From NCBI GenBank assembly GCA_016793965.1, contig JAEULF010000065.1, positions 1-47,428 on the forward strand: DNA of 47,428 nucleotides. Reading direction: 5' to 3'. A model generated the notes under the pieces. That model did not search any database and was not told the DNA's origin. It saw only the letters and a program-made list of their open reading frames with translations. Source of the DNA: Alphaproteobacteria bacterium (GTDB taxonomy: Bacteria > Pseudomonadota > Alphaproteobacteria > JAEULF01). Below, piece after piece: positions 1 through 47,428 of this stretch. How positions within the stretch are numbered: position 1 is the first letter of the stretch; each line of letters starts with the position of its first letter. Made by a program: the position numbers and the translations under genes.

Positions 1-1
1 C

Positions 2-268
2 TCGGTCATGCCCTCGCATGCCCATGTCCATCTGGCGTCGATCCGGGGCGAGGTGAGCGTCGCCGGCATGATCGTCCGGCCGAACGACTTGCTCCATGCC
101 GACAGGCACGGCGCCGTCGTCATCCCGCATGCGGTGGCCGGTAAGGTGGCCGCCGCCTGCAAGCTCCTCGCCCGGCGCGAGGCCATCGTCCTAAAAGCCG
201 CCAAGGCGAAGGGCTTCAGCGCCGCCAAGCTGATGAAGGCCATCGCCGACGCGGACGAGATCCATTGA
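2..268 (+). CDS. RraA-family protein (RraA / 4-hydroxy-4-methyl-2-oxoglutarate aldolase-like), C-terminal fragment; the 5' end lies outside the window
   Basis: The frame is open to the window edge. The C-terminal sequence ...VRPNDLLHADRHGAVVIPH... resembles the RraA/HMG-aldolase fold. The third codon position is GC-rich. Confidence 0.55.
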   Translation, partial: SVMPSHAHVHLASIRGEVSVAGMIVRPNDLLHADRHGAVVIPHAVAGKVAAACKLLARREAIVLKAAKAKGFSAAKLMKAIADADEIH

Positions 269-305
269 TGCCCGACCGCGGGCCAAGCGAAAGAGGAGAC
301 CAGCA

Positions 306-1007
306 GTGACACGCAAGCAGCCGACCGAGGCCGAGGTGAAGGCCGCCCTCGAAGTGATCTTCGCCAGGGATTCGCAAGTCTACCAGGATCGCGGGTTCAT
401 GCGCCGGATCGGCTTCGGCAAGCGCCCGGCGCTGATCAACATCGACCTGGCGAACGCCTGGACGCGCGAGGGCAACCCGTTCACCTGCGACGGGATGGAC
501 GTGATCATCCCGGGCGTGCAGAAGCTGCTGGCGGCGTCGCGCGCCCGCGGCATTCCGATCGTCTACACGTCCACGGCCTACAAGGTGCCCGACGGGGCGA
601 ACAGCGACGCCGGCCTCTGGGGCAAGAAGATCCCGACCGAGGTCCTGCTGGAGGGCTCGCCGGACACGGCGATCGACGACCGCATCGCGCCGCTGCCCAA
701 CGAGCAGGTCATCATCAAGAAGCGCGCCTCGGCCTTCCACGGCACCTACCTGTCGAGCTTCCTCAAGGCGCACAACGTCGACACCGTGATCGTGACAGGC
801 GTGACCATGGCGGGCTGCGTGCGCCACACCGTGGAGGACGCGATCGCCGAGGGGTTCCGGCCGATCGTCGTTCGCGAGTGCGTCGGCGACCGCGTCTGGG
901 GCGTGACGGAGTGGAACCTCTTCGACATCGACGCGAAGTTCGGCGACGTGGAGAAGCTCGACACCGTGCTCGATTACCTGCACCGGATCGAGAACGAGCC
1001 GCGCTGA
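306..1007 (+). CDS. Isochorismatase-family hydrolase, N-carbamoylsarcosine amidase-like
   Basis: 233 aa with a GTG start. Motifs RIGFGKRPALINIDLANAWT, KKRASAFHGT and VTGVTMAGCVRHTVEDAIAEGFRP (catalytic Cys context) closely resemble N-carbamoylsarcosine amidase as I recall it. Confidence 0.8.
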   Translation: MTRKQPTEAEVKAALEVIFARDSQVYQDRGFMRRIGFGKRPALINIDLANAWTREGNPFTCDGMDVIIPGVQKLLAASRARGIPIVYTSTAYKVPDGANSDAGLWGKKIPTEVLLEGSPDTAIDDRIAPLPNEQVIIKKRASAFHGTYLSSFLKAHNVDTVIVTGVTMAGCVRHTVEDAIAEGFRPIVVRECVGDRVWGVTEWNLFDIDAKFGDVEKLDTVLDYLHRIENEPR

Positions 1008-1023
1008 GGCGCGCCAGCGGCCG

Positions 1024-1067
1024 GAGGCCGAGCGCTGCGGCTCGGCCTCGCCGCCCTTCGGGGAGGC
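1024..1067. terminator. Two adjacent GC-rich stem-loops between convergent genes (possible bidirectional terminator)
   Basis: gaggccgagc-gctgcg-gctcggcctc forms a 10-bp stem at 1024-1049. It is followed by gccgccc-ttcg-gggaggc (one mismatch). There is no clear U-run. Confidence 0.4.
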
Positions 1068-1077
1068 TCCGCGCGCC

Positions 1078-1917
1078 TCAGTGCGACATCAGCACGGGCA
1101 CCGTCATCTCCCGGAACAACTTCAGCGTGACGCCGCCGAAAATGCTCTCGCGCAGCCGGGAGTGGCCGTACGCGCCCATGACGAGCATGTCCGCGCCCTT
1201 GTCGGCGAGGCGCGACAGGATCATGTCGCCGACCTCGATGTCGCTGCCGTAGATCGATTCGGCCTCGGCCTTGACGCCGTGCCGCGACAGGGACAACGCG
1301 ATGTCGGCGCCGGGCATGTCGCCGTGCCCGCCGCGCCCCTTCTTCGGGTTAGCCGCGAGGATCGTGACGGTCTTGGCCTTTGCAAGGATCGGCATCGCGT
1401 CATGCACCGCCCGCGCGGCCTCCCGGCTCGCGTTCCATGCGACGACCGGCCGCTCGCCGACCGTCGGGAAGCGGCCCGCATAGGGCACGACGAGGACCGG
1501 GCACCCGGAGTCGAACAGCACGTCCTCCGCCAGCGTCGGGCCCTCGCCAGCGCGCTCGGGGTCCGACTGCCCGACGATCGCAAGGTCGGCATAGCGCGCG
1601 TGCAGAGCCGCCACCGAGCCTGGATCGACGAACTCGTCCTCGATGCGGCGCCATTCCGCGGCGACCCCGGCCTTGCTCGCAGCGTCCTTGAAGCGCGCTT
1701 CGACCCGGTCGGCCGCCGCGCGGATCGCCTTCGACTGCGCCTCGATCACCTCCACCGGGATCTCGGCTGCGACAAAGGTGGGAACGAAGGGCAAGGGCAT
1801 GACGAACAGGCCGACCAGATGGGCCTTGAACCCCTGCGCCAACCTGACTGCGACATCGAGGCGCGGCGCGCAAGCCTTGCTCTCGTCCAGCGTGACGAGA
1901 ATCGTCTTGTAGTCCAT
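1078..1917 (-). CDS. Universal stress protein, tandem UspA domains
   Basis: 279 aa, MDYKTILVTLDES... with two Usp-like halves. The C-terminal G-x2-G-x9-G-S/T-like motif is VMGAYGHSRLRESIFGGVT. Confidence 0.8.
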   Translation of the reverse strand: MDYKTILVTLDESKACAPRLDVAVRLAQGFKAHLVGLFVMPLPFVPTFVAAEIPVEVIEAQSKAIRAAADRVEARFKDAASKAGVAAEWRRIEDEFVDPGSVAALHARYADLAIVGQSDPERAGEGPTLAEDVLFDSGCPVLVVPYAGRFPTVGERPVVAWNASREAARAVHDAMPILAKAKTVTILAANPKKGRGGHGDMPGADIALSLSRHGVKAEAESIYGSDIEVGDMILSRLADKGADMLVMGAYGHSRLRESIFGGVTLKLFREMTVPVLMSH

Positions 1918-1981
1918 CTCCGGATCCCCTTCGGTTCGCCCTGAGGAGGCGCAACACTGGAGCCCCGGTCAGCAGCCGGCA

Positions 1982-1995
1982 TTGACGTCGATCAA
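1982..1995 (-). promoter_or_regulatory. FNR/FixK-type box TTGAC-GTCG-ATCAA upstream of usp
   Basis: A perfect TTGA-N6-TCAA palindrome lies in the 131-nt spacer between the dehydrogenase stop (2049) and the usp start (1917). It is centred about 71 nt upstream of the usp start codon. Confidence 0.55.
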
Positions 1996-2048
1996 ATCGG
2001 TTGCATGCAGCGCCTCGGCCAAGCCGGGAAGCGGGGCTCCGCGCGCGC

Positions 2049-2975
2049 TCAGTAGCCGGACGATCGGTCGACCAAGCCGACGAGATTCTGCCCTGCCTGG
2101 TGCCGGCGGATGTTGGCCAGCAGGACGTCCACCGCCGTCTCCGGCTGCGTCATGCTCGCGATATGCGGGGTCAGGAGGATGCGCGGATGGCGCCAGAGAG
2201 CGCTGTCGCCGGGCAGCGGCTCCGGCGTCGCGACATCGAGGACGGCAGCGGACAGTCGACCGCTGTCGAGCGCCTCGATCAGGTCGGCCTCGACCAGGTG
2301 CGGGCCGCGGCCGACATTGACGAGCGACGCGCCTTGCGGAAGCGCGGCAAAGAGGCGCCTGTCGAGGATCCCTCGCGTCGCCGCCGTGAGCGGCAACAGG
2401 CAGACAAGGATATCCGTCTGCGCAAGGAAAGCAGGCAACTCGGCGGCGCCGGCGAAGCAGTCGACGCCCGGCAGGTCGCGCCGCGACCGGCTCCAGCCGG
2501 CACGCCGGAAGCCGAAGGCGCCGAGCCTGTCCAGCACGGCGGTCCCGAGCTCGCCGAGGCCGAGCACGCCGACGCGACGTCCGCCCGGCGGGCGCACGCG
2601 GATCTCGCGCCACACGCGCTCGCGCTGCTGCGCCACATAAGCGACCAGGTCCCGGTGGAGCATCAGGACGGCCATGGCGACATACTCCACCATGCTGCCG
2701 ACGATGCCGGGCTCGATCATGCGGACGAGGGGAACTCTCTCGGGCAGGCTCGCCAGGTCGAACTGGTCCACGCCGGCGCCGACGGAGAAGAGCACCTCCA
2801 GGTTCGGATAGGCGTGCCCGAGATCGGGCGGCGGCACCCATGCGGCAATGTAGCGGATCTCCGCCGGATCCCCGACCTCCGGCCACAGCCTGAACGGGAT
2901 GTCGGGCGCCCGCTCGGCCATGATGCGCGCCCACTCCTTGCCGCGAACCGGGTCAGCCTTGTAGAGCAGCGCCAT
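2049..2975 (-). CDS. D-isomer-specific 2-hydroxyacid dehydrogenase (glyoxylate/hydroxypyruvate reductase A-like)
   Basis: The start was moved to the internal ATG giving MALLYKADP... (308 aa). NAD-binding motif VGVLGLGELG. Catalytic region NVGRG...D...L...LDV...EP and TPHIAS. The upstream 54 codons of the track ORF are Arg/Ala-rich and not protein-like. Confidence 0.8.
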   Translation of the reverse strand: MALLYKADPVRGKEWARIMAERAPDIPFRLWPEVGDPAEIRYIAAWVPPPDLGHAYPNLEVLFSVGAGVDQFDLASLPERVPLVRMIEPGIVGSMVEYVAMAVLMLHRDLVAYVAQQRERVWREIRVRPPGGRRVGVLGLGELGTAVLDRLGAFGFRRAGWSRSRRDLPGVDCFAGAAELPAFLAQTDILVCLLPLTAATRGILDRRLFAALPQGASLVNVGRGPHLVEADLIEALDSGRLSAAVLDVATPEPLPGDSALWRHPRILLTPHIASMTQPETAVDVLLANIRRHQAGQNLVGLVDRSSGY

Positions 2976-3368
2976 CGGACGTTCCTGAACGAGGTGGGCG
3001 TAGCGCGGCCGCGCGTCGCGCACCACGCCGCCGAGCATGGGCACGAACCGGGCACGCTTCGCAAGTGCCGAACCTGCCCTCCCGGCTGCGCGCGGCCGCG
3101 AACAGGCGATCGACGCTCGTGCGCACATCCCCTGCAAGGCCGGCGAAGCGACCGTAGGTCAGCCGAAGCTGCCGCGCCGACATCGCGGCAAAGCTGACGA
3201 CATCGACAGGTCCGATGTCGCCCGATGCCTGGCCAGGGGAGACGAGTCGGCCATGCACAGCCATGGTGGCGAGGAGTACGCGACGCTGTCGCGGCCAGAG
3301 GCGTCGATCGCGCTCGCCACCCGAGCCGGACCGGACGCCTGTTCCGGGCGCCATGAACGGCGCCGTCG

Positions 3369-4394
3369 CTACGGCACCGTCAGCAGGCGCCTGGGCGTGC
3401 GGACGAAGATCGCGTCGATCTCCGCTTGGCTGAACCCCTTTCGGCGCATCAGCGGGACCACGTTCCGGAACATGTGGCCATAGCCGTGCCCGCCGAGGCC
3501 GCCCAGCCTGCCGCGCGTGCAGATATCCTGCGACAGGACGATGCGTCCGAGATGCCCCGCGGCGATCAGCCGGCGCACCTTGTCGAGCCGGGTGGCGTCG
3601 TTCGGCATGTCGATCGGCGCGAAGGGATAGTGCGACGTCTCGATGCCGAAGAAGTCGTACTCGATGACGCAGCCGGTATCTGCCAGCCGGTCGAGATCCT
3701 GGTCGCGCACGACGGTCCGGTCGACATGGCTGACGATCGTGCGCGCCATGTCGCCGCCCCATCGCCGCACGCAACCGAGCATGTCGAGCACGGTGTCGAA
3801 GCACCGGCTCGGATGCACGTTGACGGAGGCGCCGGTCTCCTTCTGCGCGATCACGGCTGCGCGCAACGTCTTCCTCTCCAGCTCCGTCCAGGGATCCGAG
3901 CACCCGATCTCGCCGATGATTCCCGAGCGCACGCCGTCGGTCCCCGTGCGCAACGCCGCGATGAGACCGGACGCCAGCGCCTCGACCGAAGCGCCGCGAA
4001 CCGTATCGTCCAGGTAGGAGTCCACGTACCACCCGGTGCCCATCACGATCGTGACCCCGGACGCCGCGGCAACACGCTGAAGGCCCAGCGGGGACGGCCG
4101 GATGCCCGCGCAGGTGAGCTCGACGACCGCCGCCCCTCCGGCCTCGCGCAGGCGCCCCAGCTCGGCGACCGACAGCGCCTCATCGGACAGCCGGTGAAAG
4201 CCCGGAGCGTCGGCGCCCCACTCGTAGTTCAGCTGCCAAACGTTATCGAGCCGGATCTCGACCTCCGGACGCGCTTGCGCCGCCAGCGCTGGCGCCGTCA
4301 CGTCGCACAGCACGTGCTCATGCATGAGCGTCGGGCCCAGGGACTCCGGCGCGATGGGCCCGAGTACGGTCTGGATGCGCCCGGCGGTCGCCAC
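3369..4394 (-). CDS. Phosphotriesterase-related protein (PTE/PHP family, amidohydrolase superfamily)
   Basis: 341 aa with a GTG start. Contains the N-terminal GPTLMHEHVLCD HxH metal motif and has the length and layout typical of PTE-homology proteins. It begins 1 nt after the upstream gene's stop. Confidence 0.8.
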   Translation of the reverse strand: MATAGRIQTVLGPIAPESLGPTLMHEHVLCDVTAPALAAQARPEVEIRLDNVWQLNYEWGADAPGFHRLSDEALSVAELGRLREAGGAAVVELTCAGIRPSPLGLQRVAAASGVTIVMGTGWYVDSYLDDTVRGASVEALASGLIAALRTGTDGVRSGIIGEIGCSDPWTELERKTLRAAVIAQKETGASVNVHPSRCFDTVLDMLGCVRRWGGDMARTIVSHVDRTVVRDQDLDRLADTGCVIEYDFFGIETSHYPFAPIDMPNDATRLDKVRRLIAAGHLGRIVLSQDICTRGRLGGLGGHGYGHMFRNVVPLMRRKGFSQAEIDAIFVRTPRRLLTVP

Positions 4395-4395
4395 G

Positions 4396-5343
4396 CTAGG
4401 CGGCCGCAGGCCGACCGACGCGGAACAGCGCCGCCGGGTTGTCGCACGCCATCGTTCGCAGATCCGCGCGCGCCATTCCGGCCTCTGCCAGGAACAGCAG
4501 GAACTCGCGCAGACCCTCGGTCGGCGGTGGCAGGACGCCGACGCCGCAGTCGCTCGAGACCACGCAGTGCTTGGGGCCGGCGGCCCGGATCAGCGCGACC
4601 ATGCCCGGCAATGTCACGCCCTGCGCCTGGTGACGCTCGGAGTCGACATGCGTCAGGCCGATCTGCGTGGCCGCTGTCAGGAAGAAGTACGAGAACTCCG
4701 GATAGGCGCCGAGCCGCGCCAGCTCGGCGACGGCATCGGCGTCGAAGTGACTGGCCGGCGCCAGGATGCGCGCGACGCCGCGCGCCCGCGCCAGCTCGAC
4801 CAGCCGCACGGCCTCCGGCGCGGAGATATGGCCTGTGTTCAGCACGGCGTCGGCGGCCGCGACGAGATCGAGGATCGCCGGCAGCGGATCCGGCAGCGCG
4901 CCCCGCGCGGGGATTTCCAGGCATGTCTCCAGATAGGCCGGGCTGCGGCCCTCCTGGCGCGCGATGTTGCGGGTATGGTGGGTAGGCAGGGAGATGAAGC
5001 GCGCTCCGGTGCCAGGGCCGTAGCCGTAGCGCAGCGCGATGGCCACGGCCTCGGCGGAGACTCCCCCGGCCGGCGGCTCCATGATCAAGCCCCCGAAAAC
5101 GTCGAACTCCGGGTCAAGCCCTTCCGCGTCGAGCACACGACGCGCCAACGCTGCGTAGCCGGAGCTGCCGGCAAAATTGTCCATCAGCCCGATGCCGCGC
5201 ATGCCGGCGTGGATGGCGTCGCGCGCCGCCTGAAGCACGTCGAGCGAGCGCGCATTGATGTGCGGGCAGGCATGGACATGGCAATCGACGGCGCCGTCGA
5301 TGAGGTCCATGCCGTGCCGGCGCGAACGATGGTCCTGGCTCAT
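4396..5343 (-). CDS. Amidohydrolase-superfamily metal-dependent hydrolase of unknown specificity
   Basis: 315 aa with the N-terminal AVDCHVHACPH HxH motif, of TIM-barrel hydrolase size. High GC3. Tightly coupled to the downstream PTE-like gene. Confidence 0.6.
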   Translation of the reverse strand: MSQDHRSRRHGMDLIDGAVDCHVHACPHINARSLDVLQAARDAIHAGMRGIGLMDNFAGSSGYAALARRVLDAEGLDPEFDVFGGLIMEPPAGGVSAEAVAIALRYGYGPGTGARFISLPTHHTRNIARQEGRSPAYLETCLEIPARGALPDPLPAILDLVAAADAVLNTGHISAPEAVRLVELARARGVARILAPASHFDADAVAELARLGAYPEFSYFFLTAATQIGLTHVDSERHQAQGVTLPGMVALIRAAGPKHCVVSSDCGVGVLPPPTEGLREFLLFLAEAGMARADLRTMACDNPAALFRVGRPAAA

Positions 5344-5385
5344 GGTCCGTGCCTCGTGCAGGGCTGGCGGGAAGCTGCCGGCCGC

Positions 5386-6123
5386 TCAGTGCCGCAGGAT
5401 CTTGGAGACGAAATCGCGCGTGCGCGCCTCGACCGGCGCATCGAAGATGGCGCGCGGCGCACCGGTCTCGACCACGCGGCCGTCGGCCATGAAGACGACC
5501 TGGCGCGAGACCTCGCGCACGAAGGCCATTTCGTGGCTGACGATCAGCATGGTCATGCCGTCGCGTGCCAAGAGCCGGATGGCGTCGAGCACTTCGTTGA
5601 CCAGCTCCGGGTCGAGCGCCGAGGTCACCTCGTCGAGCAGCAGCACTTCGGGCTGGAGCGCCAAGGCCCGCGCGATGGCGACGCGCTGCTGCTGGCCGCC
5701 CGAGAGCTCGTCTGGATAGGCCCGGTGCTTGTCGGCAAGGCCGACTCGGGCCAAGAGCGCCTTAGCGAGATCCTCGACCTCGCGCCGATCGCGCCGCTTC
5801 ACCTTCACCGGCGCCACGGTGACGTTGTCGAGCACGGTCATGTTCTGGAATAGGTTGAACTGCTGGAACACGATGGCGACCTTGTCGCGCACTGCGCGCA
5901 CGGCCTGGCGGTCGCGGTAATCGATCCTCTGCCCGCCCAGGCTGACCGCGCCCCGCTCGGGCACAAGGAGGCCGACCAGAACGCGCAGCAAAGTCGACTT
6001 GCCGGAGCCCGACGGGCCGATCAGGCTGACGATCTCCCCCTTCTCGACCGACAGCGTGATGCCGTCGAGCACGCGCGTCGCGCCGTACGAGGCTGCGAGG
6101 TCAGCGACGTCGAGATGCGGCAA
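5386..6123 (-). CDS. Polar amino acid/opine ABC transporter ATP-binding protein
   Basis: Walker A GPSGSGKST, signature LSGGQQQRVAIARAL, Walker B LLLDEVTSALD, H-loop SHEM. The start is apparently TTG and overlaps the upstream permease gene by 23 nt. Confidence 0.9.
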   Translation of the reverse strand: MPHLDVADLAASYGATRVLDGITLSVEKGEIVSLIGPSGSGKSTLLRVLVGLLVPERGAVSLGGQRIDYRDRQAVRAVRDKVAIVFQQFNLFQNMTVLDNVTVAPVKVKRRDRREVEDLAKALLARVGLADKHRAYPDELSGGQQQRVAIARALALQPEVLLLDEVTSALDPELVNEVLDAIRLLARDGMTMLIVSHEMAFVREVSRQVVFMADGRVVETGAPRAIFDAPVEARTRDFVSKILRH

Positions 6124-6790
6124 GGCGTCTCTCCAAGGTGCGCCCGAGGCGCGTCAACGGATAGGACAGGGCGAAGTAGAGAAGCAGGATCGTGCCGAAG
6201 GTGAGCGCCGCCGCGAAGCCCTTGTCATTCAGCACCTTCCCCGCATAGGTCAGCTCGACCACGCCGATCTGGGAAGCGAGCGCGGTGTCCTTGATGAACA
6301 GCACGAAAAAGCTGAAGGCCGGCGGCAGCACCACTTTCCAGGCCTGCGGCATGACGACGAGGCGCAACGTCTGGGCATAGCCCATGTTGAGCGTCGCCGC
6401 CGCGTCCCACTGGTTCCTGTGCACAGAGTCCAGTCCCGAGCGCACGATCTCCGCGATGAAGGCGGCGGCTATGAGACCGACGCTGACCAGCGCCACGACG
6501 AACATGGGCACGTCGATCTTGTTGAGCTGGAACGCGAAGAAGACCAGCATCAGCGTCACCAGGAACGGGATGCGCCGGAACGCCTCCACGTAAGCGACGA
6601 TCAGGACCTTCAAGGGCAGCAGCGCGCGGGATGGGTGGCGGCGGAGGGCCGCGGCGAGGAAGCCCAGCGCCACGCCGGCGACGCAGCCGACAGCCGAGAG
6701 GAAGAGCGTCGTCGCCATCGCCTGCAGCAGGAACAGGAGGTTCCAGTATCCCAGGAACCGCGGCAGATCCTCGACGATGCGCGCGATCAT
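6101..6790 (-). CDS. Amino acid ABC transporter permease (His/Glu/Gln/Arg/opine family)
   Basis: The start was set at the internal ATG (MIARIVEDLP...), which overlaps the upstream permease stop as ATGA. The protein is hydrophobic and multi-TM with an EAA-like loop (RNQWDAAATLNMGYAQTLRLVVMPQA). The track ORF's N-terminal extension is Arg/Pro-rich shadow sequence. Confidence 0.85.
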   Translation of the reverse strand: MIARIVEDLPRFLGYWNLLFLLQAMATTLFLSAVGCVAGVALGFLAAALRRHPSRALLPLKVLIVAYVEAFRRIPFLVTLMLVFFAFQLNKIDVPMFVVALVSVGLIAAAFIAEIVRSGLDSVHRNQWDAAATLNMGYAQTLRLVVMPQAWKVVLPPAFSFFVLFIKDTALASQIGVVELTYAGKVLNDKGFAAALTFGTILLLYFALSYPLTRLGRTLERRLAASRRR

Positions 6791-7464
6791 CCGAGCAACC
6801 CCATGCGTGCGCGGAACAGGTGCCGGCCGAGCAGGGCGAGGCCGAGGCTGGCCACCAGCGTCACGCCGACATAGAGACCAGCCGCGACCGAGAAGATCTC
6901 GATCGAGCGGAAGGTGGTGGCGTTGACGTTGAGCGCACGGCCCGTCAGCTCCTCGACGCCGAACACGGCGGCCATCGAGGTGCCGAGCGTCATCAGGATG
7001 TACTGGTTGGACAAGGGCGGGAACAGAGTGCGCACGACATGCGGCAGGATGACGTGGCGCACCTGCTGCCAGCGCGTGAAGCCCAGCGTTTCCGCCGCCT
7101 CGATCTCGGTCCGCCGTACCGACTGGAAGCCGGCCCGCTGGATCTCCGTGACGTAGGCGCCGGCGTTGAGCGTCATGCCGATCAGCACGGCGACGTAGGG
7201 CGACAGCAGGATGCCCGCGTCCGGCAGCGCGAAGAACAGGAAATAGATCTGCACGAGCTGCGGCGTGTTCGTGAAGAAGGTGACGTAGCCGCGCGCCAGG
7301 CCGCGCGAAACGGGTCCGCCATGGTCGAGCGCTATGGCGCCGCCGAGCCCGATCGCGAAGCCGCCGCAGAACGCGAGGAACGCGATCTGCAAGCTGATCC
7401 ACGCCCCGCCGAGGAAGTAGGGCAGGTGCTGCCAGACCTGGCCGAACTGCAGCGTGTAGCTCAT
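6787..7464 (-). CDS. Amino acid ABC transporter permease (His/Glu/Gln/Arg/opine family)
   Basis: 225 aa, multi-TM, with EAA loop RTEIEAAETLGFTRWQQVRHVILP. Confidence 0.85.
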   Translation of the reverse strand: MSYTLQFGQVWQHLPYFLGGAWISLQIAFLAFCGGFAIGLGGAIALDHGGPVSRGLARGYVTFFTNTPQLVQIYFLFFALPDAGILLSPYVAVLIGMTLNAGAYVTEIQRAGFQSVRRTEIEAAETLGFTRWQQVRHVILPHVVRTLFPPLSNQYILMTLGTSMAAVFGVEELTGRALNVNATTFRSIEIFSVAAGLYVGVTLVASLGLALLGRHLFRARMGLLG

Positions 7465-7536
7465 GGGGTCATGTCACGTGCGCATCCTTCGGCTCGCGCC
7501 GCTGGCGCAAGCCGAAGGATGCCGAAGCGGCGGCGC

Positions 7537-8340
7537 TCAGAAATACGGCGTCGCCTTGACCTCGTAGAACATCTTGATGCCGAACCACTTCTGCCAGGTC
7601 TCGTCGATGAAGCCGCGGCGGTGCAGATCGAACAGCGCGGTGTTCAGCCAGTCCTTCAGCGTGTGGTTGCCCTTGGCCACGCCCAGCGTGCAGTAGTAGA
7701 CGTCGACCGGTACGTCGACGACCTTCCACTTCACCTGGTGCTTGTTCATGTGCTCGCCGACGAAATCGATGATGTCGACCATCGCGTCGCCGCGGCCCTG
7801 GGCCAGCGCCCGGATCACGTCGGGGTAGTTGTCGAGCAGCGTCACCTGCGCCTTCGGCAGGTTGGCCTTGATGAAGTCGATCGGCGTCGTGCCGCGCACC
7901 TGGACGAGCGTGATCTTCTCGTCGTTCAGGTCCTTCCAGTGCTTGTAGGGCTTGCCCTCGGTCGTCAGCACGCCCATCACCTCGGTGTGCACGGGCACCG
8001 TGAAGTCGATCGTCTTGGCGCGCTCTGCCGTGCGCGTCATGGCGCCCATGACGAAGTCGATCTTGCCCGTGGCGACGAACGGGATGCGGTCGGGCGAGCC
8101 GACCTTGACGACCTCGAGCTTGACGCCGAGCATCTCGGCGAGCCGCTTGGCCACGTCGACGTCGAAGCCGACGATCTCGTTCTTGTCGTCGAACTTGCCG
8201 AGCGGCGCCAGGGTCGGGTTGATGCCGACCCGGAGCGTGCCAGACTTCATCACCTCGTCGAGCGGCCGAGCATCGGCCGAAGCGCAGGCCAGGAACGCGG
8301 CGCCAATCAGCGCTGCGACGGCCAGGAATGTCCTCTTCAT
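7537..8340 (-). CDS. Amino acid ABC transporter periplasmic substrate-binding protein
   Basis: Signal peptide MKRTFLAVAALIGAAFLACASA followed by a family-3 SBP-like body. A GAGGGAGA RBS sits about 8 nt upstream of the ATG at 8340, which I prefer over the upstream ATG at 8358. Confidence 0.85.
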   Translation of the reverse strand: MKRTFLAVAALIGAAFLACASADARPLDEVMKSGTLRVGINPTLAPLGKFDDKNEIVGFDVDVAKRLAEMLGVKLEVVKVGSPDRIPFVATGKIDFVMGAMTRTAERAKTIDFTVPVHTEVMGVLTTEGKPYKHWKDLNDEKITLVQVRGTTPIDFIKANLPKAQVTLLDNYPDVIRALAQGRGDAMVDIIDFVGEHMNKHQVKWKVVDVPVDVYYCTLGVAKGNHTLKDWLNTALFDLHRRGFIDETWQKWFGIKMFYEVKATPYF

Positions 8341-8514
8341 CGTGCTTGTCTCCCTCATGCAGAATTCCGCGTCCCGCCTCGCAAGCAGAATCCTCTCTAG
8401 CCCCGTCCGCAGGTCCCGAGCCTGAGGCAGGGCTTTCCTTGTGCCGATCGAGCGTCTACGAACGACATCTGGGAGTCAACCGCAGGGCCACGATCGATCC
8501 AGGAGCCAGACACC
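8341..8514. promoter_or_regulatory. Divergent intergenic control region between the transporter operon and the oxidase operon
   Basis: A 174-nt spacer between divergent start codons. It contains the direct repeat GCAGAAT(T)CC at 8359-8368 and 8385-8393. No regulator gene was identified in the window. Confidence 0.35.
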
Positions 8515-8799
8515 GTGAGCCGTCGTATCGAGAAGGGCGTGCAGCGCCCGCCGCCCGTGACGATCTTGGTGGACGGCCGCCTCGTGCCCGCATTCCCTGG
8601 CGAGAGCGTGGCCACAGCATTGCTCGCCGCCGGCTATGTCGCGTTCCGAAAGAGCCCGAGAGCGGGAAAGCCGCGCGGCCCGTTCTGCATGATCGGCTCC
8701 TGCCAGGAGTGCTTGATTCGCGTCGGGGAGGTGCCGGTTCCCGCCTGCCAGGCGACCGTGAGGGAAGGCCTGGAGGTCACGCTGGGCGGGACGCAGTGA
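8515..8799 (+). CDS. (2Fe-2S)-binding small subunit of a heteromeric flavoprotein dehydrogenase (HcnA / opine oxidase / LhpF-like)
   Basis: 94 aa with a GTG start. Cys cluster ...PFCMIGSCQECLIRV...PACQ. Its stop overlaps the next gene's GTG start (GTGA). Confidence 0.75.
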   Translation: MSRRIEKGVQRPPPVTILVDGRLVPAFPGESVATALLAAGYVAFRKSPRAGKPRGPFCMIGSCQECLIRVGEVPVPACQATVREGLEVTLGGTQ

Positions 8800-10259
8800 C
8801 GGAGACGATCGCGAGTCGCGCCGATGTGATCGTCCTGGGCGGCGGTCCGGCCGGCATGTGCGCAGCGTCCGCGGCGGCGCGCGCCGGCTCCGACTCGCTG
8901 CTCATCGACGAGAATTCTCAGGGCGGCGGACAAGTCTACCGCGCCCCGCCCGCCGCGTTCGCAGAGACGTCGCCCGGCGCGTTCGGCCCGGATCACGCCA
9001 TCGGCGCATCGCTGCGCCTGGCGCTTGCCGATTCGGGCGCGCGGACGGCGTTCGGCTGCCGCGCCTGGAGCGTCAGCCGGGATGTCGGGGGTGCCGGCTT
9101 CCGCGTCGATGTTTGTGACGACAATGGCCTCAAGGCATGGCGGGCACCCGCCCTCGTGGTGGCGACCGGCGCCACCGAGCGTGTCCTGCCGTTTCCGGGC
9201 TGGACCCTGCCGGGCGTGCATGGTCTCGCTGCCGCTACCGTCATGCTCAAGGCGCAGAAGCTGTTGCCGGGCGAGCGCGTGGCGGTCGCCGGCTGCGGCC
9301 CGCTGTTGCTTGCCGTCGCGGCCGGCATCGCCAAGGCCGGCGGGAAGGTTGCCGGGGTGATCGACCTGGCGTCGGTCTCGGACTGGCTGCGCGTCCTCCC
9401 TGGCGCATTGTCGCGCCCCGACCTGCTGGCGCGCGGCGCCGCCTGGGTCGCCGGCATCGCGGCTGCCGGCACCCCGTACCTGCGACGCCATGCCGTGACA
9501 GCGGCGCTGGGCGACGACCGCGTGAGCGCCATCGCGCTGAGCCCCGTGGCCGCAGATGGTACGGTCGATCGCGCATCGCAGCCGCTGCGGATCGATTGCG
9601 ACGCGCTGGTGATCGGCCACGGGCTGGTGCCCAACTGCGACGTGACGCGCATCCTCGGCGCAACCCACCGCTACGCGCCGGCCGACGGCGGGTGGATTGC
9701 CGTGCGCGACGGGGACATGCGGACCAGCATCCCCGGCCTCTACATGGCGGGCGACGGAGGCGGCATCTCAGGCGCCGCAGCCGCTGCCCTGCAAGGCGAG
9801 CTGGCGGGGCTTGCCGCCGCGCGCGATCTCGGCGCCCTGGCTGCGCAGCGCCACCTGGACCTTGCGGCGCCGCTGCGCCGCCGGCTCGGGCGCGCCATGC
9901 GCTTCGGCCGCGCCATGGCCGGTCTGATGGTCGAGCGCCCGGGCCTCGTCGCGAGCATTCCGGCAGAGACACCGGTCTGCCGCTGCGAGGACGTGACGCG
10001 CGCAGAGATCGACCAGGCCGTCGCGGAGGGCGCCAGGGAGGTGAACCAGGTCAAGGCATGGACCCGATGCGGCATGGGCCCCTGCCAGGGCCGGATGTGC
10101 GGAGACACCGTCGCGGCGGTGGTGGCCCGGCTTGTTGGCGGACGAAGCGCCGCTGGCGCATTCACCGCGCGAGTGCCATTGCGACCCGTGCCGACGGCGC
10201 AGCTCATCGGCAGCTTCGACTATGCCGACATCCCGATTCCGCGACCGGCGCCGCTGTGA
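8796..10259 (+). CDS. FAD/NAD(P)-binding oxidoreductase large subunit (HcnB / OoxA / LhpE-like) with a BFD-like 2Fe-2S domain
   Basis: In-frame GTG at 8796. Motifs VIVLGGGPAGMCAA (GxGxxG), a second dinucleotide fold VAVAGCGPLLLAVA, and the C-terminal CRCEDVTRAEI...CGMGPCQGRMCG. Confidence 0.8.
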   Translation: MTETIASRADVIVLGGGPAGMCAASAAARAGSDSLLIDENSQGGGQVYRAPPAAFAETSPGAFGPDHAIGASLRLALADSGARTAFGCRAWSVSRDVGGAGFRVDVCDDNGLKAWRAPALVVATGATERVLPFPGWTLPGVHGLAAATVMLKAQKLLPGERVAVAGCGPLLLAVAAGIAKAGGKVAGVIDLASVSDWLRVLPGALSRPDLLARGAAWVAGIAAAGTPYLRRHAVTAALGDDRVSAIALSPVAADGTVDRASQPLRIDCDALVIGHGLVPNCDVTRILGATHRYAPADGGWIAVRDGDMRTSIPGLYMAGDGGGISGAAAAALQGELAGLAAARDLGALAAQRHLDLAAPLRRRLGRAMRFGRAMAGLMVERPGLVASIPAETPVCRCEDVTRAEIDQAVAEGAREVNQVKAWTRCGMGPCQGRMCGDTVAAVVARLVGGRSAAGAFTARVPLRPVPTAQLIGSFDYADIPIPRPAPL

Positions 10260-10265
10260 GCCCGC

Positions 10266-11387
10266 ATGACGACCGTCCTTGACGTGGCCGTCGTCGGCGC
10301 CGGGATCAATGGCGCGACGGCTGCGCTATTCCTGGCGCGCGGCGGCATGCGCGTCGCCCTCCTGGACCGTGGCCAAATCTGCCGCCAGGCATCCGGCGTC
10401 AACGCCGGGACGCTGACCATGCAGATGACGCGCCGTGCGCTGATCCCCTTCGCGCTCGAAGCCCACGCGATGTGGGCCTCGGCCGCCGAATGGCTCGGGC
10501 ACGACGTGGGCGTCGTCGTGTGCGACGGACTGTCGCTGGCCTTCACCGACGGCGAGGCTCAGCTCCTGAGCGAGCGCGTCGCCGCTCGGCGCGAGGCGGG
10601 CGCGCCGATCGACCTCGTCGACGGCAAGCGCGCTCAAGCGATCGAGCCCGGCGTCTCCGATAAGGTGCTGCTCGCCGGGCATTGCAAAGTGGACGGCTAC
10701 GCGAACGCCTACCTGACCGGCCTTGCCTTCCGCCGGGCGCTCGAGCGCGAAGGCGTCGCGATCATGGAGAACAGGCCGGTGACCGGGGCCGATCGCGCGC
10801 AAGGCGCCTGGGCGCTGCTAACGCCGGAGGGAACGATCCGGGCCAAGCGCGTCGTGCTTGCCGGCGGAGTCTGGCTCGAGGACATGGCGTCTTGGTTCGG
10901 CTGCGCCATCCCGATCAAGGTGCTGATCAACCAGCTCGCCGTGACGGAGCGCATGCCCGTGGCCATGCGCACGGTGCTCGGCATAGCGAGCGGCCTCTTG
11001 TCGCTCAAGCAGTACCCGCACGGCACGGTCGTCATCGGCGGCGGCTGGCAGGGGCTCGGCGACCGCGTCGCCGGTCCGCGTGCGGTGATCCCCGAGAACC
11101 TGGTCGGCAACGTGCGCCTGGCCTGCCATGCCGTGCCGGCCCTCGAGCGCTCGCGCATAGTGCGCGCATGGCTCGGGCTGGAGGCCGAGACCGCCGACGC
11201 CCTTCCGGCCGTCGGCGCGCTGCCGGGCGTCGAGGACGTCGCGATGGTTGGCAGCATCCACTCCGGCTATACGAGCGGCTTGTCGATCGCTCGCCATTTC
11301 GCGCGCTGGCTGCTCGGCGCCCCCTTGCATCCAGGCATCGCCGCCTTCGACCCGGCCCGCCTCGTCGTCCGTCCAGGAGCTCGCTGA
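10266..11387 (+). CDS. FAD-dependent oxidoreductase subunit (HcnC / OoxB / LhpB / DadA-like)
   Basis: 373 aa with N-terminal VAVVGAGINGATAALFLARGG, of DAO-family length. Confidence 0.85.
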   Translation: MTTVLDVAVVGAGINGATAALFLARGGMRVALLDRGQICRQASGVNAGTLTMQMTRRALIPFALEAHAMWASAAEWLGHDVGVVVCDGLSLAFTDGEAQLLSERVAARREAGAPIDLVDGKRAQAIEPGVSDKVLLAGHCKVDGYANAYLTGLAFRRALEREGVAIMENRPVTGADRAQGAWALLTPEGTIRAKRVVLAGGVWLEDMASWFGCAIPIKVLINQLAVTERMPVAMRTVLGIASGLLSLKQYPHGTVVIGGGWQGLGDRVAGPRAVIPENLVGNVRLACHAVPALERSRIVRAWLGLEAETADALPAVGALPGVEDVAMVGSIHSGYTSGLSIARHFARWLLGAPLHPGIAAFDPARLVVRPGAR

Positions 11388-11390
11388 ACC

Positions 11391-12836
11391 ATGGACACGT
11401 CCTCGCCCGCTCGATCGCCCGAGCCCCGCCGCAACGTCTCCTTGGAAGAGATGGATCGGCAAAGCGTGTTCCACCCGAACACCAACCTGCGCCAGTTCGC
11501 CCATGGCGATCTTGGCGACCCGGTCATCGTCTCGCATGCCGAGGGCATCCGCATCGGCGACCAGAAAGGCAATCGCTGGATCGACGGCTTCGCCGCGCTC
11601 TGGTGCGTCAACGTCGGCTACGGACGGCGCGAGATCGCAGATGCGCTGCATGCGCAAGCCGTCGGCATGGCCTACTACCACGCGCATGCCGGGCATTCGA
11701 GCGAGCCGGTCATCCGCCTCACCGATCGCGTGCTGCGCATGGCGCCGCCAGGCATGAGCAAGATCTTCTGGGGGCTGCAGGGATCTGATGCGCACGAGAC
11801 GCAGGTGAAGATCGCCTGGTACTGCAGCAATGTCCGCGGCAAGCCGGCCAAGAAGAAGATCATCGCGCGCCAGCGCGCCTATCACGGCTTGACCATCATG
11901 TCCGGGTCGCTGTCCGGCCTGCCGCACTTCCACCGCGCCTTCGACCTGCCGCTCGGACCGGTGCGCCACACGATGGCTCCCTACTTCTACTGGCGCGACG
12001 ACAGGGAGATGAGCGAGGCCGACTACGCGCGCCATTGCGCCGCAGAGCTTGACCGGCTGATCGAGGTCGAGGGGCCGGAGACGGTCGCGGCCTTCATCGC
12101 GGAGCCGGTGATGGGCGTGGGCGGCATCCTGCCTCCGCCGGAGGGCTACTGGCCGCTGGTGCAGGACGTGCTTCGCAAGCACGACGTGCTCCTGATCGTC
12201 GACGAGGTCGTCACAGGCTTCGGCCGCCTCGGCGCCGATTTCGCCAGCCAGATCTACGGCATCCAGCCGGACATGATGACGATCTCGAAGGGCCTGACGA
12301 GCGGCTACTTCCCGCTCGCCGGCAGCGTCATCGGCGAGAGGGTCTGGCGCGTCCTGGAGCAGGGCTCGGGCATCTACGGCCCGTTCGCGCACGGCTTCAC
12401 CTATGCCGCGCACCCGCTCGGCGCGGCCGTGGCCATGGCCAATCTCGACATCATCGAGCGCGAGGGCTTGGTGGCCAACGCGCATGCCATGGGCGCTTAC
12501 CTGAACGAGCGGCTGCGCGCGACCTTCGCCGGGCATGACATGGTGGGCGAGGTGCGGGGTGCCGGACTCCTGGCGTGCGTCGAGTTCGTCGCTGACAAGA
12601 GGACGCGCAAGCGCTTCGACCCGGCGCTGAAGGTCGGCCCCCGCCTCGCCGCGGCCTGCCGCGCCAACGGCCTGATCTTGCGCCCGCTGCCGGACGGCGA
12701 CATGCTCGGATTCTCGCCGCCGCTGATCGTGACGCACGCCGACGTCGACGAGATCGTCGAGCGCTGCCGTGCGGCCGTGGCTGGCGAGGTCGACAAGCTG
12801 GTGCGCGAGGGCGCCTGGCGTCCGCCGCTCAACTGA
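11391..12836 (+). CDS. Class III (omega) aminotransferase, PLP-dependent
   Basis: 481 aa. Motifs WCVNVGYGR, AFIAEPVMGVGGILPPP, LLIVDEVVTGFGRLG and TISKGLTSGYFPL (PLP Lys). Confidence 0.9.
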   Translation: MDTSSPARSPEPRRNVSLEEMDRQSVFHPNTNLRQFAHGDLGDPVIVSHAEGIRIGDQKGNRWIDGFAALWCVNVGYGRREIADALHAQAVGMAYYHAHAGHSSEPVIRLTDRVLRMAPPGMSKIFWGLQGSDAHETQVKIAWYCSNVRGKPAKKKIIARQRAYHGLTIMSGSLSGLPHFHRAFDLPLGPVRHTMAPYFYWRDDREMSEADYARHCAAELDRLIEVEGPETVAAFIAEPVMGVGGILPPPEGYWPLVQDVLRKHDVLLIVDEVVTGFGRLGADFASQIYGIQPDMMTISKGLTSGYFPLAGSVIGERVWRVLEQGSGIYGPFAHGFTYAAHPLGAAVAMANLDIIEREGLVANAHAMGAYLNERLRATFAGHDMVGEVRGAGLLACVEFVADKRTRKRFDPALKVGPRLAAACRANGLILRPLPDGDMLGFSPPLIVTHADVDEIVERCRAAVAGEVDKLVREGAWRPPLN

Positions 12837-12906
12837 CGACAGGATTCAGCGTGCTCGCGCCGGCCTGACTGTTCGCAGCGCCGCGATGCGAGCGCAGGAG
12901 GTTCCC

Positions 12907-13860
12907 ATGGTCCCGCGATCTTCCCGCCCCTGGCACGGCATCTACGCAGCGATCATCTGCCCGATGCGCCCGGACTACTCGATCGACGAGCAGGCCCTGG
13001 CGCGGCATGCCGCTGACGTCGCAGGCGTGCCTGGCATCGTCGGCCTGCTGATCAACGGGCACGCCGGCGAGAACTTCGTTCTGTCGCGCGAGGAGAAGCG
13101 GCGCGTCGTGGAAACCTGCGTCGCGGCGGTCGGCAGCCGCAGCATCCTCGTCAGCGGCGTCAACGCCGAGTGCAGCCTCGATGCGGCACTGCACGCGGCC
13201 GACGCCGAGCAGGCAGGTGCCGACGCGGTCATGGTGTTCGGGCCGAACGCATGGGGCCTCGGCCAGGATGACGAGATGGCGGTGCGCCACCACCGCCACG
13301 TGCTCGATGCCACGCGGCTGCCGCTCATGCTGTTCCAGGCCTCGGTCGGCGCCGGCAGGATGGCCTATCCGCCGACGGTGCTCCGCCAGCTGCTGCAGCT
13401 TCCCCGGGTCGTCGCCGTCAAGGAGGGCAGCTGGGAGGTCAAAGCGTATGAAGAGACGCGGCGGCTGGCGGCCGAAGTCGCGCCGCAGGTCGCCATCATG
13501 GGCTCGGGCGACGAGCACTTGTTCACCAGCTACGCCATCGGCAGCGACGGCAGCCTGGTCAGCCTGGCGATCCTGCTGCCCGAGGCTATCGTGGCGCTCG
13601 ACCACGCGGTCAGGCGCGGCGACCTGACCGAGGCGCGCCGCCAGCACGCCATCGTCCAGCCGCTCGCCAAGGTGGTCTACGGCATGGCGCCAGGCTTGCG
13701 TGCGACGGCGCGGCTGAAAGCGGCGCTCCACATGCTCGGGCGCATCCCGCATCCGACTGTGCGGCCACCGATCGGGCCGCTCGATCCGGCGGAGATGGCG
13801 CGGCTTCGCGACGCCCTCGCCGCAGCGGGCGTCCTCGCAGCGGAGCGCAAGATCGCATGA
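12907..13860 (+). CDS. Dihydrodipicolinate synthase/N-acetylneuraminate lyase family protein (DapA-like)
   Basis: Start at the ATG at 12907, preceded by AGGAGG (12896-12901). 317 aa. Motifs GLLINGHAGE and VVAVKEGS (Schiff-base Lys context). Its stop overlaps the next start (ATGA). Confidence 0.8.
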   Translation: MVPRSSRPWHGIYAAIICPMRPDYSIDEQALARHAADVAGVPGIVGLLINGHAGENFVLSREEKRRVVETCVAAVGSRSILVSGVNAECSLDAALHAADAEQAGADAVMVFGPNAWGLGQDDEMAVRHHRHVLDATRLPLMLFQASVGAGRMAYPPTVLRQLLQLPRVVAVKEGSWEVKAYEETRRLAAEVAPQVAIMGSGDEHLFTSYAIGSDGSLVSLAILLPEAIVALDHAVRRGDLTEARRQHAIVQPLAKVVYGMAPGLRATARLKAALHMLGRIPHPTVRPPIGPLDPAEMARLRDALAAAGVLAAERKIA

Positions 13861-14756
13861 CCTTCCGATTGCCAGACCACAGGCGCTTTCCCTACGCGGC
13901 GATCAACCGCAGGCCAGACTACTCCTGGCCCGGCGGCAAGCGGCTCGCCGTCTATATCGGGCTCAATCTCGAGCACTTCGCCTTCGGCGAGGGGCTCGGC
14001 GGCGAGCTCGCGCCTGGTGGTCCGCAACCGGACGTCCTCAACTACGCCTGGCGCGAGTACGGCAACCGCGTCGGCGCCTGGCGCATGCTGGAGCTGTTCG
14101 ACGCGCTGAAATTGCCGGTCTCGGCTTTGGTCAACGCTGCCATCTACGATCACTGTCCCGACCTCGTCGCGGCGCATCGCGCGCGCGGCGACGAGATCGT
14201 CGCGCATGGCCGCAGCAACGCAGAGCGGCAGGGCGTGCTCGACGAAGCAGCCGAGCGCGCGCTCATCGCCGAGACGACGGCGACGATCGCGCGCCAGGAG
14301 ACGGGGCCGCCTGCCGGCTGGCTCGGCCCGTGGATCTCGCAGAGCCGGGTCACGCCGGACCTGCTGCAGGAGGCCGGGTATCGCTACCTCCTGGACTGGT
14401 GCCACGACGACCAGCCGACCTGGATGAAGACACGGCGCGGCCGCATCTTGGCCGTTCCCTATCCCCAGGAGATCAACGATATCCCGGCGATCATGATCCG
14501 CCGCACCGGCGCCGACGCATTCGCCGACATGATCGTCGACAACTTCGACGAGATGCTGGAGCAGTCCAAGGGCCAGCCATTGGTCATGGGGATCGCGCTG
14601 CACGCCTACATCGTCGGCCAGCCATTCAGGCTCCGCCACCTGCGGCGGGCGCTGGCGCGCATTGCTGCAGCCCATGACGAGGTCTGGCTCGCCACCGCGG
14701 GCGCGGTCGCAGCGCATGTCGCGCAACTGCCGGCCGGCACGGTTCCGGACCCCTGA
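13857..14756 (+). CDS. Polysaccharide deacetylase-family protein (PuuE allantoinase-like divergent deacetylase)
   Basis: 299 aa. N-terminal ...WPGGKRLAVYIGLNLEHF... and ...VAHGRSNAE... resemble the PuuE/urate-catabolism deacetylase family. Confidence 0.7.
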   Translation: MTFRLPDHRRFPYAAINRRPDYSWPGGKRLAVYIGLNLEHFAFGEGLGGELAPGGPQPDVLNYAWREYGNRVGAWRMLELFDALKLPVSALVNAAIYDHCPDLVAAHRARGDEIVAHGRSNAERQGVLDEAAERALIAETTATIARQETGPPAGWLGPWISQSRVTPDLLQEAGYRYLLDWCHDDQPTWMKTRRGRILAVPYPQEINDIPAIMIRRTGADAFADMIVDNFDEMLEQSKGQPLVMGIALHAYIVGQPFRLRHLRRALARIAAAHDEVWLATAGAVAAHVAQLPAGTVPDP

Positions 14757-15105
14757 TGCAGAGCGCCGTGCTGCAACGGCTACAGTGCAAGGAGCTCAGC
14801 CGAAGCGGGGCTGCGGTCGTTGATCTTGCTGCGGTCTAGAGAGATGCGGAGGCATAGGATCTCGTGCTGCTGCAACTGGAGGCGGCCCACCATCAGTCGG
14901 TGCCGTAGCGCGAGGTGATGATCGACCCGGAGAGCGGCCCGAGCAGGTCAGAGTCCATCAACTTGCCTTGAGTCCATGAGACTGGGTTCCGCCAGGCGGC
15001 ATTTGCTCGCCGAGCGCGTCAATCGCTGACGATCCAAAGTCACCTCGCTGACTGGCGACCGCCGCGTTGGCCGCGGAACACGAACAGGTTCCCGGAGAAC
15101 GGACG

Positions 15106-15543
15106 CTACGCGCAGCCAACTAATGCCACCGACAGGCTGCGGGACATATCGATCAGCAGTTGGTCCAGGTTCTCCGCCGGGATCGACAGCGGGTCGAACG
15201 CATCGGATTCGCCATGCTTCAATAGGAGCTGGCGTGTTGCCTCTTGATCGGGGACGTACCCCATCGCCCACGAACCGAAGCTGCGCTTGGCTGTTTCCCG
15301 GATCGACATGAGCGTGACGTCCGTGTGGCGCCGATCGGCGCTGATGCGCCGGAAGGTGCTGTTCACCGCCTTGCGCTCGCCCTCCAGGCACTGCATGAAG
15401 TAGTACCCGTTGAAGGCCAGCATGCCGGTGATGTTGTCCGCCGTGTTGTGCCTGCGGGCCGATTCGAGGATGGCGCCGACGTCGCCAGCGCTCCGAACGA
15501 GCGGATCGACCCGGCTCGCATAGACCAAAGAAACCAAAGCCAC
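15106..15543 (-). CDS. Short BLUF-domain blue-light photoreceptor (FAD-binding)
   Basis: 145 aa with a GTG start and an AAGGGGGA RBS. Contains SLVYASR (Tyr8), HNTADNITGML, FMQCLEGE (Gln51), D.RH and FGSWAM (Trp92/Met94). All canonical photocycle residues appear present, followed by a C-terminal extension of about 45 aa. Confidence 0.85.
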   Translation of the reverse strand: MALVSLVYASRVDPLVRSAGDVGAILESARRHNTADNITGMLAFNGYYFMQCLEGERKAVNSTFRRISADRRHTDVTLMSIRETAKRSFGSWAMGYVPDQEATRQLLLKHGESDAFDPLSIPAENLDQLLIDMSRSLSVALVGCA

Positions 15544-15570
15544 GATTTCCCCCTTACCGTAGGTATTCCT

Positions 15571-15633
15571 GTCAGGTGGCGCGCTGACCGGTCGTCACCT
15601 GACTTTCCACCGCCCGAATCATCTGCCGGGCGG
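15571..15633 (-). promoter_or_regulatory. Two stem-loops in the 93-nt cheB-BLUF spacer
   Basis: gtcaggtg...N17 (with inner palindrome gaccggtc)...cacctgac lies at 15571-15603. ccgcccg-N10-cgggcgg lies at 15610-15633, directly 3' of the cheB stop. Neither has a U-run. Confidence 0.35.
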
Positions 15634-15636
15634 CTC

Positions 15637-16707
15637 TCAGATCCGGATCGCACGGCCCTTGGTCGCCGCGAGCCGCAAGATCTCTGCGCCCATCTTGCTC
15701 AGCGGCAGCTCCCTTTCCACGGCGCCGGCTTGGCTTGCTGCCTTCGGCATGCCGTAGACCACGCAACTCGACGCATCCTCGCCGAGCGTCGCTGCTCCGG
15801 CATTGCGCATGGCAAGCAGGCCGTCCGCGCCGTCGCGCCCCATCCCCGTCAGGATCACGCCGATCGACCTCTGGCCGGCCACCCGCGCCACGGAATTGAA
15901 CAGCACGTCGACGGACGGCCGATGGCCGCTGACTGGTGCCCCGTCGCGCACCTCGCAAACGTAGTTGGCGCCAGACCGCGCCAGGCTCAGGTGATAGCTG
16001 CCCGGCGCGATGTAGACGTGGCCAGGCAGGACGCGCGCGCCGTCGCTCGCCTCGCTGACATGCACGGCCGCCATGCCGTCCAGCCGGGCGGCGAAGGTAG
16101 CGGTGAACTTCTCGGGCATATGCTGCACGACCAATGTCGCCGGCGCGTCGGCTGGGAGCGCGCAGATCACGTCGCGCAGCGCCTCGACGCCGCCGGTTGA
16201 GGCCCCGATCGCGACGATCGTCTCTGTCGAGCGATAGCCGAGCGAAGGGGCAATAGCCGGAGCTGATCGGTCGCTTGGCGCCCGCACCTTCGCGCGCGAA
16301 GCCGCGCGGACCTTCCTTACCAGCTCGTCGCGCAGGCCCTCCATGCCGACGCGCAGGTCAAGCTTGGGCTTGGCGACGAAGTCCACAGCGCCCAGCTCCA
16401 GCGCCCTGAGCGTCGCCTCCGCCCCCGATTCTGTCAGCGACGATACCATCACCACCGGCATCGGCCGCAGCCGCATCAGCCGCTCGAGGAAGTCGAGCCC
16501 GTCCATGCGAGGCATCTCGATGTCGAGCGTGATGACGTCAGGAGAGAACGTCTTGATCATGTGGCGCGCGACGATCGGGTCGCTCGCCACGCCCACCACT
16601 TCCATGTCCGGCTCCGCGCCGATCAGCTCGGCCAGAAGCTGGCGTATCAGCGCTGAGTCGTCGACGACAACAACGCGCGTCGGCCGTCCAGGAGCCTCAT
16701 CGATCAT
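15637..16707 (-). CDS. cheB: Chemotaxis response regulator protein-glutamate methylesterase
   Basis: 356 aa. The REC domain has [10 protein letters not shown] and [10 protein letters not shown]. The C-terminal methylesterase has IGASTGG, QHMP and TGMGRDGA. Confidence 0.95.
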
Positions 16708-17363
16708 CGGAACAGCTCCACCGTGCCCTCGACCTGCGCGTCCTTCAATCGCGCGCCGTAGCTCAGCTCCTCGCCGAAGATCTCCATGTCTGGCCGGCGC
16801 TTCAGCTCAAGGCGCTGCACGGTGCCCTTGGCCACGCCGAACAGGATGCGGCGCGGGAAACTGCCGCCCAGATCCTCGGCCGCGACGAAGATCTGCTCGA
16901 CCCGGAGATAGTCGCGGACGAACTGCGCGTTGGCGTCGCCAATCGGATTGCTCGACTTGATGACGTTGGCGCCTCCGAAGATCTTGGCCTCCAGGCGCTC
17001 GCGCCGCCCGCCGGCGGCAAGCACGTCGTTGATCAGCCGCTCCATCGCGAACGTGCCGTACCGCATTTGCCCGGCATCGCCCGTCCTCGCGCCGGCAGCG
17101 TCGAACGGCAGCAGGAAATGGTTCATGCCGCCGATCCCCGCCACGGGATCGCGGATGCAGGCCGCAACGCAGGACCCAAGCAGGGTCGCCAACGTCTCGT
17201 CGGCCGACCCGGACACGTAGTGCTCGCCCATGAGGATGTTCACGACCACGCCGCCCACGTTCGGGTCCCAGTAGCGCCGCGCCGAGGTTCGCGCGACTCC
17301 GGCCTCCGCTTGGCCGCGCCAGCGCTGCAGATCCGCCTGGCGGCGCATTGGGCCCGGACTCAT
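16704..17363 (-). CDS. cheD: Chemoreceptor glutamine deamidase
   Basis: 219 aa. Motifs YWDP...[20 protein letters not shown] (catalytic Cys context) and HFLLP. Its stop overlaps the cheB start (ATGA). The start is either 17363 or the ATG at 17348. Confidence 0.85.
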
Positions 17364-17364
17364 C

Positions 17365-18264
17365 TCAGCGCGCCCTGCGGTAAGTGGTCTTGCCCGCTGG
17401 CTCGAACCTGCTCGTCACGTTGAACAGCGCTTCTGAATGGCCGATGTAGAGCCAGCCGCCCGGTGCCAGCATGTCGGCAATCCGGTCGAACAGCTTTGCC
17501 TGCGTAGGCTTGTCGAAGTAGATCACCACGTTGCGGCAGAAGACGGCGTCGAACGGGCCGCGCATCGGCCATGGATCCATCAGGTTGAGCTGGTTGAACA
17601 CGATAAGGTCGCGCAGACCCTGGTCCATGACCGCGCAACCGCGCTGGACGGCGTAGCGGCCGCGATGGGCCGGAGGGATGGATTCGCACTGCCCCTCGTC
17701 GTAGCGGCCGGCAGACGCACGAGCGATCATCTCGGTGTCGAGATCGGTGGCGAGTATTCGGGCGTCCCAGCGCGCCAGGTTCGGCACCGATGCGGCGACG
17801 GTCATCGCGATCGAGTAGGGCTCCTGCCCGGAGGAGCAACCTGCCGACCAGATGCGCAGCCGGTTCGAGCCGCCGGCAGCGTTCTTGGCGACGATCTCTG
17901 GCAGCGCCACCTTGGCCAGATGCTCGAAATGATGCGGCTCGCGGAAAAAGGCGGTCAGATTCGTCGTCAGCGCATTGAGCATGTGCCCGAGCTCGACGCC
18001 TGCAGGCTCGGCTTCGATCAGCTGGCGATACTCAGCCAGGCTGGTGAGGCCGTGGGCACGCAAGCGGCGCGCAAGGCGGCCTTTCACCATCTCAGTCTTC
18101 TCAGGCCGCAATACGATCCCGGTCCGGTCGTAGACCAGGCGAGCGATGAAAGCGACGTGCTCTGCGTCCGGCTCGCGCACGGGCTGGCGGGCACGATCGG
18201 CAGAGCGCAGCCTCGATCCGCTGCCGACTGGCCCACGGCCCGCTCGTGATGTCGATTCAAGCAT
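17365..18264 (-). CDS. cheR: Chemotaxis protein-glutamate O-methyltransferase
   Basis: 299 aa. Motifs TNLTAFFREPHHFE, RIWSAGCSSGQEPYS, FCRNVVIYFD and GGWLYIGHSE. Confidence 0.9.
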   Translation of the reverse strand: MLESTSRAGRGPVGSGSRLRSADRARQPVREPDAEHVAFIARLVYDRTGIVLRPEKTEMVKGRLARRLRAHGLTSLAEYRQLIEAEPAGVELGHMLNALTTNLTAFFREPHHFEHLAKVALPEIVAKNAAGGSNRLRIWSAGCSSGQEPYSIAMTVAASVPNLARWDARILATDLDTEMIARASAGRYDEGQCESIPPAHRGRYAVQRGCAVMDQGLRDLIVFNQLNLMDPWPMRGPFDAVFCRNVVIYFDKPTQAKLFDRIADMLAPGGWLYIGHSEALFNVTSRFEPAGKTTYRRAR

Positions 18265-18306
18265 GACGGCAACTTCTCCGCGACGGTCTCGTGCCCGAGC
18301 CAGAAA

Positions 18307-19419
18307 TCAGAACATCTCCACGGTGCCTGCGGCCGCCTGAGCGAGAGCTGGAGAGGCAGCCTCGTCGCGCACCACCTGCGCCACGAAGCGCTTGCGCATC
18401 TCGGATAGGGAGAAGTTCTCCAGGATCTCGTTCAGCCAGCGGCGGTCGATCTGCCCGTTCCAATCTTGGGCAGCCGCTTGCGCGCGGGTCTCCTGCTGCA
18501 GAGATGCAAGCGCCTTGCCCAGGATGGCCAGTGTGTCGACGACATGGTCCAGATGCTGCTTGGCACGGTCCTGGAACTGGACCCCGGTGATCATCTTGGA
18601 GACGGTGTCCGACTGGCTGGCCGACGCGGCCGCGACCTCGGCCAGCACCGCTGCGAACTTCCGGTTCTGCTCGGTCAAGCCGCGCATCATCTCGTCCAGC
18701 TGGCCCCGCGCCTTCATGTGCTCGGACAGGTCGATCGTCACGATCTGCCTGAGGATGGCGTGGCCGCGCTGAACGCCGCTCGCAACGTCCGTTATCTGGC
18801 GGCGCATCGTCTCGGCGAGTGCGTTCGTCGTCCTCGACAGCCCGCGCACCTCAGAGGCGACCACCATGAACGTACGGCCGGCATCTCCTGCGCGTTGCGC
18901 CTCGATGGTCGCGTTCAATGCCAAGAAGTTCGTTTGGCGGTTGATCTGCTCGATCTGCGCGATGGACTTCACGGTATTGTCGACCTGCTTCGAGACCTCG
19001 TCGAGCGCCTGCACCATCGTCCCGGCGAACTTGTTCAAGAGCAAGATCGTGTCGATAACCTTGCCGAGAAGCCCCTCGACGAAGCCGGTTATGTCCCCGA
19101 TGGACAGCGTCCGCTCGCCGACGACGACCTTCTCGGCTGCGGCGACGACGTCGCCGAGCAGCGCGGACTGCCGCTGCGACCCTTCGGCCAGCTCCTTGAA
19201 GCGGCGGCTGAGGTCCTCCGTGCTGGTCTCAACAAGGTCCGAGGTCGCAGAGATCTCACGGCAGAGCACGTCGAACGCGCGGCGCTCGAGCTCCGAGAGC
19301 TGGAGCCAGCGGCGCAGCAGGTCGGCAGCTCGGTCGCCGCACTTCGGCTCCGCCGCCTGTGAGGAACCCGCCTCGCTTGAAGCCGGGAGGTCGGACGGCA
19401 TCATCACATCGTAGGGCAT
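18307..19419 (-). CDS. Soluble MCP-signalling-domain protein with no recognisable sensor or TM region
   Basis: Start moved to the ATG at 19419 (MPYDVMM...). 370 aa. Hairpin-tip motif IAQIEQINRQTNFLALNATIEAQRAGDAGRTFMVVASEVRGLS. No hydrophobic segment. The C-terminus is ...GTVEMF. Confidence 0.8.
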   Translation of the reverse strand: MPYDVMMPSDLPASSEAGSSQAAEPKCGDRAADLLRRWLQLSELERRAFDVLCREISATSDLVETSTEDLSRRFKELAEGSQRQSALLGDVVAAAEKVVVGERTLSIGDITGFVEGLLGKVIDTILLLNKFAGTMVQALDEVSKQVDNTVKSIAQIEQINRQTNFLALNATIEAQRAGDAGRTFMVVASEVRGLSRTTNALAETMRRQITDVASGVQRGHAILRQIVTIDLSEHMKARGQLDEMMRGLTEQNRKFAAVLAEVAAASASQSDTVSKMITGVQFQDRAKQHLDHVVDTLAILGKALASLQQETRAQAAAQDWNGQIDRRWLNEILENFSLSEMRKRFVAQVVRDEAASPALAQAAAGTVEMF

Positions 19420-19432
19420 GGCAGTGGCTCGC

Positions 19433-20266
19433 CTAGTGGATGTCTTTGAAGGCACGGGGCTCTCCGCGAGACCGATTGCTGGCCGCCTTCTGCTTGCCGT
19501 GCGGCAGGGCACGGCCACCGTCGGCTCGCGCGTCGAGCCATCTCCTGAAGCCGTCGCACGGCAGCGGCTTGCAGAGCAGGAAGCCTTGCGACATGGCGCA
19601 GCCAAGGTCGTCCATCGGCGCATTCTGGTTGTCGCGCTCGATGCCCTCCGCCACGACGTTCAAGTCCAGCCTGCGAGCGAGGCGGCTGATCGCGTCGGCC
19701 ACTGCTGCGTCCTTTGCGCTCTCGACCACGACCAGGTCGCGGCGCTCGATCGACAGCAGCGCCATCGAGCGTTCGATCGCGGCATCAAAGTCATGCGGCG
19801 CGACGCCGACGAAGGCGGAGATGAACAAGGCAAGGAGCTGCTCGATGTCGGTGCGCTCTTCGAAGGCTCGCATCCGCCGCGCGAGGGCTGCTTTGGCCAG
19901 CCGCGCGTTCTCCACGAGGTGACCGATCTGCCGACATGACGTAGCCTGAGCCATCGGGCTCAGCGCATCGTCCGCGTCTGAGGCCAGGATGCCGGGACGA
20001 AGGCTCAGGATCACAGCATCCCAGAGCGCGACGCATTCGATGACCGTCGTGGCGCCGGCTTGCGGCGTCGGAGCGATCGCCGTGCCTGGCAGGTCGATCG
20101 CCAGCCGCCGTGCTTCACGACCGCTCGCGCGTGCAGAGATCTCGACGGCGCCGTCGACCAGAAGGCGGATTGCGTCCGGGCGATCCAGCACGGCCTGGAC
20201 ATTCGCGCCCGCTGCGCAGCGGCTCGCCACGAAAGCCGGCTCGTTGATGTCGGGCGATTGCGCCAT
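19433..20266 (-). CDS. Stand-alone divergent (probably degenerate) EAL-like domain protein
   Basis: Start set at the ATG at 20266 (MAQSPD..., 277 aa). The C-terminal EAL signature is retained: LNVVAEGIE...LGCAMSQGFLLCKPLP, with 20-aa E-to-Q spacing. EIS replaces EAL, HDFDAA replaces DDFGTG, and LSIE replaces LKID. The upstream 189 codons of the track ORF are Arg/Pro/Ser-rich. Confidence 0.6.
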   Translation of the reverse strand: MAQSPDINEPAFVASRCAAGANVQAVLDRPDAIRLLVDGAVEISARASGREARRLAIDLPGTAIAPTPQAGATTVIECVALWDAVILSLRPGILASDADDALSPMAQATSCRQIGHLVENARLAKAALARRMRAFEERTDIEQLLALFISAFVGVAPHDFDAAIERSMALLSIERRDLVVVESAKDAAVADAISRLARRLDLNVVAEGIERDNQNAPMDDLGCAMSQGFLLCKPLPCDGFRRWLDARADGGRALPHGKQKAASNRSRGEPRAFKDIH

Positions 20267-20479
20267 CGATGTCGCCGATCTCCTGAGTCGATTGCGCCGC
20301 GCGCGTGACACGGGGCGGGTCGTCACGTGCCGCAGCTTCCCAGGTGACCCGGGGCGTCCTGGAGCAGTGTTCAGGCGCCGGATCAGACCTCGGAGCAGCC
20401 TCTCTCGCGCCCGAGCAGCGGCATCGGCCGTCTCGGTGCCCGAGAGCGGGGAAGTTCGCCCCGAGCTGGGAAGGATCCA

Positions 20480-20508
20480 CGAGGCGGCTCCGCTGGGAAG
20501 CCGCCTCG
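20480..20508 (-). terminator. Strong stem-loop 15 nt downstream of the PAS-MCP stop codon
   Basis: On the minus strand, CGAGGCGGCT-N9-AGCCGCCTCG forms a perfect 10-bp GC-rich stem. It is not followed by a U-run, so it could be a terminator, an attenuator or an RNA-processing/stability element. Confidence 0.4.
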
Positions 20509-20522
20509 CGGTCCACAGGAGC

Positions 20523-23255
20523 TCAGAACTCCTTCCAGCTATCCGCAGTCCCGGCGACGGCGCGCTTGCCGGCCGCGGCGCGGGCAGGCTTGACGGTCGG
20601 CATCGGCGTCTGCATGGCACGCGGTCTCTGGCGGCCGTTGCCGTTCGCTCCAGCGGCGTGGGCGTCTCCGCTGTTGCCGCTTGGGCGGCGCGTCCCGTTG
20701 GAGCCAGGTGCATGCACCTCCTCGCCGTTGCCGTTGGTCCGGCGTGGCGCGCTGACTGGCTTGGCGAGCGGCTGCTGCCGCGGCGCCGCGGCGGCACGAC
20801 GGGACGCGTCGCTGTCCTCTTCGGCGCCTTCATCGATCCTGAAGAACTCTATCGTTTGCGTCAGCTGCTCGGCCTGCTGCGTCATCGACTGCGAAGCGGC
20901 CGCGCTCTCCTCGACGAGGGCCGCGTTCTTCTGCGTCATCTCGTCCATCTGGGAGACCGCGGTGTTCACCTGCTCGACGCCAGAGGACTGCTCGGCGCTC
21001 GCTGCAGCGATCTCGGCCACGATATCGGCCACCCGCTTCACCGCCGTGACGATCTCGCCGAGCGTCTCGCCGGCGTTCTTCACCATCTGCACGCCGTCCT
21101 TGACCTGGAGGCTGCTGTCGACGATCAGCGCCTTGATCTCCTTCGACGCCTGCGCCGAGCGCTGGGCCAGCGTGCGGACCTCGGCGGCCACCACCGCGAA
21201 GCCCTTGCCGGCGTCGCCGGCGCGCGCGGCCTCGACGGCCGCGTTGAGCGCCAGCAGGTTGGTCTGGAAGGCGATCTCGTCGATCACGCCGATGATGTCG
21301 GAGATCTTCCGCGACGAGCCCTCGATCTTGCTCATCGCCTGGATCGCCTCGGCGGCGACCGCGCCGCCCTTCTCGGCAGAGGCCCGGGCCCCGGCCGCGA
21401 GCTGGTTGGCCTGCTGCGCGTTCTCCGAGTTCTGCTTCACCGTCGCAGCGAGCTCCTCCATCGAGGCCGCCGTCTCCTCCAGGCTCGAGGCCTGCTGCTC
21501 GGTGCGCGAGGACAAGTCGCTCGCGCCCGACGAGATCTCGGCCGAGGCCGTGGCGATCGTGCGCGTCGCGTCGACGATCCGACCGACGATCTCGGTCAGG
21601 CTTTGCGCCGTGTTGTTCGCGTCGTTCTTGATCTGCTCGAACATTCCCTGGTGGGCGCCCTCGATGCGCCGCGTCAGGTCGCCCTTCGAAAGCCCGTCGA
21701 GGAAGGTCACCACCTCGTCGACGATGCGCTTGGTGGCGAGATCCTGCTCGACCTTCGCCGTGATGTCGGTGGCGTACTTCACGACTTTGAACGGCCTGCC
21801 GTTCACGTCCATGATCGGGTTGTAGCTGGCCTGGATCCAGACCTCCTTGCCGCCGCGCCCGATGCGCTTGTACTGGCCCGTATCGTACTCGCCCCGCCCA
21901 AGCCTGTCCCAGAACAGACGGTACTCGGGGCTCTGCTTGTAGGCAGCCTCGACGAACATGCTGTGGTGCTGGCCGCGCACCTCTTCCAGCGTGTAGCCCA
22001 GCACCTTCAGGAAGTTCTCGTTGGCCGTCAGGATCTTGCCGTCGAGCGAGAACTCGATCGTCGCCTGCGACTTGCTGATCGCAGCGAGCTGACCTTCGAA
22101 GTCCGCGTTGCGGATCTTCTGCTCCGTCACGTCGGTGGCATACTTGACCACCTTGAACGGCTTGCCGTTCAAGTCGTTGATCGGGTTGTAGCTCGCTTGG
22201 ATCCAGACTTCCTTGCCGCCGCGGGCGATCCGCTTGTACTGGCCCGCGTCGTACTCGCCGCGCCCCAGCTTGTCCCAGAAGAGACGGTAATCCGGACTCT
22301 GCCTGAAGGCCGGGTCGACGAACATGCTATGATGCTGGCCGCGCACTTCGTCCAGCGTGTAGCCTAGCAACTTCAGGAAGCTCTCGTTGGCGTGCAAGAC
22401 CTTGCCGTCGAGCGAGAACTCGATCACCGCCTGCGACTTGCCGATGGCCGCGATCTGGCCCTCGAAGTCGGCGTTGCGGGCCTTCTGCGCGGTGATGTCG
22501 AAAGCGTACTTCACCACCTTCACCGGCTTGCCCTTGCCGTCCTTGATCACGTTATAGCTGGCCTGGATCCAGACCTCCTTGCCGCCGCGACCGATGCGCT
22601 TGTACTCGCCCGCGTCGAACTCGCCGCGACCAAGCTTCTCCCAGAACGCCCGGTAGTCCTGGGTCTGGCGATATGCCGGGTCGACGAACATGCTGTGGTG
22701 CTGGCCGCGCACCTCATCCAGCGTGTAGCCCAGCAGCCTCAGGAAAATCTCGTTCGCGGCCTGGACCTTGCCGTCCAGCGAGAACTCGATGGTGGCCATC
22801 GAGCGGTCGATGGCGCTGGCATAGGCCGTGTGGTCGGCGTTGAGCATGCGCTGGGCCGCGTCGGTCCATTCCACGACGGTGCCGATGCGCGCCTGCTTGT
22901 CGTCCAGGAGCGGCGTAGCCACAAGGTCGAACACCCGTCCGCCGACCTTGATCGTGGCCCTGTGGGTGTCCCTCAGTCCGCCCAGCAGGCGATGCTGATG
23001 GCTCGGGTCCTTGTGGAACACGTCGATGCTGGCGCCGATCAGCTTCGACGCATCGAAGCTCGGCAGGTCGCGGCGGATCTCGTCTTGCGCCTCCTTCATC
23101 ATCGCGAGCACGCCCGGGTTCATGTAGACGATGTTGAACTCGGCATCGGCGATCATCACGTTCGCCACGAGCTTGTCGATCGCCGCGAGCTTCACGGCTT
23201 CAACCAGGTTGCTGCTGGAGAAGCCGAACCAAGACGACTTGCGCTGCGCTTGCAT
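20523..23255 (-). CDS. Cytoplasmic methyl-accepting chemotaxis protein with four PAS/PAC domains, a HAMP-like linker, an MA domain and a C-terminal xWxxF pentapeptide
   Basis: 910 aa with no TM segment. One N-terminal PAS precedes three near-identical PAS/PAC units. MA-domain motifs are [21 protein letters not shown] and [44 protein letters not shown] Gly/Ala/Pro/Arg-rich tail ends in DSWKEF. Confidence 0.9.
21756..22823 (-). repeat. Intragenic tandem triplication: three 366-nt (122-codon) PAS/PAC-encoding units
   Basis: The motif IEFSLDGK recurs at residues 156, 278 and 400. The string ccagac(c/t)tccttgccgccgcg recurs on the plus strand at 21837, 22203 and 22569, with exact 366-nt spacing. 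Boundaries are approximate. Confidence 0.85.
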
Positions 23256-23311
23256 TTTCTATTCCCCTGAAGGACGCGCCGTGTCTGACGACGGCAGTGT
23301 GAAAAAACGGA

Positions 23312-23854
23312 TCAGTTCTGGAGCTCGGCGGCGGATAGGCTCTTCTGGTCGACCCGATCGAGGCTGAACATGCGATCGAGGGTCAGGAGAGCCACCATCC
23401 GGTCCTCGATCGAAACGAGGCCGCAGAGGAACTTCGCATCCTCGGCGCCGTCCATCTCGGGCACGGGCTGCACCGTCGATCGGTCGATCGACAGGATGTC
23501 GCTGACCGCGTCGACGAGGATGCCGATGACGCGCTCCTTGACGCGCACGATGACCACCACATGCGTCTTGGTGACCTCGGTCTCGCCGCCGCCGAAGCGG
23601 GCGCGAAGGTCGAAGATCGGTACCATCGTGCCGCGGAGGTTGATCACGCCCCGCACGTAGGTCGGCGCGTTCGGCAGCCGCGTCGCCTGCGTCCAGCCCT
23701 TGATCTCGCGAACCTCCATGATGTCGACGCCGTACTCCTCGGCACCGACCTTGAAGGTGATGAATTGATCGGTCTGCGCCGAGGCCTCGGCCTCTTGCAC
23801 AGCGGGCATCGATTGGCCACGTGCCGGGGCCAGGTCGATCTCAGTCACGCTCAT
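23312..23854 (-). CDS. cheW: Chemotaxis coupling protein CheW
   Basis: 180 aa. Motifs QFITFKVGAEEYGVDI, VRGVINLRGTMVPIFDLR and GILVDAVSDIL. Confidence 0.9.
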   Translation of the reverse strand: MSVTEIDLAPARGQSMPAVQEAEASAQTDQFITFKVGAEEYGVDIMEVREIKGWTQATRLPNAPTYVRGVINLRGTMVPIFDLRARFGGGETEVTKTHVVVIVRVKERVIGILVDAVSDILSIDRSTVQPVPEMDGAEDAKFLCGLVSIEDRMVALLTLDRMFSLDRVDQKSLSAAELQN

Positions 23855-23882
23855 CAGCGATACCTCCTGCTCGAGCTCATGT

Positions 23883-25961
23883 TCATTGTGCGACGGCAGG
23901 GGAACTGCCGGTCGGGGGCGGCAGGGCGGCAGGCGCGGTCGGCGCAGCGTCCGCCGCCTCCGCTACGCGGCCGAGCCCCGCGAGATCGAGGATCAGCGCG
24001 ACGCGGCCATCGCCCAGGATCGTCGCCGCCGAGATGCCGTCGATCTGGCGATAGTTCGTCTCCAGGCTCTTGATGACGACCTGCTGCTGACCCAGGATCT
24101 CGTCGACGACGAGACCTACCTTCAGGCCGTTCTCGACCTCGGCAACGACGACCAGCCCCCGGCACGGATCGTTGACCGCGTCGGCACAGCCGAAGACCTG
24201 AGCCAGGTAGACGAGGCGGATGTACTCGCCGCGCAGCGCCATGACCCGACCGCTTCCGGCCAGCCGCGCCACGTCGCGCGGCAGCGGGCGCAGGCTCTCG
24301 ACGATGCTGGCGAGCGGCACGATGTAGCGCTCGACGCCCAGCGTCACGATCATCCCGTCGAGCACGGCGAGCGTGAGCGGCAGCGACAGCGTGAACCTCG
24401 ACCCGCGGCCGGGCTTCGAGTCGATGTGGACGCGCCCGCCTAGCGCCTGGATGTTGCGCTTGACTACGTCCATGCCGACGCCACGGCCCGAGATGTCCGA
24501 TACCTTCGATGCCGTGGAGAAGCCGGGCAGGAAGATGAAGTTGTCGATCTCCTCGTCGCTGGGCGCGGCGCCCGGCGCCACGAGGCCCCGCGCGACGCAC
24601 TTCTCGAGAACGCGTCGGCGGTCGATGCCCGCCCCATCGTCCTCCACCTCGATGACGATGCGGCCGCCCCGGTGCCTAGCGGAGAGCAGAATGGTGCCGG
24701 TCCGGGGCTTCCCCGCAGTCACCCGCGCGTCCGGCATCTCGATGCCGTGGTCGAGCGCGTTGCGCACCATGTGGACCAGCGGGTCGCTCAGCTGCTCGAT
24801 GACGGTCTTGTCGACCTCCGTATCCTCTCCGGACATCAGCACGCGCGCTTCCTTGCCGAGCTGGGCCGAGAGCTCGCGCACAAGGCGAGGCATGCGCTGG
24901 AACACCGATTTCACGGGCTGAGCCCGGATCGACATCACGTTCTCTTGCAGCTCGCGGGCGTGCGCCGCCATCTGGCTCAGGCCGGCCGCGAGCTCCGGGA
25001 CGACGTCGCCCTGCACGGCCGCGACCTGCTGGCTAAGCATCGCCTGCGTGATCAGGATCTCGCCGACCATGTTGACCAGGCGGTCGATCTTCTCGATGTC
25101 GACTCGGATCGTGGATTGCTCGCCCGAGACCGGCGCGATGGCGCCCTGGGCCGCCCGATCGGTCTCGGTCGCGCGAGCAAGAGCGGTGGCCGCAGCCGGC
25201 AGCGGCTCCTCTGGTCCATCGGCCGATGTTGGCGGCAGCGGCTCGATCGCGATCTCGCAATCGTCCGCCACGAACTCGAACACCTCGCAGATGCGCTCTT
25301 CGTTCTCGGCTGTCTCGACCTCCAGCACCCAGCAGAGATACATGCCGTCGGGCTCGATCGACGCGAGATCGGGAATCGCGGACGTATCGACGGCGACCTT
25401 GACCGCGCCAAGCGTCCTCAGCTCGCGCAGGAGCAGAAGCGGCTCGTTGGCCTTGCGCAGCAGGTCGCGGCTTGGCGTGAAGCGCACGCGCCAGCGACGC
25501 TTTTGGCGCGGCTCGATCTCGGCGACCCGGCCTGGTCCGGCCGATCGCGGGGATGCCCCGCTCCGCTGCAAGCCGAGCGAGGACTTCAGCGCCGCCAGCT
25601 CGGCCGCCGCCGCCGCCTCATGATTGTCGAGGAGCACGAGCCCGCTCCGGTCGGCCTGCACCAGATCCGCGAGCGTGTCGAGGGCGCGCAACAGAGTCGC
25701 GTGCGATTCGAGGTCGAGCGACGCCTTGCCCGACCGGAATCCGTCGAGCACCGTCTCGAACTCATGCGCGAACTTGACCAGGCGATCGAGGCCGAAGGCC
25801 CCGGCACCGCCCTTGATCGAATGCACCGCACGGAACAAGCCGGCCATCGCCTCGCCGTCCTGCGGATCGTCGCCGAGCGACATCAGGCGCGCTTCCGCGG
25901 ACGACAGCAAGTCGCCGCATTCCTCGAAGTAAGTGCGCTTGAATCGGTCGGTCGGGTCCAT
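23883..25961 (-). CDS. cheA: Chemotaxis histidine kinase CheA
   Basis: Start at the ATG at 25961 (MDPTDRFKRTYFEE...). 692 aa. Hpt H-box AVHSIKGGAGAFG. N-box HMVRNALDHGIE. G1 box VEDDGAGID. G2 box SGRGVGMDVV. C-terminal CheW-like domain. Confidence 0.95.
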   Translation of the reverse strand: MDPTDRFKRTYFEECGDLLSSAEARLMSLGDDPQDGEAMAGLFRAVHSIKGGAGAFGLDRLVKFAHEFETVLDGFRSGKASLDLESHATLLRALDTLADLVQADRSGLVLLDNHEAAAAAELAALKSSLGLQRSGASPRSAGPGRVAEIEPRQKRRWRVRFTPSRDLLRKANEPLLLLRELRTLGAVKVAVDTSAIPDLASIEPDGMYLCWVLEVETAENEERICEVFEFVADDCEIAIEPLPPTSADGPEEPLPAAATALARATETDRAAQGAIAPVSGEQSTIRVDIEKIDRLVNMVGEILITQAMLSQQVAAVQGDVVPELAAGLSQMAAHARELQENVMSIRAQPVKSVFQRMPRLVRELSAQLGKEARVLMSGEDTEVDKTVIEQLSDPLVHMVRNALDHGIEMPDARVTAGKPRTGTILLSARHRGGRIVIEVEDDGAGIDRRRVLEKCVARGLVAPGAAPSDEEIDNFIFLPGFSTASKVSDISGRGVGMDVVKRNIQALGGRVHIDSKPGRGSRFTLSLPLTLAVLDGMIVTLGVERYIVPLASIVESLRPLPRDVARLAGSGRVMALRGEYIRLVYLAQVFGCADAVNDPCRGLVVVAEVENGLKVGLVVDEILGQQQVVIKSLETNYRQIDGISAATILGDGRVALILDLAGLGRVAEAADAAPTAPAALPPPTGSSPAVAQ

Positions 25962-25993
25962 GGGCTGGTCCGCTCCTGATCGTCCCGTCAATC

Positions 25994-26359
25994 TCACGGG
26001 CAGACCTTGGAGACGGTCTGCACAAGCTTCTCGGGATTGAACGGCTTGACCAGCCATCCAGTTGCACCGGCAGCCCGGCCGTCATTCTTCTTCTCCGAAT
26101 CGCTCTCGGTCGTGAGCATCAGGATCGGGGTCGCGCCATAGGCAGCGTTGGCCCGAAGCCGACGGATCAGCTCCAGCCCGTCCATCTCCGGCATGTTGAG
26201 ATCCGTGATGATGCAATCCACCTTGGACTGCGCCAGGGCTTCGAGCGCGTTCTTGCCGTCCGTCGCCTCGACGACCTCATAGCCGGCCTGCCGCAACGTG
26301 AACGCGATCATGTCGCGCATCGTCTTCGAATCATCGACGGTCAGGACGCGCTTACTCAT
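25994..26359 (-). CDS. cheY: Chemotaxis response regulator CheY
   Basis: Start at the ATG at 26359 (MSKRVLTVDDSKTMR...). 121 aa. Motifs IITDLNMPEMDG, LTTES and VKPF. Confidence 0.9.
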   Translation of the reverse strand: MSKRVLTVDDSKTMRDMIAFTLRQAGYEVVEATDGKNALEALAQSKVDCIITDLNMPEMDGLELIRRLRANAAYGATPILMLTTESDSEKKNDGRAAGATGWLVKPFNPEKLVQTVSKVCP

Positions 26360-26669
26360 CGATCTTCCCCCAGAGTTGCAGTTCTTCGGATAGGCCAAGA
26401 TCGTCGAACGCGAGTCGGAACGCCGGCGACGAGGGCCCAACCAGGAGCTCGTGCCCTGCACTGGCCAGCGCCCTTCGCGCCGCGAGGAGGACCTGCACGC
26501 ACGGCGTCGTGATGCGCTCTACGCCTTCGGCGTCTATCGCGATGCGCCGGCCAGCTTTCGACAGTTCGAGAAGTGCCCGCTTGAGCGCCGGCGCGGCGAC
26601 CACGTCGTTGACCGGCGCGAGCCGCAGAGTGTCGAAAGCACGACCCGGTATGATGGAGTACTCTTCCAT
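26352..26669 (-). CDS. Small STAS-domain protein, CheS-like
   Basis: Start at the ATG at 26669 (MEEYSIIPG...). 105 aa with an anti-sigma-antagonist-like layout. Its stop overlaps the cheY start by 8 nt (ATGAGTAA). The position upstream of cheY-cheA matches the rhizobial cheS position. Confidence 0.6.
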   Translation of the reverse strand: MEEYSIIPGRAFDTLRLAPVNDVVAAPALKRALLELSKAGRRIAIDAEGVERITTPCVQVLLAARRALASAGHELLVGPSSPAFRLAFDDLGLSEELQLWGKIDE

Positions 26670-26954
26670 GATCTCGCTTCTTGCTCGCCGCCGACGACCT
26701 TGCCGTTCAGCGCTTATCGAGCGTTGCACCGATCAACTCGAGTCGGCATATGGCTTAGCCGGCTATGTCGGAGACCTAGTCCAAGCCTCCTATCGACTAT
26801 CGGGGCCTAGCTCTCACGAACGACAGAGGCTCTACGTTCGGTATCGCTCTCTTCGTGCGCTTATCCGTTCGGCTGAAATGCTTGCGGCGGATTCGGCCGG
26901 AGCGCCGTTCGGCGATCACCTTCTTCCGAGACGCACGGACGGGGATCCAGCGCG

Positions 26955-27424
26955 TCACTGAGGCGGCTCCGGCAGGCGCGCGCAGCCGATAGCGCAGGCC
27001 GCGGTCGCAGCGGCAGCGCCGACAATCTCGCGCACGGCGCGCGCGGCCGCCCAGCCGACGAAGAGCAGCGTGACGGCAACGACAGCCGCGCGCGGCAGCC
27101 CGACGAGCTGCGACAAGCAGCCCGAGAAGCCCAGCGCGATGGCGGCGCTCGAAACGCGCTATGCCCGCAGAAAGCAGCGCCCGCAGCGCGGGGGAAGCCG
27201 CGCGCGAGGACAGCGTCGCTGAACGAAGTCGCGGTCGCGACGATGGCGGCGACCCCGACGCCGTGAAGCACGAGCATCGGCAGCGTGACGTCGCGTCTGA
27301 GGGATGGGACGTTGGCGACGGTCTCCCCAGGTGGCCGCAGCAGAGGTTCGGACTCTCGCAGGCCAAGCCGGTGCACGCCGCGATTGACGGCGTCCTGATC
27401 GGCGCGCGATAAGCGCGTCCCCAT
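26955..27424 (-). pseudogene. Small membrane-protein gene apparently disrupted by a frameshift near 27150-27185 (or a sequencing error)
   Basis: There are two adjacent high-GC3 hydrophobic reading frames on the minus strand. The upstream frame reads ...DVTLPMLVLHGVGVAAIVATATSFSDAVLARGF.... The downstream frame, shifted by one base, reads ...AAIALGFSGCLSQLVGLPRAAVVAVTLLFVGWAAARAV...PEPPQ* and stops at 26955. The downstream frame has an in-frame TAG just upstream and no start codon. The N-terminal boundary is uncertain (27424 or 27277). Confidence 0.35.
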
Positions 27425-29045
27425 GATCCGTCTCGACAACATCGGCAAGCGCCTCGGCGACCGCATTCTGTTCGTCGAAGCCTCTGCGGCCATCAATCGC
27501 GGCGAGAAGATCGGCTTGGTCGGTCCCAACGGGGCCGGCAAGACCACGATCTTCCGCCTGATCGCCGGCGGCGAGGCGCCCGACGAGGGCCAGGTCACGG
27601 TCGAGCGCGGGATCACCATCGGCTATTTCAGCCAAGATATCGGCGAGATGGCCGGGCGCAGCGCCATCTCAGAGGTCATGGCGGGTGCCGGACCCGTGAG
27701 CGAGATCGCCGCCGAGCTCAAGGTCCTGGAGACCCGCATGGGCGATCCCGATCAAGCGGACGATCTGGACTCGCTGGTGGCGCGCTTCGGCGAAGCGCAA
27801 GCGCGCTTCGAGGAGCTGGGCGGCTACGAACTTGAAGCGCGCGCGAGAGAGACGCTGGCGGGCCTCGGCTTCGATCAAGCGATGATGGACGGCGACGTAG
27901 GCAGTTTGTCGGGCGGCTGGAAAATGCGCGTGGGCCTCGCGCGCATCCTGCTGATGCGGCCCGACGTCATGCTGCTCGACGAGCCGAGCAACCATCTCGA
28001 CATCGAGAGCCTGATCTGGCTCGAATCCTTTCTGCTGGGCTTCGAAGGCGCGCTGGTCATGACCTCGCACGACCGCGCCTTCATGAATCGCGTGGTGACC
28101 AAGATCGTCGAGATCGACGGCGGCACGCTCACGGCGTTCTCGGGCGACTACGAGTTCTATGAGCGCCAGCGCGCGCTCAACGAGAAGCAGCAGCAGGCGC
28201 AGTTCGAGCGCCAGCAGGCGATGCTGGCCAAGGAGATCAAGTTCATCGAGCGCTTCAAGGCGCGCGCGAGCCACGCGGCACAAGTCCAAAGCCGGGTGAA
28301 GAAGCTCGACAAGATCGACAAGATCGAGCCGCCGCGCCGCCGCCAGAGCGTGGCATTCGATTTTCCCGCCCCGCCGCGCTCGGGCGACGACGTGGCGATC
28401 CTCAAGCGCGTCGCCAAACGCTACGGCGCCAAGACGATCTACGACGGCTTCGACCTCGCCATCCGGCGCAGGGAGCGCTGGTGCGTGATGGGCGTGAACG
28501 GCGCGGGGAAATCCACGCTGCTGAAGCTCGTCGCCGGCGCCACGACGCCTGACGAAGGCACCGTCACGCTGGGCGGCTCGGTCAAGCTCGGCTATTTCGC
28601 CCAGCACGCGATGGAGGTGCTCGACGGCGATCGCACGGTGTTGGAGACGCTCGCCGATGCCTTTCCGCGCGCGGGCCAGGGGTCGCTGCGGACGCTGGCC
28701 GGCTGTTTCGGATTCTCGGGCGACGATGTCGAGAAGCGGGCCCGCGTGCTGTCGGGCGGGGAGAAGGCGCGCTTGGTGATGGCGCTGATGCTCTACGAGC
28801 CTCCGAACTTCCTGGTGCTCGACGAGCCCACCAACCATCTCGATATCGCCACGAAGCAGATGCTCATCGAGGCCTTGGCCAATTTCGAGGGCACGATGCT
28901 GTTCGTCTCCCATGACCGGCATTTCCTGGGGGCGCTATCCAATCGCGTGCTCGAGCTGACCGCCGACGGTGCGCATCGTTACGAAGGGGGGTATCTCGAA
29001 TACGTCGCGCGCACCGGCCAGGAGGCGCCGGGCTTGCGCGACTGA
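27423..29045 (+). CDS. ABC-F family ATPase (two ABC cassettes, no TM domain)
   Basis: 540 aa. Two Walker A motifs (GPNGAGKTT, GVNGAGKST), two signatures (LSGGWKMRV, LSGGEKARL), two Walker B motifs, and an inter-domain Gln/Arg-rich linker. Confidence 0.9.
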   Translation: MIRLDNIGKRLGDRILFVEASAAINRGEKIGLVGPNGAGKTTIFRLIAGGEAPDEGQVTVERGITIGYFSQDIGEMAGRSAISEVMAGAGPVSEIAAELKVLETRMGDPDQADDLDSLVARFGEAQARFEELGGYELEARARETLAGLGFDQAMMDGDVGSLSGGWKMRVGLARILLMRPDVMLLDEPSNHLDIESLIWLESFLLGFEGALVMTSHDRAFMNRVVTKIVEIDGGTLTAFSGDYEFYERQRALNEKQQQAQFERQQAMLAKEIKFIERFKARASHAAQVQSRVKKLDKIDKIEPPRRRQSVAFDFPAPPRSGDDVAILKRVAKRYGAKTIYDGFDLAIRRRERWCVMGVNGAGKSTLLKLVAGATTPDEGTVTLGGSVKLGYFAQHAMEVLDGDRTVLETLADAFPRAGQGSLRTLAGCFGFSGDDVEKRARVLSGGEKARLVMALMLYEPPNFLVLDEPTNHLDIATKQMLIEALANFEGTMLFVSHDRHFLGALSNRVLELTADGAHRYEGGYLEYVARTGQEAPGLRD

Positions 29046-29291
29046 GCCCGCCGACTCGAGTGCGCTCGATTGCTTCCGGCGAGCTACGCCCGGAAATCCG
29101 AGCTCGAACTGACCAGGGAGATCGCGCTGCTGATCGAGCCGGCAGGCGTTCCGGGCGGCTTCGTCGATGGGGCGCTGTGCTCTGCGGCACGTTCGGAGAA
29201 GGCGGATGCCGGGCCAGAATTGAACCGATGGCCTCTGGGTCGTTCGCTCGGCAGCCATTTCGGCGAAACTGACGCGCGCGCAAGTCGCTTG

Positions 29292-29336
29292 TGAACCAAA
29301 GCAACAAGGGCCTAGCCGTTTCCGGCTAAGCCCTTG
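29292..29336 (-). terminator. Rho-independent-type terminator downstream of tRNA-Ala
   Basis: On the minus strand, CAAGGGCTTAGCCG-GAAA-CGGCTAGGCCCTTG (one mismatch, 29305-29336) is followed by TTGCTTTGGTT. Confidence 0.55.
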
Positions 29337-29343
29337 CCTTACT

Positions 29344-29419
<76 letters not shown>

Positions 29420-29479
29420 GCGCCGCCTTACGGCGGGATTGGCAGCGTCGCCGGGCCTGGGGGCCGGCGGCGCCTGCGA

Positions 29480-29508
29480 TAGTTAGGTCCGGCCGTTTGG
29501 ACGCGCAA
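29480..29508 (-). promoter_or_regulatory. Candidate sigma70-type promoter for tRNA-Ala
   Basis: On the minus strand, TTGCGC-N17-TAACTA lies about 60 nt upstream of the mature tRNA 5' end. The -35 element sits within a 7-bp palindrome (GCGCAAG-GCA-CTTGCGC) that also follows the upstream gene's stop. Confidence 0.3.
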
Positions 29509-29544
29509 GTGCCTTGCGCGAGCCGCCGTCGGCCCTGGGAACCG

Positions 29545-29877
29545 TCAGGCCTCCTCCTCGCCCTCGGCGATCTCCGGGATGTCGTCCTCGTCCTTGCCGA
29601 GTTCCTCGGTGTCTTCGATCACCTCGTCCTCGGCATCCGGCTCGACCGCGATGACGGCCTCCTCGTCGGCGGCGCCCGGCGCCTCGACCTCGACCGGCAG
29701 CTCCTTGCGCTTCGCCGCCTTCTCCTGTTGCGGACGGCTGCGCCGGCTGCGCAGGAAGTCCTCCGCCTGGAACTCGGAGCTGCACTTCGGACACGTGATG
29801 GGCGATCGCTGCAGGTCGTAGAAGCGCGCGCCGCAGCTCAAGCAGATGCGCTTGACGCCCCATTCCGCCTTAGCCAC
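29545..29877 (-). CDS. TIGR02300-family zinc-ribbon protein with an acidic tail (FYDLN-acid type)
   Basis: GTG start at 29877, 8 nt after AAGGAG, giving (M)AKAEWGVKRICLSCGARFYDLQRSPITCPKCSSEF followed by a Glu/Asp-rich C-terminus. 110 aa. Confidence 0.75.
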   Translation of the reverse strand: MAKAEWGVKRICLSCGARFYDLQRSPITCPKCSSEFQAEDFLRSRRSRPQQEKAAKRKELPVEVEAPGAADEEAVIAVEPDAEDEVIEDTEELGKDEDDIPEIAEGEEEA

Positions 29878-30016
29878 AGGCAAATCTCCTTCGCGCGCCG
29901 CGCGCCGCGCATCGAGTTGGCTCGATGCCTCATGTCCCGTAAACGGCCCGGCGCCGCTCGACCGGAAGTCGAGCCGCGCCGTCCGCTTGCGTCGGATTTG
30001 CGCCGGCCGTAATTAA

Positions 30017-32142
<2,126 letters not shown>

Positions 32143-32315
32143 ACCGGCGCGCTCTGCGCCTTGTCTCCCCGACCGGCATAGCCGGGCGCGGCGGCAGGAG
32201 CGGGGCGCATCGCTCGTTGCAACCATAGCCCGTAGGGCTCGTCCGGCCGAAATGGCGTCGGCATCGAACGCCAGCTCGCCGCCTTGCCCAGCGTGACCCA
32301 CTTGAAGGAGTGCCC

Positions 32316-34061
32316 ATGGCCAGCCTGTCCCGCGCAGAGACCACCGCCAAGTCCGGCGAGAGCTTCGCCGCCATGATCGAGGAGACGATGGGCGGCGGCG
32401 CCCGCGGCTTCGAGGGCAAAGTGGTCCGCGGGACCGTCCTGTCGATCGAGAACGACATCGTGCTGATCGACATCGGGCTGAAATCCGAAGGGCGCGTGGC
32501 GCTCAAGGAATTCTCGATGCCGGGCCTGCCGGCCGAGCTGAAGGCGGGCGACATCGTCGAGGTCTATCTCGACCGCATCGAGGACAAGAACGGCGAGGCC
32601 GTGCTGTCGCGCGAGAAGGCGCGGCGCGAAGAGGCTTGGGTCAACTTGGAGCGCGCTTTCCAGAAGAACGAGCGCGTGAGCGGCGTGATCTTCGGCCGCG
32701 TCAAGGGCGGCTTCACCGTCGACCTCAATGGCGCCGTTGCGTTCCTGCCGGGCAGCCAGGTCGACATCCGCCCGGTGCGCGACGTCACTCCGCTGATGCA
32801 CACGCCGCAACCGTTCCAGATCCTCAAGATGGACCGCTCGCGCGGCAACATCGTGGTGTCGCGACGCGCCGTGCTCGAGGAGAGCCGCGCGGAGGCCCGC
32901 CAGGAGCTCGTGGCCAGCCTGAAGGAAGGCCAGATCCTCAGCGGCATCGTGAAGAACATCACCGACTACGGCGCCTTCGTGGACCTGGGCGGCGTCGACG
33001 GCCTGCTGCATGTCACCGACGTCTCGTGGAAGCGCATCAACCATCCCTCCGAGGCGCTGCAGATCGGCCAGCAGGTCAAGGTGCAGGTCATCCGCTTCAA
33101 CCCGGAGACCCAGCGCATCTCGCTGGGCATGAAGCAGCTCGAGGCCGATCCGTGGGAGGGCATCGAGGCCAAGTACCCGGTCGGCACGAAGTTCACCGGC
33201 CGCGTCACCAACATCACGGACTACGGCGCCTTCGTGGAGCTGGAGCCGGGCATCGAGGGCCTCGTGCACGTCTCCGAGATGAGCTGGACCAAGAAGAACG
33301 TGCATCCCGGCAAGATCGTCTCGACCTCCCAGGAGGTCGAGGTGATGGTGCTCGACGTCGCTCCGGTGAAGCGCCGCGTCAGCCTTGGCCTGAAGCAGTG
33401 CCTGTCGAACCCGTGGGACACCTTCGTCGAGAAGTACCCGTCGGGCACGCAGCTCGAGGGCGAGGTCAAGAACATCACCGAGTTCGGCCTGTTCGTCGGC
33501 CTGCCCGGCGACATCGACGGCATGGTCCACCTCTCGGACCTCGACTGGAACCGCGCCGGCGAGGAGGCCGTGAAGGACTACAAGCGCGGCGATATGGTCA
33601 AGGTGAAGGTGCTCGACGTCGATATCGAGAAGGAGCGCATCTCCCTCGGCATCAAGCAGCTCGGCAGCGACCCGTTCGAGGAAGGCGTGAAGGGCATCGC
33701 CCGCGGCGACGTGGTGACTTGCGCGGTCATCCAGGTGGTCGACAGCGGCCTCGAGGTCACGGTCGGCGACGGCACGCCGGGCTTCATCCGCAAGTCGGAG
33801 CTGTCGCGCGACCGCAGCGAGCAGCGCCCTGACCGCTTTGCCGTCGGCGACAAGCTCGACGCGAAGGTCACGGCGATCGACAAGGGCAGCCGCAAGCTCA
33901 CGCTCTCGGTCAAGCAGCTCGAGATCGCCGAGGAGAAGAAGGCGATGCAGGAGTACGGCTCGTCCGACAGCGGCGCCACGCTCGGCGACATCCTGGGCGC
34001 CTCGCTGTCGCAGATGAAGGCCAAGGCCGAAGGAAAGAAGACGGACGCCAAGGGCGAGTGA
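32316..34061 (+). CDS. rpsA: 30S ribosomal protein S1
   Basis: Six S1 repeats (for example [21 protein letters not shown]). The ATG at 32316 lies 5 nt after GAAGGAG and is preferred over the GTG at 32310. Confidence 0.95.
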
Positions 34062-34086
34062 AGCCAGGCGGTCTCTCGCGTGCGTC

Positions 34087-34123
34087 GGACGGCCGGCCCC
34101 TTCGGGCCGGCCGTTCCTTTTTC
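34087..34123 (+). terminator. Rho-independent terminator of rpsA
   Basis: GGACGGCCGGCCCC-TTCG-GGCCGGCCGTTCC is followed by TTTTTC. Confidence 0.8.
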
Positions 34124-34317
34124 GGCGCTCGCGGCGCGGTTCGCTTGACGCTCCGCCCCGCGTCTGGCAGCGTTTTGAAAAGACGAGAGAATTGCTGCCG
34201 GCGGGAACCTGCTGCGCGGCCAAGGGCAGGCTGAGGCTCACGGCCAGGATCGACCTCGACAGTCGCGACGGATCGATCGCGCGCAGCGGAGCACCGGCGC
34301 CTTCGGGAGTGTCGGGG

Positions 34318-34611
34318 ATGACAAAGTCCGAGCTCGTCATGCGCGTGGCCGAGCGCCATCCGCATCTTTACCAACGCGACATCGAGCGCATCGTCGGCGC
34401 GATCTTCGACCAGATCTCCGCCGCGCTCGCCCGCGGCGACCGGGTGGAGTTGCGCGGTTTCGGCGCCTTCTCGGTCAAGCGTCGCGAGCCGCGAGCAGGC
34501 CGCAACCCGCGGACCGGCGAGAAGGTCGAGGTGGCCGAGAAGGTCATCCCCTTCTTCAAGACAGGCAAGCAGCTGCGCGAGCGCATCAACGTCAGCGGCC
34601 AGCAATCCTGA
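34318..34611 (+). CDS. ihfB: Integration host factor subunit beta
   Basis: Start at the ATG at 34318 ([26 protein letters not shown]...[29 protein letters not shown]...[13 protein letters not shown]). 97 aa. Confidence 0.9.
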
Positions 34612-34732
34612 AGCAGCGACCCCACGGAGCGGCACGGACCGTGCCGCATCGGTGCGGCTGGCCTCCGGCCGGCGCTCCGGCTAGATTCCGCGCCGTCAGC
34701 ACGGCACCAGACCTTGCGGGAGAATTCGGCGG

Positions 34733-35194
34733 ATGCGGCGACTTACGAGCCTCGCCGGCGCTGCGGTGATCGCCGCGCTGGCCATCTTCGCCGTCACGAA
34801 CCGCGGACCCGTGGCGGTCGACCTCTGGCCGTTGCCGATCCTCATCGAGGCGCCTGCGTTCGTGCTCGTGCTCGGCGCCCTTGCGCTCGGGACGCTGCTC
34901 GGCGCGTGCATGGCCTGGACGCAGGGAGGCGCGACGCGACGATTGTCGCGCGCGCGCGGACGCGAGGTCGCTGCGCTCGAGTCCGAGGTCGCCGCGCTGC
35001 GCAAGCAAGTCGCGGCGGCAACGCCCGCCGCAGCCGCGACGGGAACCGCCGTGGCGGTGAGTGGCCGCAGCCCGTCGCCCGCGCTCCAGGCATTGATCGT
35101 CGATGTCAGCCGCGCCAGCATGCCCGACGGCCTCGGCCCGCAGGGCCTTCCGCGCGAGCGTGCCGGGGCGGCGGCGCCCGCCCAGCGGACCTGA
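34733..35194 (+). CDS. LapA-family (DUF1049) inner-membrane protein with a long Ala-rich tail
   Basis: Two N-terminal TM helices and the motif ...VAVDLWPLP.... The position immediately after ihfB is conserved in alphaproteobacteria. The C-terminal half is low-complexity. Confidence 0.6.
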   Translation: MRRLTSLAGAAVIAALAIFAVTNRGPVAVDLWPLPILIEAPAFVLVLGALALGTLLGACMAWTQGGATRRLSRARGREVAALESEVAALRKQVAAATPAAAATGTAVAVSGRSPSPALQALIVDVSRASMPDGLGPQGLPRERAGAAAPAQRT

Positions 35195-35214
35195 ACCGAA
35201 AGGAGTCCGGCTCC

Positions 35215-36156
35215 GTGCGAATAGTGAGCGCTGCCGAGGTCGAAGCTGCGACCCCCTACCCCGACTTGATCGAGAGCTTGCGCGCCATGTTCCGGCAAGG
35301 TTGCGCCATGCCGGTCCGCCACCACCATCCGGTCAAGGTGCCTGGCGCGTCGGACGCGATGCTGCTCCTGATGCCGGCGTGGCAGGACGGACAGGCGATC
35401 GGCGTGAAGCTCGTGACCGTTTTCCCTGACAACGCGCAAAGGGACCTGCCAGCGATCCAGGGGGTATACCTGCTGCTCGACGGCCGGACAGGCGTGCCGC
35501 GCGCGCTGCTCGACGGACCGATGCTGACGAAGCGGCGAACCGCCGCCGCGTCGGCGCTCGCTGCGGACTACCTCGCGCGGCGCGACGCAGCGCGGCTGCT
35601 GGTGATCGGCACGGGAGCGCTCGCGCCGGAGCTCGTCGCCGCCCACGCGGCGATCCGACCGATCCGCGAGGTGCGCATCTGGGGGCGGACGCCGGCAAAG
35701 GCCGCCGCCCTCGCGGCACGTGTCGCCGCCGGCGGTCTAGCGGCCGCTGCGACGACCGCCCTGGAGGAGTCCACGGCGTGGGCCGACGTCGTTTCCTGCG
35801 CCACGCTCTCGCGCGAGCCCCTGGTGCTCGGCGCGCGGCTGCGCCCTGGCGTCCATGTCGACCTGGTCGGCGCCTTCACGCCGGACATGCGGGAATCCGA
35901 CGACGAGGCCGCGCGGCGCGCCCAGGTCTTCGTCGACACCCGCGCCGGCGCCACGCGCGAGGCCGGCGACATCGTGCAGCCGCTGCGCAGCGGGATCCTG
36001 ACCGAGGCAAAGATCCGCGGCGACCTCTACGAGCTCTGCCGCGGCGAACGACGCGGCCGCGAGGACGACAAGGCCGTGACCCTGTTCAAGTCGGTTGGCG
36101 CCGCCCTGGAGGACCTCGCCGCGGCGCTCCTCGTGGTCGACCGCCTGCCGGCATGA
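35215..36156 (+). CDS. Ornithine cyclodeaminase/mu-crystallin family protein
   Basis: GTG at 35215, 9 nt after AAGGAG. 313 aa. Motifs GVKLVTVFPDN, KRRTAAASALAA, LLVIGTGALA (Rossmann fold) and HVDLVGAFTPDMRE. Confidence 0.8.
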   Translation: MRIVSAAEVEAATPYPDLIESLRAMFRQGCAMPVRHHHPVKVPGASDAMLLLMPAWQDGQAIGVKLVTVFPDNAQRDLPAIQGVYLLLDGRTGVPRALLDGPMLTKRRTAAASALAADYLARRDAARLLVIGTGALAPELVAAHAAIRPIREVRIWGRTPAKAAALAARVAAGGLAAAATTALEESTAWADVVSCATLSREPLVLGARLRPGVHVDLVGAFTPDMRESDDEAARRAQVFVDTRAGATREAGDIVQPLRSGILTEAKIRGDLYELCRGERRGREDDKAVTLFKSVGAALEDLAAALLVVDRLPA

Positions 36157-36166
36157 CGGGGCTGCA

Positions 36167-37297
36167 GTGAAAGTCACCGTCGTCGGCGGCGGCATCATGG
36201 GCCTGTGCGCCGCCCGCGCCCTCCTGAAGCTCGGCGCGACGGTGACGGTGCTTGACCAAGGCCCGCTGCCCAATCCGCTCGGCGCATCGGTGGACCATAC
36301 GCGCGCGTTGCGGTCAGCGTACGGCGGCAATACGGGCTACATGCGGATGGCGCGCGACGCCAGGGCCGCTTGGCGGCGCGTGTGGAGCGACATCGGCGCC
36401 GACCTGCTGGTCGAGACCGGCTTGCTCGTCCTTTCCGATGGTTCGGGGACCTGGTCGCCCGCCAGCCGCCACGCGCTCGCAGCGGCGGGCGTACCGGTCG
36501 AGGACATCGCCCCCGCCGATCTGGCCGCGCGCTACCCGATGCTCCAGGCTGCAGCCGTCGCCGACGCGTTCCATGTCGGAGACGGCGGCGTGCTCCTCGC
36601 CGCGCGGATCGTCGAAGGGTTGCTCGGCTGGCTTGAGGCCAACGGCGCCAACGTCCATGCCCGCACGCCCGTCGTGGCCATCGACCCCGATCATGCCGCG
36701 GTCGAGGTCGACTCGCAGGGCCACGGACGCTGGCAGATCGACGCGGACAGCCTCATCGTCGCAGCCGGCCCGTGGACGGCGAAGCTGCTTCCTGCGCTGG
36801 GCGGCGTCGCGCGCCCGTCGCGGCAGGTCACGGTCTACGCCGAGCCGCCGCTAGAGCTCGCCCGCGCCTGGGCATCGGCACCGCTGATCGTCATGGATTC
36901 GGGCAGCGTCGGGCTCTACGTGGTGCCGCCGGTCGCCGGCTATGGGCTGAAGTTCGGCGACCATCGGTTCTCGCTCGCCGGCGATCCGGACGACGATCGG
37001 ACGCCGCGCGACGGCGACGCGCGCGCCGTCGTGGCGCCCGCAGCCTCGTTGCTGCGCGACTTCAAGCGCTACCGCCTCGGCGAGGCGCGCCCCTGCTTCT
37101 ACGACGTGGAACCGGAGGAGCGCTTCGTCGTCGCCCCGCTCGACGGCGCGCAGCGCAGCTGGGTCATGACCGGCTTCAGCGGCCACGGTTTCAAGTTCGG
37201 CCCGCTCCTCGGCGACATGCTGGCAGAGGCGGTCGCGGGAAGGCTTGACGGCGCTGCCCTGACCGCATGGGCGCAGGGGTTCGACGGCGACGCGTGA
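36167..37297 (+). CDS. FAD-dependent oxidoreductase (DAO family; monomeric sarcosine/D-amino-acid oxidase-like)
   Basis: GTG at 36167. 376 aa. N-terminal VTVVGGGIMGLCAARALLKLG and C-terminal GFSGHGFKFGPLLG. Confidence 0.8.
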   Translation: MKVTVVGGGIMGLCAARALLKLGATVTVLDQGPLPNPLGASVDHTRALRSAYGGNTGYMRMARDARAAWRRVWSDIGADLLVETGLLVLSDGSGTWSPASRHALAAAGVPVEDIAPADLAARYPMLQAAAVADAFHVGDGGVLLAARIVEGLLGWLEANGANVHARTPVVAIDPDHAAVEVDSQGHGRWQIDADSLIVAAGPWTAKLLPALGGVARPSRQVTVYAEPPLELARAWASAPLIVMDSGSVGLYVVPPVAGYGLKFGDHRFSLAGDPDDDRTPRDGDARAVVAPAASLLRDFKRYRLGEARPCFYDVEPEERFVVAPLDGAQRSWVMTGFSGHGFKFGPLLGDMLAEAVAGRLDGAALTAWAQGFDGDA

Positions 37298-37299
37298 GG

Positions 37300-37977
37300 T
37301 CACGTCCCCTCGTCTGCGACGACCAGCCCGTCCTTCATGCGGACCCGGCGCGACGCCGTCTGCGCCAGCCCCTCGTCATGCGTCACGACGATGACGGTCC
37401 GGCCCTCGCGCGCCAGCGTCCTGAAGATGCCGAAGACGGCGGCGGCGTTCGCGCTGTCGAGAGCGCCGGTCGGCTCGTCGGCCAGCAGGTAGGCCGGATC
37501 GTTCGCGAGAGCGCGCGCTATGGCGACCCGCTGGCGCTGGCCGCCGGAGAGCTGATCCGGACGCTTGCCGGCCTGGTCGCCGATGTCGAGCGATTCGAGC
37601 AGCGCGCGGGCGCGCGCCGCCGCCGCTTCCGGCGCCAGGGCACCGAGGCGCCGCATCGGCAGCCGCACGTTCTCCAGCGCCGAGAACTCGGGCAGCAGGA
37701 AGTGGAACTGGAAGACGAAGCCGAAGCGGGCGAGCCGGAGCGATGCCCGGGCGTCCTCGGCGAGCGCCGCCGACGGGGCGCCATCGACCAGGATCTCGCC
37801 GGCCGTGGGCACGTCGAGCAGCCCGAGGAGGTAGAGGAGCGACGACTTCCCCGATCCGGACGGACCCGAAACCGCAACGAACTCGCCAGGCGCGATCGAT
37901 AGGTCCACGTCGCGCACAAGGACCTGCTGCACCGGTCCTGGCAGGATCCGCGTCAGGCCGCGCGCCTCGAGCGTCAT
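37300..37977 (-). CDS. ABC transporter ATP-binding protein (MacB/LolD-type)
   Basis: Start at the ATG at 37977, overlapping the permease stop (ATGA). Motifs GPSGSGKSS, LSGGQRQRVAIARAL and LLADEPTGALD. 225 aa. Confidence 0.9.
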   Translation of the reverse strand: MTLEARGLTRILPGPVQQVLVRDVDLSIAPGEFVAVSGPSGSGKSSLLYLLGLLDVPTAGEILVDGAPSAALAEDARASLRLARFGFVFQFHFLLPEFSALENVRLPMRRLGALAPEAAAARARALLESLDIGDQAGKRPDQLSGGQRQRVAIARALANDPAYLLADEPTGALDSANAAAVFGIFRTLAREGRTVIVVTHDEGLAQTASRRVRMKDGLVVADEGT

Positions 37978-39215
37978 GCAGCGCCTCGGATGATCTCCAG
38001 GGGATTGGTCCGCGCGGCCCGGCGCGCGGGCAGCCAGCCCGCCACGACGGCGGAGAGCGTCGCCAGTCCGCCTGCCAGGGCGTAGCGCCATGCCGGCAGC
38101 GAGACGAGGAGCGTCTGGTTGGGGTCCGTCGCGCCCGGAGCGGGCACGGCGCGCAACGCTTCCGCGATGCCGAAGCCCACGCAGAAGCCGACAAGGCTGC
38201 CGAGGACGCCGACGATCAACCCCTCGATCACGAAGATGCGCGCGATGGACGCGCCGGAAAAGCCGATCGACTTCATGATCGCGATGTCGCGCGCCTTCTC
38301 CAGGACGACGGTGGAGATCACGTTGAAGATGCCGAAGCCGGCGACGATCAGGATGGCGCCCACCGTCGAGTAGATGATGACGTTCTGGAGCGTGAACACC
38401 GCCAGGACGCGGGCGTTCGTCTCCTCCCACGGCGCAGCCTTGTAGCTCCACCGGCTCTCGATCAGCGCCGCCATCTCGATCGAGCGCGAGACGTCGTCGA
38501 GCCTGATCCTGATCTCGTTGACGATGCGCGGGCGGTCCTGCAGCGACTGCTGCTTGCGAAGCCCGACGAAAGCCTGCCCGGAGTCGAGCGCTTCCAGCCC
38601 TGTCTTGAAGATGCCGACGACGCGCAGCCGGGCGACCTGCGCGCTGCGCGACACCCCGTTCACCGCATCGCCGACCTCGACGCCCATGCGGTCGGCGAGC
38701 GTCTTCCCGAGGATGATCCCGTCTGGCGTCGCCTTCAGCGCATCGATCGTTCCGGCGATCATGTCGCTCGCGAGGGACGTGACCTGGACCTCTCGGTCCG
38801 GATCGATGCCCAGGACCGCGACCGACCAGTCGCGCCCTGCGCGGCGGAGGAGGACCTGGCCGCGCAGCGTCGGCGCGGCCGCCACGCCCGGGATCGCCGC
38901 CAGGCCCTCGAGCATCTCCGCCGCGTGGTTGATGCCGCGGACGGGGTCGCGCGGCAGGACCCGACGGATCTCGACGGCGGCGTCGGCATGCTGAGCGTGC
39001 AGGGGCTGCTCGGCGGGCAGCCGGAACTCGTCGGTGACGACGATGTGCGGGTTCGACTCGATCAGCTCGCCGCGGAAGAACTCGTGGAAGCCGTTCATCA
39101 TGCCGGAGATGGCGATGAAGAAGCCGACGCCCAGAGCCACGCCGAGCATCGAGACCGCCGTCTGCCTCCTGCGGCCGAGCAGGTGAGCGAGCGCCACGGC
39201 AAGCGTCAGCGGCAT
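37974..39215 (-). CDS. ABC transporter permease, FtsX/MacB-LolCE family
   Basis: 413 aa. An N-terminal TM helix, a large periplasmic domain and a C-terminal FtsX-like 3-TM bundle (ILIVAGFGIFN...IAIMKSIGFS). Confidence 0.85.
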   Translation of the reverse strand: MPLTLAVALAHLLGRRRQTAVSMLGVALGVGFFIAISGMMNGFHEFFRGELIESNPHIVVTDEFRLPAEQPLHAQHADAAVEIRRVLPRDPVRGINHAAEMLEGLAAIPGVAAAPTLRGQVLLRRAGRDWSVAVLGIDPDREVQVTSLASDMIAGTIDALKATPDGIILGKTLADRMGVEVGDAVNGVSRSAQVARLRVVGIFKTGLEALDSGQAFVGLRKQQSLQDRPRIVNEIRIRLDDVSRSIEMAALIESRWSYKAAPWEETNARVLAVFTLQNVIIYSTVGAILIVAGFGIFNVISTVVLEKARDIAIMKSIGFSGASIARIFVIEGLIVGVLGSLVGFCVGFGIAEALRAVPAPGATDPNQTLLVSLPAWRYALAGGLATLSAVVAGWLPARRAARTNPLEIIRGAA

Positions 39216-39227
39216 CGCCGGCCTCCC

Positions 39228-40259
39228 CTAGCGCGCCGCTCGCGCCCGCCGACCCTCGGCCAGCGACTGCGGCGGCATGGCGACCACCTGGTCGCCCTGA
39301 TCGAGGCCGCCAAGGATCTCGACCCATTGCGGGCCCGTCGCGCCGGCCTCGACGGGGATTCGCCGCAGGCGCCCGTCCCTGACGACCCAGACGGCAGCAG
39401 CGCCCGGCCGCCCGCCGCGCGGCGGCCCGCGCACGATCGACGTCGCCGGCACGAGGAGCGCCTCGGCTCGCTCCGAAAGGACGATGTTGACGTCCACTGT
39501 CATGCCCGGCCGCAGCGGCGCGTCCGCGCCGAGCAGGGCTTCGATCCTGAAAGTCCGCGTGCCGCTGTCCGCGGAATCGTAGATCCTGGAGACGGTCGAG
39601 CTGAACACCCGGCCCGGGAAGCCCTCCGCACGTGCCGCCACGGCTGCGCCAGGCCTGATGCGCGGAATGTCTCTCTCGTCGACGTCGGCAGCGATCCGCA
39701 ACCGCCCGGGCGCGGCAACGACGAATGCCTTCGAGTTCGCCGCAAGGCTCTGACCGACATCGACATCGCGGCTGATGACCACCCCGTCGAGCGGCGCCAC
39801 GATCCGCATGTCCGCGACCTGGGCCCGCACGGCCTCCATCGCCGCGCGCGCCTGGACCGCTTCGCTCTCCGTCCGCTGCAGGGCCTGCTCGGACGCCGCG
39901 CCGCGGCCGATCAGCGCGCGCTGGCGCGCTTCCTCGCGCTCGGCCAGAGCAAGGCGGGCGCGCGCCTCCTCAAGCTTGTGCTGGACCTGCTGGTCGTCGA
40001 GCGTCGCCAGCACCTGGCCGCGCTGGACGCGATCGCCGACATCGGCCAGCAGCCGCTCGACGCGGCCGGCGGCAACAGGACCGACGCGCGACGAATCGAC
40101 GGGCTCCACCACGCCGGTCGCATAGACGGCGTCGATCGCCGTCCCCCTGCGCGGCTGCGCGGTCTCCACGGCCACCGGCGAATACTGGCGCCACCCGTAC
40201 CAGGCGACCGGCGCTGCCAGGGCGACGACGAGGGCGATGACCGTCAATATGCGACGCAA
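39228..40259 (-). CDS. Periplasmic adaptor (membrane-fusion, HlyD/MacA family) subunit
   Basis: 343 aa, apparently with a TTG start. An N-terminal anchor, a coiled-coil region (LEEARARLALAEREEARQRAL) and a beta-barrel C-terminus. Confidence 0.8.
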   Translation of the reverse strand: MRRILTVIALVVALAAPVAWYGWRQYSPVAVETAQPRRGTAIDAVYATGVVEPVDSSRVGPVAAGRVERLLADVGDRVQRGQVLATLDDQQVQHKLEEARARLALAEREEARQRALIGRGAASEQALQRTESEAVQARAAMEAVRAQVADMRIVAPLDGVVISRDVDVGQSLAANSKAFVVAAPGRLRIAADVDERDIPRIRPGAAVAARAEGFPGRVFSSTVSRIYDSADSGTRTFRIEALLGADAPLRPGMTVDVNIVLSERAEALLVPATSIVRGPPRGGRPGAAAVWVVRDGRLRRIPVEAGATGPQWVEILGGLDQGDQVVAMPPQSLAEGRRARAAR

Positions 40260-40436
40260 GGGATCGGCCGCCGTTGCTCGTTGAATTCAGGAAGAGTTCT
40301 ACCCGCAACTCGGCATTGCGGCATCGGGCAAAGCGCCGCGGTCGGCTCCGCCTCCGGCGACGCAGCATCGCCCCCATCGGGCGTAAGCCGTTCGGCCAAG
40401 CTCGCAAGTGCGGCGCCATTTGCGTACTCTGACGCC

Positions 40437-40772
40437 ATGAGCAAGCGCCTGACGAGCTCCGGTCGGTCAATCATCGCGATCACGCCGCCGCGGTACGCCA
40501 CGCGATCGGAATGGATCGACGGCTTGGTCGAAGTCGCCCAAGAGGTGCCCTGGATCGATCCGCGCTGCCGCGTCGCCTCGGCGCTGGCGCCCGTGGCGCA
40601 GTGGGCTGCGCGATCGCGCAGCGAGGCGGCCTTGCGGCGCGTCGCACTGGAGATCGCGAAGCACGGCCCGGAGTGGGACGCGCTCCGGCCGCTCGGGCTT
40701 CGCGCCCGTGCCGTTCTCGGCGCCGAGCCAAGCGACCGCGGCGACGCCGGGCAGACCCGCGCCGGCGCCTGA
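40437..40772 (+). CDS. Hypothetical protein (111 aa)
   Basis: An ATG-initiated high-GC3 frame in a region otherwise free of genes. No motif recognised. Confidence 0.4.
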   Translation: MSKRLTSSGRSIIAITPPRYATRSEWIDGLVEVAQEVPWIDPRCRVASALAPVAQWAARSRSEAALRRVALEIAKHGPEWDALRPLGLRARAVLGAEPSDRGDAGQTRAGA

Positions 40773-40785
40773 GCGGTCGCATCTC

Positions 40786-41388
40786 TCAGGGGTCGGTCGG
40801 TTCCCCGGGAGGATTGCCGAACACGGGGAATGCCGCCTGGCCGAGAACGGCGGCGTGGTGGCCGAGGGCCCAGCGTACCGTCGGGAACGCGATCTCGGTC
40901 CATGGGATCTCGTCCCAACCGAACATGCGCACATCCAGGCTTTCCTCGCCGGGCGCATAGCCAGGTACGGCGAGCGTCGCGCGGTAGATCAGTTGGACCT
41001 GGCCGATTCGCGGGATGTCGTAGACGGCGAGGAGGCGATCGATCGCGATACGGGCGCGCGCCTCCTCCCAGGCCTCGCGGCGGGCACCGTCCGCAGCGCT
41101 CTCTCCGGTCTCCATGTAGCCTGCCGGCAGCGTCCAATAGCCCAGGCGGGGATTGATCGCTCGCCGGCACAGGAGGTAGCGGCCATCCACCGCGACGACG
41201 GACCCGACCACGATCTTCGGGTTCAGGTAGTTCACGAAACCGCAATCGGTGCAGACGAGACGCTCGCGCGTGTCGCCCTCCGGGATCGCGCGCGTGACGG
41301 GGCCGCGCAGCTTGTCGCGCGAAGGCCCTGCCGGTTCAGCCTCCCGGCCCGCGTCGCTGCGATCCGCCCCCGGGCGTCGGTCGTCCAT
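40786..41388 (-). CDS. NUDIX hydrolase with an N-terminal zinc-ribbon
   Basis: 200 aa. CTDCGFVNYLNPK zinc-ribbon remnant. The Nudix box is GYMETGESAADGARREAWEEARA. Confidence 0.8.
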   Translation of the reverse strand: MDDRRPGADRSDAGREAEPAGPSRDKLRGPVTRAIPEGDTRERLVCTDCGFVNYLNPKIVVGSVVAVDGRYLLCRRAINPRLGYWTLPAGYMETGESAADGARREAWEEARARIAIDRLLAVYDIPRIGQVQLIYRATLAVPGYAPGEESLDVRMFGWDEIPWTEIAFPTVRWALGHHAAVLGQAAFPVFGNPPGEPTDP

Positions 41389-41403
41389 GAGACGCCCCGG
41401 GCG

Positions 41404-41613
41404 CTACACCAGGATGTTGAGGATGGACCCGCGCGGCAGCGTCCGCGGCAGCGATGCCAGCCAAGACAGGTCGAGCATGTCCAGCGGGAACTGCGGATTC
41501 TCCCAATCGTCCTCGAGGGCGGCGCGCACCCTCTGGCGCAAATCGGCCAGCCTCTGCCGGAAAGGCGTTGCCGGAGACGCCCCGACCCGCACGGAGCTCG
41601 AACGGATTTCCAT
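41404..41613 (-). CDS. Hypothetical small protein (69 aa), possibly co-transcribed with the NUDIX gene
   Basis: Moderately high GC3. Its stop lies 15 nt upstream of the NUDIX start. No recognisable motif. Confidence 0.3.
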   Translation of the reverse strand: MEIRSSSVRVGASPATPFRQRLADLRQRVRAALEDDWENPQFPLDMLDLSWLASLPRTLPRGSILNILV

Positions 41614-41908
41614 GTCCCACGCCCTCCGCGCGCGTGCGCCTCGTCCGCGTCGACGGACTCGCTGCCTGCCGCATCGCTCTCAGCGCCCGATCCGCCGAGT
41701 CGCGTCGAATCCTGCCTTGCTCTGAGCAAGATGACGTTAACGGCGTTGTCTTGCCCGAGATCATGCAGAGCGAGCAACCACTTCGTAATCGCAATGCTGC
41801 CGTATTGCCTATGCCCTCAGGCACGGTGCCCAGGACATCCGCACAAGTGCGGCCGCGCCGCAAATCCGCTACACAGGGACGGGGTCTTGGAGATGAAGAA
41901 CGCGGCAC

Positions 41909-43111
41909 ATGGCTGACGCCGACAAAGAGAAGAAATCTGCAGGCAAGGACGCAACCGGAGGTGGCGAGTCGCAGCGTCCGAGCTCCGGTTACGATCGTTT
42001 GGTGGCGTTGGCTCGCAACAAGTCGGCGCAGAGCCGCCGCGAGCTGGTCGAAGCGGTCGGCGACCTCGTCTTCGAGCGCGATGCCGTGCTCAGCGAGCGC
42101 GAGCGCGCGCTCATCACGGTGGTGCTCGAGCGCCTCATCCACGAGGTCGAGGTGCCGGTCCGCAAGGCGCTTGCCGAGCGGCTCTCCAACGCGGCCCACG
42201 CTCCGCATGACCTGATCCTCGCGCTCGCGAACGACGAGATCGAGGTCGCGCAGTCCGTGCTCACCCACTCCGTCGTCTTGCGCGAGCTCGACCTGATCGA
42301 GGTCGTCAGGCACCGCACGATGGAGCACCAGCTGGCCGTCGCGGTCCGCAAGCACGGCCTGACGGAGAGCATTGCCGCCGCGCTCGTCGAGCAGGGCCAT
42401 GTCGACGTCATGAAGGCGCTGCTGGAGAACAAGGACGCCCAGATCAGCCGCGCGACGATGGAGTACCTCGTCGAGCAGGCGAAACGGAAAGACACGCTGC
42501 AGAACCCGATCCTGCAGCGTCATGATCTCGACCCCGGGCTGGCCAAGAAGCTCTATTGGTGGGTGTCGGCAGCGCTGCGCCGGCACATCCTCGACCGTTT
42601 CCAGGTGGATCCCAGCGAGCTCGACGACCAGCTCGAGGCGACGGTGCTGGACCTGGTCGACGAAGCGAAGGCGAACGGCACGCCCGCAAGCAAGGCGGAG
42701 GCGCTCGCCCACCAGCTCAAGGCCAGCGGCGCTCTCGACGCGAAGCTGCTCGTCCAGGTCCTTCGGCAGGGCGAGGTTCCCCTGTTCGAGGCGATGTTCG
42801 CGGAGCTCGCCGACCTCCGCCTCACGCTCGTCCGGCGATTGATCTACGAGTCGGGCGGCGAAGGTCTCGCCATCGCCTGCCGGGCTCTCGGCGTCGAGAA
42901 GCCGGTCTTCGCCTCGATCTTCCTGCTCAGCCGTCGCGCGCGGCCGGGCGACCAGACGGTCGACCCGATGGAGCTGTCGCGCGCCCTGGCCTTCTTCGAC
43001 GGGCTGGAGAAGGATGCTGCCGAGCGCATGCTCAAGCGCTGGCGCCGCGATCCGCAGTTCCTCGAGGCCGTCTGGCGCGTGGACTCGGGAAAGCCGCCGC
43101 CGGAGAAGTAA
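41909..43111 (+). CDS. DUF2336 domain-containing protein (HEAT/ARM-like helical repeats)
   Basis: 400 aa, all-helical and repeat-like (...EVAQSVLTHSVVLRELDLIEVV...). It resembles the alphaproteobacterial DUF2336 family as I recall it. Confidence 0.65.
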   Translation: MADADKEKKSAGKDATGGGESQRPSSGYDRLVALARNKSAQSRRELVEAVGDLVFERDAVLSERERALITVVLERLIHEVEVPVRKALAERLSNAAHAPHDLILALANDEIEVAQSVLTHSVVLRELDLIEVVRHRTMEHQLAVAVRKHGLTESIAAALVEQGHVDVMKALLENKDAQISRATMEYLVEQAKRKDTLQNPILQRHDLDPGLAKKLYWWVSAALRRHILDRFQVDPSELDDQLEATVLDLVDEAKANGTPASKAEALAHQLKASGALDAKLLVQVLRQGEVPLFEAMFAELADLRLTLVRRLIYESGGEGLAIACRALGVEKPVFASIFLLSRRARPGDQTVDPMELSRALAFFDGLEKDAAERMLKRWRRDPQFLEAVWRVDSGKPPPEK

Positions 43112-43169
43112 GGCGCACGACCGCGCCGACGCGCTCGCCGCGCCGGGGCGGCTTGAAGGGGAAGCGCGC

Positions 43170-43919
43170 GTGTCTGGGGCGGCGACGCATGCCTATGGCG
43201 GCCCGCGCGCCGCGCTCCGGGGCGGGGCGCGCGAGGCCCTCGGCCTGCCCGCCTTCGTCCTCGCCGCGAGCTATGTCGGCTTCGGCGCACTTGCCCAGCA
43301 GAGCGGGCTCGGCCTCTGGCTCGCGCTGGCGAGCACGCCGGCCGTCTGGGCGCTGCCGGGCCAGGTCGTCCTCGTTGAGATGCTCGTCCTGCGAGCGGAA
43401 TGGCTTGCCGTGGTCGCCGGCGTGTCGCTGAGCGCCGCGCGCTTCCTGCCCATGACGCTGGCGCTCCTTCCCTACTTGCGGGAAGCTCGACCGGCGAGCT
43501 GGCGCCTCTACGCGGCGGCGCAGCTCGTCGCCGTCACCGGCTGGGCTGCGGCCATGCGGCAATGCCCGCAGCTGCCGCCTGAGGAGCGCCTGTCCTATTT
43601 CGTGGGCTTCACCCTGCCGCTCGTCGCCGGCGCCGCCTTCGGCACCGCGACCGGCTTCGCGCTGGCGGACGTCATGCCGCGCGCCGTGATGCTGGCGCTG
43701 GTCTTCGTGAACCCGATCTATTTCATGCTCGTGTTCGTCGGCGACGTGCGCCAGCGGCCGGCCGTGCTGGCCCTTGCGATCGGCGCGATCGCTGGCCCGC
43801 TGGCGCATGCCCTGACGCCCTCCTGGAGCCTGCTCCTCACAGGCCTCGTCGGCGGCACGGCGGCCTTCCTGATCGACCGGGCTTGGCGCAGCGGCCCGCG
43901 CCGCGGTGGCTCGTCGTGA
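43170..43919 (+). CDS. azlC: AzlC-family branched-chain amino acid exporter subunit
   Basis: GTG at 43170 after GAAGGGGA. 249 aa, polytopic, with the motif ...FGALAQQSGLGLWLALASTPAVWALPGQ.... Confidence 0.7.
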   Translation: MSGAATHAYGGPRAALRGGAREALGLPAFVLAASYVGFGALAQQSGLGLWLALASTPAVWALPGQVVLVEMLVLRAEWLAVVAGVSLSAARFLPMTLALLPYLREARPASWRLYAAAQLVAVTGWAAAMRQCPQLPPEERLSYFVGFTLPLVAGAAFGTATGFALADVMPRAVMLALVFVNPIYFMLVFVGDVRQRPAVLALAIGAIAGPLAHALTPSWSLLLTGLVGGTAAFLIDRAWRSGPRRGGSS

Positions 43920-44257
43920 GCGGCGCCGGCGGCGATCCCAGCCCCTGGGTGATCCTCGCCCTCTGCGTCGCCGGCACCTATCTTTGGCGCGGCCTGGGCG
44001 TCGCGCTGTCGGGCCGCATCGACCCCTACGGCGCCGTGTTCCGCTGGGTCGGCTGCGTCGCTTACGCCATGCTGGCCGGCCTGATCTCTCGCATGATCGT
44101 CAGCCCGGTGGGGCCCCTGGCGCAGACCGGCTTGGCGGACCGCCTCGCCGGATGCGCCGTCGCCGTCGCGCTGTTCTTCCTGTTGCGCCGGAACCTGGTC
44201 GTCGGCGTCGCCGGCGGCGTCACGGCGACGATGCTGCTCGCCACCTATGCGCGCTGA
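43916..44257 (+). CDS. azlD: AzlD-family small membrane protein
   Basis: The GTG start overlaps the azlC stop (GTGA). 113 aa with 3-4 TM helices. Confidence 0.6.
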   Translation: MSGAGGDPSPWVILALCVAGTYLWRGLGVALSGRIDPYGAVFRWVGCVAYAMLAGLISRMIVSPVGPLAQTGLADRLAGCAVAVALFFLLRRNLVVGVAGGVTATMLLATYAR

Positions 44258-44266
44258 CGCGGTCGC

Positions 44267-45469
44267 CTATCCCCTTTGCAGGGCGGCGACCCCCGGAAGG
44301 GTCTTGCCCTCCAGCCACTCGAGAAAGGCGCCGCCGGCGGTCGAGACATAGCTGAAAGCGTCGACGACGCCCGCATGTGCCAGCGCCGCCACCGTGTCGC
44401 CGCCGCCCGCGACGGTGAGCAGGGCCCCCTTCCGCGTCAGCTCAGCAGCCGTCCTGGCAAGGCCCACGGTGCCGGCGTCGAAAGGCGGGATCTCGAAGGC
44501 GCCGACCGGGCCGTTCCAGACGAGGGTGCGGCAGGTCTCGAGACGGCGCGCCATGGCAGCGACGGTCGCAGGTCCGACGTCCAGGATCATCATGTCGGCC
44601 GGGACAGCCTTGATGTCCACGACGCGGCTGGGAGCGCCGGCCTTGAACGCCCCGGCGACCACGGCATCGGAGGGCAGGACGATCTCGCACCCCGCCGCCT
44701 TCGCCTTGCCGGCGATGTCGCGCGCCGTCGCCGCGAGGTCGTGCTCGCACAGCGACTTGCCGACCGCGATGCCCTGGGCGGCCAGGAACGTGTTGGCCAT
44801 GCCGCCGCCGATCGCCAGGACATCGACCTTGGCGACGAGGTTGCCGAGCAGCTCGAGCTTGGTCGAGACCTTGGCGCCGCCGACGATGGCGGCGACCGGG
44901 CGCTGCGGCGCCACCAGCGCCCTGGCGAGCGCATCGAGCTCGGCCTGCATCAGCCGGCCGGCCGCCGCGGGCATGAGATGAGCCAGAGCCTCGGTCGAGG
45001 CATGCGCGCGGTGTGCGCAGGAGAACGCGTCGTTGACGTAGATGTCGCCGAGCGCGGCCAGCGCCTTGGCGAAGTCCGGGGCGTTGCCTTCCTCGCCCTT
45101 GTGGAAGCGCACGTTCTCGAGCAGCAGGACGGCACCCGGCGCGAGCGCAGCGACCGCCTGCTCGGCGGCGGCCCCGATGCAATCCTCGGCGAAAGCGACG
45201 TTCGAGCCGATCGCGGCGGAGAGCGCCGGCACCAGCGGGCGCAACGACATCTCGGGCACGCGCTTGCCGCTCGGCCGGCCGAAATGCGAGAGGACCACGA
45301 CCCGGGCGCCGCGCTGCGCGAGCTCGCGCAGCGTCGCCGCCGCGCGCTCGATCCGGGTCGCGTCGGAGACGCGCCCATCCTGCATCGGCACGTTGAGGTC
45401 CACGCGCACCAGCACGCGCTTTCCAGCGAGCGAACGTGCGAGAGCGTCCAGCGTCGGTGCGGCAGGCAT
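44267..45469 (-). CDS. pgk: Phosphoglycerate kinase
   Basis: Start at the ATG at 45469 ([10 protein letters not shown]...[12 protein letters not shown]). 400 aa. Motifs [26 protein letters not shown] and [14 protein letters not shown]. Confidence 0.95.
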
Positions 45470-45643
45470 GTCTGGATCCCCAGGCGAGAAGTGGCGGTCC
45501 AAGCGCGGCGGGAAGGGATCACAGCGATCCGGCGATGGCAAGCGGGCGCTGGGGCGCCTCACGCTGCGACCCCAAGCGCATTGACATCGGAGCCGCAGCT
45601 TCGCGACCCTGCCCGGCGCGGGCGAATCGAGGCGAAGGGCAGC

Positions 45644-46444
45644 ATGGAGGCGCGCTGGGAGCACGCGTTCATCACGGGCGCATCGAGCGGCATCGGCGAG
45701 GCCATGGCCCGCGCCCTGCCGCCGGCGACGCGCCTCCTGCTGCACGGCCGCGACGCTGCACGCCTCGGGGGCGTGGCGGAAAAGCTCGCCCGCCAAGGGC
45801 GGGCCGTCGCGGTCGTGGCGGCAGATCTCGCCACCGAGGCCGGTCGCCAGGCCGCGGTGGGTGCAAGCCGCTCCTGCCCGATCGACCTCCTGGTCTGCAA
45901 CGCCGGTTTCGGCGCCCTCGGCCCGCATCTCCAGAACGACCCCACGGCAGAGACCGACATGGTGGCCGTCAATTGCATGGCGACCGTCGCGATCTCTCGC
46001 GCGCTGCTGCCGGACATGCTCGCGCGCGCCCGCGCCTCCGGCCGGCGCTGCGGGATGATCGTGGTCGCCAGCGTTGCCGGATTCGCCCCGTTGCCCTATT
46101 TCGCCACCTATGCGGCCACCAAGGCTTTCGACCTGTTCTTTGCCGAGGCGCTTGCCGAGGAGCTGCGCGATGACCCGATCGACGTCCTGGCGCTCTGCCC
46201 GGGCGTCACCGCCACGCGGTTCTTCGAGCGGACGGGCAATGCCGAAGCGGCGCGGCGCCTGATGGCCGGCGGGCACGGCCACAGCGCCGCCCGCGTTGCC
46301 CGCGACGCGCTTGCGGCACTCGGCCGCCAGCGCGTGCTCGTGGTGGGAGCGGGCAACAGGCTGGCCACGCTGGTGCCGAGGCTGGCGCCGCGGCGCCTGT
46401 GGTCCGCCATGGCGGGCGTCGCGATGAATCGGTGGCGTCGATGA
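45644..46444 (+). CDS. SDR-family oxidoreductase
   Basis: Start at the ATG at 45644. 266 aa. Motifs [16 protein letters not shown] and YAATKAF (YxxxK). Confidence 0.8.
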
Positions 46445-46484
46445 ACCGGGACGCGCGGCACGCCGCGCTGACAAGGAGGCGACG

Positions 46485-47428
46485 ATGACGACGCCGGCGC
46501 ACCTGTCGGACGTTGGTGCCGAGATGGCGGAGCCCGAGCCCCTCGCATCGCTTGCGAGGCGCGCCGCTTATGCCGCCGGCCAGGGGTTGAAGCTCGCATC
46601 CTACTGGGCGCAGCACATGGCGGTGAGCCGCGCCGAGGCCCGCGCAGGCGCCGCGCCGCGACTCGATCCGGCCTTGGCCGCCGCGATGCCAGGCCCCGCA
46701 GCCGTGCGACGCGACCTGATGGCGCTGCTGCGGCGGGACGCCGAGAACGTCGCCGCCGGGGTCTACCGGATGCCGTCGGACCACTTCGAGAGCCCGGTCG
46801 CGATGCTGAGCCGCGCGCGCCGCTTCCTCGCAGACGCCTCGCGCGTGCGCGAGCGGCGGGCACGCAAGTCCAACAGCGAGGTGCTCACGCCGGACCGGCA
46901 CGGCAGGTTCCCGCGCTACTACCTGCAGAACTTCCACTACCAGACCGACGGGTACCTCTCTCCCGAATCGGCCGCGCTCTATGACCATCAGGTCGAGATC
47001 CTGTTCGGCGGCGGCGCGGACGCGATGCGGCGCCAGGCCCTCCCCCCGATCGCCGCGCATCTGCGCGCCGCCTGCGCCGGGGGCCGCAGGATCAAGGACC
47101 TCAGCCTCGCCGACATCGCCTGCGGCACCGGCAAGTTCCTCGTCGCCGTGAAGGAGAACTACCCGCGGCTGCCGGTGACCGGCATCGAGCTCAGTCCCGA
47201 CTACGTCGCCGAGGCGCGACGCAGGCTGGAGCCCTGGTCGTGGACCCGGTTGCTCGAAGCCAATGCCGAGCGCCTTCCGCTCGCCGACAGGAGCCAGGAC
47301 GTCGCCACCTGCATCTACCTGTTCCACGAGCTTCCGCGGCAGGTGCGCAGCCGCGTCGCCTCAGAGATCGCGCGCATCCTCAAGCCGGGCGGCCTTTTCG
47401 TCTTCGTCGATTCGATCCAGAAGGGCGA
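46485..47428 (+). CDS. Class I SAM-dependent methyltransferase, 3' end outside the window
   Basis: This ORF is absent from the supplied track because it has no stop in the window. ATG at 46485, 5 nt after AAGGAGG. Motifs [26 protein letters not shown] (motif I) and [11 protein letters not shown]. Confidence 0.7.

Follow-up and report, generated by a model that had tools for sequence, protein, structure and literature searches.

Among the closest described systems are the stage-1 and stage-2 F7 chemosensory systems (Ortega et al. 2020, PMC7184735), which were defined in gamma- and betaproteobacteria. Stage-1 clusters carry STAS at the 5' end, and their architecture has already been published as cytoplasmic with a single CheY (PMC7184735). 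A non-flagellar function is supposed for the ancestral F7 class (PMC7184735). The text of that paper does not mention BLUF, as judged by a literature search for BLUF together with Aer2.

PapB-PapA from Rhodopseudomonas palustris, BlrP1 from Klebsiella and BluF/YcgF-BluR from E. coli combine BLUF with EAL-derived sequence at one locus; the EAL is full-length and either fused to BLUF or encoded beside it, and in YcgF it is degenerate. A different flavin blue-light sensor, YtvA (LOV-STAS), acts in the Bacillus subtilis stressosome, feeding into a STAS/PP2C partner-switch stress pathway. The PixD proteins of Synechocystis and Thermosynechococcus (Slr1694, Tll0078) have one mode of action, which is to bind, depending on light, a receiver-domain protein in control of motility behaviour (PMC5812497). 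A short BLUF beside che genes has one published case, I6N98_15960 of the non-phototroph Spongiibacter nanhainus CSC3.9 (Shan et al. 2022, PMC8805636). That protein binds FAD, and its deletion abolishes blue-light induction of che genes and alters soft-agar motility; a route to CheA/W/Y/R was only proposed, the measured effect being on expression (PMC8805636). The description of the S. nanhainus cluster includes motAB and leaves out stretches of 4 kb and 33 kb, which means that its class, F6 or F7, cannot be read from that paper. Finally, BLUF-MCP fusions are reported in Achromatium from domain annotation only (bioRxiv 10.64898/2026.03.30.715255), the proposal being that BLUF feeds light directly into chemoreceptor signalling. 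In Achromatium the receptor and BLUF form one protein, whereas in the locus described here BLUF is a separate gene.

An F7-type cluster and its receptors

The window, by which we mean the whole 47,428-nt stretch analysed, comes from an alphaproteobacterial MAG. Pfam agrees with the initial annotation on the identity and order of eleven cluster genes, all on the minus strand (Table 1), and the two intervals it had measured, the 93-nt cheB-BLUF spacer and a 256-nt gap between the large receptor gene and the EAL-like ORF (20267-20522), are both exact. The cluster has one CheY, as stated there, and the stated absence of CheZ, CheX, CheC and flagellar genes holds for the window's coding ORFs, among which no PP2C gene was found either.

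Table 1. Features of the BLUF-associated chemosensory locus
Feature	Coordinates	Strand	Details
STAS	26352..26669	-	First cluster gene; anti-sigma-factor-antagonist-like; Pfam STAS_2 42 bits, STAS 23.5 bits
cheY	25994..26359	-	121 aa; single-domain response regulator; Pfam Response_reg 108.6 bits
cheA	23883..25961	-	Pfam Hpt, H-kinase_dim, HATPase_c, CheW
cheW	23312..23854	-	Single copy; Pfam CheW 127.9 bits
Aer2-like receptor	20523..23255	-	PAS-HAMP-MCP by Pfam
Hairpin	20480..20508	-	Perfect 10-bp, G+C-rich; CGAGGCGGCT-N9-AGCCGCCTCG; read from sequence
EAL-like ORF	19433..20266	-	277 aa; Pfam EAL, partial match
McpA-like receptor	18307..19419	-	370 aa; MCPsignal only; Pfam MCPsignal 83.6 bits
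cheR	17365..18264	-	Pfam CheR_N and CheR; identical to NCBI MBL8669599.1
cheD	16704..17363	-	Pfam CheD 89.7 bits
cheB	15637..16707	-	Pfam Response_reg and CheB_methylest (REC and methylesterase)
cheB-BLUF spacer	15544..15636	-	93 nt; two hairpins, ~15610-15634 and ~15571-15603
BLUF	15106..15543	-	145 aa; starts with GTG; closes the minus-strand run; Pfam PF04940 98 bits, full profile

We class the locus as an ancestral-type (stage-1-like) F7 chemosensory system, in one class with cluster III of V. cholerae and Che2 of P. aeruginosa, because its gene order and content fit the published stage-1 definition (PMC7184735). Shared with the published clusters are the orders STAS-cheY-cheA-cheW and cheR-cheD-cheB, a cytoplasmic 36H receptor of Aer2-like type that carries a heme-type PAS, HAMP and, at its C-terminus, a pentapeptide, an McpA-like receptor with an xVExF-type C-terminus, and a lack of flagellar genes nearby. 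The "alternative cellular function" first suggested for the locus fits the role supposed for this class. Unlike the published clusters, the window has one cheW rather than two, and its mcpA-like gene has come to lie, with an EAL remnant, between aer2 and cheR; the Aer2-like receptor has three tandem PAS_3 units more, a BLUF gene lies 3' of cheB, and the window lacks the 3' STAS and Ser-phosphatase pair that serves canonical stage-1 clusters as output module.

The best relative of cheB, whose start overlaps the cheD stop, is at L007 (60% identity; GTDB, one genome per species). L007 and L008, the nearest of the related clusters, have the order STAS-cheY-cheA-cheW-PAS-MCP-cheR-cheD-cheB-mcpA-STAS-REC-PP2C. 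Relative to them, the window cluster is rearranged: the mcpA-like gene has shifted upstream of cheR, accompanied by the EAL remnant and the gap of 256 nt, and there is no longer a STAS-REC-PP2C module. A STAS gene stands at the equivalent position upstream of cheY in L007 and L128, and CheY (identical to NCBI MBL8669605.1) is 55-68% identical to CheY of related clusters. For cheA, an alternative start is possible at 26057 among the candidate start codons. The hairpin in the gap lies 15 nt past the receptor stop codon, lacks a T tract and was not called by the terminator scan; it may be a transcript boundary or stabiliser.

What do the receptors sense? The Aer2-like receptor comprises a heme-type PAS domain, three tandem PAS_3 units (four PAS units in all), HAMP, a 36H signalling domain that aligns without gaps to Tsr 228-519, and a long linker. 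Within its gene, at window positions 21756-22790, a 366-bp unit is repeated 2.8 times. Over residues 24-134 the receptor matches the PAS domain of P. aeruginosa Aer2 (4HI4/3VOL; E 6e-34), with the FHK His and EWTD Trp retained. The ligand is likely oxygen or another gas, because a cytoplasmic 36H receptor carries this Aer2-type heme PAS domain. The C-terminus is the pentapeptide SWKEF, a tether through which the receptor is predicted to be served by CheR, as well as by CheD and CheB. The McpA-like receptor is 35-39% identical to the receptors 3' of cheB in L007 and L008 and 38% identical to that of L001. It ends in GTVEMF, a C-terminal motif common to L007, L008, L092, L157 and L001, and the valine at motif position 2 agrees with the description of McpA-type C-termini (PMC7184735). 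As first annotated, neither receptor has a TM segment: no hydrophobic 19-mer exceeds 1.6 on the Kyte-Doolittle scale.

The BLUF protein and its recurrence beside F7 clusters

The BLUF protein (identical to NCBI MBL8669596.1; GC3 0.83) is, from its sequence and model, an intact PixD-type short photoreceptor. It carries Tyr8, His32-Asn33, Gln51, Trp92 and Met94, and the initial annotation was right to single out Tyr8, Gln51 and Trp92/Met94, which with Asn33 are invariant in a 31-sequence family alignment. An AlphaFold model (pLDDT 86) gives beta-alpha-beta-beta-alpha-beta-beta followed by two C-terminal helices, and the closest structures are TePixD and SyPixD (TM 0.85, rmsd 1.6 A). Size, fold, both C-terminal helices and photocycle residues are as in PixD, whereas identity is only ~31-33%, a PATAN-REC PixE homologue is absent from the window, and the genomic partner is an F7 Che cluster rather than a type IV pilus system. 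In the spacer, a strong Shine-Dalgarno sequence (AAGGGGG, 15549-15555) lies 5' of BLUF, and neither promoter nor terminator was called. The two hairpins previously noted there are present, yet shuffled sequence folds just as well (z = -0.8). The spacer sequence is unchanged in strain L088.

An F7-type cluster adjoins BLUF in 8 of 55 lineages of this BLUF subfamily (binomial p ~1e-5, taking an assumed 2% background). The linked BLUFs are spread across the BLUF tree rather than forming a single clade, share 40-62% mutual identity, and lie in loci with G+C from 0.41 to 0.68. Their placements are cheB-BLUF, mcpA-BLUF, REC-PP2C-BLUF or divergent from STAS-cheY. For example, L126 has BLUF 42 nt after cheB, L139 reads cheB-short mcpA-BLUF, and L157 reads cheB-mcpA-BLUF, with BLUF frameshifted in the assembly. 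L001, also one of the eight and the closest non-conspecific BLUF (62% identity), lies 3' of an McpA-like gene. L092 reads Aer2-like-cheR-cheD-cheB-mcpA-STAS-REC-SpoIIE-BLUF with a 38-nt gap; BLUF directly 3' of STAS and REC-PP2C resembles YtvA in concept, although the YtvA sensor is LOV, is fused to STAS and involves no Che proteins. Che neighbours are absent in the other 47 of 55 lineages, some of which adjoin EAL, MCP or unrelated genes. Seen from F7, the pairing is rare: none of 80 CheB-anchored related loci has an adjacent BLUF, L007 and L008 included. Within the species, all three contigs (of four) that span the cheB-BLUF junction keep the two genes adjacent (L088, L173, L174).

Because BLUF stands next to F7-type clusters in distant lineages, a functional light-chemosensory link is favoured and likely, as the initial annotation had proposed for a chemosensory-type pathway; light may feed into the poorly understood F7 pathway. 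We think it somewhat probable that the locus is an F7 system in which BLUF is an accessory blue-light input or gate and the EAL-like ORF a decayed fragment outside the mechanism. BLUF would be co-transcribed with cheR-cheD-cheB and would act on the F7 pathway by light-dependent protein-protein binding, which to our knowledge is the mode of all characterised short BLUFs. If PixD-PixE is a guide, BLUF would most likely target a receiver-domain component, that is CheY, the CheB receiver or, where present, the REC-PP2C phosphatase; alternatively, it could target one of the two receptors, McpA-like or Aer2-like. O2/redox and light would be merged by the pathway, and its output would be non-flagellar and probably of the stress or partner-switch kind. 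We know of no characterised BLUF-to-CheA mechanism. The earlier view that no BLUF-to-Che-kinase route has been characterised is sound as regards mechanism, with the qualification that a genetic BLUF-che link, a precedent for the present reading, is published for S. nanhainus (PMC8805636).

That case, with a short BLUF upstream of a chemotaxis cluster rather than 3' of cheB, also raises an alternative that we consider unlikely: BLUF could be a light-dependent transcriptional anti-repressor or co-regulator (cf. AppA/PpsR, BluF/BluR, BlsA), which in blue light would set how strongly the che cluster or other genes are expressed and leave the signalling proteins alone; adjacency would then place a regulator beside its regulon. 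Under blue light S. nanhainus is reported to raise its che and mot transcripts and proteins in a BLUF-dependent way (PMC8805636). The L095 BLUF, 3.4 kb 3' of cheB, is directly 3' of a Crp/Fnr-type regulator, and the L128 BLUF is divergent from STAS-cheY-cheA and from the cluster promoter region. However, there is no PpsR-, BluR- or MerR-like DNA-binding partner in or beside the window cluster, and BLUF usually comes last in the adaptation operon, at its 3' end, after gaps of 38-93 nt, as a gene for a subunit or accessory protein typically does and a regulator gene does not.

Variation within the species bears on a further alternative. BLUF polymorphism comprises 7 nonsynonymous and 0 synonymous differences, compared with 6 and 12 for cheB, mcpA and cheR together (Fisher p = 0.005), and the allele of L174, in which both the start codon and the invariant Asn33 are gone, looks dead. 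Constraint on BLUF in this species therefore looks weak. BLUF and the EAL-like ORF could be passengers, recently acquired or decaying, that sit at the junctions left when the F7 cluster was reshuffled and have no role in it; small sensor genes would tend to settle beside signalling operons, and the recurrence would reflect this. The reshuffling relative to L007/L008 fits this account, as do the nearly all nonsynonymous strain differences of both genes beside the mostly synonymous ones of core che genes. Also in its favour, G+C between 14 and 30 kb is below that of the flanking DNA, and a tRNA-Ala gene is 2.7 kb away from this region. We nevertheless rate passenger status as rather improbable: BLUF is found at F7 in eight independent lineages, at least two very different G+C backgrounds and four arrangements, and the window BLUF retains every invariant residue, its strong Shine-Dalgarno and its GC3.

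The EAL-like ORF and c-di-GMP

The initial annotation had also linked the locus to c-di-GMP through separate BLUF and EAL-like genes, that is a split PapB-PapA/YcgF-like pair connecting blue light and Che to c-di-GMP turnover or sensing. This proposal has attractions: an ORF with an EAL C-terminal signature, recalling the degenerate EAL of YcgF, lies inside the cluster; an EAL gene is near BLUF in two or three other lineages (L131, L140, L104); and betaproteobacterial F7-like clusters (L036, L061, L084) have an intact REC-EAL gene at the MCP-cheR position. However, only positions 182-236 of the 236-position Pfam EAL profile are matched (55/236; 37 bits), and PDB EAL enzymes align mostly to residues ~165-260 of the ORF (DosP from 136), so the label "EAL-like" fits the last ~55-110 residues and not the remainder. 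Of the catalytic motifs (EAL, N, ExxE, DDFGTG, K), none can be recognised. The insert is also not conserved across relatives: its one full-length match, P0032, is from the same species (HMMER, 1.84 billion representatives), and the N-terminal 165 aa have no homologue outside the species among 5.8 billion word-indexed and 1.84 billion exhaustively searched proteins. Comparison with strain L087 gives 9 nonsynonymous differences and 1 synonymous, among them V204D in a core strand. None of the seven other F7-linked BLUF loci has an EAL gene, and, in contrast to the full-length EAL of the described pairs, this fragment lies four genes away from BLUF. Coupling to c-di-GMP through the EAL-like ORF was rejected on the profile coverage, the unrecognisable motifs and the lack of homologues outside the species, and a split pair is highly improbable. 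The ORF is best described as a truncated, degenerate, species-specific EAL remnant, under relaxed constraint and outside the mechanism. Its GC3, 0.75-0.88, is lower than that of neighbouring genes.

Class of the Che cluster and its receptors

Pfam scans of the window recovered every gene named in the initial annotation, all on the minus strand (see table), and the gaps of 256 nt and 93 nt described there proved exact. The cheR, cheD and cheB genes are contiguous, with junctions that overlap or measure 1 nt. As first described, neither MCP shows a transmembrane-like segment, and flagellar and CheZ/X/C genes were not found in the window.

Genes of the cluster in the window, and intact REC-EAL genes of three comparison loci
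Feature	Position	Strand	Basis
STAS	26352-26669	minus	Pfam
CheY	25994-26359	minus	Pfam; NCBI MBL8669605.1
CheA	23883-25961	minus	Pfam
CheW	23312-23854	minus	Pfam
PAS-HAMP-MCP, 910 aa (Aer2-like receptor)	20523-23255	minus	Pfam
ORF with EAL signature (EAL-like ORF)	19433-20266	minus	Pfam
MCPsignal-only receptor (McpA-like)	18307-19419	minus	Pfam
CheR	17365-18264	minus	Pfam; NCBI MBL8669599.1
CheD	16704-17363	minus	Pfam
CheB	15637-16707	minus	Pfam
BLUF, 145 aa	15106-15543	minus	Pfam; NCBI MBL8669596.1
Intact REC-EAL gene, locus L036	2026-3282
Intact REC-EAL gene, locus L061	1-858
Intact REC-EAL gene, locus L084	~7300-8556

By its gene order, gene content and receptor features, the cluster appears to be a member of a described class, stage-1-type F7, and no oddity. 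Stage 1 is the most ancient F7 cluster, with genes in the order anti-sigma antagonist, cheY, cheA, two cheW, aer2-like, cheR, cheD, cheB, mcpA-like, second antagonist, serine phosphatase, and F7 stages 1 and 2 are said to be still of unclear function (Ortega et al. 2020, PMC7184735). In the window, Pfam places the STAS_2/STAS, Response_reg and CheA domains in stage-1 order, and the cheR-cheD-cheB adaptation block is present, as in stage 1. The abstract by Ortega and colleagues is said to present evidence for a stress-response role.

There are also differences from stage 1. First, the window has one CheW ORF between cheA and the receptor, whereas stage 1 has two cheW-like genes; a single cheW is the stage-2 F7 state (PMC7184735). 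Second, the McpA-like receptor lies before cheR in the window rather than after cheB, with the family C-terminus kept. Third, the 3' STAS and phosphatase genes of stage 1, present in comparison loci L007, L008 and L092, were not found: the 47-kb window holds no second STAS gene and no SpoIIE/PP2C gene, which might sit elsewhere in the genome.

Among one-genome-per-species GTDB assemblies, the closest relatives found were two MAGs, L007 from a Rhodopseudomonas sp. and L008 from Sneathiella; the best CheB match, in L007, is 60% identical, and no genus-level relative was found. L007 carries the full canonical STAS-cheY-cheA-cheW-PAS-MCP-cheR-cheD-cheB-mcpA-STAS-REC-PP2C array, and L008 the portion from cheR to REC-PP2C. 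Relative to both, the window cluster is rearranged: mcpA sits between aer2 and cheR, with the EAL-like ORF, the 256-nt gap and a hairpin ahead of it; the pair of STAS and phosphatase genes at the 3' end is missing; and the BLUF gene occupies the slot after cheB. A megablast search of PLSDB plasmids with the cluster returned just short MCP-domain matches at 69-77% identity. The hairpin, a perfect 10-bp G+C structure at 20480-20508, lies 15 nt past the stop of the Aer2-like receptor gene, at the head of the non-coding gap, and may divide the cluster between two transcripts.

The larger receptor fits the description of Aer2. Its residues 24-134 match the heme PAS domain of P. aeruginosa Aer2 (E 6e-34), with the FHK histidine and EWTD tryptophan kept. 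Pfam finds HAMP_2, and the region from the HAMP domain through the tip to the end aligns without any gap to residues 228-519 of E. coli Tsr, a 36H receptor. The C-terminus consists of a long low-complexity linker followed by the pentapeptide SWKEF. Since SWKEF fits the x[HFYW]xx[HFYW] CheR tether, the protein combines this tether with the PAS/HAMP architecture, the 36H class and the lack of a TM segment, as in the definition of Aer2-like receptors (PMC7184735). Inside its gene, a 366-bp tandem unit present in 2.8 copies (21756-22790, 83% matches) yields three PAS_3 domains, whose nearest solved relatives are the FAD-type PAS domains of MmoS (3EWK) and Aer (8DIK). The receptor may sense redox/flavin signals besides heme ligands. 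The small “sensorless” receptor is, judging from its sequence, McpA-like. At 35-39% identity, it resembles the receptors encoded after cheB in L007 and L008, and its conserved C-terminus reads GTVEMF, compared with GSVELF, CDIELF, GDVELF and GEVELF elsewhere. The valine at motif position 2 matches the description of McpA (PMC7184735).

The window, a 47,428-bp contig of a metagenome-assembled genome deposited at NCBI as 'Alphaproteobacteria bacterium', has a G+C content of ~0.66-0.72, and its remaining genes are housekeeping genes (aroA, cmk, rpsA, an HU/IHF-type gene, pgk) together with catabolic and transport genes. G+C is 0.64-0.69 across 14001-30000, which holds the Che cluster, versus 0.70-0.74 in the flanks, and a tRNA-Ala(GGC) gene lies at 29344-29419, 2.7 kb from the Che-cluster region; this region may have been acquired horizontally. 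Genes resembling an opine/sarcosine oxidase set occupy 8328-12836 (Pyr_redox_2 / SO_alpha_A3 / BFD [2Fe-2S] protein, DAO oxidoreductase, class-III aminotransferase) and adjoin an amino-acid ABC transporter (5386-8358). At 44267-46474, a mechanically called ORF of 735 aa has its phosphoglycerate kinase domain confined to residues 348-724; the sequence is G+C-rich and poor in stops, and this probably accounts for the long N-terminal extension as an artefact.

The BLUF protein and its recurrent linkage to F7 clusters

The BLUF protein scores 98 bits against PF04940 (cut-off 25), covers profile positions 1-92 of 92, and aligns end to end with PixD. The residues first singled out for the photocycle, Tyr8, Gln51, Trp92 and Met94, align to PixD Y8/Q50/W91/M93, bearing out the original reading, and Y8, N33, Q51, W92 and M94 are invariant among 31 relatives. 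The protein also has a His32-Asn33 pair, which we take to be the counterpart of the His-Asn pair of AppA. An AlphaFold2 model (pLDDT 86.4) has a beta-alpha-beta-beta-alpha-beta-beta fold plus two C-terminal helices; in Foldseek, its best matches are TePixD and SyPixD (TM 0.85, rmsd 1.6 A), followed by BlsA and BlrB (range TM 0.78-0.86). Alignments and model describe an intact, short protein of the PixD/BlrB type, predicted to be a photoreceptor.

Two hairpins had been noted in the 93-nt spacer between cheB and the BLUF gene. Both are present, but they lack a T tract and the spacer folds unremarkably (z = -0.8 versus shuffles). A role for the hairpins as a regulatory RNA or terminator was rejected on the grounds that the fold is no stronger than that of shuffled sequences, with no terminator-like site and no Rfam family. 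The BLUF gene has a GTG start with a strong Shine-Dalgarno sequence, AAGGGGG, 5 nt ahead. As the spacer folds unremarkably and neither a terminator nor a promoter was called in it, co-transcription of cheR-cheD-cheB-BLUF is plausible.

Is the adjacency of cheB and BLUF, raised in the initial annotation as something to look for in relatives, found elsewhere? Approached from CheB, it is rare: 0 of 80 CheB-anchored loci have an adjacent BLUF gene, with one locus having a BLUF gene 9.5 kb off. Approached from BLUF, however, linkage to F7 clusters recurs. On the 49-kb Logan contig L092, whose BLUF protein is 40% identical to that of the window, one strand carries Aer2-like MCP-cheR-cheD-cheB-MCPsignal-only-STAS-REC-SpoIIE-BLUF, and the gap is 38 nt. 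Here BLUF has been added to what is otherwise a textbook example of a stage-1 3' end. A metagenome scan with a 14-sequence BLUF alignment yielded 80 loci, and the arrangements among them include cheB followed after 42 nt by BLUF (L126); cheB, a short mcpA-like gene and BLUF (L139); cheD-cheB-mcpA-like-BLUF, with BLUF frameshifted in the assembly (L157); BLUF divergent from STAS-cheY-cheA (L128); and BLUF 3.4 kb after cheR-cheD-cheB (L095). The closest BLUF protein outside the species, at 62% identity, is that of L001. The gene before it is visible over 193 residues, which share 38% identity with the McpA-like receptor of the window and end in GTIELF.

With BLUF proteins clustered at 85% identity, F7 linkage is seen in 8 of 55 lineages, which gives a binomial p of ~1e-5 at a background rate of 2% and 0.006 at 5%, both rates being assumed rather than measured. 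The F7-linked proteins are 40-62% identical to one another, and the G+C content of their loci ranges from 0.41 to 0.68. A single clade of Che-linked BLUF proteins was rejected, as they are scattered over the NJ tree of the family. Low mutual identity, wide G+C range and tree scatter suggest that an old linkage has been lost many times or that recruitment was repeated; either pattern is usual for genes with a functional connection. Other BLUF lineages adjoin a dCache MCP gene (L089/L090), EAL genes (L131, L140) or unrelated genes, and the partners of the BLUF subfamily seem to vary from genome to genome. In L089 (5221-8249) and L090 (1012-4040), the dCache-HAMP-MCP gene is divergent from a BLUF gene whose product is 44% identical to that of the window, with no further che genes near. 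In L131 (964-1602) and L140 (2430-3158), a full EAL-domain gene is convergent, just downstream of BLUF, an arrangement like that of PapB-PapA.

Strain variation bears on whether the BLUF gene is a passenger or a decaying gene. The window has counterparts in other samples, four contigs at 99.3-99.8% identity. The cheB-BLUF junction is kept in all three of the contigs that span it (L088, L173, L174), and the fourth, L087, has the EAL-like-mcpA-cheR segment in the window order. Substitutions are distributed unevenly: cheB, the mcpA-like gene and cheR combined have 12 synonymous and 6 nonsynonymous differences, BLUF has 0 and 7, and the EAL-like ORF has 1 and 9 (Fisher p versus the core genes 0.005 for BLUF and 0.006 for the EAL-like ORF). 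Several variants are common to more than one contig and hence are real alleles. In L174 (ENA ERZ926171, 99.6% identical), all 10 differences over 2.4 kb fall within the spacer and BLUF, equivalent to window 15216-15629; the GTG start is lost, the Shine-Dalgarno sequence is changed, and the invariant flavin-pocket Asn carries N33D. The pattern resembles that of local decay or of a recombined allele. The BLUF gene in this species is probably under relaxed or diversifying selection, and the copy in at least one strain looks dead, which lowers our confidence that BLUF is essential to the pathway here. Set beside the recurrent F7 linkage and the invariant residues kept by the window copy, a passenger or decaying gene is nevertheless an unlikely explanation.

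The EAL-like ORF

The initial annotation raised a possible link of the locus to c-di-GMP, with split BLUF and EAL-like genes. We found no support for c-di-GMP coupling through this gene, which is a species-restricted fragment. Pfam EAL matches it only at profile positions 182-236 of 236, and solved EAL enzymes align mostly to residues ~165-260 only; taken together, the PDB and HMMER alignments stop at about residue 133-170. Searches of 5.8 billion word-indexed proteins and, by exhaustive HMMER, of 1.84 billion representatives gave full-length similarity to one protein alone, the conspecific P0032; some 12,000 other matches cover at most residues 133-276, and the first 165 residues have no homologue in these sets apart from P0032. 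The motifs sought were the EAL Glu, Asn, ExxE, DDFGTG and Lys. When the ORF is aligned with two EAL proteins, weakly so over its N-terminal half, the catalytic and metal positions read D, VEN, EQLLAL and S, and the EAL-motif region is absent. A c-di-GMP phosphodiesterase was rejected because the domain is incomplete and catalytic motifs are not conserved where alignment is forced. An AlphaFold2 model from a 4-sequence alignment was uninformative (pLDDT 36 throughout), and GC3 of the ORF is below that of neighboring genes.

A BLUF-EAL module of the PapB-PapA/YcgF type was also rejected, given the four genes between the two and the species-restricted distribution of the EAL-like ORF; moreover, an EAL gene occurs in 0 of the 7 other F7-linked BLUF loci. 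We consider the BLUF-EAL model nearly excluded. It was an attractive but wrong lead, and coupling to c-di-GMP here has no backing from the EAL-like gene.

In the betaproteobacterial F7-like clusters L036, L061 and L084 (Rhodoferax, Rubrivivax, Burkholderiales), the slot between the receptor and cheR is filled by a REC-EAL gene that is intact, which suggests a c-di-GMP output in those lineages. In addition, a large EAL-containing gene lies right after cheB in locus L060, and an EAL gene lies in the cheB flank of L072 and L082. Descent of the window fragment from a REC-EAL output gene is speculation. A simple frameshifted REC-EAL pseudogene is not demonstrable, as tblastn of 19850-20520 found only the C-terminal segment, with no frameshifted REC or N-terminal EAL remnants beyond it.

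Possible roles of the BLUF protein

How might a short BLUF protein act on a Che pathway? The sequences show a cluster that fits the F7 class, a BLUF protein that is intact and PixD-like, and synteny that recurs, and we infer that BLUF would modulate the F7 pathway through light-dependent binding. PixD acts via the receiver-domain protein PixE. The gene directly upstream of BLUF in linked loci encodes CheB, an McpA-like receptor or REC-PP2C, and the divergent neighbors in L128 encode STAS and CheY. From the PixD-PixE precedent and these neighbors, our best guess is that the target would be a receiver domain or the McpA-like receptor.

An alternative is that BLUF has a transcriptional role. This is suggested by data from S. 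nanhainus, the one case where a BLUF gene beside che genes has been studied genetically, in a paper whose text does not tell the class of the che cluster (PMC8805636). We regard a transcriptional role as rather improbable, and modulation of the F7 pathway through binding as the preferred reading. A more far-reaching version of it, which we put forward tentatively as a possibility still short of probable, is that ancestral F7 (Aer2/McpA) arrays in scattered proteobacteria have PixD-type short BLUF proteins as dedicated accessory subunits. Depending on light, these would bind a component that is a receptor or has a receiver domain, and the non-motility Che pathways would integrate oxygen and blue light into a partner-switch (STAS / REC-PP2C) stress response. 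If true, this pathway class, of unclear function for twenty years, would gain a first defined extra input.

What would follow if BLUF plugs into F7 arrays? First, this pathway class would have light as a defined stimulus alongside oxygen. Second, it would provide a clean, switchable input for learning what the pathway controls. Third, Che-type machinery would be added to the known partners of short BLUF proteins, a PatA-type response regulator, EAL enzymes and transcription factors. The main value would lie in a testable way into the function of ancestral F7 systems, whose role, as in P. aeruginosa Che2 and V. cholerae cluster III, is still called unclear (PMC7184735).

Both the Che cluster class and the short BLUF class are known already. 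Their recurrent pairing, of PixD-type BLUF proteins with F7 clusters of the Aer2/McpA type, seems not to have been described: no report of it was found in the searchable literature, with most subscription journals lying outside it. BLUF-MCP fusions have been annotated in Achromatium (bioRxiv 10.64898/2026.03.30.715255).

Follow-up and report, generated by a model that had tools for sequence, protein, structure and literature searches.

The locus analysed here raises the question of whether a gene for a stand-alone EAL-like protein, situated within a chemosensory operon of an uncultured alphaproteobacterium, encodes a working protein or is what remains of one. An earlier note had described the product as an apparently degenerate EAL-like protein, comparable to YdiV and BluF, and had suggested that it could serve as a c-di-GMP-binding or BLUF-binding adaptor. 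In the window (the whole stretch of DNA analysed, 47,428 nucleotides) the 277-codon ORF was found at the positions given in that note and lies on the minus strand, with its ATG at 20266 and its TAG at 19433–19435; the plus-strand translation of the same interval is packed with stops. The NCBI record for the product, MBL8669601.1, is an ordinary CDS of an alphaproteobacterial metagenome-assembled genome (MAG), labelled 'EAL domain-containing protein', and a look-up of alternative start codons in the protein collection gave the 277-aa form only. The proposed location inside a che operon was borne out by the gene order RR-CheA-CheW-PAS-MCP-[MBL8669601.1]-MCP-CheR-CheD-CheB-BLUF (Table 1). As had also been noted, the ORF stops 13 nt before the start codon (ATG at 19419) of a 370-aa protein with an MCPsignal domain only; this MCP has no good Shine-Dalgarno (SD) sequence of its own. 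The gap between the PAS-MCP gene and the ORF is 256 nt long and begins with a hairpin. A consensus scan gave neither a promoter nor a terminator, and an Rfam search gave a tRNA elsewhere in the window and nothing else.

Table 1. Positions in the window of the ORF, its segments and motifs, and the neighbouring features of the operon
Feature	Positions	Strand	Basis or remark
ORF MBL8669601.1	19433..20266	-	NCBI annotation; same architecture in L001
MBL8669601.1 codons 1-150, orphan N-terminal part	19817..20266	-	without EAL or other-family similarity
MBL8669601.1 codons 151-249, EAL-homologous segment, from the DDFGTG-equivalent strand to the domain end	19520..19816	-	hhalign 99.5%
H158-D-F-D-A-A163 at the DDFGTG site	19778..19795	-	alignments
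L171-S-I-E-R175 at the LKIDR site	19742..19756	-	alignments
A206-E207-G-I-E210, EGVE-type motif kept	19637..19651	-	alignments
S226-Q227-G-F229, QGY-type motif kept	19580..19591	-	alignments
Approximate similarity breakpoint relative to the L007 allele	19726..19740	-	nucleotide identity
MBL8669601.1 codons 250-277, C-terminal tail, low GC3, fast-evolving	19436..19519	-	codon signature, substitutions
AGGAGA, Shine-Dalgarno-like, 12 nt 5' of the MBL8669601.1 ATG (long spacing)	20279..20284	-	
13-nt spacer from the MBL8669601.1 stop to the MCP start codon	19420..19432	-	one substitution across all four alleles
13-bp GC-rich hairpin directly 3' of the PAS-MCP stop codon	20477..20511	-	-43.4 kcal/mol, z -3.8
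Sensorless 370-aa MCP, MCPsignal domain only, directly downstream of MBL8669601.1	18307..19419	-	
Short 145-aa BLUF protein, last gene of the operon	15106..15543	-	98 bits

The resemblance to EAL domains proved to be confined to the C-terminal part of the protein. The Pfam EAL profile (PF00563) matched aa 181–234 with a score of 37.2 bits (gathering cutoff 31.3, E 2.6e-9), showing that the resemblance did not arise by chance, but the match covered only profile positions 182–236 of 236 (55/236). Alignment with hhalign extended it to aa 151–249 (probability 99.5%) and the widest pairwise EAL alignments to aa 133–255; matches from the PDB and from an exhaustive phmmer search (11,956 proteins) all fell inside aa 133–276, with none on aa 1–132. 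Every tool alignment placed H158-DFDAA163 opposite DDFGTG and L171-SIER175 opposite LKIDR, in agreement with the by-eye reading of the earlier note. The LSIER sequence means that the catalytic Lys is gone, its place being taken by Ser172; His158 stands in for the first metal-binding Asp of DDFGTG, while the second is kept (D159), so that the set formed by the catalytic Lys and both of these Asp residues, as expected of an active EAL phosphodiesterase, is incomplete. The distal signatures were as described before: V204-VAEGIE210 is followed by S226-QGF, with Q227 20 residues past E207, and E207 (the EGVE Glu) and Q227 (the QGY Gln) stayed aligned throughout the comparisons. The strand-helix-strand core is well conserved. 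Relative to canonical EAL phosphodiesterases (PF00563; RocR 3sy8, MucR 5m1t, TBD1265 2r6o, DosP), the last ~100 residues of MBL8669601.1 are 40–50% identical to their C-terminal strands and helices and share D159, E207 and Q227-G228, but it is recognisable over only about 55–100 of about 240 domain positions, carries the two substitutions just described together with a deletion of 7–8 residues after HDFDAA (in the canonical GTGYSSLxYL), lacks recognisable EAL, Asn and ExxE motifs, and is predicted to have no closed barrel.

Most of the residues that contact c-di-GMP normally lie in the N-terminal half of the EAL domain (the Q of YQP, E-x-L-x-R and N). In the N-terminal 150 residues of MBL8669601.1 no EAL signal was detected: hhalign against the EAL N-terminal half scored 12.3, the same as shuffled sequences (12.4±2.1); PSSM Smith-Waterman comparison gave z values of 0.7–1.1, no better than shuffles, versus ~50 for the C-terminal half; and tblastn against 80 EAL loci gave no match for this part. 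MAFFT did place faint EAL-like motifs there in the canonical order (P68, E77-x-V-x-x-W82, P91, A98-D99 and C111-R-Q), which are not statistically significant, and it set E77 (of E77-C-V) opposite the EAL Glu, the Asn and ExxE strands falling in gaps, in an alignment no better than chance. Thus, no supported alignment supplies the EAL Glu, the NxS Asn or the ExxE Glu of an active phosphodiesterase, and equivalents of the N-terminal c-di-GMP contacts could not be identified in the sequence. Because these 150 residues behave like shuffles, three details of the earlier note lose their footing, all of them resting on an unsupported by-eye alignment: the replacement of EAL by EIS (no alignment puts E42-I43-S44 on the EAL motif, and MAFFT prefers E77-C-V), the statement on the Asn of the NLS position, and an E-to-Q span 15 residues shorter than usual. 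A frameshifted EAL N-terminal half was considered and discarded, since six-frame hmmsearch with the EAL HMM and six-frame Pfam scans of 19790–20530 gave zero matches.

Nor was another known domain found in this half, in Pfam at E ≤ 5 or in NCBIfam; a homology search with the N-terminal part by itself gave zero matches, an unreliable null because the same search also missed the known identical P0001. With the full-length protein, neither the best 150 of the 11,956 matches (1.8 billion cluster representatives) nor a word-indexed search of 5.8 billion clusters produced a full-length homologue other than one sequence, 97% identical, that belongs to a near-identical strain. The MBL8669601.1 frame has the coding-type order GC1 > GC2 < GC3, unlike off-frame windows. 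In codons 1–129 (19880–20266) the GC signal across codon positions is weaker: GC3 is 0.77 versus 0.90±0.04 in the neighbouring genes, and GC3-GC2, at 0.22, lies under that of 99.8% of real-gene windows and over that of all off-frame windows, as expected of a once-coding sequence in decay.

Structure prediction agreed with this division of the protein. A single-sequence model was useless (pLDDT 38.7), and AF2 supplied with an EAL MSA was confident for aa ~170–250 only, with pLDDT 32–43 for aa 141–167; no confident barrel or N-terminal domain appeared in the AF2 models. Foldseek comparison to EAL structures gave TM values of 0.40–0.46 with rmsd above 10 Å, that is, no EAL-like closure, and even these matches are weak evidence, because the EAL MSA biases the model toward EAL. 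Taken with the shuffle-like N-terminal half, the partial AF2 confidence and the low TM values indicated that a complete ~240-residue (beta/alpha)8-type domain is not present. The earlier description of a non-catalytic, degenerate EAL-like protein therefore holds for the C-terminal third (Ser172, His158 and the deletion) and not for the N-terminal 150 aa; the likeness to full-length degenerate EAL domains of the YdiV, BluF, FimX or LapD type falls away, as the N-terminal half is not detectably EAL and there is no confident barrel.

Three related metagenome contigs (L001, L006 and L007) were found, which together with the window provide four alleles in two lineages, three of the four being partial or near-identical. 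Two scans of genome contigs and two metagenome scans gave no close relative. A locus in a Rhodomicrobium MAG (L002), considered as a syntenic relative, turned out not to be syntenic, and the homologues of the MCP at 49–56% identity adjoin partner-switching genes, with no EAL beside them. L001, from an independent Logan assembly (run SRR14271370), matches the window in structure over 3.1 kb, at 99.27% nucleotide identity with zero indels. This run represents the lineage of the window (lineage A), and runs SRR15669519 and ERR13655531 the sister lineage (lineage B). In both, the 277-codon frame runs without a stop or frameshift, and the position of its stop is common to all four alleles; the gene thus does not have the disrupted frame of a pseudogene. 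An artefact of assembly or annotation, affecting the whole ORF or just its odd 5' half, might be suspected because the sequence comes from a MAG and because long spurious ORFs are common at high GC. We rejected assembly artefact because the independent contig agrees, and the coding-type GC pattern in the ORF frame and a Pfam match over the curated cutoff also speak against an artefact, which we consider extremely improbable.

The sister lineage, represented by L007, carries SSLSYLRRLPVDTLKIDRSF at this locus, with the canonical LKIDRSF where the window has LSIER. The window and L007 are 87–97% (about 94%) identical at the nucleotide level downstream of a breakpoint at about codon 176; upstream of it some 40 nt, interrupted by a 3-nt indel, are ~70% identical, after which the two are unalignable. 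L007 provides 121 codons of its allele, on a 2-kb Logan contig, of which 24 residues (73 nt) lie upstream of the breakpoint, and an assembly chimera at its canonical 5' end is formally conceivable. Compared over an identical span of 74 aa, the Pfam EAL score was 48.1 bits for L007, 39.3 for the window and 37.9 for L001; over 121 aa, the scores were 83.7, 39.0 and 37.7, respectively. The fit of the window lineage to the EAL model is eroded relative to the L007 allele.

The abrupt loss of identity could instead mean that the window allele is a recombinant, in which a canonical EAL 3' fragment (codons ~176–277, common to lineage B) was joined to a 5' sequence that is unrelated or highly diverged, the N-terminal 150 residues being a new domain. 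The absence of any family match in the N-terminal half, the unlike GC3 of the two halves and the invariance of the N-terminal half between the window and L001 would all fit such an origin. However, degenerate but colinear EAL similarity (HDFDAA and LSIER) continues past the breakpoint toward the N terminus as far as about aa 151 (aa 133 in the widest alignments), showing that foreign DNA was not simply joined on at the junction; the MAFFT motifs, although not significant, hint at common descent, AF2 gave no confident N-terminal domain, and the direction of an exchange is not readable from 73 nt. We regard recombination as an unlikely source of the window allele.

Substitutions between the alleles bear on whether the protein is under constraint; the two lineages and four alleles supply just 10–24 substitutions for estimating dN/dS. 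Between the window and L006, the ORF tail had 21 nonsynonymous and 3 synonymous changes (dN 0.111, dN/dS point estimate 2.3), versus 21 and 34 in the adjacent MCP gene (dN 0.0255, dS 0.1365), a difference indicating relaxed selection on the tail (Fisher p = 5.7e-5); under the omega of the MCP, the probability of at least 21 nonsynonymous changes out of 24 is 5.7e-7. Tested against neutrality the tail gave p = 0.14, and is thus compatible with neutral change, dN/dS being not significantly above 1. The last 29 codons had 12 nonsynonymous changes and 1 synonymous change between the lineages. Between the window and L001, the ORF had 9 nonsynonymous changes and 1 synonymous change versus 4 and 6 in MCP plus CheR (p 0.057), and these 10 changes in 834 nt equal the ~1.2% synonymous divergence of the neighbouring genes. 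Among the recent replacements at conserved positions are L217P and D224A in the window and V204D and P236S in L001, of which V204D (a charge in a core strand) and L217P (a Pro in a helix) look destructive.

The changes are not spread evenly. The ten changes that separate the window from L001 all sit in codons 130–247, and codons 1–129 have none where about 2–5 were expected, a clustering that uniform neutral decay does not explain. In addition, the block of 36 residues from M218 to L254, which includes FRRWLDARADGGRAL, has two differences between the lineages, fewer than the neutral expectation; part of the branch in this comparison is that of the sister allele, which is presumably functional.

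With only the last third of the domain, key catalytic residues lost and evolution that resembles that of unconstrained sequence, the protein is most likely a decaying remnant and not a new adaptor. Our favoured reading, to which we give somewhat better than an even chance, is that MBL8669601.1 is an inactive gene remnant undergoing erosion, derived from a solo EAL (c-di-GMP phosphodiesterase) gene formerly part of the chemosensory operon. The ancestral state would have been a stand-alone EAL gene among the che genes, of which the window lineage keeps ~100 recognisable C-terminal residues. We infer that its product cannot hydrolyse c-di-GMP, and it probably cannot bind it either; because change proceeds at a roughly neutral rate, the gene appears to be free of purifying selection. 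The open frame may persist simply for want of time since decay began, or may have been kept because termination 13 nt short of the SD-poor start of the MCP helps translation of the MCP through coupling. Counted against a remnant were the intact frame in two independent assemblies and the stop common to four alleles; the conserved M218–L254 block, the invariant codons 1–129 and the clustered differences; and the small number of alleles, with the 5' end of L007 on a short contig. Like bacterial pseudogenes and remnants with an open frame, MBL8669601.1 combines a partial domain and the loss of essential residues with a dN/dS close to 1, a profile score that has dropped compared with its orthologue and a weakened codon-position signature; it differs from pseudogenes in having no stop or frameshift, in its NCBI annotation as a normal CDS and in the conservation of some blocks.

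The role proposed in the earlier note would make the same protein a functional, catalytically dead EAL-derived adaptor that binds c-di-GMP, BLUF or the downstream cytoplasmic MCP, modulates the receptor array and evolves fast for adaptive reasons. An intact frame with an SD-like element, tight linkage to the MCP gene and persistence of the ORF in two strains are consistent with function, as are the retained D159, E207 and Q227, the conserved core, the invariant 129 N-terminal codons and the point estimate of dN/dS above 1; and there is precedent in the complex of a short BLUF protein with a solo EAL protein, PapB-PapA (PMC8846402), and in the coupling of a phosphodiesterase to the chemotaxis apparatus (PMC3861689). 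Set against these are the want of identifiable N-terminal c-di-GMP contacts and of a confident fold outside aa 170–250, a dN/dS that does not significantly exceed 1, the destructive-looking V204D and L217P, the lack of full-length homologues in the searches above save in the near-identical strain, and the drop in EAL-model fit relative to the sister allele. Our analysis gave the adaptor or c-di-GMP-sensor role no positive support, and both the ratio of nonsynonymous to synonymous changes and the eroded Pfam fit disfavour it; we think it improbable.

In FimX, LapD, YdiV and BluF/YcgF, degenerate EAL proteins that act as receptors or adaptors, the EAL-like fold is complete, and purifying selection has conserved these proteins across species. 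Like them, MBL8669601.1 is an EAL-derived protein that has lost catalytic residues, and it may be connected with motility or light signalling, but two thirds of its domain is unrecognisable, and it occurs in a single strain-level lineage, where it evolves near-neutrally. On the remnant reading, if correct, the locus is an ordinary case of a gene in decay and should not be passed on as a novel c-di-GMP or BLUF adaptor; a Pfam match over threshold and the label 'EAL domain-containing protein' can mask a protein with about one third of the domain left. It would also be a decay caught in the act, two strain-level lineages of one uncultured alphaproteobacterium having the EAL gene in canonical and in eroded form, and this difference suggests a recent loss of c-di-GMP input to, or output from, the chemosensory pathway. 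Should the adaptor reading be true, it would establish a new kind of link between the sensing of blue light, c-di-GMP and an array of cytoplasmic chemoreceptors.

The PapB-PapA complex of Rhodopseudomonas palustris, in which a short BLUF protein (PapB) associates with a solo EAL protein (PapA) (reviewed in PMC8846402), is a close parallel to the operon: both have an alphaproteobacterial short BLUF gene and a stand-alone EAL gene in one transcriptional neighbourhood. In the window, however, MCP-CheR-CheD-CheB part the two genes, and the EAL partner is eroded and, by its motifs, catalytically dead. It is conceivable, though we hold it very doubtful, that the operon ancestrally houses a PapA/PapB-like module and that the window allele, under diversifying selection, has switched from catalysis to binding of BLUF or the sensorless MCP as a minimal adaptor made of the C-terminal strands and a lineage-specific N-terminal domain. 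An ancestral module of this kind would imply light-regulated c-di-GMP turnover at the cytoplasmic receptor array. By analogy with PapA, the sister-lineage allele with LKIDRSF could be a light-regulated phosphodiesterase partner of BLUF.

The 277-codon frame at 19433-20266 proposed in the earlier note is real, but it lies on the minus strand, from ATG at 20266 to TAG at 19433-19435, and not on the plus strand, where the same interval contains several stops. The NCBI annotation of the contig (JAEULF010000065.1, 47,428 nt; the source MAG bears the label 'Alphaproteobacteria bacterium') holds the same 277-aa product as MBL8669601.1, 'EAL domain-containing protein'. The distal motifs quoted in the note were present and aligned as claimed: H158-DFDAA falls on DDFGTG, L171-SIER on LKIDR, E207 lies within AEGIE, and Q227, 20 residues further on, within SQGF. 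The Pfam EAL search it had proposed gave a significant, though partial, match (37.2 bits; gathering score 31.3) that spanned only aa 181-234, equivalent to profile positions 182-236 of 236. With 27 aligned complete EAL domains as the reference, hhalign covered aa 151-249 (probability 99.5%), and phmmer against PDB sequences matched at most aa 136-260. An exhaustive phmmer search of 1.8 billion cluster representatives returned 11,956 matches; the best 150 all lay inside aa 133-276, and the only full-length relative among them was a 97%-identical protein on a Logan metagenome contig (P0001). We concluded that aa 151-249 belong to the EAL family and that the whole product fails as a complete EAL domain and as an active phosphodiesterase; as far as sequence can tell, its motif loss shows that it cannot be an active phosphodiesterase.

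For the N-terminal 150 residues, Pfam and NCBIfam gave no match, hmmsearch yielded nothing significant (its top local score was -1.8 bits, with a conditional E of 0.08 at Z = 1), and the hhalign score against the EAL N-half was 12.3 (shuffles 12.4±2.1). PSSM Smith-Waterman gave the N-terminal part a z of 0.7-1.1, the positive control (C-half) reaching ~50, and it drew a blank with tblastn against 80 EAL-encoding metagenome loci (best E 0.83, on the wrong strand). An EAL N-half concealed in another reading frame was ruled out, the other frames being empty too. The first 152 aa also drew no match in a word-indexed homology search, an unreliable result given that even P0001, whose first 129 residues are identical, was not returned. 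When the product was aligned with 38 EAL proteins by MAFFT, faint N-half motifs fell in canonical order (R53-R-x-A-I-D…P68 on LRxAl…YQP, I76-E77-C-V-A-L-W82 on vEALlRW, P91…A98-D99 on P..Fi..AE, and C111-R-Q113 on aCRQ), with the product gapped at the Asn and ExxE strands; because these motifs did no better than chance in shuffle tests, we take them as a possible hint of common descent only. The equation of EIS with EAL, made by eye, was recovered by none of the methods.

In AF2 predictions the product reached a pLDDT of 38.7 from the single sequence and a mean of 58.8 with the EAL alignment as MSA, an input biased toward EAL. In the latter model aa ~170-250 alone reached 77-85, with aa 141-167 (the HDFDAA region) at 32-43 and the N-half at 34-67. 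Foldseek returned EAL structures, but the fit was so weak (TM 0.40-0.46, rmsd >10 Å) that a complete EAL barrel is unsupported. Because the N-half contacts are unidentifiable and no barrel is predicted, the product seems unlikely to bind c-di-GMP.

We compared the window's allele of the ORF locus with those on three Logan contigs, L001, L006 and L007. L006 and L007 differ at only 5 of 1,516 nt and were therefore counted as one sister lineage; its MCP has 95% protein identity to that of the window, and its upstream ORF stops at the same site, 13 nt ahead of the MCP. L007, which reaches 24 codons upstream of the end of L006, carries there SSLSYLRRLPVDTLKIDRSFIVDIVENSKDAAV, which is canonical for EAL and includes the catalytic Lys; the window sequence differs at this point. 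Nucleotide identity between the window and L007 was 87-97% downstream of ~19726; upstream, a stretch of ~40 nt containing a 3-nt indel kept ~70%, and further on the two were unalignable. The same 74 residues scored 48.1 bits against Pfam EAL in L007, 39.3 in the window and 37.9 in L001, and 121 residues scored 83.7, 39.0 and 37.7, respectively. From the canonical L007 sequence and the lower scores of the window, we concluded that a close relative holds a canonical-looking EAL gene here and the window lineage an eroded version. Across the junction the EAL alignment stays colinear and keeps its frame, which makes an assembly chimera in L007 appear unlikely. The 5' difference may stem from decay, from recombination with a divergent copy or from a replacement in the sister lineage. 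The L006 contig end (L006:1 = window 19702) lies 24-38 nt from where window and L007 (L007:1-73) cease to be alignable, and could mark an assembly-graph branch between two 5' variants present together in that sample.

GC1/GC2/GC3 was 0.68/0.45/0.90 in neighbouring genes and 0.69/0.44/0.87, typical of them, in ORF codons 130-248. Codons 1-129 gave 0.74/0.55/0.77, their GC3-GC2 lying below 99.8% of 441 real-gene windows and above every off-frame window, and the signal was similarly weak in the last 29 codons; this is what once-coding sequence under slackened selection looks like. L001 (SRR14271370, 3,136 nt) shares 99.27% identity and the ORF-MCP-CheR order with the window, without indels. Ten of its 23 differences fell in the ORF (9 nonsynonymous, 1 synonymous), as against 2N:4S in the MCP and 2N:2S in CheR, and 10 changes in 834 nt equals the synonymous divergence of the neighbours (~1.2%). 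Between the window and L006, the 89 shared ORF codons gave dN 0.111 and dS 0.049 (21N:3S), whereas the MCP gave dN 0.0255 and dS 0.1365 (21N:34S; Fisher's exact p = 5.7e-5); the ORF pattern was compatible with neutrality (p = 0.14) but not with the omega of the MCP (p = 5.7e-7). These numbers, small as they are, showed the ORF sequence to change at a roughly neutral rate. With the sister lineage used to polarise the changes, the acquisition of L217P (Pro in a helix) and D224A could be assigned to the window, and that of V204D (which charges the VVAEG strand), P236S and R247L to L001.

All 10 ORF changes between the window and L001 lie within codons 130-247 (19526-19879), with none in codons 1-129 or 248-277, an unexplained clustering (post-hoc probability ~2e-4 under uniform placement) that may reflect a recombination patch or local hotspot. 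The clustering, the invariant N-terminal 129 codons, the intact frame and a conserved 36-residue block speak against a decaying remnant and would suit either a functional adaptor, as the earlier note had it, or a chimera. FimX, LapD, YdiV and BluF, degenerate EAL proteins that act as receptors or adaptors, keep the entire fold and are conserved, unlike the product here. What the earlier note had seen is thus confirmed in part; of its interpretation, the degeneracy is upheld, but the adaptor role is unsupported and we think it improbable. That the ORF is a chimera is likewise doubtful. It is most economical to read the ORF as what remains of a solo EAL gene in decay; it would then join the eroded or degenerate EAL genes already known, and its product is already annotated as an EAL-domain protein. 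The frame of such a remnant may have stayed open by chance, given the rarity of stops at ~69% GC and the small divergence, or else its translation may supply ribosomes to the MCP start, which has no good SD (TAGGCGAGCCACTGCC-ATG). Among known systems that pair a short BLUF protein with a solo EAL protein, PapB-PapA of Rhodopseudomonas palustris (PMC8846402) comes closest, and the canonical sister allele could be of this kind.

The neighbours of the ORF are all on its strand, and its distance from the sensorless MCP gene is as the earlier note had it.

Features of the che operon around the EAL-like ORF, with the tRNA gene of the window
Feature	Position	Strand	Remark
tRNA gene	29347-29419	-	sole Rfam match in window
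Response regulator	25994-26461	-	operon neighbour
CheA	23883-26057	-	operon neighbour
CheW	23312-23854	-	operon neighbour
Triple-PAS-HAMP-MCP	20523-23255	-	upstream of ORF
256-nt gap	between PAS-MCP and ORF	-	strong hairpin at its start
ORF, EAL-like	19433-20266	-	after 256-nt gap
13-nt spacer	between ORF stop and MCP start	-	
MCP, 370 aa	18307-19419	-	signalling domain only; downstream of ORF
CheR, CheD, CheB	between 370-aa MCP and BLUF gene	-	
BLUF protein, 145 aa	15106-15543	-	last operon gene; Pfam 98 bits, full profile

The hairpin (20477-20511; 13 bp, GC-rich, without a U-tract) stands directly 3' of the PAS-MCP stop codon, at -43.4 kcal/mol for its 71-nt context (z -3.8), and could be a terminator, attenuator or mRNA-stability element dividing ORF-MCP-CheRDB-BLUF from the upstream part of the operon. 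In the PAS-MCP, three tandem PAS domains and HAMP are followed by a low-complexity linker of ~100 residues and the C-terminus …DSWKEF, an xWxxF-type pentapeptide resembling NWETF, by which E. coli receptors tether CheR/CheB. Outside the strain, the sensorless MCP has its closest homologues, at 49-56% identity, in L005:1223-4609 and a GCA_041447055.1 contig. After them come STAS, HATPase_c_2 and RR-SpoIIE partner-switching genes, the opposite strand carries CheB-CheD-CheR, and an EAL gene is absent; this family of soluble MCPs may act on non-flagellar outputs. The CheB-BLUF gene order recurs in a further Logan contig (L088), and the window BLUF is stand-alone. CheW has 165 aa in the NCBI annotation; a 180-aa form, starting at ATG 23854 behind a good AGGAGG Shine-Dalgarno, is the one in the Logan gene calls.
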